From contig NC_134034.1 of the NCBI RefSeq assembly GCF_964204645.1, positions 5,058,914-5,122,913 of the forward strand: a DNA stretch of 64,000 bases, in the 5' to 3' direction. Position numbers and translations under genes: made by a program. Within the stretch, counting starts at the first letter, position 1. The number at the start of each line of letters is the position of its first letter. Below are positions 1 through 64,000 of the stretch, piece by piece. The notes below the pieces were generated by a model. That model made no database searches. It was not told where the DNA came from and was given only the letters and a program-made list of their open reading frames with translations. Source of the stretch: Tubulanus polymorphus (Eukaryota > Animalia > Nemertea).

Positions 1-981
1 CAATTAAATTTTGCTGTTTATTGTGCAACAACAGGTTGTGGAATTAGTTGGAATGATCATTTGAATAATTCTAAATATAAATTAATTCAAAGTTTATTTA
101 GATTTCATACATACTTTCAAATCAGAATAATATTAAATGAATTAGAGTTCGCTTTACCAGGATCTAGATATTTTAAAGAATTAGATAATAATATTAATTT
201 ATCAAAGTTTTATTAAATTTGTAATGAATTTAATATAGATATAAATAATTCTGATTTTAGAACAATAATTGGAACAATAAGATCACTTCCTTGCCCTAAA
301 AAGATTGCAGAATATTGTGCACTTCCCATACCATCTAATAGCTTTTATAATATCTATGATAATAAATTAGGTTATAGTAAAATAGAAACAAAGGATTTAG
401 AAACGATATAGAAATGAAGTTTTAGATTCATTAACTAATTTAGAAATTTATGTTACTGAAACTAATAATTTTAATGCAAAGATGGAAAATATATTTCATG
501 TATATTTAATTAATTTTAAAAAATTGAAAGATGAAAAACAATGGTTATTAAAATCTAATATGAAGTTTTGGCAGAACCAATTAAATTTTGCTGTTTATTG
601 TGCAACAACAGGTTGTGGAATTAGTTGGAATGATCATTTGAATAATTCTAAATATAAATTAATTCAAAGTTTATTTAGATTTCATACATACTTTCAAATC
701 AGAATAATATTAAATGAATTAGAGTTCGCTTTACCAGGATCTAGATATTTTAAAGAATTAGATAATAATATTAATTTATCAAAGTTTTATTAAATTTGTA
801 ATGAATTTAATATAGATATAAATAATTCTGATTTTAGAACAATAATTGGAACAATAAGATCACTTCCTTGCCCTAAAAAGATTGCAGAATATTGTGCACT
901 TCCCATACCATCTAATAGCTTTTATAATATCTATGATAATAAATTAGGTTATAGTAAAATAGAAACAAAGGATTTAGAAAC
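1..981 (+). repeat. 577-bp tandem duplication inside the first viral gene
   Basis: 1-404 matches 578-981, including the same premature TAA; junction at agaaac|gatataga (404/405). Confidence 0.93.
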
Positions 982-1708
982 ATTAAATTTCAATAAATTA
1001 CCGAAATTTTATGATAATTTAAAACAAGAAAACAATAATGGTTGGGTTTATTTAATTTTAAAAAATAATGAAAGTTTTACAAAATCAGGTATACAAAGAA
1101 TAAATCAATCTATTAGAACTTATTTGATATGTATTCTAGGATCGCAAGTTGAAACAAGATCCCCAATAATTGGAAATTTAAATACATCATTTGATACACA
1201 AAAACAATTCAAAGTATTATTTGAAGATTCCATTCATAATGATAAAAATAGATCGATTCCAGAAAACATTGTAAGATATCAAAATTATTTAGATAAATCA
1301 CATATTAGATTAAATTATTGTATAGGCCCTAATCTATTTATTATTTCTAATGATTTAGTATTAAAGATGGGAAACATAATTGGTTATAATAATCTAATTA
1401 AAACTGCAACAATAAATAATTCATTTGGATTGAATGATATAAATAAAAAGATAATTACTGCTCCAAAATTAATGGAAGGTGAAAAAAATAAAAAACATAT
1501 TCAATCAACAGAAACTAAAACTAATAATATTAAATTAAATAATGATTCTAAAATAAAAGATTAAAATACATCAGAAGATATAAAAACTGATAATATTCAA
1601 CATGATATAATTAAACTAAATGATGATAATAAATCCCATGAAAATACTAAATTAGCTTTAACTTGTATAGGAATTGTAATCGGAGGAATATTATATTTTA
1701 AATTTTAA
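482..1708 (+). pseudogene. Conserved Polinton-like virus protein (WQNQLNFAVYCATTGCG motif) with C-terminal transmembrane anchor, interrupted by in-frame stops
   Basis: ORFs 482-793 and 1124-1564 are in the same frame. Reading through TAA 791-793 and TAA 1562-1564 reaches HENTKLALTCIGIVIGGILYFKF* at 1708. The true start is probably upstream of 482. Confidence 0.7.
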
Positions 1709-1723
1709 TTTTTTATTATGTAA

Positions 1724-3418
1724 ATGGCAGAAGGTGGAGAAGATATTCCAATGGATCCTTTAGATGAACCTGGAATAAGTGATGAACAACCACCTGATTT
1801 TAGTGAAACAAGTTTTAATGATGATAATGAGCCCGAATATAATACTAATTTAGGTGAAGATGATGATTATGATTATGAAACGCGTAAAGAATTTAAAGAA
1901 TATATGACAGCTACCGAAAGGTTAGTTATTAGAACCTCAACATCTAGAAAGGATTTAATGGAAAGATTAGTAAATACAACTGATCCTCTTATGAAATCTC
2001 AATTAAAATTAATGAAAAATAGAGTAATATATACAATTGTTAACGTATTATTACCAAAAGATGAAATAGATGAAATTGGTCCCGAAGGTGTTGTAGAACA
2101 AATTTTAAAAGATGACCCATTTTTCATGAATAATTTAGAATTTAAAAATGATGCAGGGTATTATAATGTTGAATTAAATAACAAAAATGTATCAATTCAA
2201 TTATCTAGAATGGGTCAAGAAAATATTTTTGAACCTGGAATGCGATCAAGATCTACAATTGAAGGTTCAAAAGGCGGTAGAGAATTTCTCAGAATTATAT
2301 GGAATGCAATCGATAGAATAAATAAAAAAACCAATTCCTAAAATTGATATTAACAAATATTCACCATTTAAAAATCCAAATTTAAATTCTACTGATGTTG
2401 ATCCAGAAATGGAAGAATATGGAGATCGATCAGATAGATTAAGATCTTCAACACCCGAAACATCGAGAAGAGATATTCAACAAATTGATAATGATTCAAA
2501 TCAATTACAAGTAGTAAAAAATTTTGATAAAATGTTTGATACAATTCATTCATTTGACGAAGAGATGAATAGTATTTTAGATACACCCGGTACTGAAACT
2601 GGAATAAATCGAATACAATCTTTACTAGAAAAAGGATTTCTCAAATTAACTGATGAAGAATTAGAAACATTTCCTGAACAAGCACGTAGAGAAATTAAAG
2701 GCATTCAAGAATCAGCTGATGAAAATGCTAATATTAATATGAGATTTTCTAAAACAACCATGTTAGAAAAAGAATTAGCTATTGCAAATGAAAAATTAGA
2801 ACAATTAAAATTAGATAAAAATCTTCAATTAATCGAGGAAGCTGATTATGAAAGCAGAAAGTTAGCTTTAGAAAAAGAAATAGATGATTTAAAATATAAC
2901 ATAAAATTACAAAAAGAAGAAAGAGATACATTATTAAAATCATATGATCTTAATCATATTAAAAAATTAAAAGTTATTTTTAAAGATTTGTTGATAAAAC
3001 CAAATTCTAGAATATCATTAAAAGACAGAATAAGATTATTATTTAAGTTAGAAGGTATATAATTCTTTCAATTCTAACAGCTGTGACTATGTTATTTACA
3101 ACAATTGGTTTAGCTATATCAAATGCTTTAAAATCTACTCCTACTCCCAATAAACCAGATAAACCCCCAGATAATAATAATTCTATACAAGATAAAGTTA
3201 AAGATGGTTTAAAGAAATTAGCAAAATATTTATGGGAACTATCTAAAAAATCTGCTGCAGCATTACCAGGAATTATTGCATCAATTTTCGGTTTTATATT
3301 AAAATCTGCTGGGAATATTCTTAACTTTGCTGCTGAACATATTATTTTATTTTTAATTACAGTTGTAAGTGCAATTATTTTTGGGTTAGTAAATATGATA
3401 TCAAAAAATATCAAGTAA
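1724..3418 (+). pseudogene. Single viral gene of about 560 aa: acidic N-terminus, coiled coil, C-terminal hydrophobic/amphipathic helices; two frameshifts
   Basis: ORFs 1724-2341, 2409-3062 and 3083-3418 join through a frameshift at the A-run near 2324-2330 (the downstream frame is open from there: KPIPKIDINKY...) and a second at about 3060 (LEGI / IILSILTAVTM). Confidence 0.72.
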
Positions 3419-3458
3419 CCATGATAAAAAATAAATAATTAATTTTTTTGTTAAATAA

Positions 3459-4706
3459 ATGAGTGGGAGTTATATCAATCCTTCTAAGAATCATAGAATA
3501 TCTAATGCTATTAAAGCAGAAAGATCACATCATATAATTACTCATAACCCTTCTAATATTAATCCCGATGAAACTTTATATGTTAGAATTCCTCGATTAA
3601 CACAAAATACTTTTTATGTTCCAAATAGTATTTATTTATCAGCTGATATAAAAGTAATCGGTAATAATAATAATTATGTTGTTGATAATGTTGGAAGATA
3701 TTTGATTAAAAAATTAACAATAAAGATTGGACCAGAAACAGTTTTCTCATTAGATGATTATAATTTATTTATGCATTATAAAGATTTATGGTTAACTAAA
3801 GAAAATAGAAATAATATGATATTTCAAGGCATCCAATCAGAAAACCAAAATAAATTAAGATCTGAAGCCAATAATGCAGTAGTAACTAATGCTGTAGATA
3901 ATTTGATAAAACAGATTTATGGAAGCAAATATAAAATTCCATTAGACTTTGAATTGATAAATAACAATGCACCTTTATATAAATTCGCAATTCAAGAAGA
4001 CGTTATATTCGAAATAACATTTGCTCCTGTAAATCAAATTGTATTATCTAGCGTTGTTAAAGATATGAGTTATAAATTATCGAATATATGTTTAGAATAT
4101 GACACAGTAACTGATGAAAATATTTCAAGTATAATTCAAACTCAATACAATCAAGGATTTTCATTATTATATGATTATATTGATAAATTTAAAACTGTAA
4201 CTATTAATGCAAATGATGAAATTATTAATGAGAATATTAACTTCCCAAGAAGATCTATTAAAGGTATATTAATATTTTTTACCATTGCAACATATTCTAA
4301 TGGTGCAATACAGGTTGATGATTATTATAATCCTGAAATAACAAAAGTAGAAATAACTATCGAAGGAATAGCAAATAAAATATTTTGTCAAGGAATGAGA
4401 ATGATTGATCAATGGCCAGAAATTAGAAAACATTTTATGAATGAAAAAGTGAAATCATCTGAAAATTGTAACATTAATCAAATTGATTATTATACCGGCA
4501 ATAAATATGCATTATGGTTAGATTTTAGAACAACAGAGGATATTTCATTACATGGTTCTGGAAAAAAATTACAAAACACTAAAGATGAAATACAATTATT
4601 CATGACAAAGAATAAAGGAATCAAAAATTTCAAAATGCACATTTATGTTATATCTGACGCGCAATTAAATATTGTAAATTCACAATTAGATAGTGTTATG
4701 TATTAA
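3459..4706 (+). CDS. Probable major capsid protein (double jelly-roll type) of Polinton-like virus
   Basis: Intact 415-aa ORF, beta-strand-like alternating hydrophobic pattern, size typical of Polinton capsid proteins, next to ATPase and integrase; resembles capsid proteins of marine-invertebrate Polintons as I recall them (ITHNPS, YKDLW, LDFRT, LHGSG motifs). Confidence 0.75.
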   Translation: MSGSYINPSKNHRISNAIKAERSHHIITHNPSNINPDETLYVRIPRLTQNTFYVPNSIYLSADIKVIGNNNNYVVDNVGRYLIKKLTIKIGPETVFSLDDYNLFMHYKDLWLTKENRNNMIFQGIQSENQNKLRSEANNAVVTNAVDNLIKQIYGSKYKIPLDFELINNNAPLYKFAIQEDVIFEITFAPVNQIVLSSVVKDMSYKLSNICLEYDTVTDENISSIIQTQYNQGFSLLYDYIDKFKTVTINANDEIINENINFPRRSIKGILIFFTIATYSNGAIQVDDYYNPEITKVEITIEGIANKIFCQGMRMIDQWPEIRKHFMNEKVKSSENCNINQIDYYTGNKYALWLDFRTTEDISLHGSGKKLQNTKDEIQLFMTKNKGIKNFKMHIYVISDAQLNIVNSQLDSVMY

Positions 4707-4738
4707 AATTTTAACTTTAATAAAAAATCTTATATTAA

Positions 4739-5581
4739 ATGGAAGGAGGTAAAGTATATAAACATATTCCATACATCGATACACATGAAAATAATGATGG
4801 TTTATATTATGTAATACCTTGTAATATAGCTTTGATATTTGATCCTATTTTCAAAATTTATAAAACTAAACTAATAGAAATCGATAATAATAAAAGTGAA
4901 GTTGTTGATAATTTAAGTAATGTAATTGATAATAATGTAATACCTTCTACATCTGATAATGTAATACCTACTACATCTAATAATGTAATACCCTCTACAT
5001 CAAATAATGTAATACCTTCTACATCTAATAATGCAATAATATTAAATTTTAGTGAAAATAGAAATTATTGTGATTATTGTAAAGGCGAATTTTCAAACGC
5101 TCCATCAAATTGGAATAAACATATGAATACAAGGGTACATATAAATAATGTTATAGAACGTGTTGGTTTAAAAGAATTTATAGAACACCCATTTAGATAT
5201 GTTACAAAATTTGTTTCAAATAAAAAAGTAAATGGTGAAAAAATATATGAAGATTTTTTATTAGCAACACCTAATAAAGATGAATTAGATTTAACCGATG
5301 CTAATGAAATATTAGGATCAAACACTGTAAATGAAATATTAGGAGCAAACACTAATAAAGATAATAATGAAAATACAGGAAAGCGCATTGATAATAAAGA
5401 TTCTATGAAACTTAAATCAGAAAATAAAGATATAGTTGAGATGCCTAATAAGTATATCAATAAACCAATTATTTATGAAGATACGGTAGAGCATTTGAAT
5501 AAATTGTTAGGGGCTGATGATGAATTGGAGAGTGATGATGAAAGTGATTCAGAAATTAATCATCTAACACTCAAAAAGTAA
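4739..5581 (+). CDS. Viral protein with 8-aa repeats (NNVIPSTS x4), a C2H2-type zinc finger and an acidic tail
   Basis: 280-aa ORF; 24-bp tandem repeat at about 4930-5032; CDYC-x13-H-x5-H motif. Confidence 0.7.
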   Translation: MEGGKVYKHIPYIDTHENNDGLYYVIPCNIALIFDPIFKIYKTKLIEIDNNKSEVVDNLSNVIDNNVIPSTSDNVIPTTSNNVIPSTSNNVIPSTSNNAIILNFSENRNYCDYCKGEFSNAPSNWNKHMNTRVHINNVIERVGLKEFIEHPFRYVTKFVSNKKVNGEKIYEDFLLATPNKDELDLTDANEILGSNTVNEILGANTNKDNNENTGKRIDNKDSMKLKSENKDIVEMPNKYINKPIIYEDTVEHLNKLLGADDELESDDESDSEINHLTLKK

Positions 5582-5584
5582 TAA

Positions 5585-5940
5585 AGGTTGAAAATTGTAT
5601 AAAATAATAGTAAATAAAAAAGGGGGTTTTAAGTATTAAGGTATCTAATACGTATCTAATACATATCTAATACGTATCTAATACATATTATTTGAAAATA
5701 CCTTAAATTATATTTCTTTTTTAAATTTATATTGAAACCTCAGTAATAATAAAGGTTATTTTCAAACTTATTCATATATTTGTTGAAAAAATAAAAATAA
5801 ATTGGTTGAAAATTGTATAAATAATATTTATTTTAAAAAAGGGTTTTAAGTATTTAAGGTATCTAATAGGGTATCAGGTATTAGGGTATCAGGTATTAGG
5901 GTATCTAATAGGGTATCTAATACATAGGTATACAAATAGT
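5585..5940. repeat. Intergenic region between the convergent gene blocks, with duplicated motif and GTATCTAATA-type short repeats (candidate terminator region)
   Basis: ggttgaaaattgtataa...gggttttaagtat...ggtatctaata occurs at about 5586 and 5804; a reverse-complement homolog is present in copy C at about 58375-58492. Confidence 0.55.
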
Positions 5941-6551
5941 TATTTTATAAATTTATATTCATATGGAAATTGTAATCTCAGTAATAATTTTGAACCTTTA
6001 TTATTCTTTAATTTATTCATATATTCATCATGTTATTCAGTGGGTATAATTAGATTTTCTTCCAATGATTGTTGCATAGATTTTCTATCTTTGTTATAAA
6101 ATAAAACTAGAAATCTTATATTCTCCCTAAAGTCTTTAACAATTGAATTATATTTTTGATTTAAAACCCATGTTGTTATCCCAAAATGTCTCCCAGAGAA
6201 AGCTAAGTAACATAACTCACTTTCTCTAACTTTTGAATCATGTAAATTTGCGCAATCATCTATAATGAATAATGTATTTGATCCTTTATAAGTATCAATT
6301 GCTATTTTTATACAATTATCTAAATTTTCTTTTACTGTTTTAGGATTTAATATAATAAACTTTTTTATCTTAACTATATCTCTATTATATGTTTTATTTA
6401 TTTCATAAGTAGGACAGAATAATATTATATTATCAAAATGATTCTTATAAATAGTTTCTAACAAATCTAATATGAAATGTATTTTACCACAATTGGTTAC
6501 ACCAGTAACTAACATATTATGCGGTTTAAATATAAATAAATCTTTATTCAT
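5940..6551 (-). pseudogene. A32/FtsK-like genome-packaging ATPase with a premature stop at 6033-6035
   Basis: Walker A GVTNCGKI (T>I), Walker B LFIIDD, GRH and LNQ motifs; frame continues HDEYMNKLK...FPYEYKFIK* to 5940. Confidence 0.88.
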
Positions 6552-7630
6552 TTATTCTTTTAATTTTGATAGATAAAATCCATTCATTAAATTTATCATC
6601 ATATCCTTTATATTTCACCAAAGAATACTTTTTTCCTTTAAGAGTTTTTGTTTTCAATACTTTTTCTATTTTGTATTCTATTTCATCTGGATTTGGTACA
6701 AGTGATAATTCTTGTTCATAGAAATAACCTAATATTTCTTCATCTTTTAAATCTTCTAATTTATAAACAAAAGGTTTAGTTAATATTATCTTTTTAATCT
6801 TGAATATTTCTTCAGTAAAATTAGGGGTATAACCTTTATAAAATGTTTTTCTATATTTAGATATTCTTACGTGTTGTCCTATTTTAAATTTAGGTTCTCC
6901 GAAATCATGTGTGACAAATGCGCCATATAAATTATTCTAAACTATTTCCGAATTATCTTCTTTTCTAGCTTGTATAGGTTTCATATTTATAGAACTATGT
7001 TTAGAATTATTATAACCTTTCACTAAATTATATCGATACATCGATATATCTATATGTTTCGTTAGCAGTAAAATATTTCCACATTCTAGTTTTCAATGTT
7101 TTATTAAATCTTTCTATAATAGATGCTTTTTTATCTGAATGTGTTGAAAAATAATCTACATCGTTATCAGATAAGAGTTTTTTAAAATGTTTGTTATAAA
7201 ATTCCTTACCTTCATCAAATTGTATCTTATCTGGAGTAGCTTCTTTAAATATTGATTTAAAAGCATTTGTTACTTCTATACCAGTTTTATTTTTGATTGG
7301 AATTGACCATGCGTATCTGCTGAATATGTCTATAACATTTAATATCCAGAAATATCCTTTGTTGTATTCTTCTAAGTTCTTCATGTCAATTAAATCTGCT
7401 TGCCATGGTTGATCGATATATGAAACCATAACTTTTCTTGTTAAATAAGTTTTATCCATTTTCTTGTGGATTTGATATGTTGGTTGATTTTGTAACCATG
7501 ATTTCAATTCACTATATTTTATATTTTCATTATCAGATTTAATTTTATTCCATAATTCTGAAACGTTAGAATATGATACTTCACTTTCTGGGTTATAATA
7601 TAAATCTATTAAATATTGTTCTTTTTTCAT
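6544..7630 (-). pseudogene. Polinton-type retroviral-like (rve) integrase with C-terminal chromodomain; frameshift near 7030 and one in-frame stop
   Basis: WQADLIDM, IDIFSRYAW, QFDEGKEF and IERFNKTLK (DDE core). After the frameshift: KFKIGQHVRISK...KGYTPNFTEEIF...FYEQEL...YKIEKVL...LVKYKGYDDKFNEW. Confidence 0.93.
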
Positions 7631-7636
7631 CTTATT

Positions 7637-7996
7637 TTAATCCATTAATAATAATTTAGATTTAGTTTCAATGGTTTTATGATTTGACTTATTTTCTGGT
7701 ATGATAGGTTTATTGTCATTGGAATCATCTTTATCATCAGATTTGAATTTTGATTTATATATTACACCGGATAATATAATAATTGTGATTCACCCAATTG
7801 TAATATATAAGTAATTATTTCTTCCACTATTAGAAGAATGAGATGGATTATTATGTGAATCAATATCAGATGATTCATTTATATCAGTTAATTTCTTTTT
7901 CTTAGCTTTTTTTAATTCTGAAGATCTTTTACCTAATTCTCTTGCCCATTTAATTTGTTTCTCTGATCTAGCCTTTTTCTTAACGCTATCACTCAT
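7637..7996 (-). pseudogene. Small basic protein with a transmembrane segment, premature stop at 7790-7792
   Basis: Lys-rich N-terminus; reading through the stop gives YLYITIG*ITIIILSGVIY and an in-frame end at 7637. Confidence 0.6.
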
Positions 7997-8597
7997 TTAT
8001 TTTAGTTAATTTTTGTTCTGATTCATTTTCTGTTTCGACGTTTGGTTGTAGTACAGTGTCATCTGTTTCGTTCTTACCTGATTTATATTCCATAGGTTTG
8101 ATGTTCGAAAATGTTATGACGCCAGTAGAAATTAATGTCATAACCGATCCTAATTGATATGAAGCATAACCAACCCATTTTTGTAATTCAGTCATAACTA
8201 AATAGTCATTTTTCAAATCACTATATAATTTATTTTCATCATCAATTGGTATTAACTGGTTACATAACTTAGAGTAACATTTGACAATACCATCTGAAAT
8301 AGAATCATTTATTCGGGCTAATCTTGACTCTTCATAAATTTTAAAATGTTTTATTACTTTATCGGGTTTCATAGAGTCTAGTTCTTGAAAAGTAATGAAT
8401 CTATTTAAAAACTCCTTAGTTTTTCCACCGGCAATCAATGGTTCTAGATGGTGTTTACAATATAAATAGTATTCATAATCTATATTACAATTAACTTGAG
8501 CACAATTAGTAACAACTGTATCTTTATCATCACTTATACCCAAATCATCTAATGTTTTTTCAATATCGGCATTATTCTTACTCGATTTCTTTGACAT
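7989..8597 (-). CDS. Hypothetical helical protein of the Polinton-like virus
   Basis: Intact 202-aa ORF, TAAATG start, overlaps the next gene by 8 nt. Confidence 0.7.
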   Translation of the reverse strand: MSKKSSKNNADIEKTLDDLGISDDKDTVVTNCAQVNCNIDYEYYLYCKHHLEPLIAGGKTKEFLNRFITFQELDSMKPDKVIKHFKIYEESRLARINDSISDGIVKCYSKLCNQLIPIDDENKLYSDLKNDYLVMTELQKWVGYASYQLGSVMTLISTGVITFSNIKPMEYKSGKNETDDTVLQPNVETENESEQKLTKINE

Positions 8598-8903
8598 TTA
8601 TATTAGAGAAAAAAAGCAAAAAAAATATTATAAGTATTCTTCAAATGATACAAGTATCTCTTTGGGTTAATACTAGTTAGTTAAAGGTAAAGAATTTTAG
8701 TATTAGTTATTGTTTTTTTAGTATTTTTTTATTTGTGATATAAAGTATTCTTTTTTGAAAAGAAAATATTAAAAATATAATAGAATTCACTAGCTAGTTG
8801 AAGTTATTTTTTTTTAAATATTTTTTATTAAAAATCTATTATTCTTTAACCACTCATTAAAGACTCAACGTATTGTTCATTATTTGGATCATTGTTCCAT
8901 TGA

Positions 8904-9512
8904 TCAATAAATTTTCTTTGTCTTTGTTAACTGTTCTAAATATAATTGTAAATCTAGTTTATTAGATTTAATTATGTTTTCCTTCTTTTCTAAAGGTCTT
9001 AGATTCTTCCAATTCCAAATCAGTTTTTTATTGTATTCATCATTCATGTTAAATTTAGATATCGGTAACACGTGATCAATATGGTAATAATCCCCATAAT
9101 TATCTATATTCATTTTATCATCGAATTGAAATATAATCCATGATTTGAGAAATTCATCTGAACAACCCAACAAATTAGATAATGTTTCTGAATGTGTTTC
9201 TTTGTTGAATAATTGTGTTAATCTAGATCTTAGGCATTGTTTCAATCTAAAATTAAGATCTGTTTGATATCTTTCTCTCATATATTCTGCCATATAATAA
9301 TTATAATGTTCTATCTTATCTTCTCGATATTGTTTGGTATATAGTTTAGTGCAAGTTTTACAGCAATATTGAAAACCATCTTTGCTAATCTTACGCTTAC
9401 TAAATTCTGTTAATGATTTATCTAATTCACATTTAGAACACTTCTTGTAGTGTATATTTATAACACCAGTGTTATTTGTAATATTGATAGTTTGTGGTTG
9501 TTCTGGTTCCAT
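8904..9512 (-). CDS. Zinc-ribbon plus HNH/endonuclease VII-like nuclease of the type found in large DNA viruses; C-terminus probably frameshifted
   Basis: CSKC...CKTC zinc ribbon; LGCS, HIDHVLP and NLRPL...N..KSNK HNH-like motifs. Confidence 0.82.
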   Translation of the reverse strand: MEPEQPQTINITNNTGVINIHYKKCSKCELDKSLTEFSKRKISKDGFQYCCKTCTKLYTKQYREDKIEHYNYYMAEYMRERYQTDLNFRLKQCLRSRLTQLFNKETHSETLSNLLGCSDEFLKSWIIFQFDDKMNIDNYGDYYHIDHVLPISKFNMNDEYNKKLIWNWKNLRPLEKKENIIKSNKLDLQLYLEQLTKTKKIY

Positions 9513-9684
9513 TTATTATACGTATTTTTTACTAAATTGGTTAATATTTTAGAATCCTCTTCCATTTCTTCGACCAACGTCATCCTTTTTCATTCCTCGC
9601 CGCTTTTGATAAGTTGTTTCGATTCCTTGATATCTAAATCATACCAGTTACAATACCCGCGTCACATGCGGACATACAGGCGCG

Positions 9685-10200
9685 CTTTTGCTTAATGCGC
9701 ATGCGTTAATCATAATTATATATTCATTCTATAAATTCTGTAAAATAGAACCAACACATGCGTTACATGCGTTACGTGCGGCCATTAATGTCCGGTTTTG
9801 CTTAATGCACATGTGTTAATCATAATAGAAACAACCGACATGAAATATCTAAATAATACCACTGGGCAAACCGCTCTTATAGGAGCGTTTTTGCTTAATG
9901 CGCATGCGTTAATCATAATTATATATTCATTCTGTAAATTCTGTAAAATAGAAACGACCGACATAAAATATCAAAACGTGTTCGCACTAGGCAAAACCGC
10001 TCTTATAAGAGCGTTTTTGCTTAATGCGCATGCGCTAATCCTAATTATATATTCATTCTGTAAAATAGAAACAACTGAACATAGAAAATTCAAACGCATG
10101 TGCACTAAGCAAAACCGCTCTTATAGGAGCGTTTTTGCTTAATGCGCATGCGCTAATCCTAATTATATATTCATTCTGTAAAATAGAAACGACCGAACAT
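9685..10200. repeat. Five imperfect ~95-126-bp repeats with palindromic cores inside the virus
   Basis: gcttaatgcgcatgcg(t/c)taatc at about 9691, 9800 (variant), 9893, 10019 and 10137; cgctcttata(a/g)gagcg palindromes in three units. Confidence 0.85.
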
Positions 10201-11287
10201 AAAAATTCACCAATCAAATTTACACAATACATTATACAAGTTGTTCGGCCGTTTCTTCCAATACATCATTTGATATCTATAAATACAATTTATAATTACA
10301 AACTTTTTTCAATTGCTGGTAAATATTTAATTAACTACAACAACAAATGTTAAACTTAATCATTGGAGTCTTAATGTTTTTGAAATTCTTATATAGTTTC
10401 TTCGTCGATCTCTTGGCGATTCTTGTGTTTCTTGTGCTAATTTCTATTGGTTCGATATCCATTGCTTTTGATTCCTCAGTCAGAAAGAGTATCTTGAGTT
10501 TCTCTATCACTTCTTGATGCGTATGACGTTTTATTAATCTAAAAGATATTAGCGGCAACTCTAGCCATCTAAAAGATATACTAAATACACTTAAATATAT
10601 CTAAAGGTTTCATATTTAATAGCCCTAATAACTACAAAAAACAGTACTTACATTTAGATTTAGAATTGTAAACTATAAACTCCTAATTTCGTTTCGATAG
10701 ATAGAATATCCTGAGCACAATGTTACAGCGCCTGTTCATTTCTTGCCACGTCATCTGGTTCCGGTTCTAGAGTGTTCTCTACACGTTTGTAATATTATGA
10801 GTCATATGTCTCGGCGTCATAGTAACAGCTGTAACAGCTGTGAATTTATAGATTTATTCAATCGTTCATTACATGAAATGTATATAGGCTCAAATAGAAT
10901 CATGTTCTAGTATAAACAGCTATGCATTATTTCAATCACACTTTACTAACACTTTTAATGTTTAAACATCTATCTCACACAAATATGAATATTGAAATAA
11001 TGTTGTAAATATATACTTTTATATTGAATAATCTGTCAATTTAAATGTTATTCATTTATATGATTATTTTAGTATTTTTTATTTGTGATATAAAGTATTC
11101 TCTTTTGAAAAGAATTGTAAAAGAAAATATCAAAAATTAAAATAGAAATAATGGCTAGTTGAAGTTATTGTTTTTTTAATATATTTTATTTGAATTCTAT
11201 TTGATATCACCATGTGGGTGCCGTACGGCACCATCTCACTACTTTTGTTTTTCTATTAGGAGCAGTAATTATAACTGTCCAGATAAG

Positions 11288-11515
11288 TCATTTCGGATCC
11301 TTGATATCAAATTCCTCAACATATTGTTCATTATTTGGATCATTGTTCCATAATTCAATAAATTTCTTTGCCTTTGTTAACTGTTCTAAATATAACTGTA
11401 AATATTCTAGTTTCAATTTATTCTCTAAATGTGTTTTAGTTTTATTGTGTCTTGCTTTTTGGGATTTATCTATATTGATATTACATGTTGGGCTGTAGTA
11501 CTTATTTGCTTCCAT
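11288..11515 (-). CDS. Small protein with degenerate zinc finger, sharing its C-terminal tail with the HNH gene
   Basis: LQLYLEQLTK is shared with ORF 8904-9512; DNA 11065-11405 resembles 8715-8955. Confidence 0.55.
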   Translation of the reverse strand: MEANKYYSPTCNINIDKSQKARHNKTKTHLENKLKLEYLQLYLEQLTKAKKFIELWNNDPNNEQYVEEFDIKDPK

Positions 11516-11594
11516 TTTAATACTAAATTTTTTATTAAAATTGATTTTAGAAGTTATTCATTTATATTTTATTCATATATATGAATATTTTAAG

Positions 11595-11746
11595 AGTAAT
11601 AGGGAATAAGTTGTTTCATATCAAAGGTTGAAGGGGCGAGTGAGTAAAAAATAAAAAATAAATTCGAGTTTGCGAGAATTTATTTCTTATTTTTTATGAG
11701 CTCGACCCTTCGACCTTTGGTATGAAACAACTTATTCCCTATTACT
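11595..11746 (+). other. Terminal 152-nt imperfect palindrome (hairpin) of copy A
   Basis: The first 26 nt AGTAATAGGGAATAAGTTGTTTCATA are perfectly complementary to the last 26 nt; pairing continues to a TTTG loop. Confidence 0.95.
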
Positions 11747-12245
11747 GAGGCATACGTATCCTAAAACCCCTGTCGAAAAAATAATTTATCCCCTCTGTGA
11801 TAACAACTCTGTTGAAGACGAGAGACACTTCATTTTAGAATGCTCACATCTCTCTGTTATCAGGAATGCCCACTTTAAAACTCTCTCTGAATTTACAGAT
11901 TTCAATAACATAGGACACTCATCTAAATTTCCTTTCGTCGTGCAACCGTAATGACACTGAGATCGGTAGAACCGTCTGCAATCTCGTGAACGAACTTTTA
12001 AATTTCGTTCCTTGAGTTGAATTGAGAGATGCTACACATTGCTACTGTATTAGTTTTAATTCAATTGTATCCATTTGTCTTAATGTTCTTTTTCTCTTTC
12101 ACATATTTTAAATTGCATGCTGTTTAATTGTTTTTTATTTGTTTCCATAATTGTATTTGTATATTGTTTACTTTATTGATATGTAACTAATGCGTTTTCT
12201 TGTATACGTACGGAACAATAAAGTATTGAATTTAACTGAATTTAA
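11747..12245 (+). mobile_element. 3' fragment of a non-LTR retrotransposon (LINE)
   Basis: Degenerate C-terminal CCHC region (PLCDNNSVEDERHFILEC), T-rich 3' UTR, AATAAA and tgaatttaa tail repeats. Confidence 0.7.
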
Positions 12246-12249
12246 TTGG

Positions 12250-14302
12250 TTAACACGAGGGCGACAGCATCGATCCTCTTGGATACTGGGGCCCCAGTAA
12301 CCGTTCCTAGATGTTCAGTGTTGGAAGCCAGCCTAGGGGCCGAGTCCCCTAGGGATCTGAGACCGGTAGTTGGAAACCTTACCAAAGCAAATGGACAGGC
12401 CCTGTGATTCTGGGGGAGGCTGATGTTATCCTAGAACTAGGTGGTCTGAAATTCCTGGTCCTCATGGTTATTGCCGACGAGCTTTCAGAAGACTTTTGGG
12501 AAATTACTTCTTCCTGCGTCATAACTTTGTTCTCGGTGTCTCTCGTCACGTCCAGCAGTGGTTCCTGAATTAGATATCCCTTTGACTGAATTCTCAATCC
12601 CTAAGCTGTTGTCGAATTTTCGCCGATCGGACGACCTTCATACCGGCTTTTAGTGAGATAGATGGTGGTTGCCGGCCACTTCAAGGAAAGGTTTGGTCAC
12701 GACAATTCCATGCCGGGTATGATTGAGGGGAGTAAGCGTTCTCAATTCTGCACGGGTAAGAACTTGATCACTACGCAGAACAGGGTACGTGTCAGGATAG
12801 CAGATTTCTTGGACGCGCCGCTAAGGGTCAGGCACGGTGAACCAATCAGCTGTTTCAACCCACAGCAGTCTGTGGGGATTCTTACGGTTGCAGAAGAGGG
12901 CTGTCAACGCGATGTTGTTCTGCTTGGTTGGGGTCAACACTTTGAGACCCTATTAGAGGAGTTAAACGTACACAGCTTCGACATCCCAGACGCATTGAAG
13001 GCCAAACTTATCCAGGTTTTGCAAGAAAATCAAGATATATTTCGCGTGATGACTATGATATAGGACGGGCACGGCTGACAGAATGTGAGGAGATTCGAAG
13101 TTGGTGAAACAGCAACCACGGAGACTCCCGCCTGGACGTCGCGAATTTCTCCAGGAATACATTGGAGAGCTACTAAAGCACGACCTAATCCGCCCCTCCA
13201 GTTTTGCTTGGGCAAGCCCAATTGTTCTTGCAAGAAAAGCTGAGGTAAGCTGTGAAAGTTGAACGATTGTACTATCAATGATAGTCACCCGCTCGGTCGA
13301 ATAGATGGCCTGCTCGAGAACCTGTCTGGTTCGTCTTGGTTCTCGACCTTGGACCTGACTAGTGGATATAAGCAAGTTTCCGACAATGAGGAGGATAAAC
13401 ACAAGATTGTTTGTGTTCGAGAATAAGAGGTACGAATGGAATGTGATGCCTTTTGGTGTCACCAACGCGCCGTCATGTTTCACTCACCTGATATCGATGG
13501 CCCTGGACAAAGTTTCCTAGAAGACTGCCCTGATATACCTGGACGATGTTATCGTCAATTCGGCAGACCTTACATCTCACCTCGACAAATTGGCCGAAGT
13601 TTTCTCGTGTTTCTGGGCGGCGGGAATGAAACTGAAACCGAGGAAGTGCAATCTTAAGCACGGCGGTTGGCCTTCCTTTGCAATGTGGTAAGCGAAGCTG
13701 GGTTAGAGACAGACCCAACCAAAGTCTACAAGGTCCTAAGCTGGCCTGCACCGAAAGATGTCACCGAGGTCCGAAGGTTTCTGGGGCTGGTCACATACTA
13801 TGCCAAGTTCATAGATAACTACGCGAATATGTGCCAACCTCTACACATTCTTACCCGGAAGGATCCTGTCTGGCCTTCGACAAAATCAAGCTTGCACTCA
13901 CCCAGCCACCTGTTCGGGAAGATTTAGCTTGGATACTGATGCGAGCGATTGGGCTATTGGTGCGGTCCTTTCGCGGACACAGAACGATGGGTCCGAACGG
14001 GTCGTGGCCTATGCCAGCCGGACACTGAGGGCGGAGAAGAAAATTACTGCGCGACCCGTCGGGAGATGTTAGCTTTGGTCGACATGGTCGATCATTTACT
14101 TCCAACACTACCTTCGGGGCAAACCATTTCTGGTACGCACAGATCACGCTGCCCTCAAATGATTGGGTAGTTCACGAATACAGGAAGGCCAGGTCGCACG
14201 GTGGAACGAGAAACAAGCCGAATACGGATTTGAAATCCAGCACAGGCCAGGTGTAAAACATCAGAATGCAGACACCTTCTCCCGCATGCCGAACAAACAA
14301 CA
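12250..14302 (+). mobile_element. Degenerate Gypsy/Ty3 LTR-retrotransposon pol (protease, RT, RNase H; integrase absent)
   Basis: Frameshifted motifs LLDTG, LDLTSGY, MPFGVTNAP, YLDDV, VRRFLGLVTYY, DTDASD, ENYCATRREMLA, IQHRPGVKHQNAD. Confidence 0.9.
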
Positions 14303-14759
14303 TGTAACAAACGACTTTAGGCTTCTATTGGTTTTCCCGTTAAATGGACCAATCAGCGAACGTTGTACCGAACAAGGAAGTATTTCGCAAATCGATATAT
14401 GACGTCATACGCAACAGCGCCGGTAATGAAATCACGCTTCGTGAGGCCAGGGGTTTGTTGGAAGCGAGTTCGGAAGTGATACCGGACCCCTGGCAAGCGA
14501 GGATGGTCGAACCACGGTCTCGACTCATTTTAGGGAAGGGATGGCGTGGCGGACTCGGCTTAACCAAGTCCGTATCATTTGTTTAATTAGTCCGTTTCCG
14601 TGTTTTAATGTGAACCTGTAAGACCGGAAGCGGTCTCTTATTCTCTTGTGGTAGAATAAACCAGCTGTTGTTATTTCTATTGTTCGTGTTTATTGGTGGA
14701 AATAGGCCCACAAAAGGAGACATCCGATACGTATTCGTAAATTGAAGCGATTTGTTACA
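14303..14759 (+). repeat. LTR (457 bp)
   Basis: TGTAACAAA...TTTGTTACA inverted termini and internal AATAAA near 14656; abuts the RNase H end with no polypurine tract. Confidence 0.75.
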
Positions 14760-15228
14760 TATCTATAAAATACGTATGATCAGTTAGTCTATCTGTATTG
14801 TAGGCCTACACGTGTTACCAGTTACACAGCGAATTTGTAGAGCGGCACCGTCGCAACACGCTACAGCAGCTTGCACTAAGAGCAACGTTGATTTTTTATA
14901 GCCAAATTTGAGCAATTATATAACCATCAGAATCAAATATTGACCAAGCTGCACCTTTTATTCCAAGTATAGAATATTTGTGTCAAATATCGGTCCGCCG
15001 AACAGCATAATTAAATCGTGTCATAAAGGAACATCCACAGAAAGACCGACAGACATCACTACGATGCCATATATGGGTCTGTCTACCGAACGTACGAAAC
15101 CCATCAAAAATCAATAAACCTTTGAATATGAATGGGAAAATCATATCTATCTAATTATCTCATAGCCTTTCAAGTTATATGAAATGAATCAAACTTAAAA
15201 TCAATAGGCCTACTTATCTGACTGAATT

Positions 15229-16161
15229 TCAACAGCAGATTTTCATACAGAAATATTCACGAATTTCTCGTCCCAGTAAAAGGTATAAGTAGAAATTTAC
15301 CACATAGTTACACATAGTAAAGTGAATGAAAATGTCATAAAGAAATGCTCTCTGCTCGTGTGAGATTGGTGACAATGCAGTTAAAGTTGATGGAAGTGTG
15401 AATGTCGCAAATGCGAGTGAAACTGTTACAAGCATTATTGTGGTACGTTTTGATTTTGTAGTTTTCTGATCAGACGAAACCATTTTCAAAGCTTTGAATA
15501 ATTGAACTATTATAACAAAATTTGATGTTATTATTAAACATAACGGTAGAATATACGTGTATATCACAAATATAGAGAAACTCATTATTCGGTCAATTAA
15601 TTTATAGTAACATCCAAACGATGGATCTTTAAAATGTATCGACAAAGCAGGGCTAAGATATAGAACCAGAACGTTAGCCCCAGTAATTATCAACGTAGTA
15701 TATCGAGCGAATTTCGGTGTACATATCAAACGAGAGGTGACGGGGAAGAGCACAACTGCCGCACGTTCTAGAGATATTGCTACTATTAACCACGAGCTAT
15801 TAGCGAGTGCAAGTGACAGTGTAAATCCATTTATTTGACAACTGATCAGTGAATTCATGATATATATGGGACCATCTTTAACGTAAAAGAGAACAAACTG
15901 TAAAACAGGCAACAGTGTATAAATGGAACAGTTAATGGAATCAGTGACTGACGAAATGATAAGATAGTTTGAGTAAGACAAACTGCGGAATCTGTGACTT
16001 ATCATGATCAGAAAAGTAGCTGAATTTCCGAAGGCTCCAAACAGAAACCAGATTGGCAGAATGGCCAATAACACGATGCGGTAGATTCCAGATCTGTTGA
16101 CCACAGACATGACAACGATGTTACTGTATGTTCGACCAATTTGAATATTAGTTGAATTCAT
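15229..16161 (-). CDS. Single-exon rhodopsin-class (class A) GPCR, peptide-receptor-like/chemoreceptor-like
   Basis: 310 aa, seven hydrophobic segments, N-terminal N-glycosylation site, GN in TM1, TM3 cysteine, SLER (DRY-like), TLP in TM6, NFYLY (NPxxY-like), C-terminal CC. Confidence 0.9.
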   Translation of the reverse strand: MNSTNIQIGRTYSNIVVMSVVNRSGIYRIVLLAILPIWFLFGAFGNSATFLIMISHRFRSLSYSNYLIISSVTDSINCSIYTLLPVLQFVLFYVKDGPIYIMNSLISCQINGFTLSLALANSSWLIVAISLERAAVVLFPVTSRLICTPKFARYTTLIITGANVLVLYLSPALSIHFKDPSFGCYYKLIDRIMSFSIFVIYTYILPLCLIITSNFVIIVQLFKALKMVSSDQKTTKSKRTTIMLVTVSLAFATFTLPSTLTALSPISHEQRAFLYDIFIHFTMCNYVVNFYLYLLLGREIREYFCMKICC

Positions 16162-17489
16162 GATTCACAAGATCAAATGAGAGTGTACTGACTGTCTAAA
16201 AGTGTACCGTGACTATCTGAGAGTGTACTGAGTATCTAAGTGCTGACTCTCTAATAAGAAGGTTGTGGAACCGATCATGTTTCACCCGTGTAATGGGAAA
16301 TTAATCAAATCTTTGTATCGAGATATTTAAGTCTACGTATACTATAGCTACAATTCATTTGTATGATTTATTGTTTACGGCGAATAAAAAATCAATTCTC
16401 TGAAATCTAACACAATCAATTCATATTTTCTGAATGTCAATTATTGTGGTACTGGTAGATATAAATCTAACTAGATTAAATGTGAATATTCGTTGTTCAA
16501 TAATTCATTGTAAATGGTGAAATATATATGTTATAGTAAAACATCTGAAGAGTTGGAAAATATGTATCAGTTCTCTACAGGGAAAATACATGTCACAGAA
16601 GTAGGCCTATCAGTTTATTATTCAACCAAATGGCAGTAGCCATCGAGTTCTCAGTGCCAATTCTCTACTACTAGAATGAAATAGCCTTATTCACACTGGT
16701 CAGTGTTCTCAGCTCCGCGGTATTTGAAGGATCGGGAGCAATAGAATACAACCTTGGTCCTTACCACCTGACCACAGCCCTACTACCCCTACCACATATA
16801 ATAAATCCCCAATCACATAAATAATTCCCAACCCCACAAACCCATAACCTCCAATCAAAATCCGACTGAAATGAGGAGCAAACTGAAGAATATAACTAAT
16901 GGAACATACACGCGAACACTTTAAAAACGACTTTCATCATCACTCCGCAATATCCACTATGAGGGACACATGGGCATTTCCTCAATGAATTTCTGTCCCA
17001 TGTCACGTCAACACTCTGTTGTGATACAATCGTGATATCAACACTGTTGGCTTTCAAAACCATTACTGAAATCCTTTGACTTTGACGGTTTCATTTCATT
17101 GAAACTAGGACTACCGATCTGATCCACAAAAATCAAGCACAAAATTGAGTCACCTCTGCGTTTCTTCAAGTGGGGGTTAAGCGTTAATGTATGTATCCCC
17201 ATCAATCATTTTCCGCAAAACCTTCTCATCATCGAGAGAACTGCAGAACGACGGTAATAAGGCAGGAATCATCACCTAAGATCATCAAAGTGAAACACGA
17301 CCTAAGGGCTACACTGTACCTTCAACGCACTAACACCTAAATGCCAACAACGGATGATATCAAAGTCCGAACAACTATACAACAGGTAAACGTTAATAAG
17401 GATACCAGTCTAGCCCGCGGGAGCCAGAATGGCATGAGCCGAGACTGCAGATCCTGTAGCCTTCTGTGGCTCAGGACTATTATTTTACT

Positions 17490-17636
17490 AGTAATTGTAT
17501 AAATGGGGGTTCATACCAAAGGTCGAAAGGGCGAGCTCATTAAAAAAAATTCTCGCACCCTCGAATTTATTTTTTTAAATTTTTCACTCACTCTCCACTT
17601 CAACCTTTGATATGAACCCCCATTTATACAATTACT
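17490..17636 (-). other. Terminal hairpin of copy B
   Basis: AGTAATTGTATAAATGGGGGTTCATA ... TATGAACCCCCATTTATACAATTACT; inner core homologous to copy A. Confidence 0.95.
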
Positions 17637-17750
17637 CTAATAATTCCATGTATATGAATATCATATATATGAATAACATATATAAATGAAAATCATATTC
17701 ATGAATGATATATAAATGAAATCAATTTTAATAGAAAATTTGTTATTAAA

Positions 17751-18116
17751 ATGTAGAGTAAACAAGTACACAGTGAGAACAAAAAATCATTCTTAGAAAG
17801 AATTAAAGATACTACAAATGTCAAATCTGTAGATTATAATTTCAAAAAGTTAACAGAATTAACATTACATAAGAAATATTTAATCACAAATATTGAAACA
17901 ATTACTACTAGGTATGGTAACAAATTAGTTATTCACTAAGAATATGAAGGATTGAAAGGAAATAAATATAAATTCAGAACATATTTACTAGATAGATTTC
18001 ATAGATTATCTAGTGAAGATATTGAAGAAGTGTGTTCTGGTGATTTCTATTTTATACATTAAGATAAGAATGAAAAAGGGCACCATGATATAGATTTCGA
18101 ATATAAAGTTATGTAA
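17751..18116 (+). pseudogene. Small viral protein, possibly OB-fold/ssDNA-binding-like, with three in-frame stops
   Basis: Single frame M*SKQ...FKKLTELTLHKKYLITNIETITTRYGNKLVIH*...FRTYLLDRF...; not in the ORF track; the fold is a guess. Confidence 0.5.
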
Positions 18117-18135
18117 AATCAATTTTCATGAAATA

Positions 18136-18410
18136 AAAAGTAACGAGTAATTAACGAGTTGATAAAAATAAGCTTTCTTAACTAAAAACATAGTAAATAA
18201 TCAAATTTTTGAATATACAAAGTGACGAGTAATTAACGAGTTGATAAAAATAAGCTTTCTTAACTAAAAACATAGTAAATAATCAAATTTTTGAATATAA
18301 AAAGTAACGAGTAATTAACGAGTTAATAAAAATAAGCTTTCTTAACTAAAAACATAATAAATTAATCAAATTTTTAAATATAAAGAGTAACGAGTAATTA
18401 ACGAGTTGAA
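18136..18410 (+). repeat. 82-bp tandem repeat, about 3.3 units (core TAACGAGTAATTAACGAGTT x4)
   Basis: Cores at 18141, 18223, 18305 and 18388; one reverse-complement core at about 59530-59549. Confidence 0.9.
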
Positions 18411-18445
18411 GAAAATATCAATTTTAATGAAAAAATTACTAATAA

Positions 18446-18995
18446 ATGAATGAACAGATACTGCAATTCAAAGATATCGATTTACATGAATTCGAAAAAA
18501 AAAATTTTACAATTAAACATTTTATTCCTATTCAAGATTTGATTAAAACTGCACGTGTTCGTTTCCAAGTGAATAATATTACTGAATGTTTAAAAATCAT
18601 TATCTAATGATAGGGTTATCTAATGAAAAAGATAAAATCTTCAATACAATAATTCCAAAATTCACAACATTTGATGAAATAGTTAAACATTTAATAATTA
18701 CAGATGAAATACGATCACTTTTTAATAATGAAAATTCACATAAAACATTATTTTTACACTTACGTCATTGCCCTTTCAGAGAATGCTATGTAATGTTTTT
18801 CAGAGTACAAAAAAAACATTTATCCCTGACATTCCAAATGAAAAATCATTCAAAGATGTGGGAATTCAATGTAATTTAGACAATAACATCCAAACACCTA
18901 AATATGAACCTAATGAAAAAGCGTTATGTAATTGTGGAAAATATTATGCTCGAAGCAATAAATCACATTATCTCAAATCAAAATATCATAACTAA
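18446..18995 (+). pseudogene. Frameshifted viral protein with C-terminal CxC...H...H zinc finger
   Basis: ORFs 18586-18879 and 18768-18995 (LCNCGKYYARSNKSHYLKSKYH); homologs at 21142-21369 with 23050-23212, and at about 59300-59417. Confidence 0.65.
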
Positions 18996-19079
18996 AAAAT
19001 AATAATTCAACTCTTAATATTCATATATTCAGATATTTCAAATTAGTTATCAATCTTTTAATTTTTTTTCCTTAAATAA

Positions 19080-19303
19080 ATGAATGAGAATGATTTCAGC
19101 ATTCAACTGGAAAAAGTGATTTAAAACATTATTTACTTGCTGGAGGTTTAATATTGGCTGCGCTTTATTTTTACTATGAGAATATCAGTAAGGATCTGAT
19201 GAATGAAAATGTGAAATTGAGTAAGAAATTAAAGAAATTAAATGGAAATCATGAAAATAAAAAGAATAAAAAAGTTAATTTAGAAAATGATTTAGAGGAT
19301 TAA
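19080..19303 (+). pseudogene. Small single-TM/coiled-coil protein, frameshifted in this copy
   Basis: Homologous to open ORFs 20785-21078 and 58872-59090 (SDLKHYLVAGGLILA). Confidence 0.65.
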
Positions 19304-19369
19304 GAATTAATTAATTAAGGATTAAGCGTCTTTTAATTTAATATATTTTTTTATATTTTAACTATAAAA

Positions 19370-19657
19370 ATGAGTGAAAATATATTAAATTTATAAATAA
19401 TATTTACAGAAATCAAGAGCGCATTAAGTTGATTATAATGGTTTCTGGATTAGTTTCATTTTCAGTTCATAGTTTGAAACAGTTATTGGATTTATTTGAT
19501 GACTGTAAAATTAAATATCTAGAATTAAAAGATAATATGAATTAAATTTCAGATAGATTGAATAATATTAAGTGTTGTGAAATATGCAATAAGAAGTATA
19601 AAAATTCAAAGAGTTTAAGAAATCATAAATATATTCACGAATTAAATGATAAATAAT
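19370..19657 (+). pseudogene. Small protein with hydrophobic segment and C2H2 zinc finger
   Basis: ...IKLIIMVSGLVSFSV...CEICNKKYKNSKSLRNHKYIH; homolog at about 58520-58811 on the minus strand. Confidence 0.6.
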
Positions 19658-20320
19658 ATAATTCAAATTAAGTTTTTTAATTTATTCATATATGATATTG
19701 TGATTCTTTAGGCGGCACTAAAATAATACAAGAGTGATACTAAGTTAGTTGGTTTATTAAAATTCTTATTCAATTCTAGTTAAATGTAAAGTAATTTAGT
19801 GTTAACAAGAATTGAATAAAAAACATTAAAAAAAACAATAAGATTCTTAAACATTACTAACTTATAGAAACAATAATTAGTATCATTCTTTAGAATTATA
19901 TCATAATCTAGTGCTGAATAAAGAATATGATATTCATCTGATAGATTCATTGTAATATTCTTTCCATAATGATAAAAATAAATATATATTTGAATGTAAT
20001 TTATAACTTTCCAGTGTTGAAATATAAAATACATTGGTAGAAAATATAAATTATATTAGCTGAAAGTACAAAATATATTAGTTAAAAATATGAATATGTT
20101 AGAATTTAGAATGTGTATAAGTGTACGAGTGTACGAATTGGAAGAATTGTACGAGTTTGATTTTAAGTTATTTTATCAATTTCATACCATATTTAAATAT
20201 TATTTCAATAAAATAAGATATTTCAATTAATACCCCCTTGTGTCTTTATTGTCTTTAGTACTTTTAGTACAGAAAGAATATATGTTTATATTATTAGTAC
20301 TTAGAAAAAAAAACATATAT

Positions 20321-20797
20321 AAATATAGCTGCAAAGCAGCGATAACGGGTTTTCTGGATGCATGTGATCGAAAGGAAAAATTAATTACCGGGTATTCGAT
20401 GGAAAAAATAAAATGAGATGATTTGGATATTATCGGAGCAATCCTCTTTTTGGTTGAATGGTCTAACCCCAGTATAGTCCCCGTGATTTGGAAATTCTCG
20501 GAGCCCTCCTTTATTTACTAACTAAATGACGTCACAAACTGTTATTTCGCCGGTGCTTGTTGTCTAAAAATTCAATTCAATTCTTTATTTACAGTAACCT
20601 AATAAGTAATTTTAAGTTTCAAATAGGATGGAAAGTACATTCAGACAATCTGTTGGTTCAGAGAGACCGTTATTACAGTATCAATTTATACATTTCATTT
20701 CGAAGCTGTCAGTTGCCGAATCTGAATCAAAATATATAATAATAATAATAATCAACAGAATTTCAAGAGGGTTTTCGACGAAAGTCAGAAAACCCTA
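20321..20797 (-). mobile_element. Helentron-type non-autonomous element (HINE)
   Basis: Ends are the reverse complement of those at 26410-27687: GGGTTTTC..GAAAACCC hairpin/sub-terminal repeat, and GAAAACCC plus GCTGC..GCAGC hairpin. Confidence 0.7.
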
Positions 20798-21385
20798 ATA
20801 AATCTATCAGAATAAATATTTTTATCATTATTGAAATTGTAATATAGAGAATCTGTGTCATTTATTACTGAATTTAAATTATCTTTTTTATTCTTTTTAT
20901 CTTTATGATTTCCATTTAATTTCTCTAATTCCTTACTCAATTTCACATTTTCATTCATCAGGTCCTTACTGATATTCTCATGATAGATATAAAGCGCAGC
21001 CAATATTAAACCTCCAGCAACTAAATAATGTTTTAAATCACTTTTTCCAGTTGGAATGCTGAAATCATTCTCATTCATTTGTTTAAGGAAAAAAATTAAA
21101 AGATTGATAAGTAATTTGAAATATCTTATTATGAAGAATATTTAGAGTTGAATTATTATTTTTGAGTTATGATATTTTGATTTAAGATGATGTGATTTAT
21201 TGCTTCGAGTATAATATTTTCCACAATTACATAACGCTTTTTCATTAGGTTCATATTTAGGTGTTTCGATTTTATTGTCTAAATTACATTGAATTCCCAC
21301 ATCTTTGAATGATTTTTCAATGTCGGGGATAAATGTTTTTTCTTGTACTCTGAAAACATTAAATAGCATTCTCTGAAAGGGCCAT

Positions 21386-23049
21386 GGGTCCTGCTAAAGT
21401 ACGAAACTACGAAATATGAAACGAAATTACGAAATATGGAGCGAAATTACGAAACGAAACGAAACGAAATTACGAAAGTACGAAACTACGAAATTAAGAA
21501 ATTACGAAATACGAAACGAAATTACGAAAATACGAAATTACGAAATGGAAATTTTTTGCCAGTAGTGCTAAAATACGAACCGAAATACGAAACGAAATGG
21601 TTACATTTCAAACACACGCCCATACTATGGTCAAAGCTCGTTATAACGCTACGGGACTGTAAAAATCTCGGCGGTGCATGTAAATGATCTTTTGAAAGTA
21701 CCATATTCAAGAATTTATTTTCTTAAACTGTAGGGTTTTAAGAACGTCTACAATTAGTAGAAACTTGTAGGATGTTCTCAAAAACAAATAATGAATACGC
21801 TGCGCCATTTCCACGAACTAAGACGCGGTAAAGCATAGTGAAATGATAGGCCCTACACATGGACTACATGACGATCTTTTTACCGCTTAACAGCTAGTCA
21901 CTAGCCCGACCGATATACAGTCAACCCCGCATAAGTCATAGCCCTCGGGACTGACGATTTTGCGACGACTTACGTGATGTACGAGTTATGTGTAAGTCAT
22001 ATTTTTACGAGTTATCTATAAGTCGTGGTTTCATACGAATTCCGCGAATAACCCGTGAAAATACGATATACGATTCTCAAGTTCCAGCGTGGTTAGTCCC
22101 CGGCCCAGTCGTATCCCGAGCTGACCGTGCAGGTCCTATATATCGTGCCCTACCACAAGAAAGTTACATTGTAACAGTCTAAACACTTACACAGACAATA
22201 TTGTAGCGTATTTTTGATTTATCTGTTGCCGGCATATCGGGCTACGACTTACGCGAGGTATTTTGAATGAAATCAGAAGATTTGGAATTTATAATTGATA
22301 CGACTTACGTGAAAATACGACTTATAAAGTACGAGTTATAAGCATTATTTTATAAGGTTTAAAGAAGAAAAAAATCGGGACCAAAATAATTATACGAGAG
22401 ATGTGATGATACGACTAATTCGATGACGACTTATGCGGGGGTTGACTGTAGCAGAAAGGAAAGGCAAGCGCTTCACGTGACACCGAGCTCGTAACCGAGA
22501 TAGGATTATCCCGTTCTTGGACACGGGCCGACATATCTGAACCTGTCTAGTATCGATCATTTAGCTCAGAAAAAATTAATGTACAGGGTAGATTAGCGGC
22601 CGGTCGGGTCAACTTTTAAGCTCCTCAGCAGAGGAGAAACGAGGTATCAATTTTTTAGCCTAAACACTGCAGGATATATTTTAAGGCACACTTCGTTCTC
22701 TAACCCGTAATTTATTAATCGCTACCTTCCAGTTGTATATGAGCATGCGCAGATCATTCTCCCTGATGGCATCGCTAAACTCAGTCGCGGCACGGAACCC
22801 TACCACACTAGACCGCGTGCGCATGTTTAAGCCAGCTCCAGGAATCCGCTGCTATAGTGCAAAAATTACAAAATTTTTGTTTCGTATTACATTTTGTACT
22901 TTAGCAGGACCCGCGAAAAAATGACAAAAAAATATATATATATCGTATAGTATTTCGTTTTGTACTTTAGCATTTCTTAATTTCGTTTAATATTTCGTAA
23001 TTTCGTTGCATATTTCTTGATTTCGTAGTTTCGTACTTTAGAAGTACCC
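21386..23049. mobile_element. Non-autonomous Mutator-like DNA transposon with a 9-bp target-site duplication
   Basis: TIR GGGTCCTGCTAAAGTACGAAACTACGAAAT / ATTTCGTAGTTTCGTACTTTAGAAGTACCC; TSD aagggccat (21377-85) / aagggcaat (23050-58); empty site visible in copy B near 18766-18775; ACGAAAT sub-terminal repeats; extra inner TIR ending at 22912. Confidence 0.85.
21918..22448. mobile_element. Tc1/mariner (pogo/Tigger-like) MITE
   Basis: TA|CAGTCAACCCCGCATAAGTC ... GACTTATGCGGGGGTTGACTG|TA. Confidence 0.88.
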
Positions 23050-23222
23050 AAGGGCAATGACGTAAGTGTAAAAATAATGTTTTATGTGAATTTTCATTAT
23101 TAAAAAGTGATCGTATTTCATCTGTAATTATTAAATGTTTAACTATTTCATCAAATGTTGTGAATTTTGGAATTATTGTATTGAATAAGATTTTATCTTT
23201 TTCATTTTTCATTAGATAATGA

Positions 23223-23335
<113 letters not shown>

Positions 23336-23339
23336 TGAT

Positions 23340-24062
23340 AGAGTTATCTAATGAAAAATGAAAAAGATAAAATCTTCCAAAATATATCTTTTAGTTTTAT
23401 CGCTGCAAGGGTAAATTAATTCAGCATCAGCGAAATCAAAATTGTGTGAAGTCTGAAATACATGACTAGCAACTCCGCTTTCAGGTTTTAAGTTTTTTAC
23501 ATCTAACTTGTGCCCTTTTAAGCGTTGGTTAAGGGTCCGACCTGTTTCTCCTATATATACTTTGTCGCAAACTTTACAAGGTATTTTATAAATTCCACAG
23601 TTGAGGGATTCGGTTTTCGGTTTGTTATTAATCAATATGTTTATTATTGTATTTAATGTGGATTGTTTATTTAGTGACCGAACAGAAACTTTAGAATTCT
23701 CGAGGAAAGGTACATACGGTACAACGATAGGTTGTTTATCAGTAGCCGACGTAGGAGTTCTAAGGTTGTTATTTCTAAAATGGGTAGAACGAGCTTTAAG
23801 GAGAGCTTTTTCAAGATGAAATCGGGGTAGGCAAGTTTTTTGAGAGATTGGTTAATATGTTGTATTTCATCGGGTACAAATGAGGGGTCGCAAATTCTCA
23901 AAGCGCGAAGAAATAAGCCTTGAGCTAAACCGAGTTTAATATCCGGAGAAGTAAAAGAGAAGTAATGAAGGTAGGATTCAGCGTTGGTAGGTTTCCTATA
24001 AACCGCGAATTTCAAAAAGGATCCACAGTTACAAATCAAAACATCCAGAAAAGGTATTTTAC
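23340..24062 (-). mobile_element. Penelope-like retroelement fragment (RT C-terminus plus GIY-YIG endonuclease)
   Basis: IPFLDVLI, VYRKPT, LFLRALRIC; GIYKIPCKVCDKVYIGETGRTLNQRLKGH. Confidence 0.92.
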
Positions 24063-24089
24063 TATTAGGACTTTTACTATGTGTGATCG

Positions 24090-26190
24090 TTAGAGCTTGA
24101 TAACAAACTCCTATTTACACAAATGCTTGAGGTATGTATGACTGTATATTTCAGTATAACCATCTTTTTGTGCTGCCACTGATTGTAATCAATCAGGGTT
24201 CACTACAGACCTATTTAAGTCTGTGTTTATATCTAATTAGATTTACTATTACTGGCGAAATTTATCGTGTTCCGTCAACAAGTGAAAAAACATTCCTCGA
24301 TGACTACTCACAACTACTAGACAAAATGACCAGTGAAAACAAATCCATCATTCTAGGAATGGGCCGAAATATTGATTATTACAAGATTAACTCGCATAGT
24401 AACACAAATAAATTTTTCGAAATTAGTATCAGTCACGTCATGGTCTATTGCCAAGTATCACAAAGCCCACTAGAGTAACACCGACAACCGCTACGCTTAT
24501 TGACAATATTTACGTTAGTCAAGACATCTTATCCGTGAAATCAGCTATAGCTCTTACATACTTATGTGTCCATTTCCCCTGCTTATTGTCTATTGAAGAG
24601 GAAATGTACATTAATATACAATCAGGAGATAGCTACGTTAGATATTTAAACGCATTTAATGCGTAAACCAAATACGACAGAGTTAAGGACGAATTGATTG
24701 GAGCTACCTTAATAATATGAATAGTGAAAATGCGTATGGTTCATTTAAGACAGAATTACAAAATACCATTGACAAGTTTTCTCCTAAACAACCAAAACGG
24801 ATTCGACCAACTACGATAATTGATCCCTGGATGACCAAAGGTCTAAGGATATGTTCCAATAAATGTCACAGGTTATACTGAACATGTATCAGAGCTGATA
24901 AAACATCCTTACGTTACCAGAATTATTATACAGTAAAGAAATAAATTCAATCAGCTCAAGCGTAAAGCCATAAAGCTGTAATACTCTAAAAAATTGAATC
25001 TTTCAGACGCGACAGTCGCAATCTTTGGAACATTCTTAAGTCATCGATTGGCAAATGTAATGATAAACGATCAGTCATTGCAGATACATTTTTGATTGAT
25101 GATAAACCTGTCACCGAGCCAACTTTGATGTCAAATAGCTTCAACAAATTCTTCAGTACTATTGGCAAGACGTATGCTAATAGAATACCTGTAACCAAAA
25201 AACGATTTGATTCCTTCCTAGGAGATAGTAACCCTTATACTCAATTTCTTTAATGCCAACAAGCCAAGAATTAAATTAAACCCTTGACTACAATCTTCAA
25301 TAAATGTCCTTTTGGAGGTATTGTTCCGGCCCAAATGAAATTAAAAACCTCATTTTCTAATGAGTAAATACTAAATACAGTTTATTGACACGAACGTTTT
25401 CGGGATCATATCCCCTCATCAGGTGAAATACAAGTGAATCAAATGATTAAACTACAGGTTTATATACAACATAAGTTATACAAAATTACAAGTGCTAAAT
25501 TCTAAACTAATTACAAACCAAGTATTTAATTACAAGCTAATTATTTGAATACATTAAGGATAAAGGATGAGCCGTTTTGGAATAATTGTTGATTTAAAGA
25601 GGGTCGTTGCGCTTTAATAAACCTCCCTAATATTAAATCATTGTGCTCAAAACTAAACAAAAATATCTATTCATTGAAATCAGTCAAAAACCTTTTACCA
25701 TTGTGGTATAAACGATTACTTTATTTTAGTTATATTAATTCGCATCTTTCATATTGTTTATCGCTGTGGGGTCCTATAATTTCCAAAGCAAATCTAAAAA
25801 CCGTCAACACCTTACAAAAAAGCTGTTCGAGCCGTTGATGGAGCAAAATTCAATGCACCATCATCCCCCCTCTTTCGTAAATACAAGATTTTGATGACAT
25901 GGTAACACTCGAACTCCTCAAAGCAGGCTATGGTTTTGCTAAAAAAAAACTCTTCCAAAGCCCATCTTAGCTCTTTTCAACAAAAATTCATTTAGTTACA
26001 ATTATAATACAAGAAGTAGACACTACCCAAGAATTCATCCCCACAAATCGCATATTTTTAACCAAACATTTCTCACCAGAGTGCCTCTGTTACGGCAGAT
26101 TCAACCGAACAATATCAAGTCTGCGTAATCATTGCATTCTTTAATCAGTAGGTTCAAAACTCAGGCGATTACAAAGTATTAGTTTTTTCA
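24090..26190 (+). mobile_element. Degenerate CR1/L2-group LINE (AP endonuclease, linker and post-RT regions)
   Basis: IYRVP, ITKPTRVTPTTATLIDNIY, PWMTKGL, LLYFSYINSHLSYCLSLWG; most of the RT is deleted or replaced. Confidence 0.82.
25389..25425 (-). ncRNA. Minimal hammerhead ribozyme in a Penelope-like terminal fragment (about 25345-25630)
   Basis: Minus strand: CAC-CUGAUGA-G-GGGAU-AUG-AUCCC-GAAA-ACGU-UC-GUG, followed by AATAAA. Confidence 0.72.
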
Positions 26191-27682
26191 CAAGGGCAAG
26201 CTAAATATCCCTTGTAATTTATCCATCTTATTTAATTATGATTTATTTATATCACTATTTGATTTTTTCGTTCTATTTTTTTGTTCTGTGTTTTTTGTTT
26301 GGTTTCTTGTAAAGTTATTTATACAACTGATATTCTTTGTGCTCTTTTATTCGTTCAAATACAGTAATACTTACTTATCATTATTATCATTATTTTCATT
26401 ATTATCATTAGGGTTTTCGGACTTTCGTCGAAAACCCTCTTGGAATTCTGTGGATTATTATTATTATTATTATTAATATTATTCCACTTTTTTCGAACAT
26501 AAAATGTATCTCGTCTTAGATCCGACAACTAATCAATAATACATGCTCTAATAAACGTTGAGGGAGATGAAGCGCTCTGAAAGCATTGGGTAGAATCCTT
26601 TGAAATGTTTGACGTACCTTTAAATCCGGCTTAATAACTGAACCCAGCCTGATTTTGATACAGAGCTGGTATATGTAATGTCCCATCACCTCTCCCGTCG
26701 GTTAGAATTCGTGGCGCAATGGAATAGCGTTATCTTGTCAGGCGCAAGGTCGCGGGTCGAAGGAAAGCCATAGGCCCCTATCCGTATTTTCTAATTTTCT
26801 TAAAAAGGAAAATCTCCGTTTTTATAAGTTGAAAGTCATTTGATGCAATCATAACATTTCATTAATAACATCAAATAAACCCAAAGCGTCGTTAAAACCT
26901 ACTACTAAATTTAGTCGCTTTAATATTTTCGCCAACTATGCGCCGCCTATCGTAATAAACGGTTGTTGTTTGCGAGTACGAGTGCGTTACCGTTTTTGAG
27001 ACGCCTTTCTGAGTCAATGAAAAAAAGGGTGGCTCCGAGAACACCCAGCTTTGCAGCGTCACGCTCTCTTCTAAAATAGATCTTTCACTTCGGTACTCAC
27101 ATCAGTACGCTAAGAATATAGTTCCTTCCGTTTCCAATTGGTGGTCATCATCTTCTACGATATTTAACATCACGTCATAATTATTCTGTCTTCTTACACC
27201 TGATATCTTCTTTCATCCTTTATTATCCCAACTAGAGTTTTTCAATCGTCGGAGTACCAACTACGCCAGCGATGCCGGATCTCCTCTCCCAATACTTCTT
27301 TGTATTCCTACTCTCATTAATAATCTTAATCTAATTACATTTATACCATCGACCTTCCTTCTTTCATTACTACTTTTCAACTTTTTCAATAATCTTTATT
27401 TCCATCATTTAATATTTATAATAGGTAATATATACCTAGACTGGTTACCGCTCTCTCCTCAGTCTAATATATACCTAGACTAATTGTCAGTCTCTATCAA
27501 TACAATATAACTTTATTGAACTCTTAATTACAAGTAAAGCCGCAATAAATGATTGCTCTGCGCTAAGGGTATTTGTTGGCATATCTCCAAAAGACGCATT
27601 TTCATATAACTGTTGCCTTCCAATTCGACCGTTGATGATTTGAAATAATGTCAGAAAACCCGTTACCGCTGCTCTGCAGCTA

Positions 27683-27739
<57 letters not shown>

Positions 27740-29769
27740 TTGCTATCATTATTACTAATGTTACTACTATCTACTCAATTCGCGGCACTCGCAATCTTGC
27801 ACTCTAGGTGCAGTGACCTGTACAGCCCCTAAGGCTGTCACTGTTACCTTCATTTAACTTTACTCCATTTTTTCTGTATTGCCATTATTCATAGAAATGT
27901 AAGTTAAATGAAAAATAAATTATTATTATAACTAGCTCGTATGTGTACACATAGGCCTGTGAAGTTTTGCACATCGATTTACGGTTGTTGTTTGTAGAAT
28001 GATGCTAAATGGTTAAAATTGTTTAGGGTTCGTAATGGTAACGTTTTATGAGGCGTCAAAAAATATGTGTTAGTCTCGCAGTCGTGTTGTGTTCGATAGG
28101 CTGGCGATGCGAGCAGGCGACTCACAGTCGTCGTCAACGCTACGTCTTGGTTTTTACCACCTTAAGATATTATCAGTCTACTCATATCCGCCCTCCGTTT
28201 CATCGCCACTCCCAGCTACCGGCAATTAATACTTTGAGGTTCCGATCTTCCACCTAATTCCATATCCACCATTCGCCACACAAGGGCAAGCTAAATATCC
28301 CTTGTAATTTATCCATCTTATTTAATTATGATTTATTTATATCACTATTTGATTTTTTCGTTCTATTTTTTTGTTCTGTGTTTTTTGTTTGGTTTCTTGT
28401 AAAGTTATTTATACAACTGATATTCTTTGTGCTCTTTTATTCGTTCAAATACAGTAATACTTACTTATCATTATTATCATTATTTTCATTATTATCATTA
28501 GGGTTTTCGGACTTTCGTCGAAAACCCTCTTGGAATTCTGTGGATTATTATTATTATTATTAATATTATTCCACTTTTTTCGAACATAAAATGTATCTCG
28601 TCTTAGATCCGACAACTAATCAATAATACATGCTCTAATAAACGTTGAGGGAGATGAAGCGCTCTGAAAGCATTGGGTAGAATCCTTTGAAATGTTTGAC
28701 GTACCTTTAAATCCGGCTTAATAACTGAACCCAGCCTGATTTTGATACAGAGCTGGTATATGTAATGTCCCATCACCTCTCCCGTCGGTTAGAATTCGTG
28801 GCGCAATGGAATAGCGTTATCTTGTCAGGCGCAAGGTCGCGGGTCGAAGGAAAGCCATAGGCCCCTATCCGTATTTTCTAATTTTCTTAAAAAGGAAAAT
28901 CTCCGTTTTTATAAGTTGAAAGTCATTTGATGCAATCATAACATTTCATTAATAACATCAAATAAACCCAAAGCGTCGTTAAAACCTACTACTAAATTTA
29001 GTCGCTTTAATATTTTCGCCAACTATGCGCCGCCTATCGTAATAAACGGTTGTTGTTTGCGAGTACGAGTGCGTTACCGTTTTTGAGACGCCTTTCTGAG
29101 TCAATGAAAAAAAGGGTGGCTCCGAGAACACCCAGCTTTGCAGCGTCACGCTCTCTTCTAAAATAGATCTTTCACTTCGGTACTCACATCAGTACGCTAA
29201 GAATATAGTTCCTTCCGTTTCCAATTGGTGGTCATCATCTTCTACGATATTTAACATCACGTCATAATTATTCTGTCTTCTTACACCTGATATCTTCTTT
29301 CATCCTTTATTATCCCAACTAGAGTTTTTCAATCGTCGGAGTACCAACTACGCCAGCGATGCCGGATCTCCTCTCCCAATACTTCTTTGTATTCCTACTC
29401 TCATTAATAATCTTAATCTAATTACATTTATACCATCGACCTTCCTTCTTTCATTACTACTTTTCAACTTTTTCAATAATCTTTATTTCCATCATTTAAT
29501 ATTTATAATAGGTAATATATACCTAGACTGGTTACCGCTCTCTCCTCAGTCTAATATATACCTAGACTAATTGTCAGTCTCTATCAATACAATATAACTT
29601 TATTGAACTCTTAATTACAAGTAAAGCCGCAATAAATGATTGCTCTGCGCTAAGGGTATTTGTTGGCATATCTCCAAAAGACGCATTTTCATATAACTGT
29701 TGCCTTCCAATTCGACCGTTGATGATTTGAAATAATGTCAGAAAACCCGTTACCGCTGCTCTGCAGCTA

Positions 29770-29823
<54 letters not shown>

Positions 29824-30367
29824 TTGCTATCATTATTACTAATGTTACTACTATCTACTCAATTCGCGGCACTCGCAATCTTGCACTCTAGGTGCAGTGA
29901 CCTGTACAGCCCCTAAGGCTGTCACTGTTACCTTCATTTAACTTTACTCCATTTTTTCTGTATTGCCATTATTCATAGAAATGTAAGTTAAATGAAAAAT
30001 AAATTATTATTATAACTAGCTCGTATGTGTACACATAGGCCTGTGAAGTTTTGCACATCGATTTACGGTTGTTGTTTGTAGAATGATGCTAAATGGTTAA
30101 AATTGTTTAGGGTTCGTAATGGTAACGTTTTATGAGGCGTCAAAAAATATGTGTTAGTCTCGCAGTCGTGTTGTGTTCGATAGGCTGGCGATGCGAGCAG
30201 GCGACTCACAGTCGTCGTCAACGCTACGTCTTGGTTTTTACCACCTTAAGATATTATCAGTCAACTCATATCCGCCCTCCGTTTCATCGCCACTCCCAGC
30301 TACCGGCAATTAATACTTTGAGGTTCCGATCTTCCACCTAATTCCATATCCACCATTCGCCACACAA
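26189..30367 (+). repeat. About 2.09-kb near-perfect tandem duplication
   Basis: Units start at 26189 and 28279; differences seen are (TTA)n lengths and one substitution; cacaa microhomology at the junction. Confidence 0.95.
26410..27687 (+). mobile_element. Helentron-type non-autonomous element (duplicate at 28500-29774)
   Basis: 5' AGGGTTTTCGGACTTTCGTCGAAAACCCT hairpin plus (TTA)n; 3' GAAAACCC...GCTGCTCTGCAGC hairpin; no TSD, T-rich flanks. Confidence 0.7.
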
Positions 30368-30537
30368 TTCTCTTCACAAATCTAACATTTTTGGTTCGAT
30401 TATATCCGCCATCGAAAAAAGGATATATCAACACATGTAGTAACGAAATACAAATTTTCTTGTCAGCAACAATCGGTCAATGTTACACTGATACTGCTGT
30501 TTGTAAATCAGGCCTCCGCTGTACTTAAATTTTCGGC

Positions 30538-30830
30538 CAGAAAGTTGGGACAGTCACGTGACATTCTGATGACGTCATCACGTTTAAAACCTCATTATGA
30601 AAAGTTAACACATTCACAGACCGATATTCATTGTCAGATTATGATTCATATGAAATTAGTAACTTATCAAGAATAAATTATGATCAAATCTATAATTCAT
30701 AGACAAAAAAAGCATTAGAATGTAAGTTATTCTCAAATATTTTTCATATTATAGTTTTCATCTTAGATGCTGCAGGTTCGCGTTCAGTCAAATATGAAGC
30801 GTTAAGTCACGTGACTGTCCCAACTTTCTG
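30538..30830. mobile_element. MITE-like inverted-repeat element
   Basis: CAGAAAGTTGGGACAGTCACGTGAC ... GTCACGTGACTGTCCCAACTTTCTG; no clear TSD. Confidence 0.65.
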
Positions 30831-31204
30831 ACTGGCACAACTTGTAGACTGGTCGCCTGTCCAATTCTGCGCCACCTGCATTCGCAGTCAGAATAGGACA
30901 GGTTTAACCCGTCCGCCATCTTCCGCGGAATATACGGATCCAATCAGATTTCAGTATTTCATCACGTGAACAATGTAACATGACCGCCTCCAGAGTGTCT
31001 CGATTTACGTTCCATGGACCTCTTAAAAGTCGATTTTACATCAATGGAAGATAGAAACTCGACCAAAATGCGAGAACCTGTACTGCGTGTGACCTCGAAG
31101 ATATCGACATACAAGGCAGTATGTCTCCGTTACAGCACCATCAAAATCTACCCTGCTCAAAGGAAGGTCGTCAATCGACACCAATACCGACGAACTTGAG
31201 ATGG

Positions 31205-32250
31205 AACAAGGCAATTCGATACTACGTATCTATGTCCCCGCGATAGCCAGTATAGAATGAATGACCCCTGAAGACACTGATCTTTGGTATAGAAAAATGA
31301 TGAGTGTATCCAGGGATAACCATACTATGAAATATCATTTTCCTGCAATGAATGGTTATTTAAGAATTGAGTTTACAGGGTTTAGGCAAACGAAGTCTAC
31401 CAACCTTGACCTTTGACCCTAGAACTCCAAAATCACTAATGCACATCCTTTTCCCAGGGGTAATCATACTATGAAATAACATTGTTCCGTTATCAATGGT
31501 TCTTCTTGAATCGTTTTTACAAGGTTTCATATGAATGATATCTAGTGACCTTGACCTTTTCCCCCAAAATCAATAGGGCACATCCTCTCCCTAGGGGTAA
31601 TCATGCGATGTAATATCATTGTTGCTATCAACAGTTCTTTCTGAATTACATTCTCGACACAAGCTTTCACATGAATGACCTGTAGTGACCTTGACCTTTG
31701 GTCCTTGGACCCCAAAATCAATAGGGCACATCCGCTCCCTAGGGGTAATCATACTACGTAATATCATAGTCCTGCTATCGACGGTTCTTCTTGATTCACG
31801 TTCACAAGGTTTTACATGAATGACCTGTAATATCATTGTTGCTATCAACAGTTCTTTCTGAATTACATTCTCGACACAAGCTTTCACATGAATGACCTTG
31901 ACCTTTGGTCCTTGGACCCCAAAATCAATAAAGCACATCCGCTCCCTAGGGGTAATCATACTACGTAATATCATAGTCCTGCTATCGACGGTTCTTCTTG
32001 ATTCACGTTCACAAGGTTTTACATGAATGACCTGTAATGACCTTGACCTTTGGTCCTTGGACCCCAAAATCAATAGGGCACATCCTCTCCCTAGGCGTAA
32101 TCATACTGTGTAATATCATAGTCCTGCGATCAACGGTTCTTCTTGAATCGCGTTCACAAGCTCATGCGGACGGACGGACAGACGGACGGACGGACGGACG
32201 GAGGCGGATACCAAGTCCCCCACTCGCGGCCTACGCCGCGTGGGGGACGA
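31205..32250 (+). mobile_element. Helentron-derived element with internal satellite-like repeats
   Basis: AACAAG start and GTCCCC sub-terminal motif; about 140-bp repeats (GACCTTGACCTTTG...CCCCAAAATCAATAGGG); (GGAC)n microsatellite; terminal hairpin GTCCCCCAC...GTGGGGGAC. Confidence 0.8.
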
Positions 32251-33699
32251 AAACCAATTTCTACTCACTGACTTACTGAACTGAACCAGCCATGCAGCAG
32301 AGGCCACCGGCAATTTGTTTGTTCACTTAAGATGACTGATTGATTATACTGAATGTGACACTAGATATTCGCAGTCAATTCAGTGTGGTAAAAATATTAG
32401 CCTATACGACAGGTAACTTCACTTACTTCACTTCAATGTCTTTTAAAACTTGTGAACAGTAAATGAATACTTATTTACAAATATTCTGTTGATTGTCTAT
32501 TGTAGGTCATTGTGTGTGTTCTGATGTTGATTTTCTGAGATCCAACTCAGGTTTTCTGAAGAATTAGAAGTTATACGTATTAAATTGAATGAGCTCAACA
32601 TGCACAGAATGAATTGTTGTTGTATCATGGTAAGTTTGAAAAACGGATGAAACATGAATTGAAAAGTCAATCCAGGTTTAATTGTTAGTATATGTATATC
32701 AGTTTAATTTCAGAAAGTAACCTCAATCACGAATCAAAGAGATTAACGAATCCAGCATTAATCATCATGTTATTAGATTCCAAATAACAAGTGGTGAAAC
32801 TCCTAGATTCTGATACAGTGATGAGGTTTAAAGAGCTGGAATTTATTAATAACCACACGACTGAGCATGCAATTGGAATTGAGATTGGATTTAGGCCTAC
32901 TTTCTGGTCAAGACTTGGTCCTTGTGATTCGAGTTAAGTTAGAGATATCAGTGTCATTCTGTTGTCACACAATTTGCCATGTCACAAAATACGTATGTCA
33001 CCGTCTTGTCAGGCAGTCTGTATATTGAATAAGATTTTGTACTAGAAAGTGGACAATAAATATAGAATTGCCAGTAAAAAAGAGTTCGTCGTGGTGGATT
33101 TTAAACTCAATTTCTAGCAAAAATCATGTATGGTCCATGAGGAGAGGAAAATATTGCAAATATCCAGTTGATCTGAATTACTGGTCTATCCCAACTTGCT
33201 GTCTGTATTATCAGGAATATATATAGAGATGCCGCGTTGGACCCAGATATCTGATATCAAAAAACTGACAAGGAGTTCAACTATTGTAAACTTTATTCAG
33301 ACTAGTCATTTTTACATCATCAGAAACACAAGAATTGAGTGAATATATTTTACATATGGTTGACAAAGAAACCATGGCGCCCTTCAGCCAAGTTCCCTCA
33401 GAATGACTATCACAGGTGATCCCTTTTTCTTACCTACAAAATTAATAAGTATCAATTCAGTAGTGGCTATTCGAATTCGAGTAATATCAGCGGATTAATT
33501 CGATACTCACAGCAATTAATGCCTTTTCTTCGGTCTTTAAATTTCCATTTGTTTTATGATTACATTTATGATTCATAGATTATCAGCTGATTTACTGTAA
33601 TCAATCATTCCAGTGCGATTTTGATATTACTCTTGGTTTCGCTTATTCGATGAGACTCCATTTTAACCTGGAAGTAGCTCGATACTGACATGTTTGATA

Positions 33700-35202
33700 T
33701 GCATCGGCAATGTAAAATGGAAAATGCTAAATAACCATGAATGGACAATAGGCATTTTCCTGGACCTTTCGAAGGCTTATGACACTCTTAACCACGATAT
33801 ACTACTAGATAAACTTGAACATTACGGCATCCGAGGAATAGCAAGAGATTGGTTTTCCTCATATCTTTCTAATCGTCAACAATACGTTTCGTACAAATCC
33901 TACAACTCCTCTACACTATCCTAAAACATCGGTGTACCCCAGGGTTCCATCCTAGCTCTTTCTAATTTACATCAATGGTATCTATGCCTCCACGGTAAAC
34001 ATGAAGTATATATTATTCGCTGACGATACAAATTGCATTGCTTCTCATACACACCTCAACACACTCATACAGTATATTAATTATGACCTAAACATATTGA
34101 ATGACTGGCTTATCGCTAATAAACTAACCCCTAATCTGAACAAAACTAAATATATCATATTTCATAATTATGAGAGAAGACCATTCATAAACCACATACA
34201 ACAAATCAAAATAGGCAACTTAGAACTTGAAAGAGTAAAACAAAAAGATTTCCTCGGCTTGACAATACATGAAAATCTGAACTGGAAACCACATATCGAC
34301 AAAATACACAAGAAATTTCACAAATTACTGGTATCATAAACAAAACTAAAAACATCCTAGACACACAAAATTTACTTTCTCTTTACTACACCTTAGTCTA
34401 TCCTCATTTCAACTATGGCTTGTTGGCTTGGGGCCACTCGCCTTATAATAAGAAATGCCTCCTAATCCAAAAGAAGATCCTTCGAATAATCACCAACTCT
34501 AAGTACACTGCACACACAGACCCACTTTTTTGAAATCTTGAAATCCTCAAAATCAATGATGTCCTCATCCTTAAAACTGCACTTTTTATTCAAAACACCA
34601 TCAAATCTTCACCCCATTACTTTTCTAATTACTTCACCGCGGAAAACTTATCTCCTTTAGTCAACATCAGAAAAAGCATATATTTAGACCACGTATATTC
34701 TTTATTTTCAAAACAAACACCGCCAAACCCGCATCAAAATTCACCTCAAAACATTCTTTCAAACATCTGGCAAAACTACCTTTTTCCAATGACATCCTAC
34801 AAACAAGCAAACAAAATTTAAAACGTAAACTCAGACCATATCTCACCTCCGCCTACAATGATATCCATCAATGTAATAACCCTAATTTTTATAATTGCTC
34901 ACTCTCCTGAACCCTCTAGCTTACTCATATAAACTCTCCTGAAATTATCAAAAATCATCAACTTTCATTTCCTTCCCCTTTATTTCTTCATTTCTCTTTC
35001 GTTTTTTTCCCTGGGTGCTTGCGACAGCGGCCTAAAGGCTTTGCTTGGCCCACACTGAAAGCTACTGTTCTCTCTCTCTTTTTATAATTGTGCTTTGTTT
35101 AAAAAAATTGTAAATTTTATTGTTTGTTTTCTCTCAACCTGTGTACATAGCCTGTCATGCTTTCTGTGAAATAAATTTGAACTTGAACTTGAACTTGAAC
35201 TT
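33700..35202 (+). mobile_element. 5'-truncated CR1/L2-group LINE (RT plus 3' UTR)
   Basis: [44 protein letters not shown]; AATAAA plus (TTGAAC)n tail. Confidence 0.92.
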
Positions 35203-35228
35203 GGAGGATGGGATCAACCGGTCTCTAA

Positions 35229-35572
35229 AGGCGTTTTTACGAGCATCCGATTTTTGCGATCGATCGTAGGAACGCATTTACGAGCACCGATTTTTGCGAT
35301 CGATTTCACGATCGGCGTTTTTACGAACACGATTTTCCGATCGATTTTTGAAATCGACCAACTCGCTCGGCGAGCGATTTGGCGATTTGATTTCCAAGAT
35401 GGCGGCACCGGGTAGTTCAAAACCATACATTTTTTTCCTCAACGTCGCCATATTTATGTCATGTGATTAGCCAAATCCATCGTCGTTTTTACGAACGTTC
35501 GATTCGATCGTACGATCGGAGCAAATCGTTCACGAAATCGATCGCAAAAATCGGATGCTCGTAAAAACGCCT
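35229..35572. mobile_element. PIF/Harbinger MITE
   Basis: TAA|AGGCGTTTTTACGAGCATCCGATTTTTGCGATCGAT ... ATCGATCGCAAAAATCGGATGCTCGTAAAAACGCCT|TAA. Confidence 0.9.
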
Positions 35573-35949
35573 TAACTGAAGGTAGAGACCGGCAACCAGT
35601 CTAGCACAACTTGAAGGCGTTTCGTCCCTTGTAGTTTTATGTAGTAAAGCGTCACTGCCGTTTGATAATAATCCTTAACGACCAATTGTTTATCGGAACT
35701 TTATAGCGGATAAATACACAATATAAACACTAGGTATTTCAGTGATAATTTGAATTTATTTGCAGTTCATATTTAGCGCCATTCTCGCGAGATTATCAAC
35801 AACCCGGAAATAAAATCCAAGCCCATCGCCAAACCCCTGTGCGTCAGACAACCATCAGTAAACTCTCGGCGGAACAAATTTCTCACCCATTATCAATAGT
35901 AGATTGACTATACAACAGGCCCCCATTCATTATATTAAGCCCCTTACAC

Positions 35950-36630
<681 letters not shown>

Positions 36631-37938
36631 AATTGTATAAATGGAATGTACCCTCTATGAGACCCTGAGAAGAAACTTCTTACCTGACTACTACACGGAC
36701 AATCCATCTGTTTACAAATTCATAGTTTACTAGCTGATAGCTCAATGAACCAATATAATGATATTCAAAGGAAATAAGCTTGCACAAATTCGAATGAGAA
36801 CCCTTAGGGGGAACTATTTTTTATCACCAAGCGTATTTCGGATTAGATGGAATAAGTGTCTGGATCCACACATACACACTAGCACGCACGCACACACACG
36901 GACGCACACACACTTTTGGGAATTTTGTGCTTTCGAAGTTTTGGTCGGCCGAAAACGTGCTTACGATGGCGTTTTCTTAAATATTGAGCATTGTTGTCTG
37001 TTTCTTTCGCTTAGGCACTGTCATTTTGCATATGACTTTCAATAGCCAGCGCTTTGTTTGAGTGTAACCGTCGCCCGGTTGGTGAGCGAAAGCAACAAAA
37101 ACAAGTTGTAGGAAGTTGTACCGTGTTTTTGTTTGTCGATGAAAATATATCAGCGTGTGCGCCAAACACACCCGATTGAAAAAAACAAGTGTGTACGACT
37201 ACGTTGTTCTAACCACAAGTTACTACAGACTACGGCACGTAAATAATTATAGGCCCGGAACAACTTTTAACACGGGAGCCAGGCCTAGGTCAAATCATCG
37301 TCAAATCACCGCGCCATTCAAGAAAGGGACAAATTATTATTATTATTATTATTATTATGTGAATTGCAACTGATTCCGGAAATGACTCACTTCGAATTTT
37401 TCATGCATCGTTTAGTATGGAGTGAATGGTTTTCGTGTAAACTCGGGCCCGGGACAACTCGTCTCCATGTGATCGCGGCTTATTGCGGTACTTAAAACTC
37501 CGTGTCCATATTGAGGGGCATTGTACTTTGTTTCGCAAAAACTTTCACTTGCTACGTCGAAATGAAACATGAAAACAAGAAGCATCGGTGAATCTTTTAA
37601 GATGATTTTATTTTAGAAAACGTAAACAGAGAATTTCATGTTTTGAATCGCGACAGCGGTGGAAGGTACAGTGAGCGGTGACTACCAATGATTCAATTTA
37701 CCCGACACACGAAAGAAAAATCTGAAAAATGAACGGATATACATAGAAATAAATACTCCATAAGATGTTTCGTTTCGCTACATTTATGCTCTTATGAATG
37801 TAGCACTGTGTTATGCCTGACGTTTTGAAACTCCACCTCCGACCTGGAGCTATTTCGATGTCCGTTAAAAGGATATGTACATCGATTTTTATTACCGGTG
37901 TTCCACTGGTTTATGTTCCACTGCTACCTATTTTCAAG

Positions 37939-38215
37939 CAGAGCCGTCGGAAGGAATTTTTCAGTGGCGAGGCTTATTTCTGAAAGGGGGTCTGGGGCCC
38001 CCCTAGAAAGATTTTTGAAAATTCAATCGCCAGAGATGCGTTTTGGGGCCATTTCACGGTCTCATTCACAGAAGCATGAGAAGTCGTGTACCAACCACCT
38101 AGTACAGGGAACGACGAGCTGCTACGCGGTACAGCGTGTTTTTGTAAAAATTTTTGTTAAGCAAAAAAGTGGGGCGGCTTTGGCCGCCCCTGTCGTCCCT
38201 GTTCCAACGGCCCCG
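37939..38215. mobile_element. hAT-like MITE
   Basis: CAGAGCCGTCGGAA ... TTCCAACGGCCCCG termini flanked by the direct repeat tttcaag. Confidence 0.65.
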
Positions 38216-39162
38216 TTTCAAGTACGTAGTACCTAATTTAGATCGAGTAGACTTTTAAGTTCATCATTGAAAAAGGGAGCCAAAACAGTACTCCGAAGCA
38301 GTCATAAAGGTATATCTAAGTCTTCTTGTTTCATTGACGTTTCGGGTAGAATGCTTATGTACCCATCGTCAGAGTTTATACGAAATGACAGTCCATTGTA
38401 GAAACTACTTTATAAAGTTTACATTACGAGGGAGGATTTTATTATGGTACTAAGCGTTCACACGGTTGGATTATTCGCGGCATATTCGCGGCTTATTCGG
38501 TACCGTACTGAAATACCGGGCTTGTTGAGCGTAGCCAGTAACCCGATCTCAATAATGTGGTCTACAGAGCTGGCCGCGTATTTTCTGCTGTGTGACCGCG
38601 GATTCGGTCGCGTATGGCAGTACGCTACTCTAAACCAGGGGGTGAATGTCGTTTATCACGCGAGTGGCAGTTTTTACTTTCGTTTTCAACATAAGAAGCC
38701 ACTTCAACGAACGAAGATAAAGTCACATGATTTATTGTCGCTCTCTTGTAATAATATACGACGTACGTATTTTTCCTCGAGCTTTATTTTATAATTGTAA
38801 CACCAAATTGACAATTCACACTGCAGTTCGGAAAATAAGAAAGCAAATTAAGAATGGTGGATTCAAAATGTATACATGTACAAGAAAACGACAATAGCGT
38901 GGAATCGTCAACTCGAAATCACTCTCAATAACGGCATAACTAGAGCGCTTACTAAGTTCCGAACCAACTCGCTTTCTGTAAGCGCGACAAAACTATACGT
39001 CAGTGCGTAAGTACGTCGTATGATGCGTGGCAAGCCGAGGAACCCGCGTGAACGCCGCTATAGATGATATAGTTTATGTCGAGAACCGCACTCTTCCGTC
39101 AGTTATAATTGATAATTCATACAAACCCATTGTTTTGCTGGCTTTTTGTAAATAATAGCTTT

Positions 39163-39297
39163 TTACTTTCGTCCAACTCTTGAGAAGTCAACCGGTAAAT
39201 TCCACAGTGAGTCGATCGTTCCGGAGTTTCGCTTCCGAGCGGTGCTGTCACTACTCATTACTATCTTCATGATTCTGGCGGCATTTTGCAAAATTTC
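39163..39297 (-). CDS. pdf: PDF/cerebrin precursor, coding exon 2 (mature peptide NSGTIDSLWNLPVDFSRV-amide)
   Basis: Acceptor tattgtag|; EILQNAARIMKIVMSSDSTAR-KR-NSGTIDSLWNLPVDFSRV-G-RK*; dibasic cleavage site, amidation glycine, and N..T.D.L.NLP pattern like Aplysia cerebrin and arthropod PDH. Confidence 0.9.
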   Translation of the reverse strand, partial: EILQNAARIMKIVMSSDSTARKRNSGTIDSLWNLPVDFSRVGRK

Positions 39298-39818
39298 CTA
39301 CAATACCAACAAAGAAAATCTAATTAGAGAACTATCCATGAGTTTTCCTGATTTGCTGTACCCATTTGTAGCACTGCGCACGTTTGGTCCAGATATGAAA
39401 ACCTGGTTTAAACTTACCCATACATACAGGTCGATGGATTCTAGACAGATATTTTCAACATTTAAAGATCTCTTTCAACATTAAGATTTACACATAGAAA
39501 ACAACCAAAAATACAAAAAATTTACCCTAATTAGTCGCTTGCCCGTTCAGGCTAAATGGAAGATTGTTTGAATGAACCGGAACCGAATTTCCCAATTATG
39601 TACTTCAATTTAAACAAAAAATTATGTAAACTCGACCGCAGATCACACAACTACTACTTCGATTTCCGATTTTAAAATCAAACCCCCTGTTTCGCTCCCG
39701 GCAGGTGTGGTGGGCCTGTAAGGGACACTCAATAAAAAAAAAATCAAACAAAATTTACCTACCAAAGGGACAATCCCTATATTTAAACATCAAGATTTGT
39801 TGAGACGTAATTACTAAC

Positions 39819-39917
39819 CTGTTTTTCGGCTTCTTGGTTCGAATGTGGGGCCGCCAAACTCTGACCAATCAAAACGAAGCACACAAGCACCAACAAAACT
39901 GTCACTCTGCGTTTCAT
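39819..39917 (-). CDS. pdf: PDF/cerebrin precursor, coding exon 1 (signal peptide)
   Basis: MKRRVTVLLVLVCFVLIGQSLAAPHSNQEAEKQ; acceptor ttctctgatttcag 8 nt upstream of the ATG; phase-0 donor CAG|GTTAGT. Confidence 0.85.
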
Positions 39918-42900
39918 TCTTGAGACTGAAATCAGAGAATTTACATTCTTTTCAAGAGGTAGGCCCTTTTGGAACACGTTTTTCAATAAGGACAGGATTA
40001 TCAAAAAGTCCTTAAAACTGGTAACTTTTATAATAAAACAAAAGCCTAATTTGTCAGAAATTTTGGAATCAAACGATAATGCAGCGAGAATACCTTGCCC
40101 CATTCCTAATTTTGCTCTGAAATATTTGGTAAGATCCCTTAGATTTTAGTTCTGGATAATGGTTTCCGTTGGCGAGTTCAATATAGAGGGACTGGTGAAT
40201 ACGGTGTGATTGCATTTGAAGGCTTTTTATCATATCAATATGACACCCGTTAAGTTCGGTTTCACATTGTCCAACTTTGAATAGTTATCGGAGATCAGTA
40301 TGAGGAAATGAATATAGCTATTTAGGTTTCATACCTTTTAAGTATTTCAACTTTCCAAAGTCGAGACAACATTTAACCTGATAGTTGAACTGTATAAATG
40401 TAATTTGTTTTTGAAACAAGAATCCGCTGACGGAAAATAACGGCTTGAATTAAAAAGTAAAATCTCGGCAACGGGTGAACGACTTAGCACGATACAAGAT
40501 ACCGGTATATTGAATATTAAGAAATTACTGGTGACACGTGTATTATCAGAGCTTACCACTGGCAGGTGACGGGGTAAGCCGCTTTTGATATAATTAAAAC
40601 TGTCATGTCTTGCGACTACCGTTGCAAAATTAATGATCGAATATGCGTTATATTTAACCGTAATTTTCATTTTCAAACCATATCAAATTAAGTTCTAATG
40701 TGTGTAAAAAACCTATCAGCGAATTAATTTATTTCATTCATGAGTTAATCCACACAAAAGCGTTGGGTGTGCCGCACAAACACGTGACGTAGTTTTCAAT
40801 CAACTTGGATAGTATAAAATTGTCTGCAGGCTTATAGATAAAGATACACAGTAAGATAAAATACAAAGTAATGTAGAACAAGCCATGAAACTGCTTTAAT
40901 TACCGTCCCCCGCCCAACTAGCATCGAAGTAAATCCCTCCTCACCATCTGCAAGCTGAAAAAAGACCAGCTGACTTCACAGGTGTCTTCCCATTTCGCAT
41001 CCTATCTATTCCTATTTTGCCCCTTCCCATCTCACTCCTATCAATCTTTTTTCGTCCTACCAATCTTTTTCAATCGCCATTCCCGCGTGGAAATTTGATT
41101 TTCGATGTTGTTTCTCGACTGATAAGATCATTTAGATTTGTATATCGTGGATTTTATACTTGACACTCTATTCCACTTCTGAGTAAGGCTACTCGACTAC
41201 GATATTGACAAAATTTCTAGTCTACGATCAGATTACTTTTGATACATAACTCGTCTGAATTGTTCTAGTTTTTTTTGTCTTTGCTATAAAAATCATGTCA
41301 CAATATCAAACGTAGCATCTTTGATAATCTACAAAAAAGTGATAGGGAAGGGGACAGAAATGACAAAGGACAAAATGGGAAAAAACCGACTCCACCCGGG
41401 TGAATCTAATATACGTGACCGCTTCCACAGCCACTCATCACGTGATATTCAAATGGTACTCAAAGTGTCTCTTTAACGTTAGAGTCTAACCCAACCGATT
41501 GTTGTATCCTGTAATTCCTTAATACATTTTTGTGACCAGAAATCTTCTTATCTCATCACATCTTATCAGTATGAAGATCGATTCTGACAGCGTAAAAGCT
41601 TTTTAAACCACGCTACGACTTTATGAAATAATGAGGGTTTATTGACAAAATCTGTTTTTGTGACGTGTCGAACTCGAAAGATAATTTGATTAATATTTGA
41701 AGATGCGTGGATAGTGGTGTGTGGAGAGTTGAGAGAACGTATAACACGTGGTTATTGTTTAGTAAACCGAGTTGGGGAAGTACTTGAAGTAAACAGCTAG
41801 TGATAAAACGTGACAAATTGAATTAGTGGTGAAACCTACGGAGTGAAGTTTATACCGGAGAGTACGTATGAATAATCCTGGTGACGAGTATATTTTAAAA
41901 GCATCCAATTACTACACTACTCTAACGAGCAGGTCTTCGAGATGAGATCTAAGGAAGTAGAAATAGAACAAACTCAGTTCTATGAAAATCACAACAAAAC
42001 CCCCATAACAATGCTATCATTCCATTCTGAAGTTAATTTTGTACTTAAGTTTTAGAAATGTTAATAAATTATTCATTTTACTCGTGGAAATACGTAATTC
42101 ATAATTTTTCTAAATCCGTACTGGATTTTTGGTCTATTGACCAACATAACGTAGTAACTCGGTATTTCCAACCGCTTAATCCATACCGCTGAGATTGCCA
42201 TCGCAAAACCTGAAAAAATGTGTACGTTTAGACATTCATTGTCACCGGCTTGTTCACCGAGTGGGAGCCACTTTGAGTTTCGTTTCCTTTTAGGTTCCGT
42301 GCGGCGATACCGCTCCCGTTTTATGTATGTCCCCGAAGCCACGACACTCCACTCAAACAAATGGAGACATTCTCTGATTCGAGCTTTTTAAGATTTTTGG
42401 GTTCATCTCATTGATTTTCAAAAAAGTGTATTTATATCTATATAACGCGATTTATTATCAACGAACTGAGTTTTTCTGCGCCGTATCGAGGCTTTGTTCT
42501 AAGTTTAACACCGAGGTACAGGTTTTATGACAGTGATGGATCAACCAAGGGGCGAGCGCTCCCCCTCAAAATTTAAAGGTGCCGTACAAGACAATTGCAG
42601 ACTTTTCTTTTCTTAAATGTAATTTTTTTCTGAAACTAAACCATCCTTATTCGGTGTGTCAAAAATATTTTTGATGTTTTCGGGTGACTTTCCACCAGAT
42701 AAGCGCAGATAGCTCTAAAATTGCATCAAATTTAGAACGTTTTATGGGGCAAAGCTCCCAGACCAATCCCCTAGGGGCTTCGCACCGAGACGCTCCGAGA
42801 GTGCCCTTATTTACCGAAATTTGCCCTAATTTTCCCTGCAACGTTCAACATGTGCCTCAGTATAAACTTGAATAGGGAGATAATTTCTCCCCAATGCAGG

Positions 42901-43124
42901 TATTGGATTAAAGAACGGTGATATCTGGATGGAATTAGAAACATATCGATCTCGCGTTGACCAGGGACGTGTGAGGTGTTAAACATCTGGCGCCGGTAAG
43001 GTAGGGATACGTCACAGGTGCATCGAGAGAGATGGTTATTGTTCCCGCATAGAAACCTACCGTCCTTCCGAGAAGAATCTGTTAACGGGTAAATGTCCCT
43101 CGATATAGAAATTGTCGCGTGTTT

Positions 43125-43153
43125 CAGAGAGAGAGAGAGAGAGAGAGAGAGAA
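43125..43153. repeat. (GA)n microsatellite
   Basis: Direct reading. Confidence 0.95.
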
Positions 43154-46100
43154 ATGTTGCGACATTTTTCACCTGTTCGGAAATGAGCTGTCATTGATTT
43201 GGACTCCTCTCGAGAAGGGGAGTCAAAGACGTTTTACATGATTGATGAACAATAAATGGTCCCTAAATGCGAGGAAACGCGGATTTCAGAACGATACAGG
43301 ATCCTTATTTTCTACCCCCTTAGGATACCGACTATAAGAACTAAATTCCACATTTGTGAGTCAACTATTGAGATAATTAGAAAATCAATATTCAAACAAT
43401 CCCTAATCGATTCGATTCTGTTTCACACAGTCCCGAGTCGGAAAAGATGTTTTTTTTAATTGTATACCGTCGATGGCCCCAAAGCTGGAAATTTCCCCCG
43501 AATTAGTATTGGAAGTAACAAACAAAAGGTTGGACTTGAAATTATCTACAAGGCCATGGGAGAAGCACTGACTTCTGTTCCGCCAGGTTATCATGGATTC
43601 ACGTACCGGGTACTACAGTTTGACGTACGTTTACGGATTCACATGGTATTAACTTATCGGGAAAGTAACCGTATGCAGTATTTCGTAAATAATGAAAATG
43701 AATTTCTCTAATTTTTTTCTATGTCTTTGTCTGACCTACACGATTGAAAAAACTTAGACTGTAAGAACACGGTAGAGTATAGAATAATCCGTTGCGGTGA
43801 CAAACGAAACCACAATTAGAAAAATTACATCCTAATTTTTCTGAAACCTCATGATCCCTGGATTGAAAATATGTGGGGTGCAAAGCTCTTACATGAAAAT
43901 CATATTCAGCCAAAAACGAACTAATCGGCTGGGTTTAAAGACAGTGCTGTCAAGGCTTAGATTTACGACCAGTCAAAGACGACTTAGTTCAACATGCCAA
44001 CCAAAAACTAACAAGACAGGCAGTCATGCAATCTAAGACCACATTTTGGACTTGAGCCACAACTGGGCCAATCCATATTAGACTTATCCAAGGGTCTGTT
44101 TTCCAAGGTGTTGGAGAAAAGTCGGCCTACACACACTCTATCGTAAGATCCCTGATCGCACGCGGCCTATACGTGTGTTCCATTTCTAGATCGGTATCGA
44201 CATGCGCACCTGCAAATTCAATACGCAAATTCCATAACAATTAGTAGAAAAAAGAGAACGTTAATCGCGAATATTTAGATGGAGTGAATGCGATATCTTT
44301 CCTTAGATTAGGTGTCGGTAATCTGCAAACGTCATTTATCACGTACAGCGGTTTAATGAACTGTGTGTATTACCTAGTTTGATCAGTATAGGCTACACGA
44401 TGTTTTCGCGTCTCAGCCACATCGTCCGATCAGTCCATGCGGAAATAAATTTACTGACAGTGGTCAAATGTGAAAAATCATCATCGGTATTCATCCAGTC
44501 GATATAAGAAGACTCGCAATTGAAGAAAAAATGAGTAACAGCTAGTTCAAGAGCGGTAAGATGTTTAAGGAAGTTAACTATGTAATTAAGCGTAATTGCG
44601 AGTATTTGAATTTAGATTTGCTGATGTTTGAGGGTAGGGATACGAAAAACAAATTGGACAATTGTATTTGCATCTGTTTCTTGACCAAATGTTTGTTCGA
44701 ATCATCTGCCTCCAAAAGCTATGGGTTTGATTAAAGTTTTTTTTAAGGGCAATTAAGAAATTTGAGGAGCAGTCCCCAGACGTCCTTTAATTACGTAGTT
44801 TAAGGTAATAGTATATTAAGGTAATATAGAATTGTTTTTATTAAGGTTAGTACGAAATTCGGTTAGTGCGACGACAATTTCCCGCGGGCATCGTAAACAA
44901 GTTTCGACTGTACCCATTCGAGATACACATTCGTGACCTTAGTCCAAAAGTGCTCTGAAATCTTAGTTATTATCAGATTGTCCATGGAACTTTGATGGTT
45001 TAGACTGGTCTTACGTCTAAGTTAGAATTGGTCGAATTACCGCGTGACTAAGCCTCAGTCAGAGCGTTGATTTATGAGACTCGTCAGTAGAAGTTTCTTA
45101 CTGCCTTAGGTTGAGGTCTGACGCTTTGATTGAATTTGTCGTCGTTTATTTTCACTTTTCGGCAAAAAACAAACATTCTGTTCCAAGTGCCATTAGCGAC
45201 ATTTCAAGTATGTTATCGGTTCTGTGCGGAGACTAAATTAATTTTCATAAACATCTTCACAATGGGATACCGGCACCACCAGATGACGCAACAAACACTG
45301 GGCCATTCGTAGTAAAAATCAGTTCATTTTCAATGAAATTAGAACTTGATATTAAAGCTTCTAAATAAGAATATTATCAAACAAGTAATTGGATAGATAT
45401 AATGTCCGCTTTTTCCGCTCTCATTATATGGTACAGACTTCGCTGAAAATTGATTTACTAATGAGAAAAATGATTAGAATTTAATTGAAATGTAGAATAA
45501 AACTGAAGTGCGGCTAGCGTTCCTAGCCGATTATCACTAAATCTATGCTTCATGCAGTGCCGAAATCCCATTCTATCACGGGCATTTCCAAAAAAAAATT
45601 AAATGCCGTGTTCTCACCGGCAAGTACCACAGGCCTTATTTGGTAAACGCCCATCCCCTTGAGTTTTCACCAAATATCGGAATTAAAAGGGAGCGGGGAA
45701 TATAGGGTATCGCCAGAATTCCATTCTCAATATCACCATTAGGAGGTTCTGAAATTTTGTAAATTTAGAAAAAAATTAGATCTGAAATATTCAAACGATT
45801 TGGTGGTCTCTTTTGGACAAATCTAATATGGGTGACCTTTTTTCTAAGAAGATTTCAAAATGTGAATTAACATACTAATATACAACCCCTAAATAAGTCA
45901 GCCCCACCACACAATAGATTGTTCGCTTTAAAAAGGTGGGAGAACCACTATGGGCCATCTTACTAAGCGTGTTTTACAGAAATGAATAGAGCTCGTGAAT
46001 TTTACATCGTATTTCCGGGAATTTCGTATCCACACAGTTTTTTTTTTACTTCAGCATCGAGGTTGTCGTTACACGACTTTACCTCTATCAAACCGAAGCC

Positions 46101-47213
46101 ACACGGAATAATTTTTGCATACTCGCAGCGCCGCATGGTGAGAATAGTATAATATTCTCAGCATCCGTTGTGCAGGCATGCTGCAGATGGGGTACAAGCC
46201 GGGGCTGCCATTCTTATCACGCCCAATAGCCTAAACTCACTTGATCCCCCCAAACAAACTCTCATACCCCAAATCTCACTTATCCTCAACCCCAACACTC
46301 AAAACAAACCGAATCTGACTCCAAAATGTCGGGAAAGGCAAGGGTGGTAAAAGAAACCTACAAATCCAGCGTTGGCGTAACAGAATCACCAGGAATTGAC
46401 CAGGCGATCCCTATACAGACTATCGTCTACGAATTTAACACAGATGAACACCCTAATGCATCGTACAAGCAGGGAGAAATCGTCATAACCGAAATGCATA
46501 AGAGAAAAGATAGGGACCGTCCGGCCAACCCCTAGCCAACATGACAAAAGCCATGTAAAACGGTTAGAGACCCGCGACTAGAGAGCCACAGGAACCCCAA
46601 ACGCTAAATATTATCAAATCACATAATTGATTGCATAATACAAGACGAGGTGCAAAAGAAATCATTCCATCCAATCACCTTTTCATCTACCTCAACATTC
46701 TGTAACACAATCAAATGAACAAACTGTTCGACGTCGAGAAGAGCTTATTTTTCTTTTAATAACTTCACAGGCTAATCATTAAGTTCTTGTTAACACGACA
46801 GTGGCTCTGAATTCACCAAGATAAACCGTAACAATATTGGTCCCTAGAATACATCACAAGATGGATCAAATCCACGAATAAAATCCAATTACCCAAGTTA
46901 ACTCAGCTAAAATAAGACTTAGGGACACTCGCTGCGCATGTACAGTCATCTACCCGGAATAATACAACAAAAAAGATATACATGTATTTTTCTGTATATA
47001 CAAACAACGATTATGCCGACTGAAAACGACGAAGGTGAAAGGTTTGGGGCTCGCTAGAGGGTTCGATCGTGGACAAAAACGTTCTAACATACAACTAAGG
47101 GCAAACTAAAATAGAACCATATTCCTAATCTACCTCCCAACGCTCTGACTGACCCAACTGACATTTAAAACAACTCATAATCGCAAATAAATTTTGACTG
47201 TATTTTTTTTCAT

Positions 47214-48515
47214 TTTTCTCATCCTCTTATTTTCTAGTTGTCTTATCTTATATTAATTAACATTTGAAATCATCATTCTCCTTCAAAATTCTAACTCCAG
47301 TCTACTAACAAAGTAGACCGACGACGTGTGACCAAAACGTCAGATTCTAGCTTCCGGTTTGCTTGTCAGGCAAACTCAACGACGATGCGCAGAACGTTAG
47401 GCTACAAATACATATCTCATAAGCCTACGTGGATCCAATACGAAAAGTTAACTCACGACGTTTGACCAAAACGAAACAGGCCAGAGTCTCTCGGTTTGCT
47501 GGTCAGGCAAACTCAGCGACGATACCCAGAACGTTAGGCTCAAATAACTTAGAAACTCGCCACAGACAACGCATACTTGGCCAACTGTAAGGAACGTCCT
47601 GCGGCTTTGAAAACCATAGCCACACTGACTAACTTCCGCATAATAAGTTTACAGTTTACAGTTTATTTGACAAACTCAAGGTCTACAATTTAGACAATAT
47701 GAGTGAAAAATATGACATACAGAACTTCCGCATAATCGCAGCGCCGCATGGTGAGAATAGAATGCAGTTCACCACTCACCTCTGATGTGAATAAAAGGTT
47801 ATCGTCGTGATAACTGTTATCAGATTTACCACTGACTCAGTTAGGGAGTGTAGCAAAATCTCAATTTTCTCATCCTCTTATTTTCTAGTTGTCTTATCTT
47901 ATATTAATTAACATTTGAAATCATCATTCTCCTTCAAAATTCTAACTCCAGTCTACTAACAAAGTAGACCGACGACGTGTGACCAAAACGTCAGATTCTA
48001 GCTTCCGGTTTGCTTGTCAGGCAAACTCAACGACGATGCGCAGAACGTTAGGCTACAAATACATATCTCATAAGCCTACGTGGATCCAATACGAAAAGTT
48101 AACTCACGACGTTTGACCAAAACGAAACAGGCCAGAGTCTCTCGGTTTGCTGGTCAGGCAAACTCAGCGACGATACCCAGAACGTTAGGCTCAAATAACT
48201 TAGAAACTCGCCACAGACAACGCATACTTGGCCAACTGTAAGGAACGTCCTGCGGCTTTGAAAACCATAGCCACACTGACTAACTTCCGCATAATAAGTT
48301 TACAGTTTACAGTTTATTTGACAAACTCAAGGTCTACAATTTAGACAATATGAGTGAAAAATATGACATACAGAACTTCCGCATAATCGCAGCGCCGCAT
48401 GGTGAGAATAGAATGCAGTTCACCACTCACCTCTGATGTGAATAAAAGGTTATCGTCGTGATAACTGTTATCAGATTTACCACTGACTCAGTTAGGGAGT
48501 GTAGCAAAATCTCAA
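47214..48515 (+). repeat. 651-bp tandem duplication
   Basis: 47214-47864 matches 47865-48515 with no difference noticed by eye. Confidence 0.93.
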
Positions 48516-51237
48516 CAGTTAATTCTAAACAAATAATCAGCATGATTAGATTTTGACCACCGCTCTACACGCACAAAGAATGATGTCTGAACTGTTGATT
48601 TTTGATTCCAGATGGAAGAGCCAAAGAGCCGAAGTCGTTAACCGAACCGATAGTCATATGGCTCCACATAAATTTCGCATTTGGATTGTGTATTCTTGTG
48701 AGCACAAACTCCTCCCCACTCTCGTAAGAGAATGCAGATTCTACGTATTGCAGTCAATGAGAGCACGCTGTAACGTCACGCATTTTTGAATCCCATTGAA
48801 GTCGACAGTTCTAAGACAAATTAGTGTACACGCATAATTTATTTTCCCCCTCACACTAAACGTATGGGCAACAATTCCCTTCAAAAGGACTACCCTACTA
48901 CTTGAAACAAAACGTAACGTTTTGTTTCAAGTAGCGTAGAATACAATTCCGTGCCACGAAGACATTTTTGCGCCGAAATATCAGCAGATGGTGCCATCAC
49001 GTACACGTTAATAGTCTTCTTGGCAAATCCAGAAATAGAAATTTTCAATTCAATTTCTTTATCGTTACGGCATCGTTATCATTTTCGCTGATTTGATGTT
49101 TCGGCTAGGAATTTGTGCGAAATTCTCAATGATGTCTGCGGAAACCAGAAATAGATGCACCGTTTCACATGCTAATCTTACCGCGTAATATGGATACAAA
49201 AATGTTAATAACATGATAATATGAAGGGAATATTCGTCATCATTCGTTAAGAAATAACCGTCGATATTATGCTAATACGCTACGCTCCCTAAACCGTCTT
49301 ATATACGGTTGTTCCGTCAAGTGCATTGTCAATTTACCTCCGTTCCAAATTTGTGTATCGCCCAAAACATTTCGATCGAATTAACATGTCATATCAGAAT
49401 TTGATTTATATTCTCCTGTCCGCAGGGTTTGTCGATAGGCTGGGATGTGTTGTATCGGAATTTACTTTTTTTGGTTGATATATATTACTTTATTTGAAAA
49501 TTATGATTATATTAAATCGGAATTTACTGAGGGGCCTGTACCACAATTTTCATTTTTAATTGAACGCTGATAATCATAAAATACACATAAACTATGATAA
49601 GATAATTTTTGTGAAGTGTTTGGGATCCAGAATGACATTCGTATATCATCAGTAAAAATATAATAAGATAACGCTTCCGCATTTGTGCCAGCTAGAAAGT
49701 CGGGACAGTCTATGAAATACCTCCTCTCGTAGGCTGTCCCTCCCCGTTCAGCTAAATCGCCACACTGAACTAAATCGCCACTTAAACTGTTTCAGCTGTG
49801 TGAGGTACGTTTCAAATTTATCCAAACCTTAAGTAAATCAATAGTTAAATCTTTCTAGAAGTCATCACTAAAAATATCGCTATAGTGATTAACATTAGAT
49901 AAACTGTTTTATAAACTGTGCTTTCTGTCCACTCGACGATCGTCAGCCAGAATTCCATTCCTTTGTGCAGTACAGAGCCAAGCAATGAACGTATTTCATG
50001 ACACATAGGTACACGTATATCCGAGATTACTCGCCGAGCCATGAGTTGATTAGTCCAATGATGAAAATAATCAACACGTCATTCGTTGGACGGTCGGCGC
50101 TTATGAAATAAAATTACTTAGCCGCATTTGGGGTCTTTAGCAGACGTGAGCAATTCTTTGATGGACTTGTCTCGTTTCACCGTGTCAATTCGATGTGCAA
50201 AATGTGTTTTAGGCCTTAGTCTTTAGTATACATTCATGGACAAGTCTGGGGCCCGAGTTTTTTTAGTTTAACTATAACCTGGGGTTAGATAGCTCAACTA
50301 AAGAAACTAAATTAACAAGTAAATTACAAGTAAGTTACTGGCATTCTATGGTTCCAAGACCAAAGTTAGATACTTAGTCTTAGTCCATGATGGCAGCTAC
50401 GGCGAAAAGAGTGTGAGCACTAGTCTTCCTTTTGTCTTACTGTCTAAATTTCCACTACAGTTTTCTTTCATATACATTCACCCACTCACGTTCATACCAG
50501 TTTTGAAAGTCGAATATAAAACCCTTTCATCTCAAATGACCAACGATACAAATAACTCTTTTTAGAAATCTCTCCTCAAAGTCTAATTAAGCAGCGATGA
50601 TGATAAGATAAAGAGAATTCAAACTTTCACTATACAATAAAAAACCTTTACAAATGTACTTAGGCGGGCGTGAGTGGATGGATAAAAGATATTCAATTCG
50701 CTAATTGGATTCGCATTTTGGACTCGAAGTTTATTTCTTCCGGTCTTTTTTCGATTGCTTGTAATTAAACCTACCTTTCATGTTTTTAAAAAGAAAGAAA
50801 ATAAAGAACCAATTAATTCAACCATTAGTCAATTTCTCTCATTAGCTTGCTCTGTCGCGTATCGACTACTTTGAGGGCCCAGTCATCGGTTTTAGTTGCT
50901 GAAAAACCGTAGCTTAAAGACGTAAATCAAGTTGTCGCCTATATCAGCTGGGGGCACCCGTGGCCTATAATGACCGAACTAAGGGAGTACTGTACCATCA
51001 TAAACTAGATGCTCTTGGAAAGTAAACAATTATTGGATATATTCCAGGCAATCTTTTAAAGGGAACCATTAACAAAACTCACAGTCGCTTGCCACGAGAG
51101 ATGGGTACGGGTTGTCTGCTGAAATTTGGCACTCACACCCGTGGTATCTTTATGATGCAATGATGTCGAGGTCATGATATACTGATTGACCAATACCTTG
51201 ATCTTATTAGGATCAAGTTGGATAAATCAACCCCAAG

Positions 51238-51412
51238 CCAACACACACGAAGCAGGGAAACACGAAAAAAGGAGACGGAAACATGTTTTCGGGCGTTTCC
51301 CCGTGTCGTGTGTGTTTACGAGAAACGTGGTTTCGGGAAACAATGTTTCTGACATTAAAGATGTTATGTTGAATCCGTATTTCTCTGTTTCCCTGTGTCG
51401 TGTGTGCGTTGA
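51238..51412. repeat. Small inverted-repeat element
   Basis: caacacacacgaagcagggaaacacgaaaa ... ttctctgtttccctgtgtcgtgtgtgcgttg. Confidence 0.5.
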
Positions 51413-54400
51413 TTTTTAGTGTTTCTGCCGTAACGCCCGCGGAAACCCTGTTCCCGTGATATTGTTGATAGTGTCTCTTAGAGATTTTTAATGTCTCGCT
51501 TCGAAAAATCTAACCTGTTGTTCCTCTGACTCCGACCATCTGGCCTACCCAACGAGATTCAAATGGATCTCCGAACTTAAGGCTTAACGATTATTTCATT
51601 TGGGTTTAATCGAACATACACAATCCACTCATCTTGTCAGATAAAGGTATCCTTATTTCCATAGAAATAACTAGAATATATATTTGATGGCTAGCGGTGC
51701 TGGTGTAATCGAATCAGATGCCCCCTCCCACCGAGAGATTGACAGATTAAGTGGAGAGTCATAATAGGGCTCCTGGCCCTATAACCCTAACCTTCAATCC
51801 TGAGATCGATTGTAGGGGGCATCTATGAGGGGGTATTTCATTCTATGAAACTGGTACAAAAAGTATTGGTCCGGTAAAGACCTGATATATGGATGCGGGA
51901 AACGTTTTAACGTTTAACGTTGAAGTTTCACCTGACAATTAATATAGATATTTGATAATCGTAAAAAGCATAGAAACTACACATGTAGACACTGTATATT
52001 GATGTTGCAATTTTTCAAATTGTCCTAAGGATTCTTGAAATTGTGGGCTTTAAATGCGAAAAATTTTTATCAAGAAGATAATATCAGTTTTCCAACTTCA
52101 CCAGTGCGAATCATTGTTTCATTTAGCACACAGGTAATTATCAGATTTGAATGATAGCATTGCCGTTATTTGTTTCGACCTATGAACGAACTTGAGACTA
52201 TCAAATCAAAAAACTACATGAAGAAAAAATCAAATAATCCAAATGACTTCAGAGCGCGTTTCTTATTTGCTTTTATAATTTGATGTAATGTAGGTGTTTT
52301 CCCTCTAAAGCTTGGTTATTTTGTATCTATATTCAAAGAAAACGCTTGAAAAATTGATGATTCATACAGAAATTCACACTCTCGAGTTTAAAGCTCGTCC
52401 CGACAGTCGGAAAAAAAACCCGCTATTTTTGTCTTCCTAGATACACGGTGGTTTCATTGATTTCAAAAAGGATTAACAAAACAGACTTTCTTCACAAATG
52501 GTATTTCAAAGTTTCAAGGTATAGCACTTTAACATAGATCATGTAACAATGTTATTCCGTTCAACGGTCATCGTGCAAGTTTCGAATCTCGCGAATCTTT
52601 CGAATATATCAGATACCGGTTATCGTTATCTTATCTACTAGGTTTTATGAGGTGATTGAGGTTTAGATTTATTTGTTTAGTTACGGGAATTATCAAGACA
52701 ACGTATAAATACATTTTCTAATTGCGGTAGAACATGATGATATAATGGAACGAGAAAATCATGTATAAAAGATGTATCGAACACAAAACTAATACGGATA
52801 TATATCTACCTCTGTTTTATTGCACCTACCTGTTGCTTCTTGCACCCTGTTAACAATGGACACAAGCGTTTATTCCCGTCTACACTACAAAAACTTCTGA
52901 ATGAATCAATCCTCGGACTGTCGACTGTTTCAGTGTCGTCTGCTCGCTCCAATACGACTCTCGCACCTGCCAATTATTGGAAGTTCCTGTCGTGACGTCT
53001 TCCCAATACTGACAACGATTGGCCGAGATCTGCGTTTATTTCAAACGTCACTGATTTCGATGTCATTCAATTTCAAATCTGTTTTATCGCATCCCCCATT
53101 CAAACGATAAATACATTGTATTTTTCTTTCATTTTGCGAATATGGGAATGGTTAAAAAATGTTATCGCGCTTACAATCAGTCAAACCGTTGTTAATCTAA
53201 TTATAAGTTTTAGTTATATCTGGATCTAGTTCTGCTATTTTCAGTTTGTTTATCGCCCAACGATTTAAATGAAATGTTTCACAAGAGGATCCAGTTCTAC
53301 AGTTGTTTGAGATTTTTCATTTAGACCCTGAATTAGTTCAATTTAGGAAAGGAGCTCCTGCTACCGAATCATCCCCAGCTAGTTAATGAGACATGTCCTT
53401 ATAACACTCAAATTTTCTTTTCTATCTTCATTATGTATTTGAGTAGGAGGCTTGCATTGTAAATCAAAGCGACCACGGGATGGTGAATTAAATCAGAGAA
53501 CTCGATAAAACGCTCAAATGTTGAATTTTAGTCAATTTCATTTAGAAAATCCTCGTTCTTATTTCACAACTCGGTATTCAGCCAACCCGATGAAATTTCA
53601 AATTACAGATTATGCGGTCCCGGAATAGATACCGGTAGTGTACTCCTTTCGAAACAAAAGCGCTAAAATGTTCCTGAATCGATAGAGCCCAATCGAATGT
53701 GCTGATGTTCGTTTAAATGGTCAAAAGGAGTGGGCCCAAACATCTTTCTTTTCTACAGAGAACTCCCGCGTATTAATGGAATCGGAATGTGCTTTGTTCA
53801 ATACGCTGTCAAAAAGTACCAATTGAACAAATACCGCCAGACAAATCTTTTGCTGGACTTGGCGAAATTTACTGTGCGAATATGAAGGTTAGCTATCACA
53901 TCATGAGTAAAACAAGATGAACGGTATAATCGTCAACGAGTGAATAAAACAGTCAAGCAGTGAAAAAACCGACCGCGAGCGGCCGTTTGTACGTGCAAGC
54001 ACGCCTCATAGCAACCGAGTTACAACATCCCAGCACAGAGTTAATCATCTCGAGTTGATTAGGGGATGACACAAGTCAAATACGTGTCCGGCTTAAAATT
54101 CATAGTTTCTGAGATTGTTACCGCTGTAGTCAAAGACAACTGTTAATTGTTACCAGTACGAAGGCTGGTTTCGCTGACCGCTGCAGAATCTCCACACTTT
54201 TCGCCTAGCTCGCTTCACGGTCAGAAGATCTATTTCAATTATTGTTGTCAGTATCTACATCTTTATCATATACGTGTTTATTCATACAGGCAGTATATCA
54301 GCTATGTCGACAGAGAAGGGAAATACGCGACAGGACGTTTTGGCTAAATGTGCCGGGTTGATACTTCTTGTAGAAGCTGAATTAGCCGATATTTTTGGAA

Positions 54401-54781
54401 GTTCAACAACGTGTCCATTGACAGTTTGTTTCCCGTAAAATCTTAAATATTCTAAATCTTTAAAAGACTCTTTTCCAAAACACTGGATCTGCGCCTTGGA
54501 TTTCGACGTATGGCCCAGTTCTCTCAAGCCATTTTTCGGGCTACCACCCCCTCCCCAAAGAAAGAAATCCCCATGCTTATACGTACGGCCATGTCTATTC
54601 AGATTATTGGTAAATTTACACGCTTATCTAAAGATTATATAGTAAAACGATTCAGTAAGCAGTTCAAAGTAGTTCACACAATCTAGTGTCACGGTTTCTT
54701 AGTTTTGCGCTTTTCTCACGTTTCAAAAAGCATCGTGCGAAGTTATTGGATTTTAATCCCTATTTATATGTCACCGTATTA

Positions 54782-55480
54782 AGCAAGGCGCACACGAGCG
54801 ACGATTGATCGCCGGTCGCAGCGATCTGCAATCGTGTGCGATTTTCTGATGCTAGGTAAAACCAGCGACTGTGTGCGCGCCGGCATGCGACTAGCGAGCG
54901 ACGACGATGAGGCGATTGATCACATGATACCCAAAATGGCGGACATCGATGATGAAACCTTCGCTGCTTTAATGGGAGCATATTTGATTTTGACGCGTCG
55001 AAGACGCCGTCGTATTCAATCCAACGCTCGTGAGCCTGAACGCTGAAAATTTTTTCGCCCGGTCGCAGTACTCGGGGCTAGATATATCATACAGGCAAGG
55101 CCTCTCTTGCCACATCTCTACTAAAACATCTTCCATTTCTCTTGTCCATGCTTGTGTTTTCGTACTGCTGGGCGTCGCCATCTTGGAAGTACTGCGTGAT
55201 GTAACAGCGGTCGCTGATTGGCTGAAAAATTATTTTCCGACGCATCGCGTCGCTAGCTGCCGCACACGGAGCGATTGATGAGCGATTCTACTGCGACGTG
55301 CGATTTTCGATCGCACAATATCAAACATGTTTGATATTGTGCGATCGGTCGCTTGCGATGAAAACTGAAATCAGTCGCAGTCGCATGACCCCGCAGACGA
55401 GCGACGAGTCGCTGCGATTTCCATGCGATTTTTCAGTCGCACTGAAATCGCACGTAAAAATCGCTCGTGTGCGCCGGGCT
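54782..55480. mobile_element. PIF/Harbinger internal-deletion derivative retaining the 5' ends of both genes
   Basis: TTA TSD; TIR AGC..GGCGCACACGAGCGA; minus-strand MADF/Myb-SANT start (WTREMEDVLVEMWQERPCLYD, 54969-55181) converging on a transposase-like start (MADIDD...RRRRRR) at about 54937. Confidence 0.85.
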
Positions 55481-57659
55481 TTACATGTATATAAAGCCTT
55501 TTGTACCTGTTGAGGTAAGAATTTTTAGAGATTCTGATTAAATTGAGGATGAACAAGATTTCATCCCCCAATGTCTATTATATGACACCGAAAGGAATAA
55601 CGTTTTGAATTCGCTTCGAGATGCCGATCGACAATTTTTCCGAGGATAAACATTTTATTCTATTGATGTCCTACGACAATGATTTTGAGATTTGTAACCT
55701 AGGGTCCTTTGGCTCAACTCCAGAACAGGTTAAAGTAGATATGCGGGCTCATCATTTCACCGAGAAAAGAATTACTACGCACTGATCGCTAAACGGTGAA
55801 GTGAATTGAAAAATCGGCAATCGGCAATCAGAAACCTGATAGTCGGTGATTTCTCGGGTCGACAATCGGCAATCGACAATCGGGGCCTTTGGAAACTGTT
55901 TGGATTGTTGTAAGATCTTCGATTGATCCATGCGTTATACTAAATCTGCGTCGCTTTTTGAACAACATTTGAGCTCCTAACTCACAACCCATGGGTAGGA
56001 CACTAAACCGACTGTTTATTTATTGAAATCTGCAATTTAATTGATTCGATTTAGGTGGGAAACACTATGACCCAGGAGGCTAGCTTGTTTCAATTTTGAT
56101 CGTTTCTAATCTATTTTCTTGTATTATCTTTGACTTGGTCATACAACTCTACGATTGTACGTTTATACTCTATAGTTTCTTTCAATCTCTCGTATTTGTT
56201 TTCAATATATATGATGTTCCATTCTTCGCATTTGAATGTGCTGCCAATAAAGGTACGTTTACGTGCACCTCTTACGAACTTAAGTGCCTTCATAGCCTAC
56301 GAATATCCGCAGCATCGACCAATCAAAACTGGAAAAGTCTTCTTTAATTGACTGGATTCGGATCCGTTACGAAATAACATTTTCATTTGGATGGCATTCA
56401 AAGATATTTCTAGTTTTGCTGGTAAAAAGATCCTAGTTATCAAGCGGTTATCAAAATCGAGAAAATTGTTCAAATTAAAATTGTCACATTTTCTCATGTG
56501 ACGGTGACAGAGAGGATAAAACTCCGGTTACAATATTCACGAATCATACTCAGTCGCAGTGATTACACGCCATTTACAAATCTGTGTATCTTCGCACTGG
56601 GATCTTTCTCTAGTTCATTGGTAAAATTTAAGTTTTTACAGTGGAGCCTGAAAATCCGTTTACAAGATCAATTACAGAGATTGAGACAAAGTCAAAACTT
56701 TTCATCAACCGAATACGCTTGGAAATGTTTAATTCATAGGACTAACTCACACGAAATGGGCAGCCGTGGGACATTTACGCGCTTTTGTGGAAGTACTTTA
56801 TCTATATTTTTTCTAGCATGTTATAGTGATGATTGTATTTTTGTACTGCACATTTTAGTAAAGAAATAAACTTATATAATAATGATAATTGTCAAGTTCG
56901 GACGGAACGCCGGTGGCACGAAGCCTACACGTTATACACTCAGGGCTCGGTCACGAAAAAACCGGGAACCGAGCCCAAACACCCCTGCACTATCCACTAG
57001 CATAGTGTTGGCATACACAGCACGGCCCCGGCCATGCGTTATAGACCCCTAGGTGATCGTTAACAGAACGACCCAGTAAAAATTGCAATTAATCGCGAAG
57101 GAAATATACATAGAGTCGCGCAATCACGAAGCCAAGAAAAAACTTAAAGCATCGCAACACCGTAACCCACCGTCAAAAATCCGAACCCCGAACCCCACTA
57201 TAAGACCACCGGAATGATTCATTCCATGATAACGGCCTTCAGCGGGAAAGCGAAAACTCGGACCTCCAACAATATGCTCCAACATCGCCTCGAGCCCCTG
57301 GCCCCGCAATGGTGGGACGTATATTTGACAAAAGGACCCAGTTTAACTCCAGAATAGGTCAAAATAGTTCCATCGTGGATGGTTTTCTTAAATGAGGTGA
57401 GTGGTCCGGTTTTAAATTGCCGACAGAAACCTGATATTCGACCAGTTTTCACGTCGACAATCGGCAATCAGAAACCTGATTGTCGACAATTTTTTGAGTA
57501 GACAATCGGCAATCAGAAACGGCCGATTGTCGACCAGCTTTCTATTCGACAATCGGCAACCATAAACCAGATTGTCGTCCACACAATCAAAATCGCAGCG
57601 TAAGAATCCAAGAATTCTTACACTCTTGGAAGAATTCTTACTTTCTTACTCGTACGTCT

Positions 57660-59767
57660 AGTACATAGATATATAATTTAGTTTTTATAATTTGAATTAT
57701 ATAATGTTTCAAATTTTATTTCATAAATTTATAAAATTGATAAAATAACTTAAAATCAAACTCGTACTGTTTTTTTCAATAAAAAACATATATAAATTAT
57801 ATATTATCACACCCGTACCATTCGTACACTCATACACTTATACACATTCTAAATTCTAACATATTCATATTTTTTAACTAATATATTTCTTATTTTCAGC
57901 TAATGTAATTTATATTTTCTACCAATATATTTTATATTTCAACACTGGAAATGTATAAATTATATTCAAATATGTATTTATTTTCATAGTAATATATAAA
58001 ATCTATCAGATGAATATCATATTCATTACACAGCACTAGAATATGATATTTATCTTTAAAATGATACTAGTTATTGTTTCTAATTGCTAACTGGGTTAAA
58101 TAATATTTTGAATAGATTCAATAAGAAAAACAATAACTTAAATAATTAAGTTTTAGTTATAGAAACCTATTGTTTTTCTAATGTTTTTCTATTAATTCTT
58201 ATTAATACTAAATTTCTTTACATTTGACTAAAATAATACTAGAAAAACAATAAACTAACTAACTAAGTATCACTCATATTATTCTAGTACTGCCTAAATA
58301 TACTACCAATATCATATTTGAATTAATTACTTCTGAGACTTCAATATTTCAGAAATAAAGCGTAATTTGTATAAGGTACGTATTTAATACGTATTAGATA
58401 CCATTAATACCTATAACCCCTTTTTAATGAAATATTATTTTTACACTATTCTATACATTTTCGCCCAATATATTTTATTTTTTCAACCAATTTAACAGTC
58501 TATTTCTTATTTTGATTCATATAATTCATCATTAAGTTCGTGAATATATTTATTATTTCTTAATGTTTTTTTTCATTTTTATACTTTTTATTACAAATTT
58601 CACAACACTTAATATTATTCAATCTATCTGATAGATAAAATTTATATTATCTTTCAATTATGTATATTTAATCTTGCAATTATCATAGAAATCCAATAAC
58701 TGTTTCAAACTATAAACTGAAAATGAAACCATTCCAGAAACCATAATGATTAACTTAATGCGCTCTTGATTACTAATAAAATTTAATAAATTTAATATAT
58801 TTTCACTCATTTTTATAGTTAAATTTTTGTAGTTAAAATATATAAAATAAATTAAATTAAACGATTCTGTCTTAATCCTCTAAATCATTTTCTAAATTAA
58901 CTTTTTTATTCTTTTTATTTTTATTATTATTTCCATTTAACTTCTTTAATTTCTTACTTAATATCATATTTTCATTCATTAGATCCTTACTGATATTTTC
59001 ATAATAAAAGTATAATACGGCCAATATTAAACCTCCAGCAACTAAATAATGTTTCAAATCACTACTTCCGGTTGGAATGAAACCATCCATTTATCTAAGA
59101 AAAAAAATGAAAAAATAAAAAAAATATTTACTAGTTTTTGATTTAATATTTTATAACCATTTTTGAAGTATTAAACTTTAAGATGATTAAATCTAATAAC
59201 AATTAAACAGTTATTCGTTAACTAATTTCACAATATTTTAACTATTATATATTTGAAACATACAGCTTAATCTTATTTCAATATATAATTATTATTCTTT
59301 TCATATTTGATATGTTTATTGGTTTGATAATGTTTTGATTTATGTGATTTTTAAATATTTACCTCCGCAATAACAATATATTTTTTCATTAGGATTGAAT
59401 TTTCTAAAATGTTCATTTTATAACAAAACTGTTATTAAAACTCATTCAAATATAAATATTCAATGTTAAAATATGAATTATTTCTCACACTTTACTCACA
59501 CTTTTATGTTAAAAAATCTAATTTTAATCAACTCGTTAATTACTCGTTAATTTCACACTTTACTCACACTTTGCTCACATTTTCATGATTAATACAAAAA
59601 TAATTTATAATTTATTTTAAAATATATGAAATTCATGTAAATAATGTTCATATATATATGAATATTATTAGAGTAATAGGGAATAAGTTGTTTCATATCA
59701 AAGGTTGAAGGGGAGAGTGAGCTCGACCCTTCGACCTTTGGTATGAAACAACTTATTCCCTATTACT
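57660..59767 (-). mobile_element. Copy C: hairpin-ended fragment or non-autonomous relative of the virus
   Basis: Reverse-complement homolog of copy B (TM protein ORF 58872-59090, zinc-finger remnants); ends in the A-type hairpin. Left boundary approximate. Confidence 0.85.
59672..59767 (+). other. Terminal hairpin of copy C (96 nt, tip deleted)
   Basis: Outer arms identical to copy A; the inner segment between the two TGAG motifs is missing. Confidence 0.95.
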
Positions 59768-59919
59768 TATTGCATCTTTTTTCTATTTCATGGTCGACTA
59801 TCAGGTTTCTGATTGCCGATTGCCGATTTCTCAATTCACTTCACCGTCTATCGATCAGCGCGTAGTAATTCTTTTCTCGGTGAAATGATGAGCCCGCATA
59901 TCTACCTTAACCTGTTCTG

Positions 59920-60045
59920 GGGCCAGTTGCTCAAAGTTTGGTTAAAGATAACCGGCCGTTAAATACCATAGTAACAATGAAATTTCAATTGTCACCATAT
60001 CAACTATCCACTGGTTGCTCTAACCAACCTTTGAGCAACTGGCCC
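59920..60045. mobile_element. Harbinger-type MITE with CTG target-site duplication
   Basis: CTG|GGGCCAGTTGCTCAAAG ... CTTTGAGCAACTGGCCC|CTG; the empty site is visible in the partner TIR at 55711-55730. Confidence 0.9.
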
Positions 60046-63000
60046 CTGGAGTTGAGCCATTTCGTTTATAAACGAAGAAACGGACACGTCCCCCTGAGTA
60101 GGGTAATCGGTCCACCCACGGGGTGTAGTTTGGTCACGGTTTTGGTTTCGAATAATGATGGTTCAAGGCAACCAAGGATGTCGCACGATGTTGGTCTACA
60201 ATTTACGCACTGACCTGCAGTCCGGTTACACAATGACCCCAACGCAAGACTTGGGCGCGCGATATAGCTAGAAGTCAGTGGGGAAAACAACTAATTATCG
60301 ATATTCGGCTGATGACAAATCGTGCACAGGGCCAGTAATGTGCATTTACCAGTTTTCAATCAACGACTAGATGTGATCACGTGCTCGAACGAAATGGCTC
60401 GGAAAAACAAACTGATATTACTAGAAATTACCGAGAACAATAATCGTTATAACCGTGCGTCAATTATCGTGCGTCATTATAGGTATATGATACATGCATG
60501 ATATTGGAGGAGTTTAGAAGTATGCGTCTTCATCGGTCTTCATCTCTGTGACGTAACGCGTAGGATTAGCAGATAAAAATACCAATCACACCCAGTCCCC
60601 TGATCGTGCGCTGATATGAGCGGGCGTAGGTTTAGCCAGCCCGATTTGGAGCTCATGGACGCATAAACAATATTTACCAACGTACTTTTTCTGTACACGG
60701 CCCCGTAGTGAGTAAATGCCGACCTAGAAAAGTAATCCATTAAAAAAAAACTAGAACCATGGAACCAGATCTCGGTTCCTTTCTTCTGCGATAGGGTTTA
60801 CTTCTAGAGTTACACCGACCATTCGTGAAGCTCGATGTCCGTGTTGTAATGATTATATAAACTCCCAGAGTAAGAATGAACAAGAAGTCTATGGAGCATG
60901 AGATTTCGTCGAAAAATCGGAAGTTCCGCCGATGGATTTGATCGATTTCCAAATAACTTTTGTGATACACTTGAATTAATCAATGATACCGGACGGCAAT
61001 GGTTATAATGAATTCGATCGCAAATTATCGTTTATGCGACAGAGATTATAGGAGAAAATTGTGTTGCGACCATCCAAATACACGTCTAAACTAGCATGAT
61101 ACAAGATACTGCACGATTACACGTCATCACCGATGAGAGCAACATAATACCGATTGTTTTGTTTGTTTATTATTACTACGTTATAATTGGAATGTTTTGC
61201 GTAAATAGTATCTCAATATTTCATCTATTTTCTACCTCAACCCACTGAGCGTCAAACATTAACGGGAGCGATATTTCTTTTTCCCAACTTATTAGGGAGA
61301 GACCAGAGAAGAATCGTCGACCAAGAACCAGGATTCGAGCACATAAACACTGGATTGGCGAAATGCTTCCTCTTTGATTGGTAAAGATTTAAAAGGCAAT
61401 GATCGCGCAATAGAAATTTCACGGTACACAAGAATATCGATACCCACCATTTTGTGTGCAAGTTATTTCTGCACAGGTCTGTAAGGAAGTCATATTAGAG
61501 TTCGAAAGGTTTCCTAGAAACTGGTACCAATTCAAAGTTTCAATGTACCCTATAAAATCGGAAATGATATCGTTGTAACAAAATGGTCAAAACAATATAA
61601 TTAGTTTTGTTACAACATAATCATTCCTTAACTTAAGATGACTATTAGAATAAAGTGTAAACGTTGAATGAACGTTTAGGAAATATTTCAGATTCGATTT
61701 TCATTCATGGTGGGAGTTTTTATTTCAATAATTGCTTGATGAAGTGTGTATAGTAAAGTTTTAACTCAAAACTGTACGTACTGGATCAGATATTCCAAGA
61801 CTTATCTATGTTTCTTAAATAAGAGTTAAATGTGACACTAGAATTTGGCAATTGGGTTCCGTCGATCAGCGAATTGCGTAAAAGGGGCTCATTTCCTATT
61901 TCTCATTTCACTTTTTACGCTCACGATGAAACGTTTGTCAGAATTAGCATATAATAATTGCACCGAATATTCTGCGAAAATAAATAGACTATTTCACTGA
62001 CGATGTCGCTGGCCTTTACCCAATGAAGTTAATTAATTTTATCTTTCCAAAGCGGAAAGGTCAGTAATAATCAAGTGAGATCCGTGAGCCGTATATGAAA
62101 TAAAAAGTATGTAGGCCTTCTCTCCCTGACGCTCTGATTATTTGAATGCGTCGGAAAGATTCTTCCCAACAAACTATGCAGATATTTGAGCTGTGTTGAA
62201 TTTGACTGATAATTATTCCAGGGTACCGAAATCAGTTATTGTAATTTTGTTTGATGTTACAGCATCAGTTCCACAAACGTGTATCTTTACATGTCGAACA
62301 TTGAGAATGCGATTCTGGTTAGTATGATATAATTCCGATATTTCGACGATCGTGTGAATCCCGGCTATTTGCTCGTTAAATCTAAAGAACGTCTGCAAGT
62401 GCGACCCTTCCCTGTATTTATCCTGAATACTTTTAAATCATACTAGGGGATATACTTGCAACACAGCTTTTGCTCCGAAAACTCTCCCAGATCTTACTAT
62501 TGAGGTTCGACAGTACCATAAAGCAGGATTAAGTGGGTGAAGTTTGGTTAAAAAGGCGTTACTATTGTAAACTAATTGAAACCGAATATCAGTTAGTCAG
62601 AAAATAGCGAACCATTCGATTGTGAACGGCCGCTAGATTTTGGACCAAATTCCAAGATGGCTGTTATACTGCGAAATACGTAAGGCCGAATATTATAGTG
62701 CGTTCCATTGTAAGATCCGACCACTAGTCGACTACTTCAGAAAACCAAAGTTTGCCCTAGGTGAAAATCGATCGACTATTAGCGGATAAGTGAAACCGAA
62801 TGTCATTATAGTTCGAAAATGGTCACGCAATATTGTGTGCGGTCATTCTAGTTCAGACGTGGTTCATAGTTTCGGGCACTGGGGGAAATTTACATGATAA
62901 CATATGTATACGTATAATAACTATAGTGCGTCGATGAACACTAGTCAACTATCCACGAAATGCCGATGTTAATTTAACAACACTAAATGTCCATGATAAT

Positions 63001-64000
63001 TGTTGTATACATTTCATCTATATTCTAAATTCCTTTAATGTTTAAATGTTTACGTGTAATAGCTCTTTGTTTCTTGAGACAGTTTGTCTGTGTCTAACGC
63101 GTTAATTGTTGTTTGTCTCACTGTCATGTCACTACTCGTCACCTTTGTTTTTGTATCATTTTCCAAGTCTCCACCTGTCTCGTATCTCAATGTATATAAA
63201 TAGTTTGTGTGTAAAAATAAATCAGTTCCAGTTTCGGTATTCCAAATTGATAGTTCGCTCGTTACTCTTTCGCTCTGTTCCGGATTTCTGACGTCGACCT
63301 TTCTTCGAGAATAGGACAGAATATAGCTTTGCTAATTTAACTCGCTGATCCTGAAAAATGATAGTGGTTAGAATCCTGCAGTTTTAAAGAGGAAAGGATG
63401 TTTACGTTGAACGGATAGTTTTACTGGAAGGCTTGTGGACTGTAAACCTGTTCGGTTGAGGGTCTGATGATGCTCACATGCAGTGAATATCCTAATATCA
63501 AATTTCAAGCACCAATCACATCCATAAATGCGTATGATGCAAATACGCATTTAGCCATTTATTTACAATATTGTTATCAATACGGCAGTCATACGAGAAT
63601 GGAACCTCGCCCAATCGCGAGTGCAGTAGACAGTTAAACTGTCATTTACATGAACTGAATACACCCTACGCAAACTCACTTCGCAACCAAATCCAAACGG
63701 TATTGAATTCCCTCTTGACAGCCGTCACCGTTGGTGTCAGCAAAGAATTTGTACGCCTCGGTGATTATCTGAACTTGTCCCCGTCTCGTCTCTGATTACT
63801 GATCAGAATTTTAATAGCCGAATGCATTAATATTTAAACAGAATCCCTGAGGGGTTTTCGTTAAAAATTGCTCATTAAAAATTGAAGATTGCCTTTGAAA
63901 TGCTTTTGTTTCTAATGTATATGGAATGAAAGGTGATGGTTTAATAGATCGAGCATATAGAACTGAGCTTATAGAATAGAAATGATGGTACTCCGTATTT

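What the first reader, a model, noticed from the sequence alone, without database searches (positions are those of the whole stretch)
1..11746. Integrase- and capsid-encoding Polinton-like virus that ends in a long fold-back hairpin
Seen: capsid-like gene, packaging ATPase, rve-chromodomain integrase and HNH genes, with the element ending in a 152-nt palindrome whose last base pairs flush with its first. Known: classical Polintons have TIRs starting AG/AGT and are thought to replicate by protein priming (pPolB), whereas self-priming hairpin ends are typical of parvoviruses and poxviruses. Inference: this may be a Polinton-like lineage whose 3' ends fold back and self-prime. No pPolB is visible, but the left part of the element is outside the window.
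Basis: partly seen in the sequence, partly recalled or inferred. Interest (0 to 1): 0.88.

Follow-up and report, generated by a model that had tools for sequence, protein, structure and literature searches.

The report
Hairpin-ended Polinton with poxvirus-like promoters
A virus-like jumping element in what is likely an animal genome ends, in many copies, in a conserved fold-back DNA hairpin, but the stump of a DNA polymerase gene sits right beside it, so the family likely still copies itself by protein priming and the hairpin likely acts as a self-contained start site, not as the primer.

Summary
The 152-nt palindrome (11595-11746) is the true element end. It recurs at two other relic ends in the window, its arms co-vary (9 paired positions, all Watson-Crick), and raw reads show about 100-fold depth with many different outer flanks. 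Capsid (double jelly-roll), A32 ATPase, rve-chromo integrase and an endonuclease VII-like gene are confirmed. The 'no pPolB' premise fails. The gene starting 79 nt inside the hairpin is the first 38 codons of a Beta-type PolB fused to an endonuclease tail, so this copy likely lost its polymerase. Close relatives carry full-length PolB with terminal-protein-like, vOTU, exonuclease and catalytic motifs. No flip/flop mix or snap-back joint appears among the read rows shown. Best reading: a protein-primed Polinton whose displaced strand folds each 3' end into a local duplex origin. Unexpectedly, 48 of 59 gene starts in this clade read TAAATG with a T at -9/-10, like poxvirus late promoters, hinting at a helper virus. 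Terminal palindromes are published for protist virophages/PLVs, and this scan noted similar Polinton ends on other DNA (e1-9076766, e1-9371185, e1-637947). New variant of a known kind.

The parts
11595..11746 (+). Terminal palindrome of element A, 152 nt; outer 26 bp perfect, inner G-T pairs at arm positions 27 and 35
11516..11594 (-). 79-nt spacer or promoter region between hairpin and first gene; homologous in all three window copies
   Evidence: read depth equal to the hairpin's
11402..11515 (-). 5' stub (38 codons, zinc-finger-like) of a Beta-type PolB gene; the rest of the gene is absent in this copy
   Evidence: 752 reads leave the window's sequence at 11402
11064..11413 (-). Second copy of the 3' end of the endonuclease VII-like gene and its downstream spacer, fused in frame to the PolB stub
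   Evidence: 90% and 81% identity to 8713-8960
9632..10209 (.). Imperfect tandem repeats (about 118-203 nt period), GC-richer, role unknown
8904..9512 (-). Endonuclease VII/HNH-like gene, open frame, TAAATG start
7989..8597 (-). Conserved gene of unknown function (60-72% to L001, L003, L005)
6547..7630 (-). rve integrase with C-terminal chromodomain, frameshifted near 7030
5943..6551 (-). A32/FtsK-type packaging ATPase with one internal stop
5580..6025 (.). Repeated spacer between the two convergent gene blocks; related sequence in relic C
4739..5581 (+). ORF of unknown function with internal 24-nt repeats; homologues in L001, L002, L005
3459..4706 (+). [quoted passage not shown]
2607..3406 (+). 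Frameshifted conserved coiled-coil/membrane gene (homologue of L003:4328-5782; 'GasderminX-like' is a recalled label, not tested)
407..1693 (+). Conserved virion-module gene with two stops (68% to L003:2996-4321); 1-404 is an exact duplicate of 578-981
11747..11752 (+). First six bases of host flank (GAGGCA); candidate TSD, untestable
17490..17636 (-). Terminal hairpin of relic B, opposite orientation; both arms differ from A in concert at 9 paired positions
17784..18101 (+). Broken small gene just inside hairpin B, homologue of L003:125-466; SSB-like by weak leads only
17637..20232 (.). Body of relic B (degraded, AT-rich; 19053-20232 shared with relic C)
59672..59767 (+). Terminal hairpin of relic C, outer arms identical to A, central part deleted
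57686..59671 (.). Body of relic C (degraded, AT-rich)

Best explanation
This is the degraded right part of an integrated Polinton-type DNA virus whose end is a conserved 152-nt palindrome, and the family likely replicates by protein priming while the hairpin likely rebuilds a double-stranded origin at each single-stranded 3' end. Shown: capsid fold, ATPase, integrase, exact end at 11746, many insertion sites, co-varying arms, a PolB 5' stub 79 nt inside the hairpin, and full-length PolB in relatives. Inferred: (1) copy A lost most of its PolB gene in a deletion that joined the stub to an endonuclease tail; (2) intact members have the hairpin at both ends, one facing PolB and one facing the small SSB-like gene as in relic B; (3) after excision or strand displacement the 3' end pairs with the inner arm, making a flush duplex of at least 26 bp with the same sequence as the genome's duplex end, which polymerase plus terminal protein, and the integrase, can recognise without pairing the two distant ends; (4) protein priming copies the end letter for letter, so the hairpin keeps one orientation; (5) occasional trimming and fill-in on the folded end, or selection on the protein-bound duplex, keeps the outer arms matched while inner mismatches persist. 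The TAAATG starts suggest, more weakly, transcription by a poxvirus-like helper's RNA polymerase.
For: Residues 1-38 of the ORF at 11515 match only the N-termini of four 1,319-1,365-aa PolB proteins (P0159 E 4e-10, P0153, P0274, P0154) among 282 held proteins, and nothing in six frames of 51 loci; residues 39-75 match the endonuclease tail. 752 reads leave the window at that same junction with one majority continuation (agreement 0.94). L008 holds capsid (54%), endonuclease and a PolB C-terminal part on one contig. L003's ATPase, a second L003 gene, its kinase and capsid clusters and PolB P0157 all have a longest contig of 16,883 nt; P0157's cluster mate P0274 is full-length. In 14 of 14 aligned PolBs a Ser-Gly pair upstream of an invariant Cys/His pair is kept, as expected for terminal-protein and vOTU domains (PMC11161782, passages). 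One orientation in 3 of 3 window copies; none of the four diagnostic flip letters at 11621, 11629, 11712, 11720 is among the 40 variant rows shown, and no end-to-inner-flank strand switch among the 15 joints shown. Arms co-vary at 9 paired positions between A and B and at 4 pairs in the read table. The 3'-end strand, the template for initiation, folds 4-6 kcal/mol better in all three copies.
Against: No full-length element with both ends was seen, so hairpin plus intact PolB in one molecule is inferred, not shown. The 16,883-nt link rests on equal contig lengths, not on DNA read here, and none of the 51 loci reaches an end or shows the hairpin. The stub is a short zinc-finger-like motif and the 282-protein control set is biased. 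The terminal-protein domain is assigned by motif only, without a fold. The ends read AGTAAT in 3 of 3 copies, not the exact (AGT)2 or (AG)3 repeat reported for vertebrate Mavericks (PMC8097293), which fits a slide-back initiation less well. Three of 24 possible flip letters do appear among the rows shown (11669, 11686, 11697), each without its mirror partner, and 90 rows are hidden. In Halocafeteria, palindromes go preferentially with non-pPolB elements.
Confidence: 0.55

Rival explanations
1. Self-priming: the 3' end folds back and is extended directly, and the closed end is later opened by a nick (candidates: the endonuclease VII-like gene or the endonuclease VII-like insert in PolB), possibly asymmetrically so that one orientation is kept.
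For: Flush 3' pairing and perfect outer 26 bp; 3'-strand folding bias and homogenised outer arms, as proofreading at a folded 3' end would give; an endonuclease VII-like gene in the element and a weak such domain in PolB; the same model is proposed for protist virophages and a PLV (10.64898/2026.07.28.741278, section 7); the end hexamer is not a perfect slide-back repeat.
Against: PolB stub beside the hairpin and conserved Ser-Gly and Cys/His motifs in its closest full-length matches; no flip/flop mix or snap-back joint among the rows shown; no HUH or helicase family hit among the 12 window and 13 L003 ORFs scanned; endonuclease VII domains are common in PolBs generally.
Confidence: 0.2
2. The hairpin has no role in starting replication. 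It is a duplicated end made once by fold-back repair and kept for integrase binding, packaging or protection of single-stranded ends, or refreshed by repeated fold-back conversion.
For: The inner arm is a copy of the tip; relic C has lost the centre and still kept both outer arms; the protist preprint names accidental annealing as an alternative; vaccinia hairpin mismatches act in packaging (PMC8956199, passages).
Against: Pure accident does not explain concerted change of both arms in separate subfamilies, fixed G-T pairs, or a hairpin on essentially all ends laid (hairpin depth about equal to inner-flank depth).
Confidence: 0.2
3. The palindrome is an independent miniature inverted-repeat element or a small-RNA gene that happens to lie at the element's end.
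For: 152-nt size with matching termini; G-T pairs would suit an RNA; weak miRNA-family matches.
Against: The inner flank is shared by 3 of 3 window copies while the outer flank differs; read depth on the inner flank equals that on the hairpin; all 8 Rfam matches are far below their gathering scores; the better-folding strand points out of the element, against the neighbouring gene.
Confidence: 0.05

Closest known systems
Beta adintoviruses / animal Polintons-Mavericks (PMC8502044, passages and part 1 of section 3; PMC8097293, passages; PMC11131425, passages; 10.1101/2023.08.22.554363, passages)
   Same: Double jelly-roll capsid, A32/FtsK ATPase, rve integrase, ends beginning AGT, and in relatives a large PolB that does not match pfam03175, as described for the Beta class.
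   Different: The end is a 152-nt palindrome; the words 'hairpin' (all four papers) and 'palindrom' (three searched) have no occurrence in their main texts. The end hexamer is AGTAAT, not (AGT)2. No adenain protease was seen in the parts held. Gene starts carry TAAATG.
Endogenous virophages (subtypes 1, 2, 5, 6) and PLV subtype 4 of Halocafeteria seosinensis (bioRxiv 10.64898/2026.07.28.741278, section 7 and passages)
   Same: Palindromes at the extremity of the element, next to the host flank, in rve-integrase elements; hairpin priming proposed.
   Different: Protist host; 52-nt palindromes in subtype 5; preferentially non-pPolB elements. Here the host is likely an animal, the hairpin is 152 nt, and a PolB stub lies beside it. 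No covariation or orientation test appears in the passages read.
Poxvirus hairpin telomeres and late promoters (PMC8956199 and PMC11980589, passages)
   Same: Imperfect terminal hairpin; TAAATG overlapping the start codon with a conserved T about 10 nt upstream.
   Different: Poxvirus ends are covalently closed and occur as equal flip and flop forms; here the end is an integrated open palindrome in one orientation among the data shown.
Entomopoxvirus-associated PLVs (PMC11296320, passages)
   Same: Small capsid-encoding elements of animals proposed to parasitise a poxvirus.
   Different: Two of those use a primase-helicase and tyrosine recombinase; the paper has no occurrence of 'promoter' or 'TAAAT'.
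Adenovirus panhandle origin and parvovirus rolling-hairpin ends (recalled, from no call)
   Same: Adenovirus: a displaced strand rebuilds a duplex origin for protein priming. Parvovirus: a 3' terminal hairpin.
   Different: Adenovirus pairs the two distant ends, here one end can do it alone. Parvoviruses need an HUH nickase and mostly invert the hairpin.

Membership tests
Polinton/Maverick (Beta adintovirus type) | [quoted passage not shown] | tested here: met
Polinton/Maverick (Beta adintovirus type) | FtsK/A32 packaging ATPase | tested here: met
   Pox_A32 E 3.5e-11; one internal stop in this copy
Polinton/Maverick (Beta adintovirus type) | rve integrase | tested here: met
   rve E 1.3e-9; frameshifted here; open frames in L001, L003, L005
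Polinton/Maverick (Beta adintovirus type) | Protein-primed PolB | tested here: inconclusive
Polinton/Maverick (Beta adintovirus type) | Termini begin with AG/AGT | tested here: met
   3 of 3 window ends; boundary confirmed by reads
Polinton/Maverick (Beta adintovirus type) | Inverted repeats at both ends | not testable with these tools
   Left end outside the window; no genome held. Relic B shares about 250 nt with A's end and faces a different gene, which fits but does not show it
Polinton/Maverick (Beta adintovirus type) | 5-8 bp target-site duplication | not testable with these tools
   Only one flank known for each copy
Polinton/Maverick (Beta adintovirus type) | Adenain-like maturation protease | tested here: inconclusive
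   No protease family among 12 window and 13 L003 ORFs scanned; both elements incomplete
Polinton/Maverick (Beta adintovirus type) | [quoted passage not shown] | not tested
   L003:565-1326 is a candidate by recall only; no Pfam or PHROG hit
Vertebrate Mavericks (not filed here) | End hexamer (AGT)2, (AG)3 or (AC)3A | tested here: not met
   AGTAAT in 3 of 3 against PMC8097293
Parvovirus/poxvirus-type hairpin replicons (not filed here) | Flip and flop forms of the hairpin in about equal amounts | tested here: not met
   One orientation in 3 of 3 copies; four diagnostic letters absent from 40 rows shown, 90 hidden. Integrated copies only
Parvovirus/poxvirus-type hairpin replicons (not filed here) | Covalently closed or snap-back ends | tested here: inconclusive
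   No such joint among 15 shown, 40 hidden; free genomes may be absent from the sample
Parvovirus-type replicons (not filed here) | HUH nickase/helicase gene | tested here: inconclusive
   None among the ORFs scanned; left part missing
MITE (not filed here) | Occurs by itself with unrelated DNA on both sides | tested here: not met
Helper-dependent (virophage-like) elements | Promoters matching a nucleocytovirus late motif | tested here: met
   TAAATG at 48 of 59 starts, T at -9 in 44 of 48; vaccinia late motif per PMC11980589. Sequence match only
Helper-dependent (virophage-like) elements | Expression and replication only with a helper virus | not testable with these tools
   No helper known; no RNA data

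The most novel reading that the evidence does not exclude
An animal Polinton clade has turned into a virophage-like parasite of a poxvirus-type large DNA virus. Its genes are read from poxvirus-style late promoters in the helper's cytoplasmic factory, and its hairpin ends let each end start replication on its own, by its terminal-protein polymerase or, in copies that have lost PolB like this one, by fold-back priming with borrowed enzymes. It would be a living intermediate between protein-primed and hairpin-primed replicons, present in about a hundred integrated ends in one genome.
Probability: 0.2. Interest if true: 0.86.

Novelty: new variant of a known kind. Interest (0 to 1): 0.62.

Why it matters
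How Polintons start replication has not been shown experimentally in the papers read; the standing model pairs the two distant ends. A many-copy family with a conserved terminal hairpin and, likely, an intact protein-priming polymerase makes the question testable: orientation of the hairpin across copies, chemistry of the 5' end, and need for the inner arm each give a yes/no answer. It also extends terminal palindromes from protist, mostly non-pPolB elements to a likely animal, likely pPolB-bearing clade, which weakens the simple rule 'palindrome = hairpin priming'. The clade-wide poxvirus-type start motif points to an unrecognised helper virus and a virophage-like way of life in animals.

Tried and rejected
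No whole genome is held, so the left end, both-end symmetry and target-site duplication were out of reach; the loci's records are not held either. Five scans of viral contigs (capsid twice, integrase, ATPase, an 18-nt hairpin motif) found nothing. The one genome-contig scan gave 11 distant integrase loci (39-45%) without the hairpin. None of 51 loci shows the hairpin or reaches an element end; they are 1-11 kb fragments, so this is no evidence of absence. Read depth over the body of the element was not obtained, so the number of capsid-bearing copies is unknown. No RNA holder listed. First polymerase probes (L008, L025) found nothing in the window; only the closer full-length proteins revealed the stub. 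L025's ORF had no Pfam, PHROG or PDB sequence hit; its PolB identity rests on motifs and on homologues, some with PF03175 and one named DNA-directed DNA polymerase. The SSB label for the small gene stays a lead: Atlas neighbour with Phi29_Phage_SSB at 0.87 on 44% of members, model pLDDT 78.7, Foldseek rows mostly OB-fold but none at E<=0.001 in PDB and two unnamed or uncharacterised at E<=0.001 in BFVD; the wide structural search did not run. Rfam gave only sub-threshold matches. The capsid tree is the quick version; three rows from broken frames (L028-L030) are long branches and were not relied on. Rejected: independent MITE or RNA gene; head-to-tail junction of two ends (that would put the termini in the centre, here they are outside); Helitron-type end (recalled features absent); TAAATG as a mere product of low GC (present at 44% GC in L008, absent at 30% in L011).


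Full report
The window's first 11.7 kb are AT-rich (22-31% GC) and gene-dense, followed by host DNA that is likely animal (a rhodopsin-family GPCR at 15232-16164, E 1.4e-10). No genome is held, so the left part of the element cannot be read.

The hairpin is real. 11595-11746 is 152 nt, begins AGT, ends ACT, pairs flush, and has a perfect outer stem of 26 bp; 30 shuffles gave at most 14 bp. Two more copies lie in the window, at 17490-17636 (B, reversed) and 59672-59767 (C, centre deleted), each at the edge of an AT-rich relic. In all three the inner flank is homologous and the outer flank is not. Between A and B nine paired positions in the outer stem differ on both arms and all remain Watson-Crick, while the G-T pairs at arm positions 27 and 35 are the same in all three; the strand carrying the 3' end folds better each time (-58.8/-52.5, -41.8/-36.5, -42.5/-38.4 kcal/mol).

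Raw reads confirm the boundary and the copy number. Run X5 (12% read, a different study from the best contig holders; whether it is the source of the window is unknown) laid 9,600 reads on 11380-11870 at 85% likeness. Depth, both mates summed, is about 2,000-2,600 on the inner flank, 1,900-3,000 on the hairpin and 12-18 beyond 11753: roughly a hundredfold, a rough figure because the flank may itself be repeated. 649 reads run past 11746 into unlike sequence (agreement 0.36), i.e. many insertion sites. 546 reads leave the inner arm after its tenth base and 1,268 leave the outer arm 20 bases before the end, so further arm variants exist. Of 18 variant rows shown inside the hairpin, eight form four compensated pairs, two exchange G-T and G-C, one turns a pair into G-T, three lie in the loop, one removes a mismatch of copy A, and three have no partner among the rows shown. 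Equal depth on hairpin and inner flank rejects an independent small element.

The 415-aa ORF has 773 homologues and folds as a double jelly-roll capsid. ATPase and integrase are confirmed by Pfam but carry a stop and a frameshift. 8904-9512 is endonuclease VII-like. Forty metagenome loci encode related capsids; L001, L002, L003 and L005 (71-75%) share most genes, and the window's capsid falls with P0001-P0006 in one supported group of a quick tree.

The polymerase is not simply missing. A search with the PolB part that lies beside capsid and endonuclease genes in L008 returned 385 longer proteins. Four of ten tested hit the window at one place, 11515-11402, 79 nt inside the hairpin. The ORF there is a chimera: residues 1-38 match the N-termini of P0159, P0153, P0274 and P0154, the only hits among 282 held proteins; residues 39-75 match the tail of the endonuclease gene, and 11064-11413 duplicates that gene's 3' region. 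At the same junction 752 reads leave the window's sequence with one majority continuation. So copy A most likely lost its PolB by an internal deletion. These four polymerases keep exonuclease and catalytic motifs (P0159 has a variant motif B), and in 14 of 14 aligned proteins a Ser-Gly pair precedes an invariant Cys/His pair, which fits the terminal-protein and vOTU domains described in PMC11161782 (passages); this assignment is by motif only. L003 itself shows no PolB in 11.5 kb, but its ATPase, another of its genes, its kinase and capsid clusters and PolB P0157 all list a longest contig of 16,883 nt, and two other capsid/PolB pairs match likewise (12,994 and 10,208 nt). This is indirect.

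Orientation speaks against simple hairpin transfer. Parvovirus-type transfer (recalled) and poxvirus resolution (PMC8956199, passages) invert the hairpin and give flip and flop forms. All three window copies have one form. Of 24 asymmetric positions, the four that are conserved in A, B and C show no flip letter among the 40 rows displayed, whose shares inside the hairpin go down to about 0.23; three other flip letters do appear, each without its mirror partner. No joint from the end back onto the inner flank is among the 15 displayed. 90 variant rows and 40 joints are hidden, and only integrated DNA was seen, so this disfavours but does not exclude self-priming.

Mechanism. The best-supported reading is a protein-primed Polinton in which the single-stranded 3' end folds onto the inner arm and so rebuilds, locally, a duplex identical to the genome end. 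This accounts for the flush pairing, the perfect and co-varying outer stem, the strand bias, the fixed orientation and the neighbouring PolB. Relic B puts the same hairpin in front of a different gene (60% to P0127; a homologue lies at the left edge of L003), which suggests hairpins at both ends. Against it: no complete element was seen, and the end hexamer AGTAAT is not the perfect repeat reported for vertebrate Mavericks (PMC8097293, passages). Confidence 0.55; self-priming 0.2; a non-replicative role or by-product 0.2; independent element or RNA 0.05.

A second feature emerged. In ten clade loci (one per near-identical pair) plus the window, 48 of 59 ORF starts of 100 aa or more read TAAATG, with T at -9 in 44 of 48 and at -10 in 36 of 48; TAAATG makes up 2-11% of ATGs overall in these loci. 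For the capsid gene alone, of 23 loci looked up 13 have it, 8 do not, one is ambiguous and one gave no start; it is present at 44% GC (L008) and absent at 30% (L011). Several loci are near-duplicates, so independent counts are lower. Vaccinia late promoters are described as TAAAT(G) over the start codon with a conserved T ten bases upstream (PMC11980589, passages). L003 also encodes a deoxynucleoside kinase. This suggests transcription by a poxvirus-like helper, as virophage promoters match their helpers, but it is a sequence match only.

What is known. Terminal palindromes next to the host flank, with hairpin priming proposed, are described for virophages and one PLV of a protist, mostly in non-pPolB elements (10.64898/2026.07.28.741278, section 7). 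Nine library searches (listings seen) and term look-ups in four animal Polinton papers showed no report of terminal hairpins or TAAATG starts in animal Polintons; the library lacks most subscription journals and Repbase, no supplements were read, and bioRxiv supplements are closed. 10.64898/2026.10.13.758929 (passages) marks palindromic repeats in a figure I could not see. This scan has noted similar Polinton ends on other genomes (e1-9076766, e1-9371185, e1-637947); these are unchecked notes, seen after my reading was formed, and are not independent support. Notes on Polinton RNA hairpins prompted the Rfam control.

Verdict: observation confirmed, interpretation partly supported. It works like a Polinton and meets every Polinton feature that could be tested decisively; PolB in cis, both-end symmetry and target-site duplication remain open. 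New variant of a known kind, interest 0.62.

Noticed in passing
window 1-981: 1-404 is an exact copy of 578-981: a 577-nt tandem duplication inside a gene, either very recent or an assembly artefact.
   Followed up: no
window 9632-10209: Four to five GC-richer imperfect repeats inside the element, each with a GCGCATGCG-type palindromic core (resembles an NRF1 site, recalled); not found in the related loci examined by protein search.
   Followed up: no
window 18590-19282 and 20875-23376: An inverted second copy of part of relic B (93%), itself interrupted by a 1.7-kb insertion with repeated ends and by a (TA)n run at the centre of a small palindrome (23187-23376).
   Followed up: partly
window 18117-18460: Four 82-nt tandem repeats in relic B whose core motif also occurs once near the end of relic C; possibly a subterminal binding site.
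   Followed up: no
window 55720-55845 and 59795-59920: 126-nt inverted arms (96%) enclosing relic C, with related short repeats at 57424-57577: C seems to sit inside another inverted-repeat element.
   Followed up: no
window 11747-11951; 23348-24114; 33956-34339: Host retroelement fragments by their look (recalled, not scanned): a LINE-type zinc-finger tail right of the hairpin, a Penelope-like GIY-YIG piece, a LINE reverse-transcriptase piece.
   Followed up: no
window 26189-30367 and 47210-48515: Near-identical tandem duplications of 2,090 nt (99.7%) and 651 nt (99.8%).
   Followed up: no
L003:10343-10981; L007:2898-3380; P0148: Relatives carry deoxynucleoside or thymidylate kinase genes, in P0148 apparently run on from the PolB C-terminus (PF01712); unusual cargo that would suit cytoplasmic replication.
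   Followed up: partly
L001:3684-3875; L002:3092-3181; L003:9082-9359; L005:3183-3255: Inverted repeats in the spacer behind or between gene blocks in close relatives (30-bp perfect arm in L005); candidate terminators.
   Followed up: no
L041-L051: Polinton-type integrase contigs filed inside bacterial MAGs in the genome collection; likely eukaryotic or viral contamination of those bins.
   Followed up: no
P0156, P0182: Two PolB homologues carry precomputed PF14528 and PF14890 (LAGLIDADG/intein-type families, names recalled), i.e. probably intein-containing Polinton polymerases.
   Followed up: no

Follow-up and report, generated by a model that had tools for sequence, protein, structure and literature searches.

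A conserved, strand-biased terminal hairpin with G.T and tandem G.A pairs in a Maverick-type element family of Tubulanus polymorphus

Positions 11595-11746 of a 64,000-nucleotide stretch of the Tubulanus polymorphus genome (NC_134034.1, positions 5,058,914 to 5,122,913; here called the window) are the exact right end of a Maverick/Polinton-type element. This end is a real, conserved and strand-biased terminal hairpin of an animal Maverick-type family, and its function is what we infer below. That folding is strand-specific in one way or another seems quite probable to us. With moderate confidence, we propose more specifically that the G.T and tandem G.A pairs of the hairpin are kept for a selected fold-back of the 3'-terminal strand, which likely primes DNA synthesis.

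Hairpin A, as we call this end, is a 152-nt inverted repeat whose pairing partners sum to 23341 and which pairs from end to end over 74 positions without a bulge. On the + strand these pairs comprise 64 Watson-Crick, four G.T, five G.A and one A.C. The original prediction had described two T.G wobbles, a TGAG/TGAG block and a tip with a second tandem G.A; every position that it named is present in the pairing ladder (Table 1), while a single G.A (11636/11705) and an A.C (11655/11686) were missing from it. The A.C of copy A is minority decay, because this position is paired in 1323 of 1747 reads. Both G.A tandems have the sequence pyrimidine-GA-purine on both strands, a context in which NMR structures show sheared G.A pairs that stack across the strands (PMC10085684).

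Table 1. Features of the element and of its hairpin copies in the window.
Feature	Position	Strand	Remarks
Broken virion-module gene, putative	1..1564	+	577-bp tandem duplication; 32-36% identity to 465-aa ORF beside the capsid gene in relative L002
Double-jelly-roll (DJR) capsid gene	3459..4706	+	Model pLDDT 87; best Foldseek matches are DJR capsids, E 1.6e-19; 773 homologues
A32-like packaging ATPase	6033..6551	-	Pfam Pox_A32 E 3.5e-11
rve integrase with chromodomain	6547..7630	-	Two reading frames; D79, D139 and E173 present; Pfam rve E 1.3e-9; Chromo E 7.7e-5, below curated cut-off
Endonuclease-VII-like HNH protein	8904..9512	-	PHROG 1035 'endonuclease VII' E 2.1e-17; 2 kb from end
Terminal hairpin A	11595..11746	+	3' end of + strand is the element end, 5'-AGT ... 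ACT-3'
Outer arm	11595..11620	+	26 perfect pairs with 11721-11746; both arms differ together between subfamilies
Two T.G wobbles	11621/11720 and 11629/11712	+	
TGAG/TGAG block	11641-11644 with 11697-11700	+	T.G, G.A, A.G, G.T: tandem G.A between T.G and G.T
Tip, second tandem G.A in CGAG/CGAG context	11665-11668/11673-11676	+	C-G, G.A, A.G, G-C closing a 4-nt loop
Hairpin B	17490..17636	-	Left end of gene-less AT-rich derivative running rightward
Hairpin C	59672..59767	+	Right end of derivative, body from ~57660; inner stem between the TGAG words deleted

The terminal position of the hairpin is evident from the raw reads of the species (set X5). Read depth is ~2,270 on the left arm and ~16 beyond 11746, a ratio of 138 that is rough since the flank may itself be repeated, and 719 reads depart from the reference behind 11746 with unlike loose ends. 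The drop in depth and the unlike loose ends together identify the last base of the hairpin as the integration junction of a large family. A free MITE was ruled out, with depth continuous into the element body and with hairpins A, B and C of the window sharing the adjoining body. All three ends read AGT...ACT, and the second triplet is AAT.

The window starts inside the element, within its broken virion-module gene, so that the element's left end and any replication gene lie beyond it. The capsid has no match to Pfam DJR-like_dom (group-1 type), and its profile matches none of the 21 IMG/VR relatives of the integrase. Within the window there is no trace of pPolB by tblastn or Pfam, the left part of the element being outside, and no protease was seen in the 11.6 kb of the element that is present. 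A capsid search returned nothing in IMG/VR and three short contigs in genome_contigs (L001-L003, 34-38% identity), none with a long terminal palindrome; these are filed in bacterial or archaeal MAGs and are probably eukaryotic or viral contamination. One of them, L003 (38% capsid identity), has the same neighbouring genes and a pPolB-like ORF. Two further features lie between the coding region and the terminus: tandem units of 118-126 bp at 9632-10209, including an inverted repeat with 52-bp arms at 9983-10146, which are possibly an origin or a binding array, and a broken duplicate of the 3' part of the endonuclease-VII-like gene at ~11064-11515, directly beside hairpin A.

Conservation across the family was assessed in raw T. 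polymorphus reads (X5, from a study other than that of the contig runs), of which 4,721 cover 11613-11728; they carry no phase between positions. Variant figures refer to the best 40 of 82 variants, the smallest with a share of 3.0%, and positions outside these 40 probably lie below that value. Six of the eight tandem G.A bases are not found among the best 40 of 82 variants, and the other two are altered in 3-5% of reads. In the TGAG block, 11642, 11643, 11698 and 11700 are absent from these 40 of 82, and 11699 changes A>G in 134/2742 reads; at the tip the same is true of 11666, 11667 and 11675, with G>A at 11674 in 67/2257. In the second wobble, 11629 T>C gives C-G in 129/1399 reads (9%), and 11712 does not occur among the best 40 of 82. 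The first wobble shows T>A in 53/731 and T>C in 41/731 reads at 11621 and G>A in 476/2186 at 11720, so 13% of left-arm and 22% of right-arm reads differ. Two of these three changes lead to standard pairs, and 11621 T>A pairs only together with 11720 G>A. At the neighbouring 11622/11719 a T is gained in 8% of the left-arm reads that align, another 381 reads are clipped there and 11719 is absent from the best 40 of 82 variants, which suggests that the wobble may have shifted to the adjacent pair in one of the subfamilies. The G.T at 11644/11697 is converted by 11697 T>C (807/2704), the closing pair of the tip becomes G.T through 11673 C>T (760/2231), and the single G.A at 11636/11705 is T-A in 18% of reads. 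The original prediction that the non-Watson-Crick positions are conserved across copies is thus borne out for the tandems and the second wobble, but not for the first wobble (altered in ~22-35% of reads overall) and the flanking G.T (G-C in 30%), which are often ordinary pairs.

Where positions in non-Watson-Crick pairs do change, they mostly become standard pairs (11629 C, 11641 C, 11644 A, 11697 C, 11636 T and 11720 A), and the listed changes at the tandem-flanking bases 11641, 11644, 11673 and 11697 keep the pyrimidine-GA-purine context. The outer arms vary strongly but in step, staying paired, and compensatory changes are seen at 11653 A>G (70%) with 11688 T>C (57%) and at 11619 T>G (33%) with 11722 A>C (34%). 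Among the 12 Watson-Crick pairs with a listed transition, 10 are net G.T and two net A.C on the 3'-terminal strand (p 0.019 one-sided, 0.039 two-sided); for those with a transition on one side only the count is 6/7 (p 0.06). A decayed palindrome was therefore ruled out, in agreement with the original prediction: the non-Watson-Crick positions are kept over a large family in the X5 reads while the adjoining outer arm varies, and there is a bias toward the 3'-terminal strand. Of the 11 skip-type joints found among the best 15 of 59 read joints, seven lie within 6 nt of the hairpin axis, and the deletion that hairpin C itself carries is one such type; joints near the axis are expected if the stem forms in vivo.

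Hairpin A folds with -59.2 kcal/mol (z -17.9) on the + strand and with -52.7 kcal/mol (z -14.1) on the - strand, and 0/200 shuffles reach either value. The advantage of the favoured strand with DNA parameters is 6.3, 5.7 and 4.1 kcal/mol for A, B and C, respectively, and random mismatches at the same positions reach the observed gap in 8/300 trials, alike for A and C. It had been predicted that the two strands would not fold equally well. Both in fact fold well, and a gap of only 4-6 kcal/mol favours the 3'-terminal strand. The model used to compute this gap has no terms for sheared pairs. Among DNA mismatches, stability is highest for G.T, G.G and A.G and lowest for A.C and C.C, with an unusually high stability for tandem GA (PMC8163305); considering this ranking and the sheared context, the true gap is probably larger than computed. 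As predicted, most non-Watson-Crick pairs take the form G.T or G.A on the 3'-terminal strand, with counts of 9/10 in A, 9/10 in B and 4/4 in C.

Hairpins B and C terminate derivatives that have body sequence in common with each other and a subterminal part in common with A. Their far ends show neither a hairpin nor a target-site duplication and look truncated. Both wobbles are present in A, B and C and both tandems in A and B, C being without the inner stem, which confirms the earlier description; the 56-nt skip identical to the deletion in C was found in 22 X5 reads. At positions 7-20 of the outer arm, A and B are identical at 5/14 positions in each arm and differ at 9/14, yet pairing is 26/26 in A, B and C. 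Element B carries long internal inverted copies and is an apparent long-inverted-repeat derivative, in which body parts recur inverted at 93% (18590-19282, 20875-21386 and 23050-23376). On its far side a 190-bp palindrome surrounds a (TA)n run (23187-23376) and is followed by a Penelope-like remnant.

The claim that the three copies share one orientation is correct relative to the element body, but not in the window, where B is on the - strand. All three window copies (3/3) are thus one isomer relative to the body. In reads that include the body junction, the changes expected of a flop isomer at 11621, 11629, 11642 and 11643 are absent among the best 40 of 192 variants, the weakest of which stands at ~31% in the best run, and agreement among the loose ends beyond 11746 is just 0.36. 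Together these two observations make an equal mix of flip and flop unlikely, in keeping with the statement that no flip/flop isomer is seen, while a flop minority of up to ~1/4 is compatible with the reads.

We propose that the 3'-terminal strand folds back such that its terminal T would face the A with which the inner AGT begins, at the junction with the body, from where a polymerase would copy the element body. Synthesis that fills in the folded end would turn the outer arm into a copy of its partner, which would explain why the two outer arms change in concert. Through the non-Watson-Crick pairs, strand would differ from strand and arm from arm, with the result that a single isomer is propagated; these pairs may also make the integrated duplex less prone to extrude a two-armed cruciform. 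Plain terminal resolution inverts the hairpin in each round and cancels a strand preference by giving both flip and flop, and therefore an extra asymmetric step must be assumed: a single isomer might result from copying the 3' hairpin from an identical other end, or from asymmetric cutting of a head-to-head junction as in the left end of MVM (PMC1185569). Over 26 bp the two candidate cut sites of such a junction do not differ; the first differences between them are the non-Watson-Crick pairs. A role as 3' primer would account for the flush position of the fold and for the concerted outer-arm changes at least as well as reading by a protein. The main weakness of the priming proposal is the pPolB-like ORF of L003, since protein priming would need no hairpin primer. 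Further points against it are the 6/7 subset above, the far ends of B and C without a hairpin, and three observations described below, namely the A.C lean of rare transitions, the body changes and a one-sided control palindrome.

Could the folded 3'-terminal strand instead be a structure-specific site for the integrase, the endonuclease-VII-like protein or a packaging factor, serving resolution, integration or packaging and not priming? We consider this somewhat improbable. The same conservation data speak for it as for the self-primer, as does the identity of the candidate cut sites, by which the non-Watson-Crick pairs would be the only information separating flip from flop. The endonuclease-VII-like gene lies close to the end, and in vaccinia virus the hairpin mismatches are needed for I1 binding and maturation and not for DNA synthesis (PMC8956199). 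However, a protein site alone does not account for the wholesale concerted change of the outer arms. Relatives that lack such a hairpin can also encode endonuclease-VII-like domains (L041, with pPolB), and HNH genes are described as patchy, mobile cargo in related elements (10.64898/2026.07.28.741278).

It is unlikely that the non-Watson-Crick pairs are merely inherited arm differences, either frozen accidents or double-stranded binding sites, with a bias stemming from few founder lineages and strand-biased mutation (C>T, A>G). Any transition in a palindrome yields G.T on one strand, and the second wobble is a CpG-type transition. The three-copy evidence for strand bias, taken as independent blocks, is thin, with just 5-6 of them: 5/5 without the minority A.C (p 0.03) and 5/6 with it (p 0.11). 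The reads, in turn, weight large subfamilies. Control palindromes within the window split their mismatches by strand 4:0 (23187-23376), 3:4 (9983-10146) and 0:2, so small one-sided counts do arise by chance, and a small sample of polarised body changes comprises A>G 7 vs T>C 4. On the other hand, the G.A tandems are not transitions and both are in sheared-pair context, the positions that change mostly go to standard pairs, and the palindrome at 9983-10146, which splits evenly to within one, belongs to the same element. The rare variants also lack the excess of C>T and A>G that mutation bias predicts. Over all positions at >=1%, the counts are A>G 11, C>T 9, G>A 12 and T>C 19. From these totals, and not from individual variants, 24 rare transition positions are deduced to lean 17 to 7 toward the A.C side, some of them being partners or restorations. 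This lean would fit purifying selection, under which A.C changes arise but stay rare, and would count against plain mutation bias.

It is very unlikely that the selected structure is an RNA, a transcript toward the end folding into a long G.U/G.A stem as small-RNA precursor or decoy. In favour of this reading, pairs of the G.U and tandem G.A kinds are typical of RNA, RNA parameters give a strand gap of 11-15 kcal/mol, and the stem matches six Rfam miRNA-precursor models (all below gathering score). Against it, the end of the fold coincides exactly with the DNA junction, the adjoining genes lie on the other strand, the right arm has a T6 run that would stop Pol III, and 0/4 runs containing the stretch are recorded as RNA (in a DNA-type search, hence weak).

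The element has the DJR capsid, A32 ATPase, rve integrase and AGT...ACT end motif of animal Maverick/Polintons, whose ends are (AGT)2 (PMC8097293) as opposed to AGTAAT here. Maverick group 2 often has helicase-polymerase genes in place of pPolB (10.64898/2026.06.19.733378); the word 'hairpin' is without a match in the accessible text of either source. Also among the closest known systems are the endogenous virophages/PLVs of Halocafeteria seosinensis, which are mostly non-pPolB, have rve and palindrome ends, and for which hairpin priming was proposed; there, too, the palindrome is at the very end of an integrated DJR-capsid rve element, beside host DNA (10.64898/2026.07.28.741278). The host of these elements is a protist, and the palindromes are 52 nt in the subtype drawn, within TIRs and beside TSDs, whereas the T. 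polymorphus stem is ~70 bp with fixed G.T and tandem G.A. The word 'mismatch' is absent from the main text of that report, where neither strand-specific pairs nor an isomer count is described.

The left end of parvoviruses (MVM, LuIII) is likewise a 3' fold-back primer with a conserved mismatch, asymmetric dimer-junction resolution and one isomer at that end, but its GA/GAA bubble is read as a duplex by the HUH protein NS1, the genome is ssDNA and there is no rve integrase (PMC1185569, PMC8242256). In vaccinia virus a long AT-rich terminal hairpin of a DJR-capsid virus requires its mismatches functionally; this telomere is covalently closed, with flip and flop, extrahelical loops and not G.T/G.A, and no integration (PMC8956199). 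A flip-flop telomere of the parvovirus or poxvirus kind, with both isomers about equal, was not encountered here.

The analogy drawn earlier with integron attC and IS200/IS605 ends survives in principle but not as membership. In attC one strand folds better, partly through G:T mispairs (1.24 vs 0.39 per site) and purine skew, the mispairs favouring the recombined bottom strand; attC requires, however, extrahelical bases and a tyrosine recombinase, and it sits between cassettes and not at a free end (PMC5027507). Membership in attC was rejected, as no tyrosine-recombinase IntI family was found by Pfam in the 25 long frames of 1-11800 and hairpin A has no extrahelical bases. IS200/IS605, defined by the HUH (Y1) transposase (PMC10288648), was rejected in the same way, with no HUH (Y1) family match by Pfam in 11.8 kb, the left part being outside the window. 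The integrase of the element is of the DDE rve type.

Hairpin patterns gave no match in IMG/VR and one in metagenomes, a bacterial prophage without a hairpin. With a half-site pattern 32 IMG/VR loci were retrieved, among which no partner arm exceeded 11/17 and no protein likeness was seen. The integrase search retrieved 21 IMG/VR loci with other capsid types; four long palindromes folded among them show no clean one-strand pattern (gaps 5.3, 1.7, -1.1 and 2.6 kcal/mol), and none is shown to be a terminus. One locus, L038, has a 184-bp palindrome at 4657-4840 that separates the integrase from a pPolB-like gene; ACTACT/AGTAGT words occur close to the edges of this palindrome, whose strand bias is small.

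Terminal palindromes and hairpin priming are already known in protist virophages/PLVs. Strand-specific G.T/G.A pairs or a single isomer at Maverick/PLV ends were not found described in the literature covered, which consisted of open full texts, with most subscription papers, Repbase and the supplements of 2026 preprints outside this scope. The accessible parts of PMC11296320, PMC8502044 and PMC11161782 describe no such DNA end, and 'hairpin' in those of 10.1101/2022.05.25.493380 refers to protein beta-hairpins. The idea that Mavericks/PLVs without a protein-primed polymerase start replication from a hairpin primer has so far been based on no more than the occurrence of palindromes at their ends. 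The conserved strand-specific pairs and the arm changes in concert add sequence evidence that the hairpin forms, and on which strand, and the idea becomes testable with short natural oligonucleotides. Tentatively, and as a possibility that we rate below the priming proposal itself, an animal Maverick lineage may have swapped protein priming for parvovirus-like 3' hairpin priming while keeping its retroviral-type integrase. The G.T and sheared G.A pairs would let only the 3'-terminal strand fold and would mark the arm to be cut, so that a single isomer is integrated, making this a structure-read DNA end for a DDE integrase element. If true, this would also provide one of the few examples of selection acting on sheared G.A tandems in genomic DNA.

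The flank beyond the hairpin contains a broken gypsy-like reverse-transcriptase remnant, recognised by eye (13030-14400, + strand), and a single-exon rhodopsin-family GPCR gene (15229-16161, - strand; Pfam 7tm_1), both of which point to an animal host. Elsewhere in the window, near-perfect tandem duplications of 577, ~2090 and 651 bp (99.7-100%) at 1-981, 26189-30367 and 47210-48515, respectively, are either very recent or assembly artefacts.
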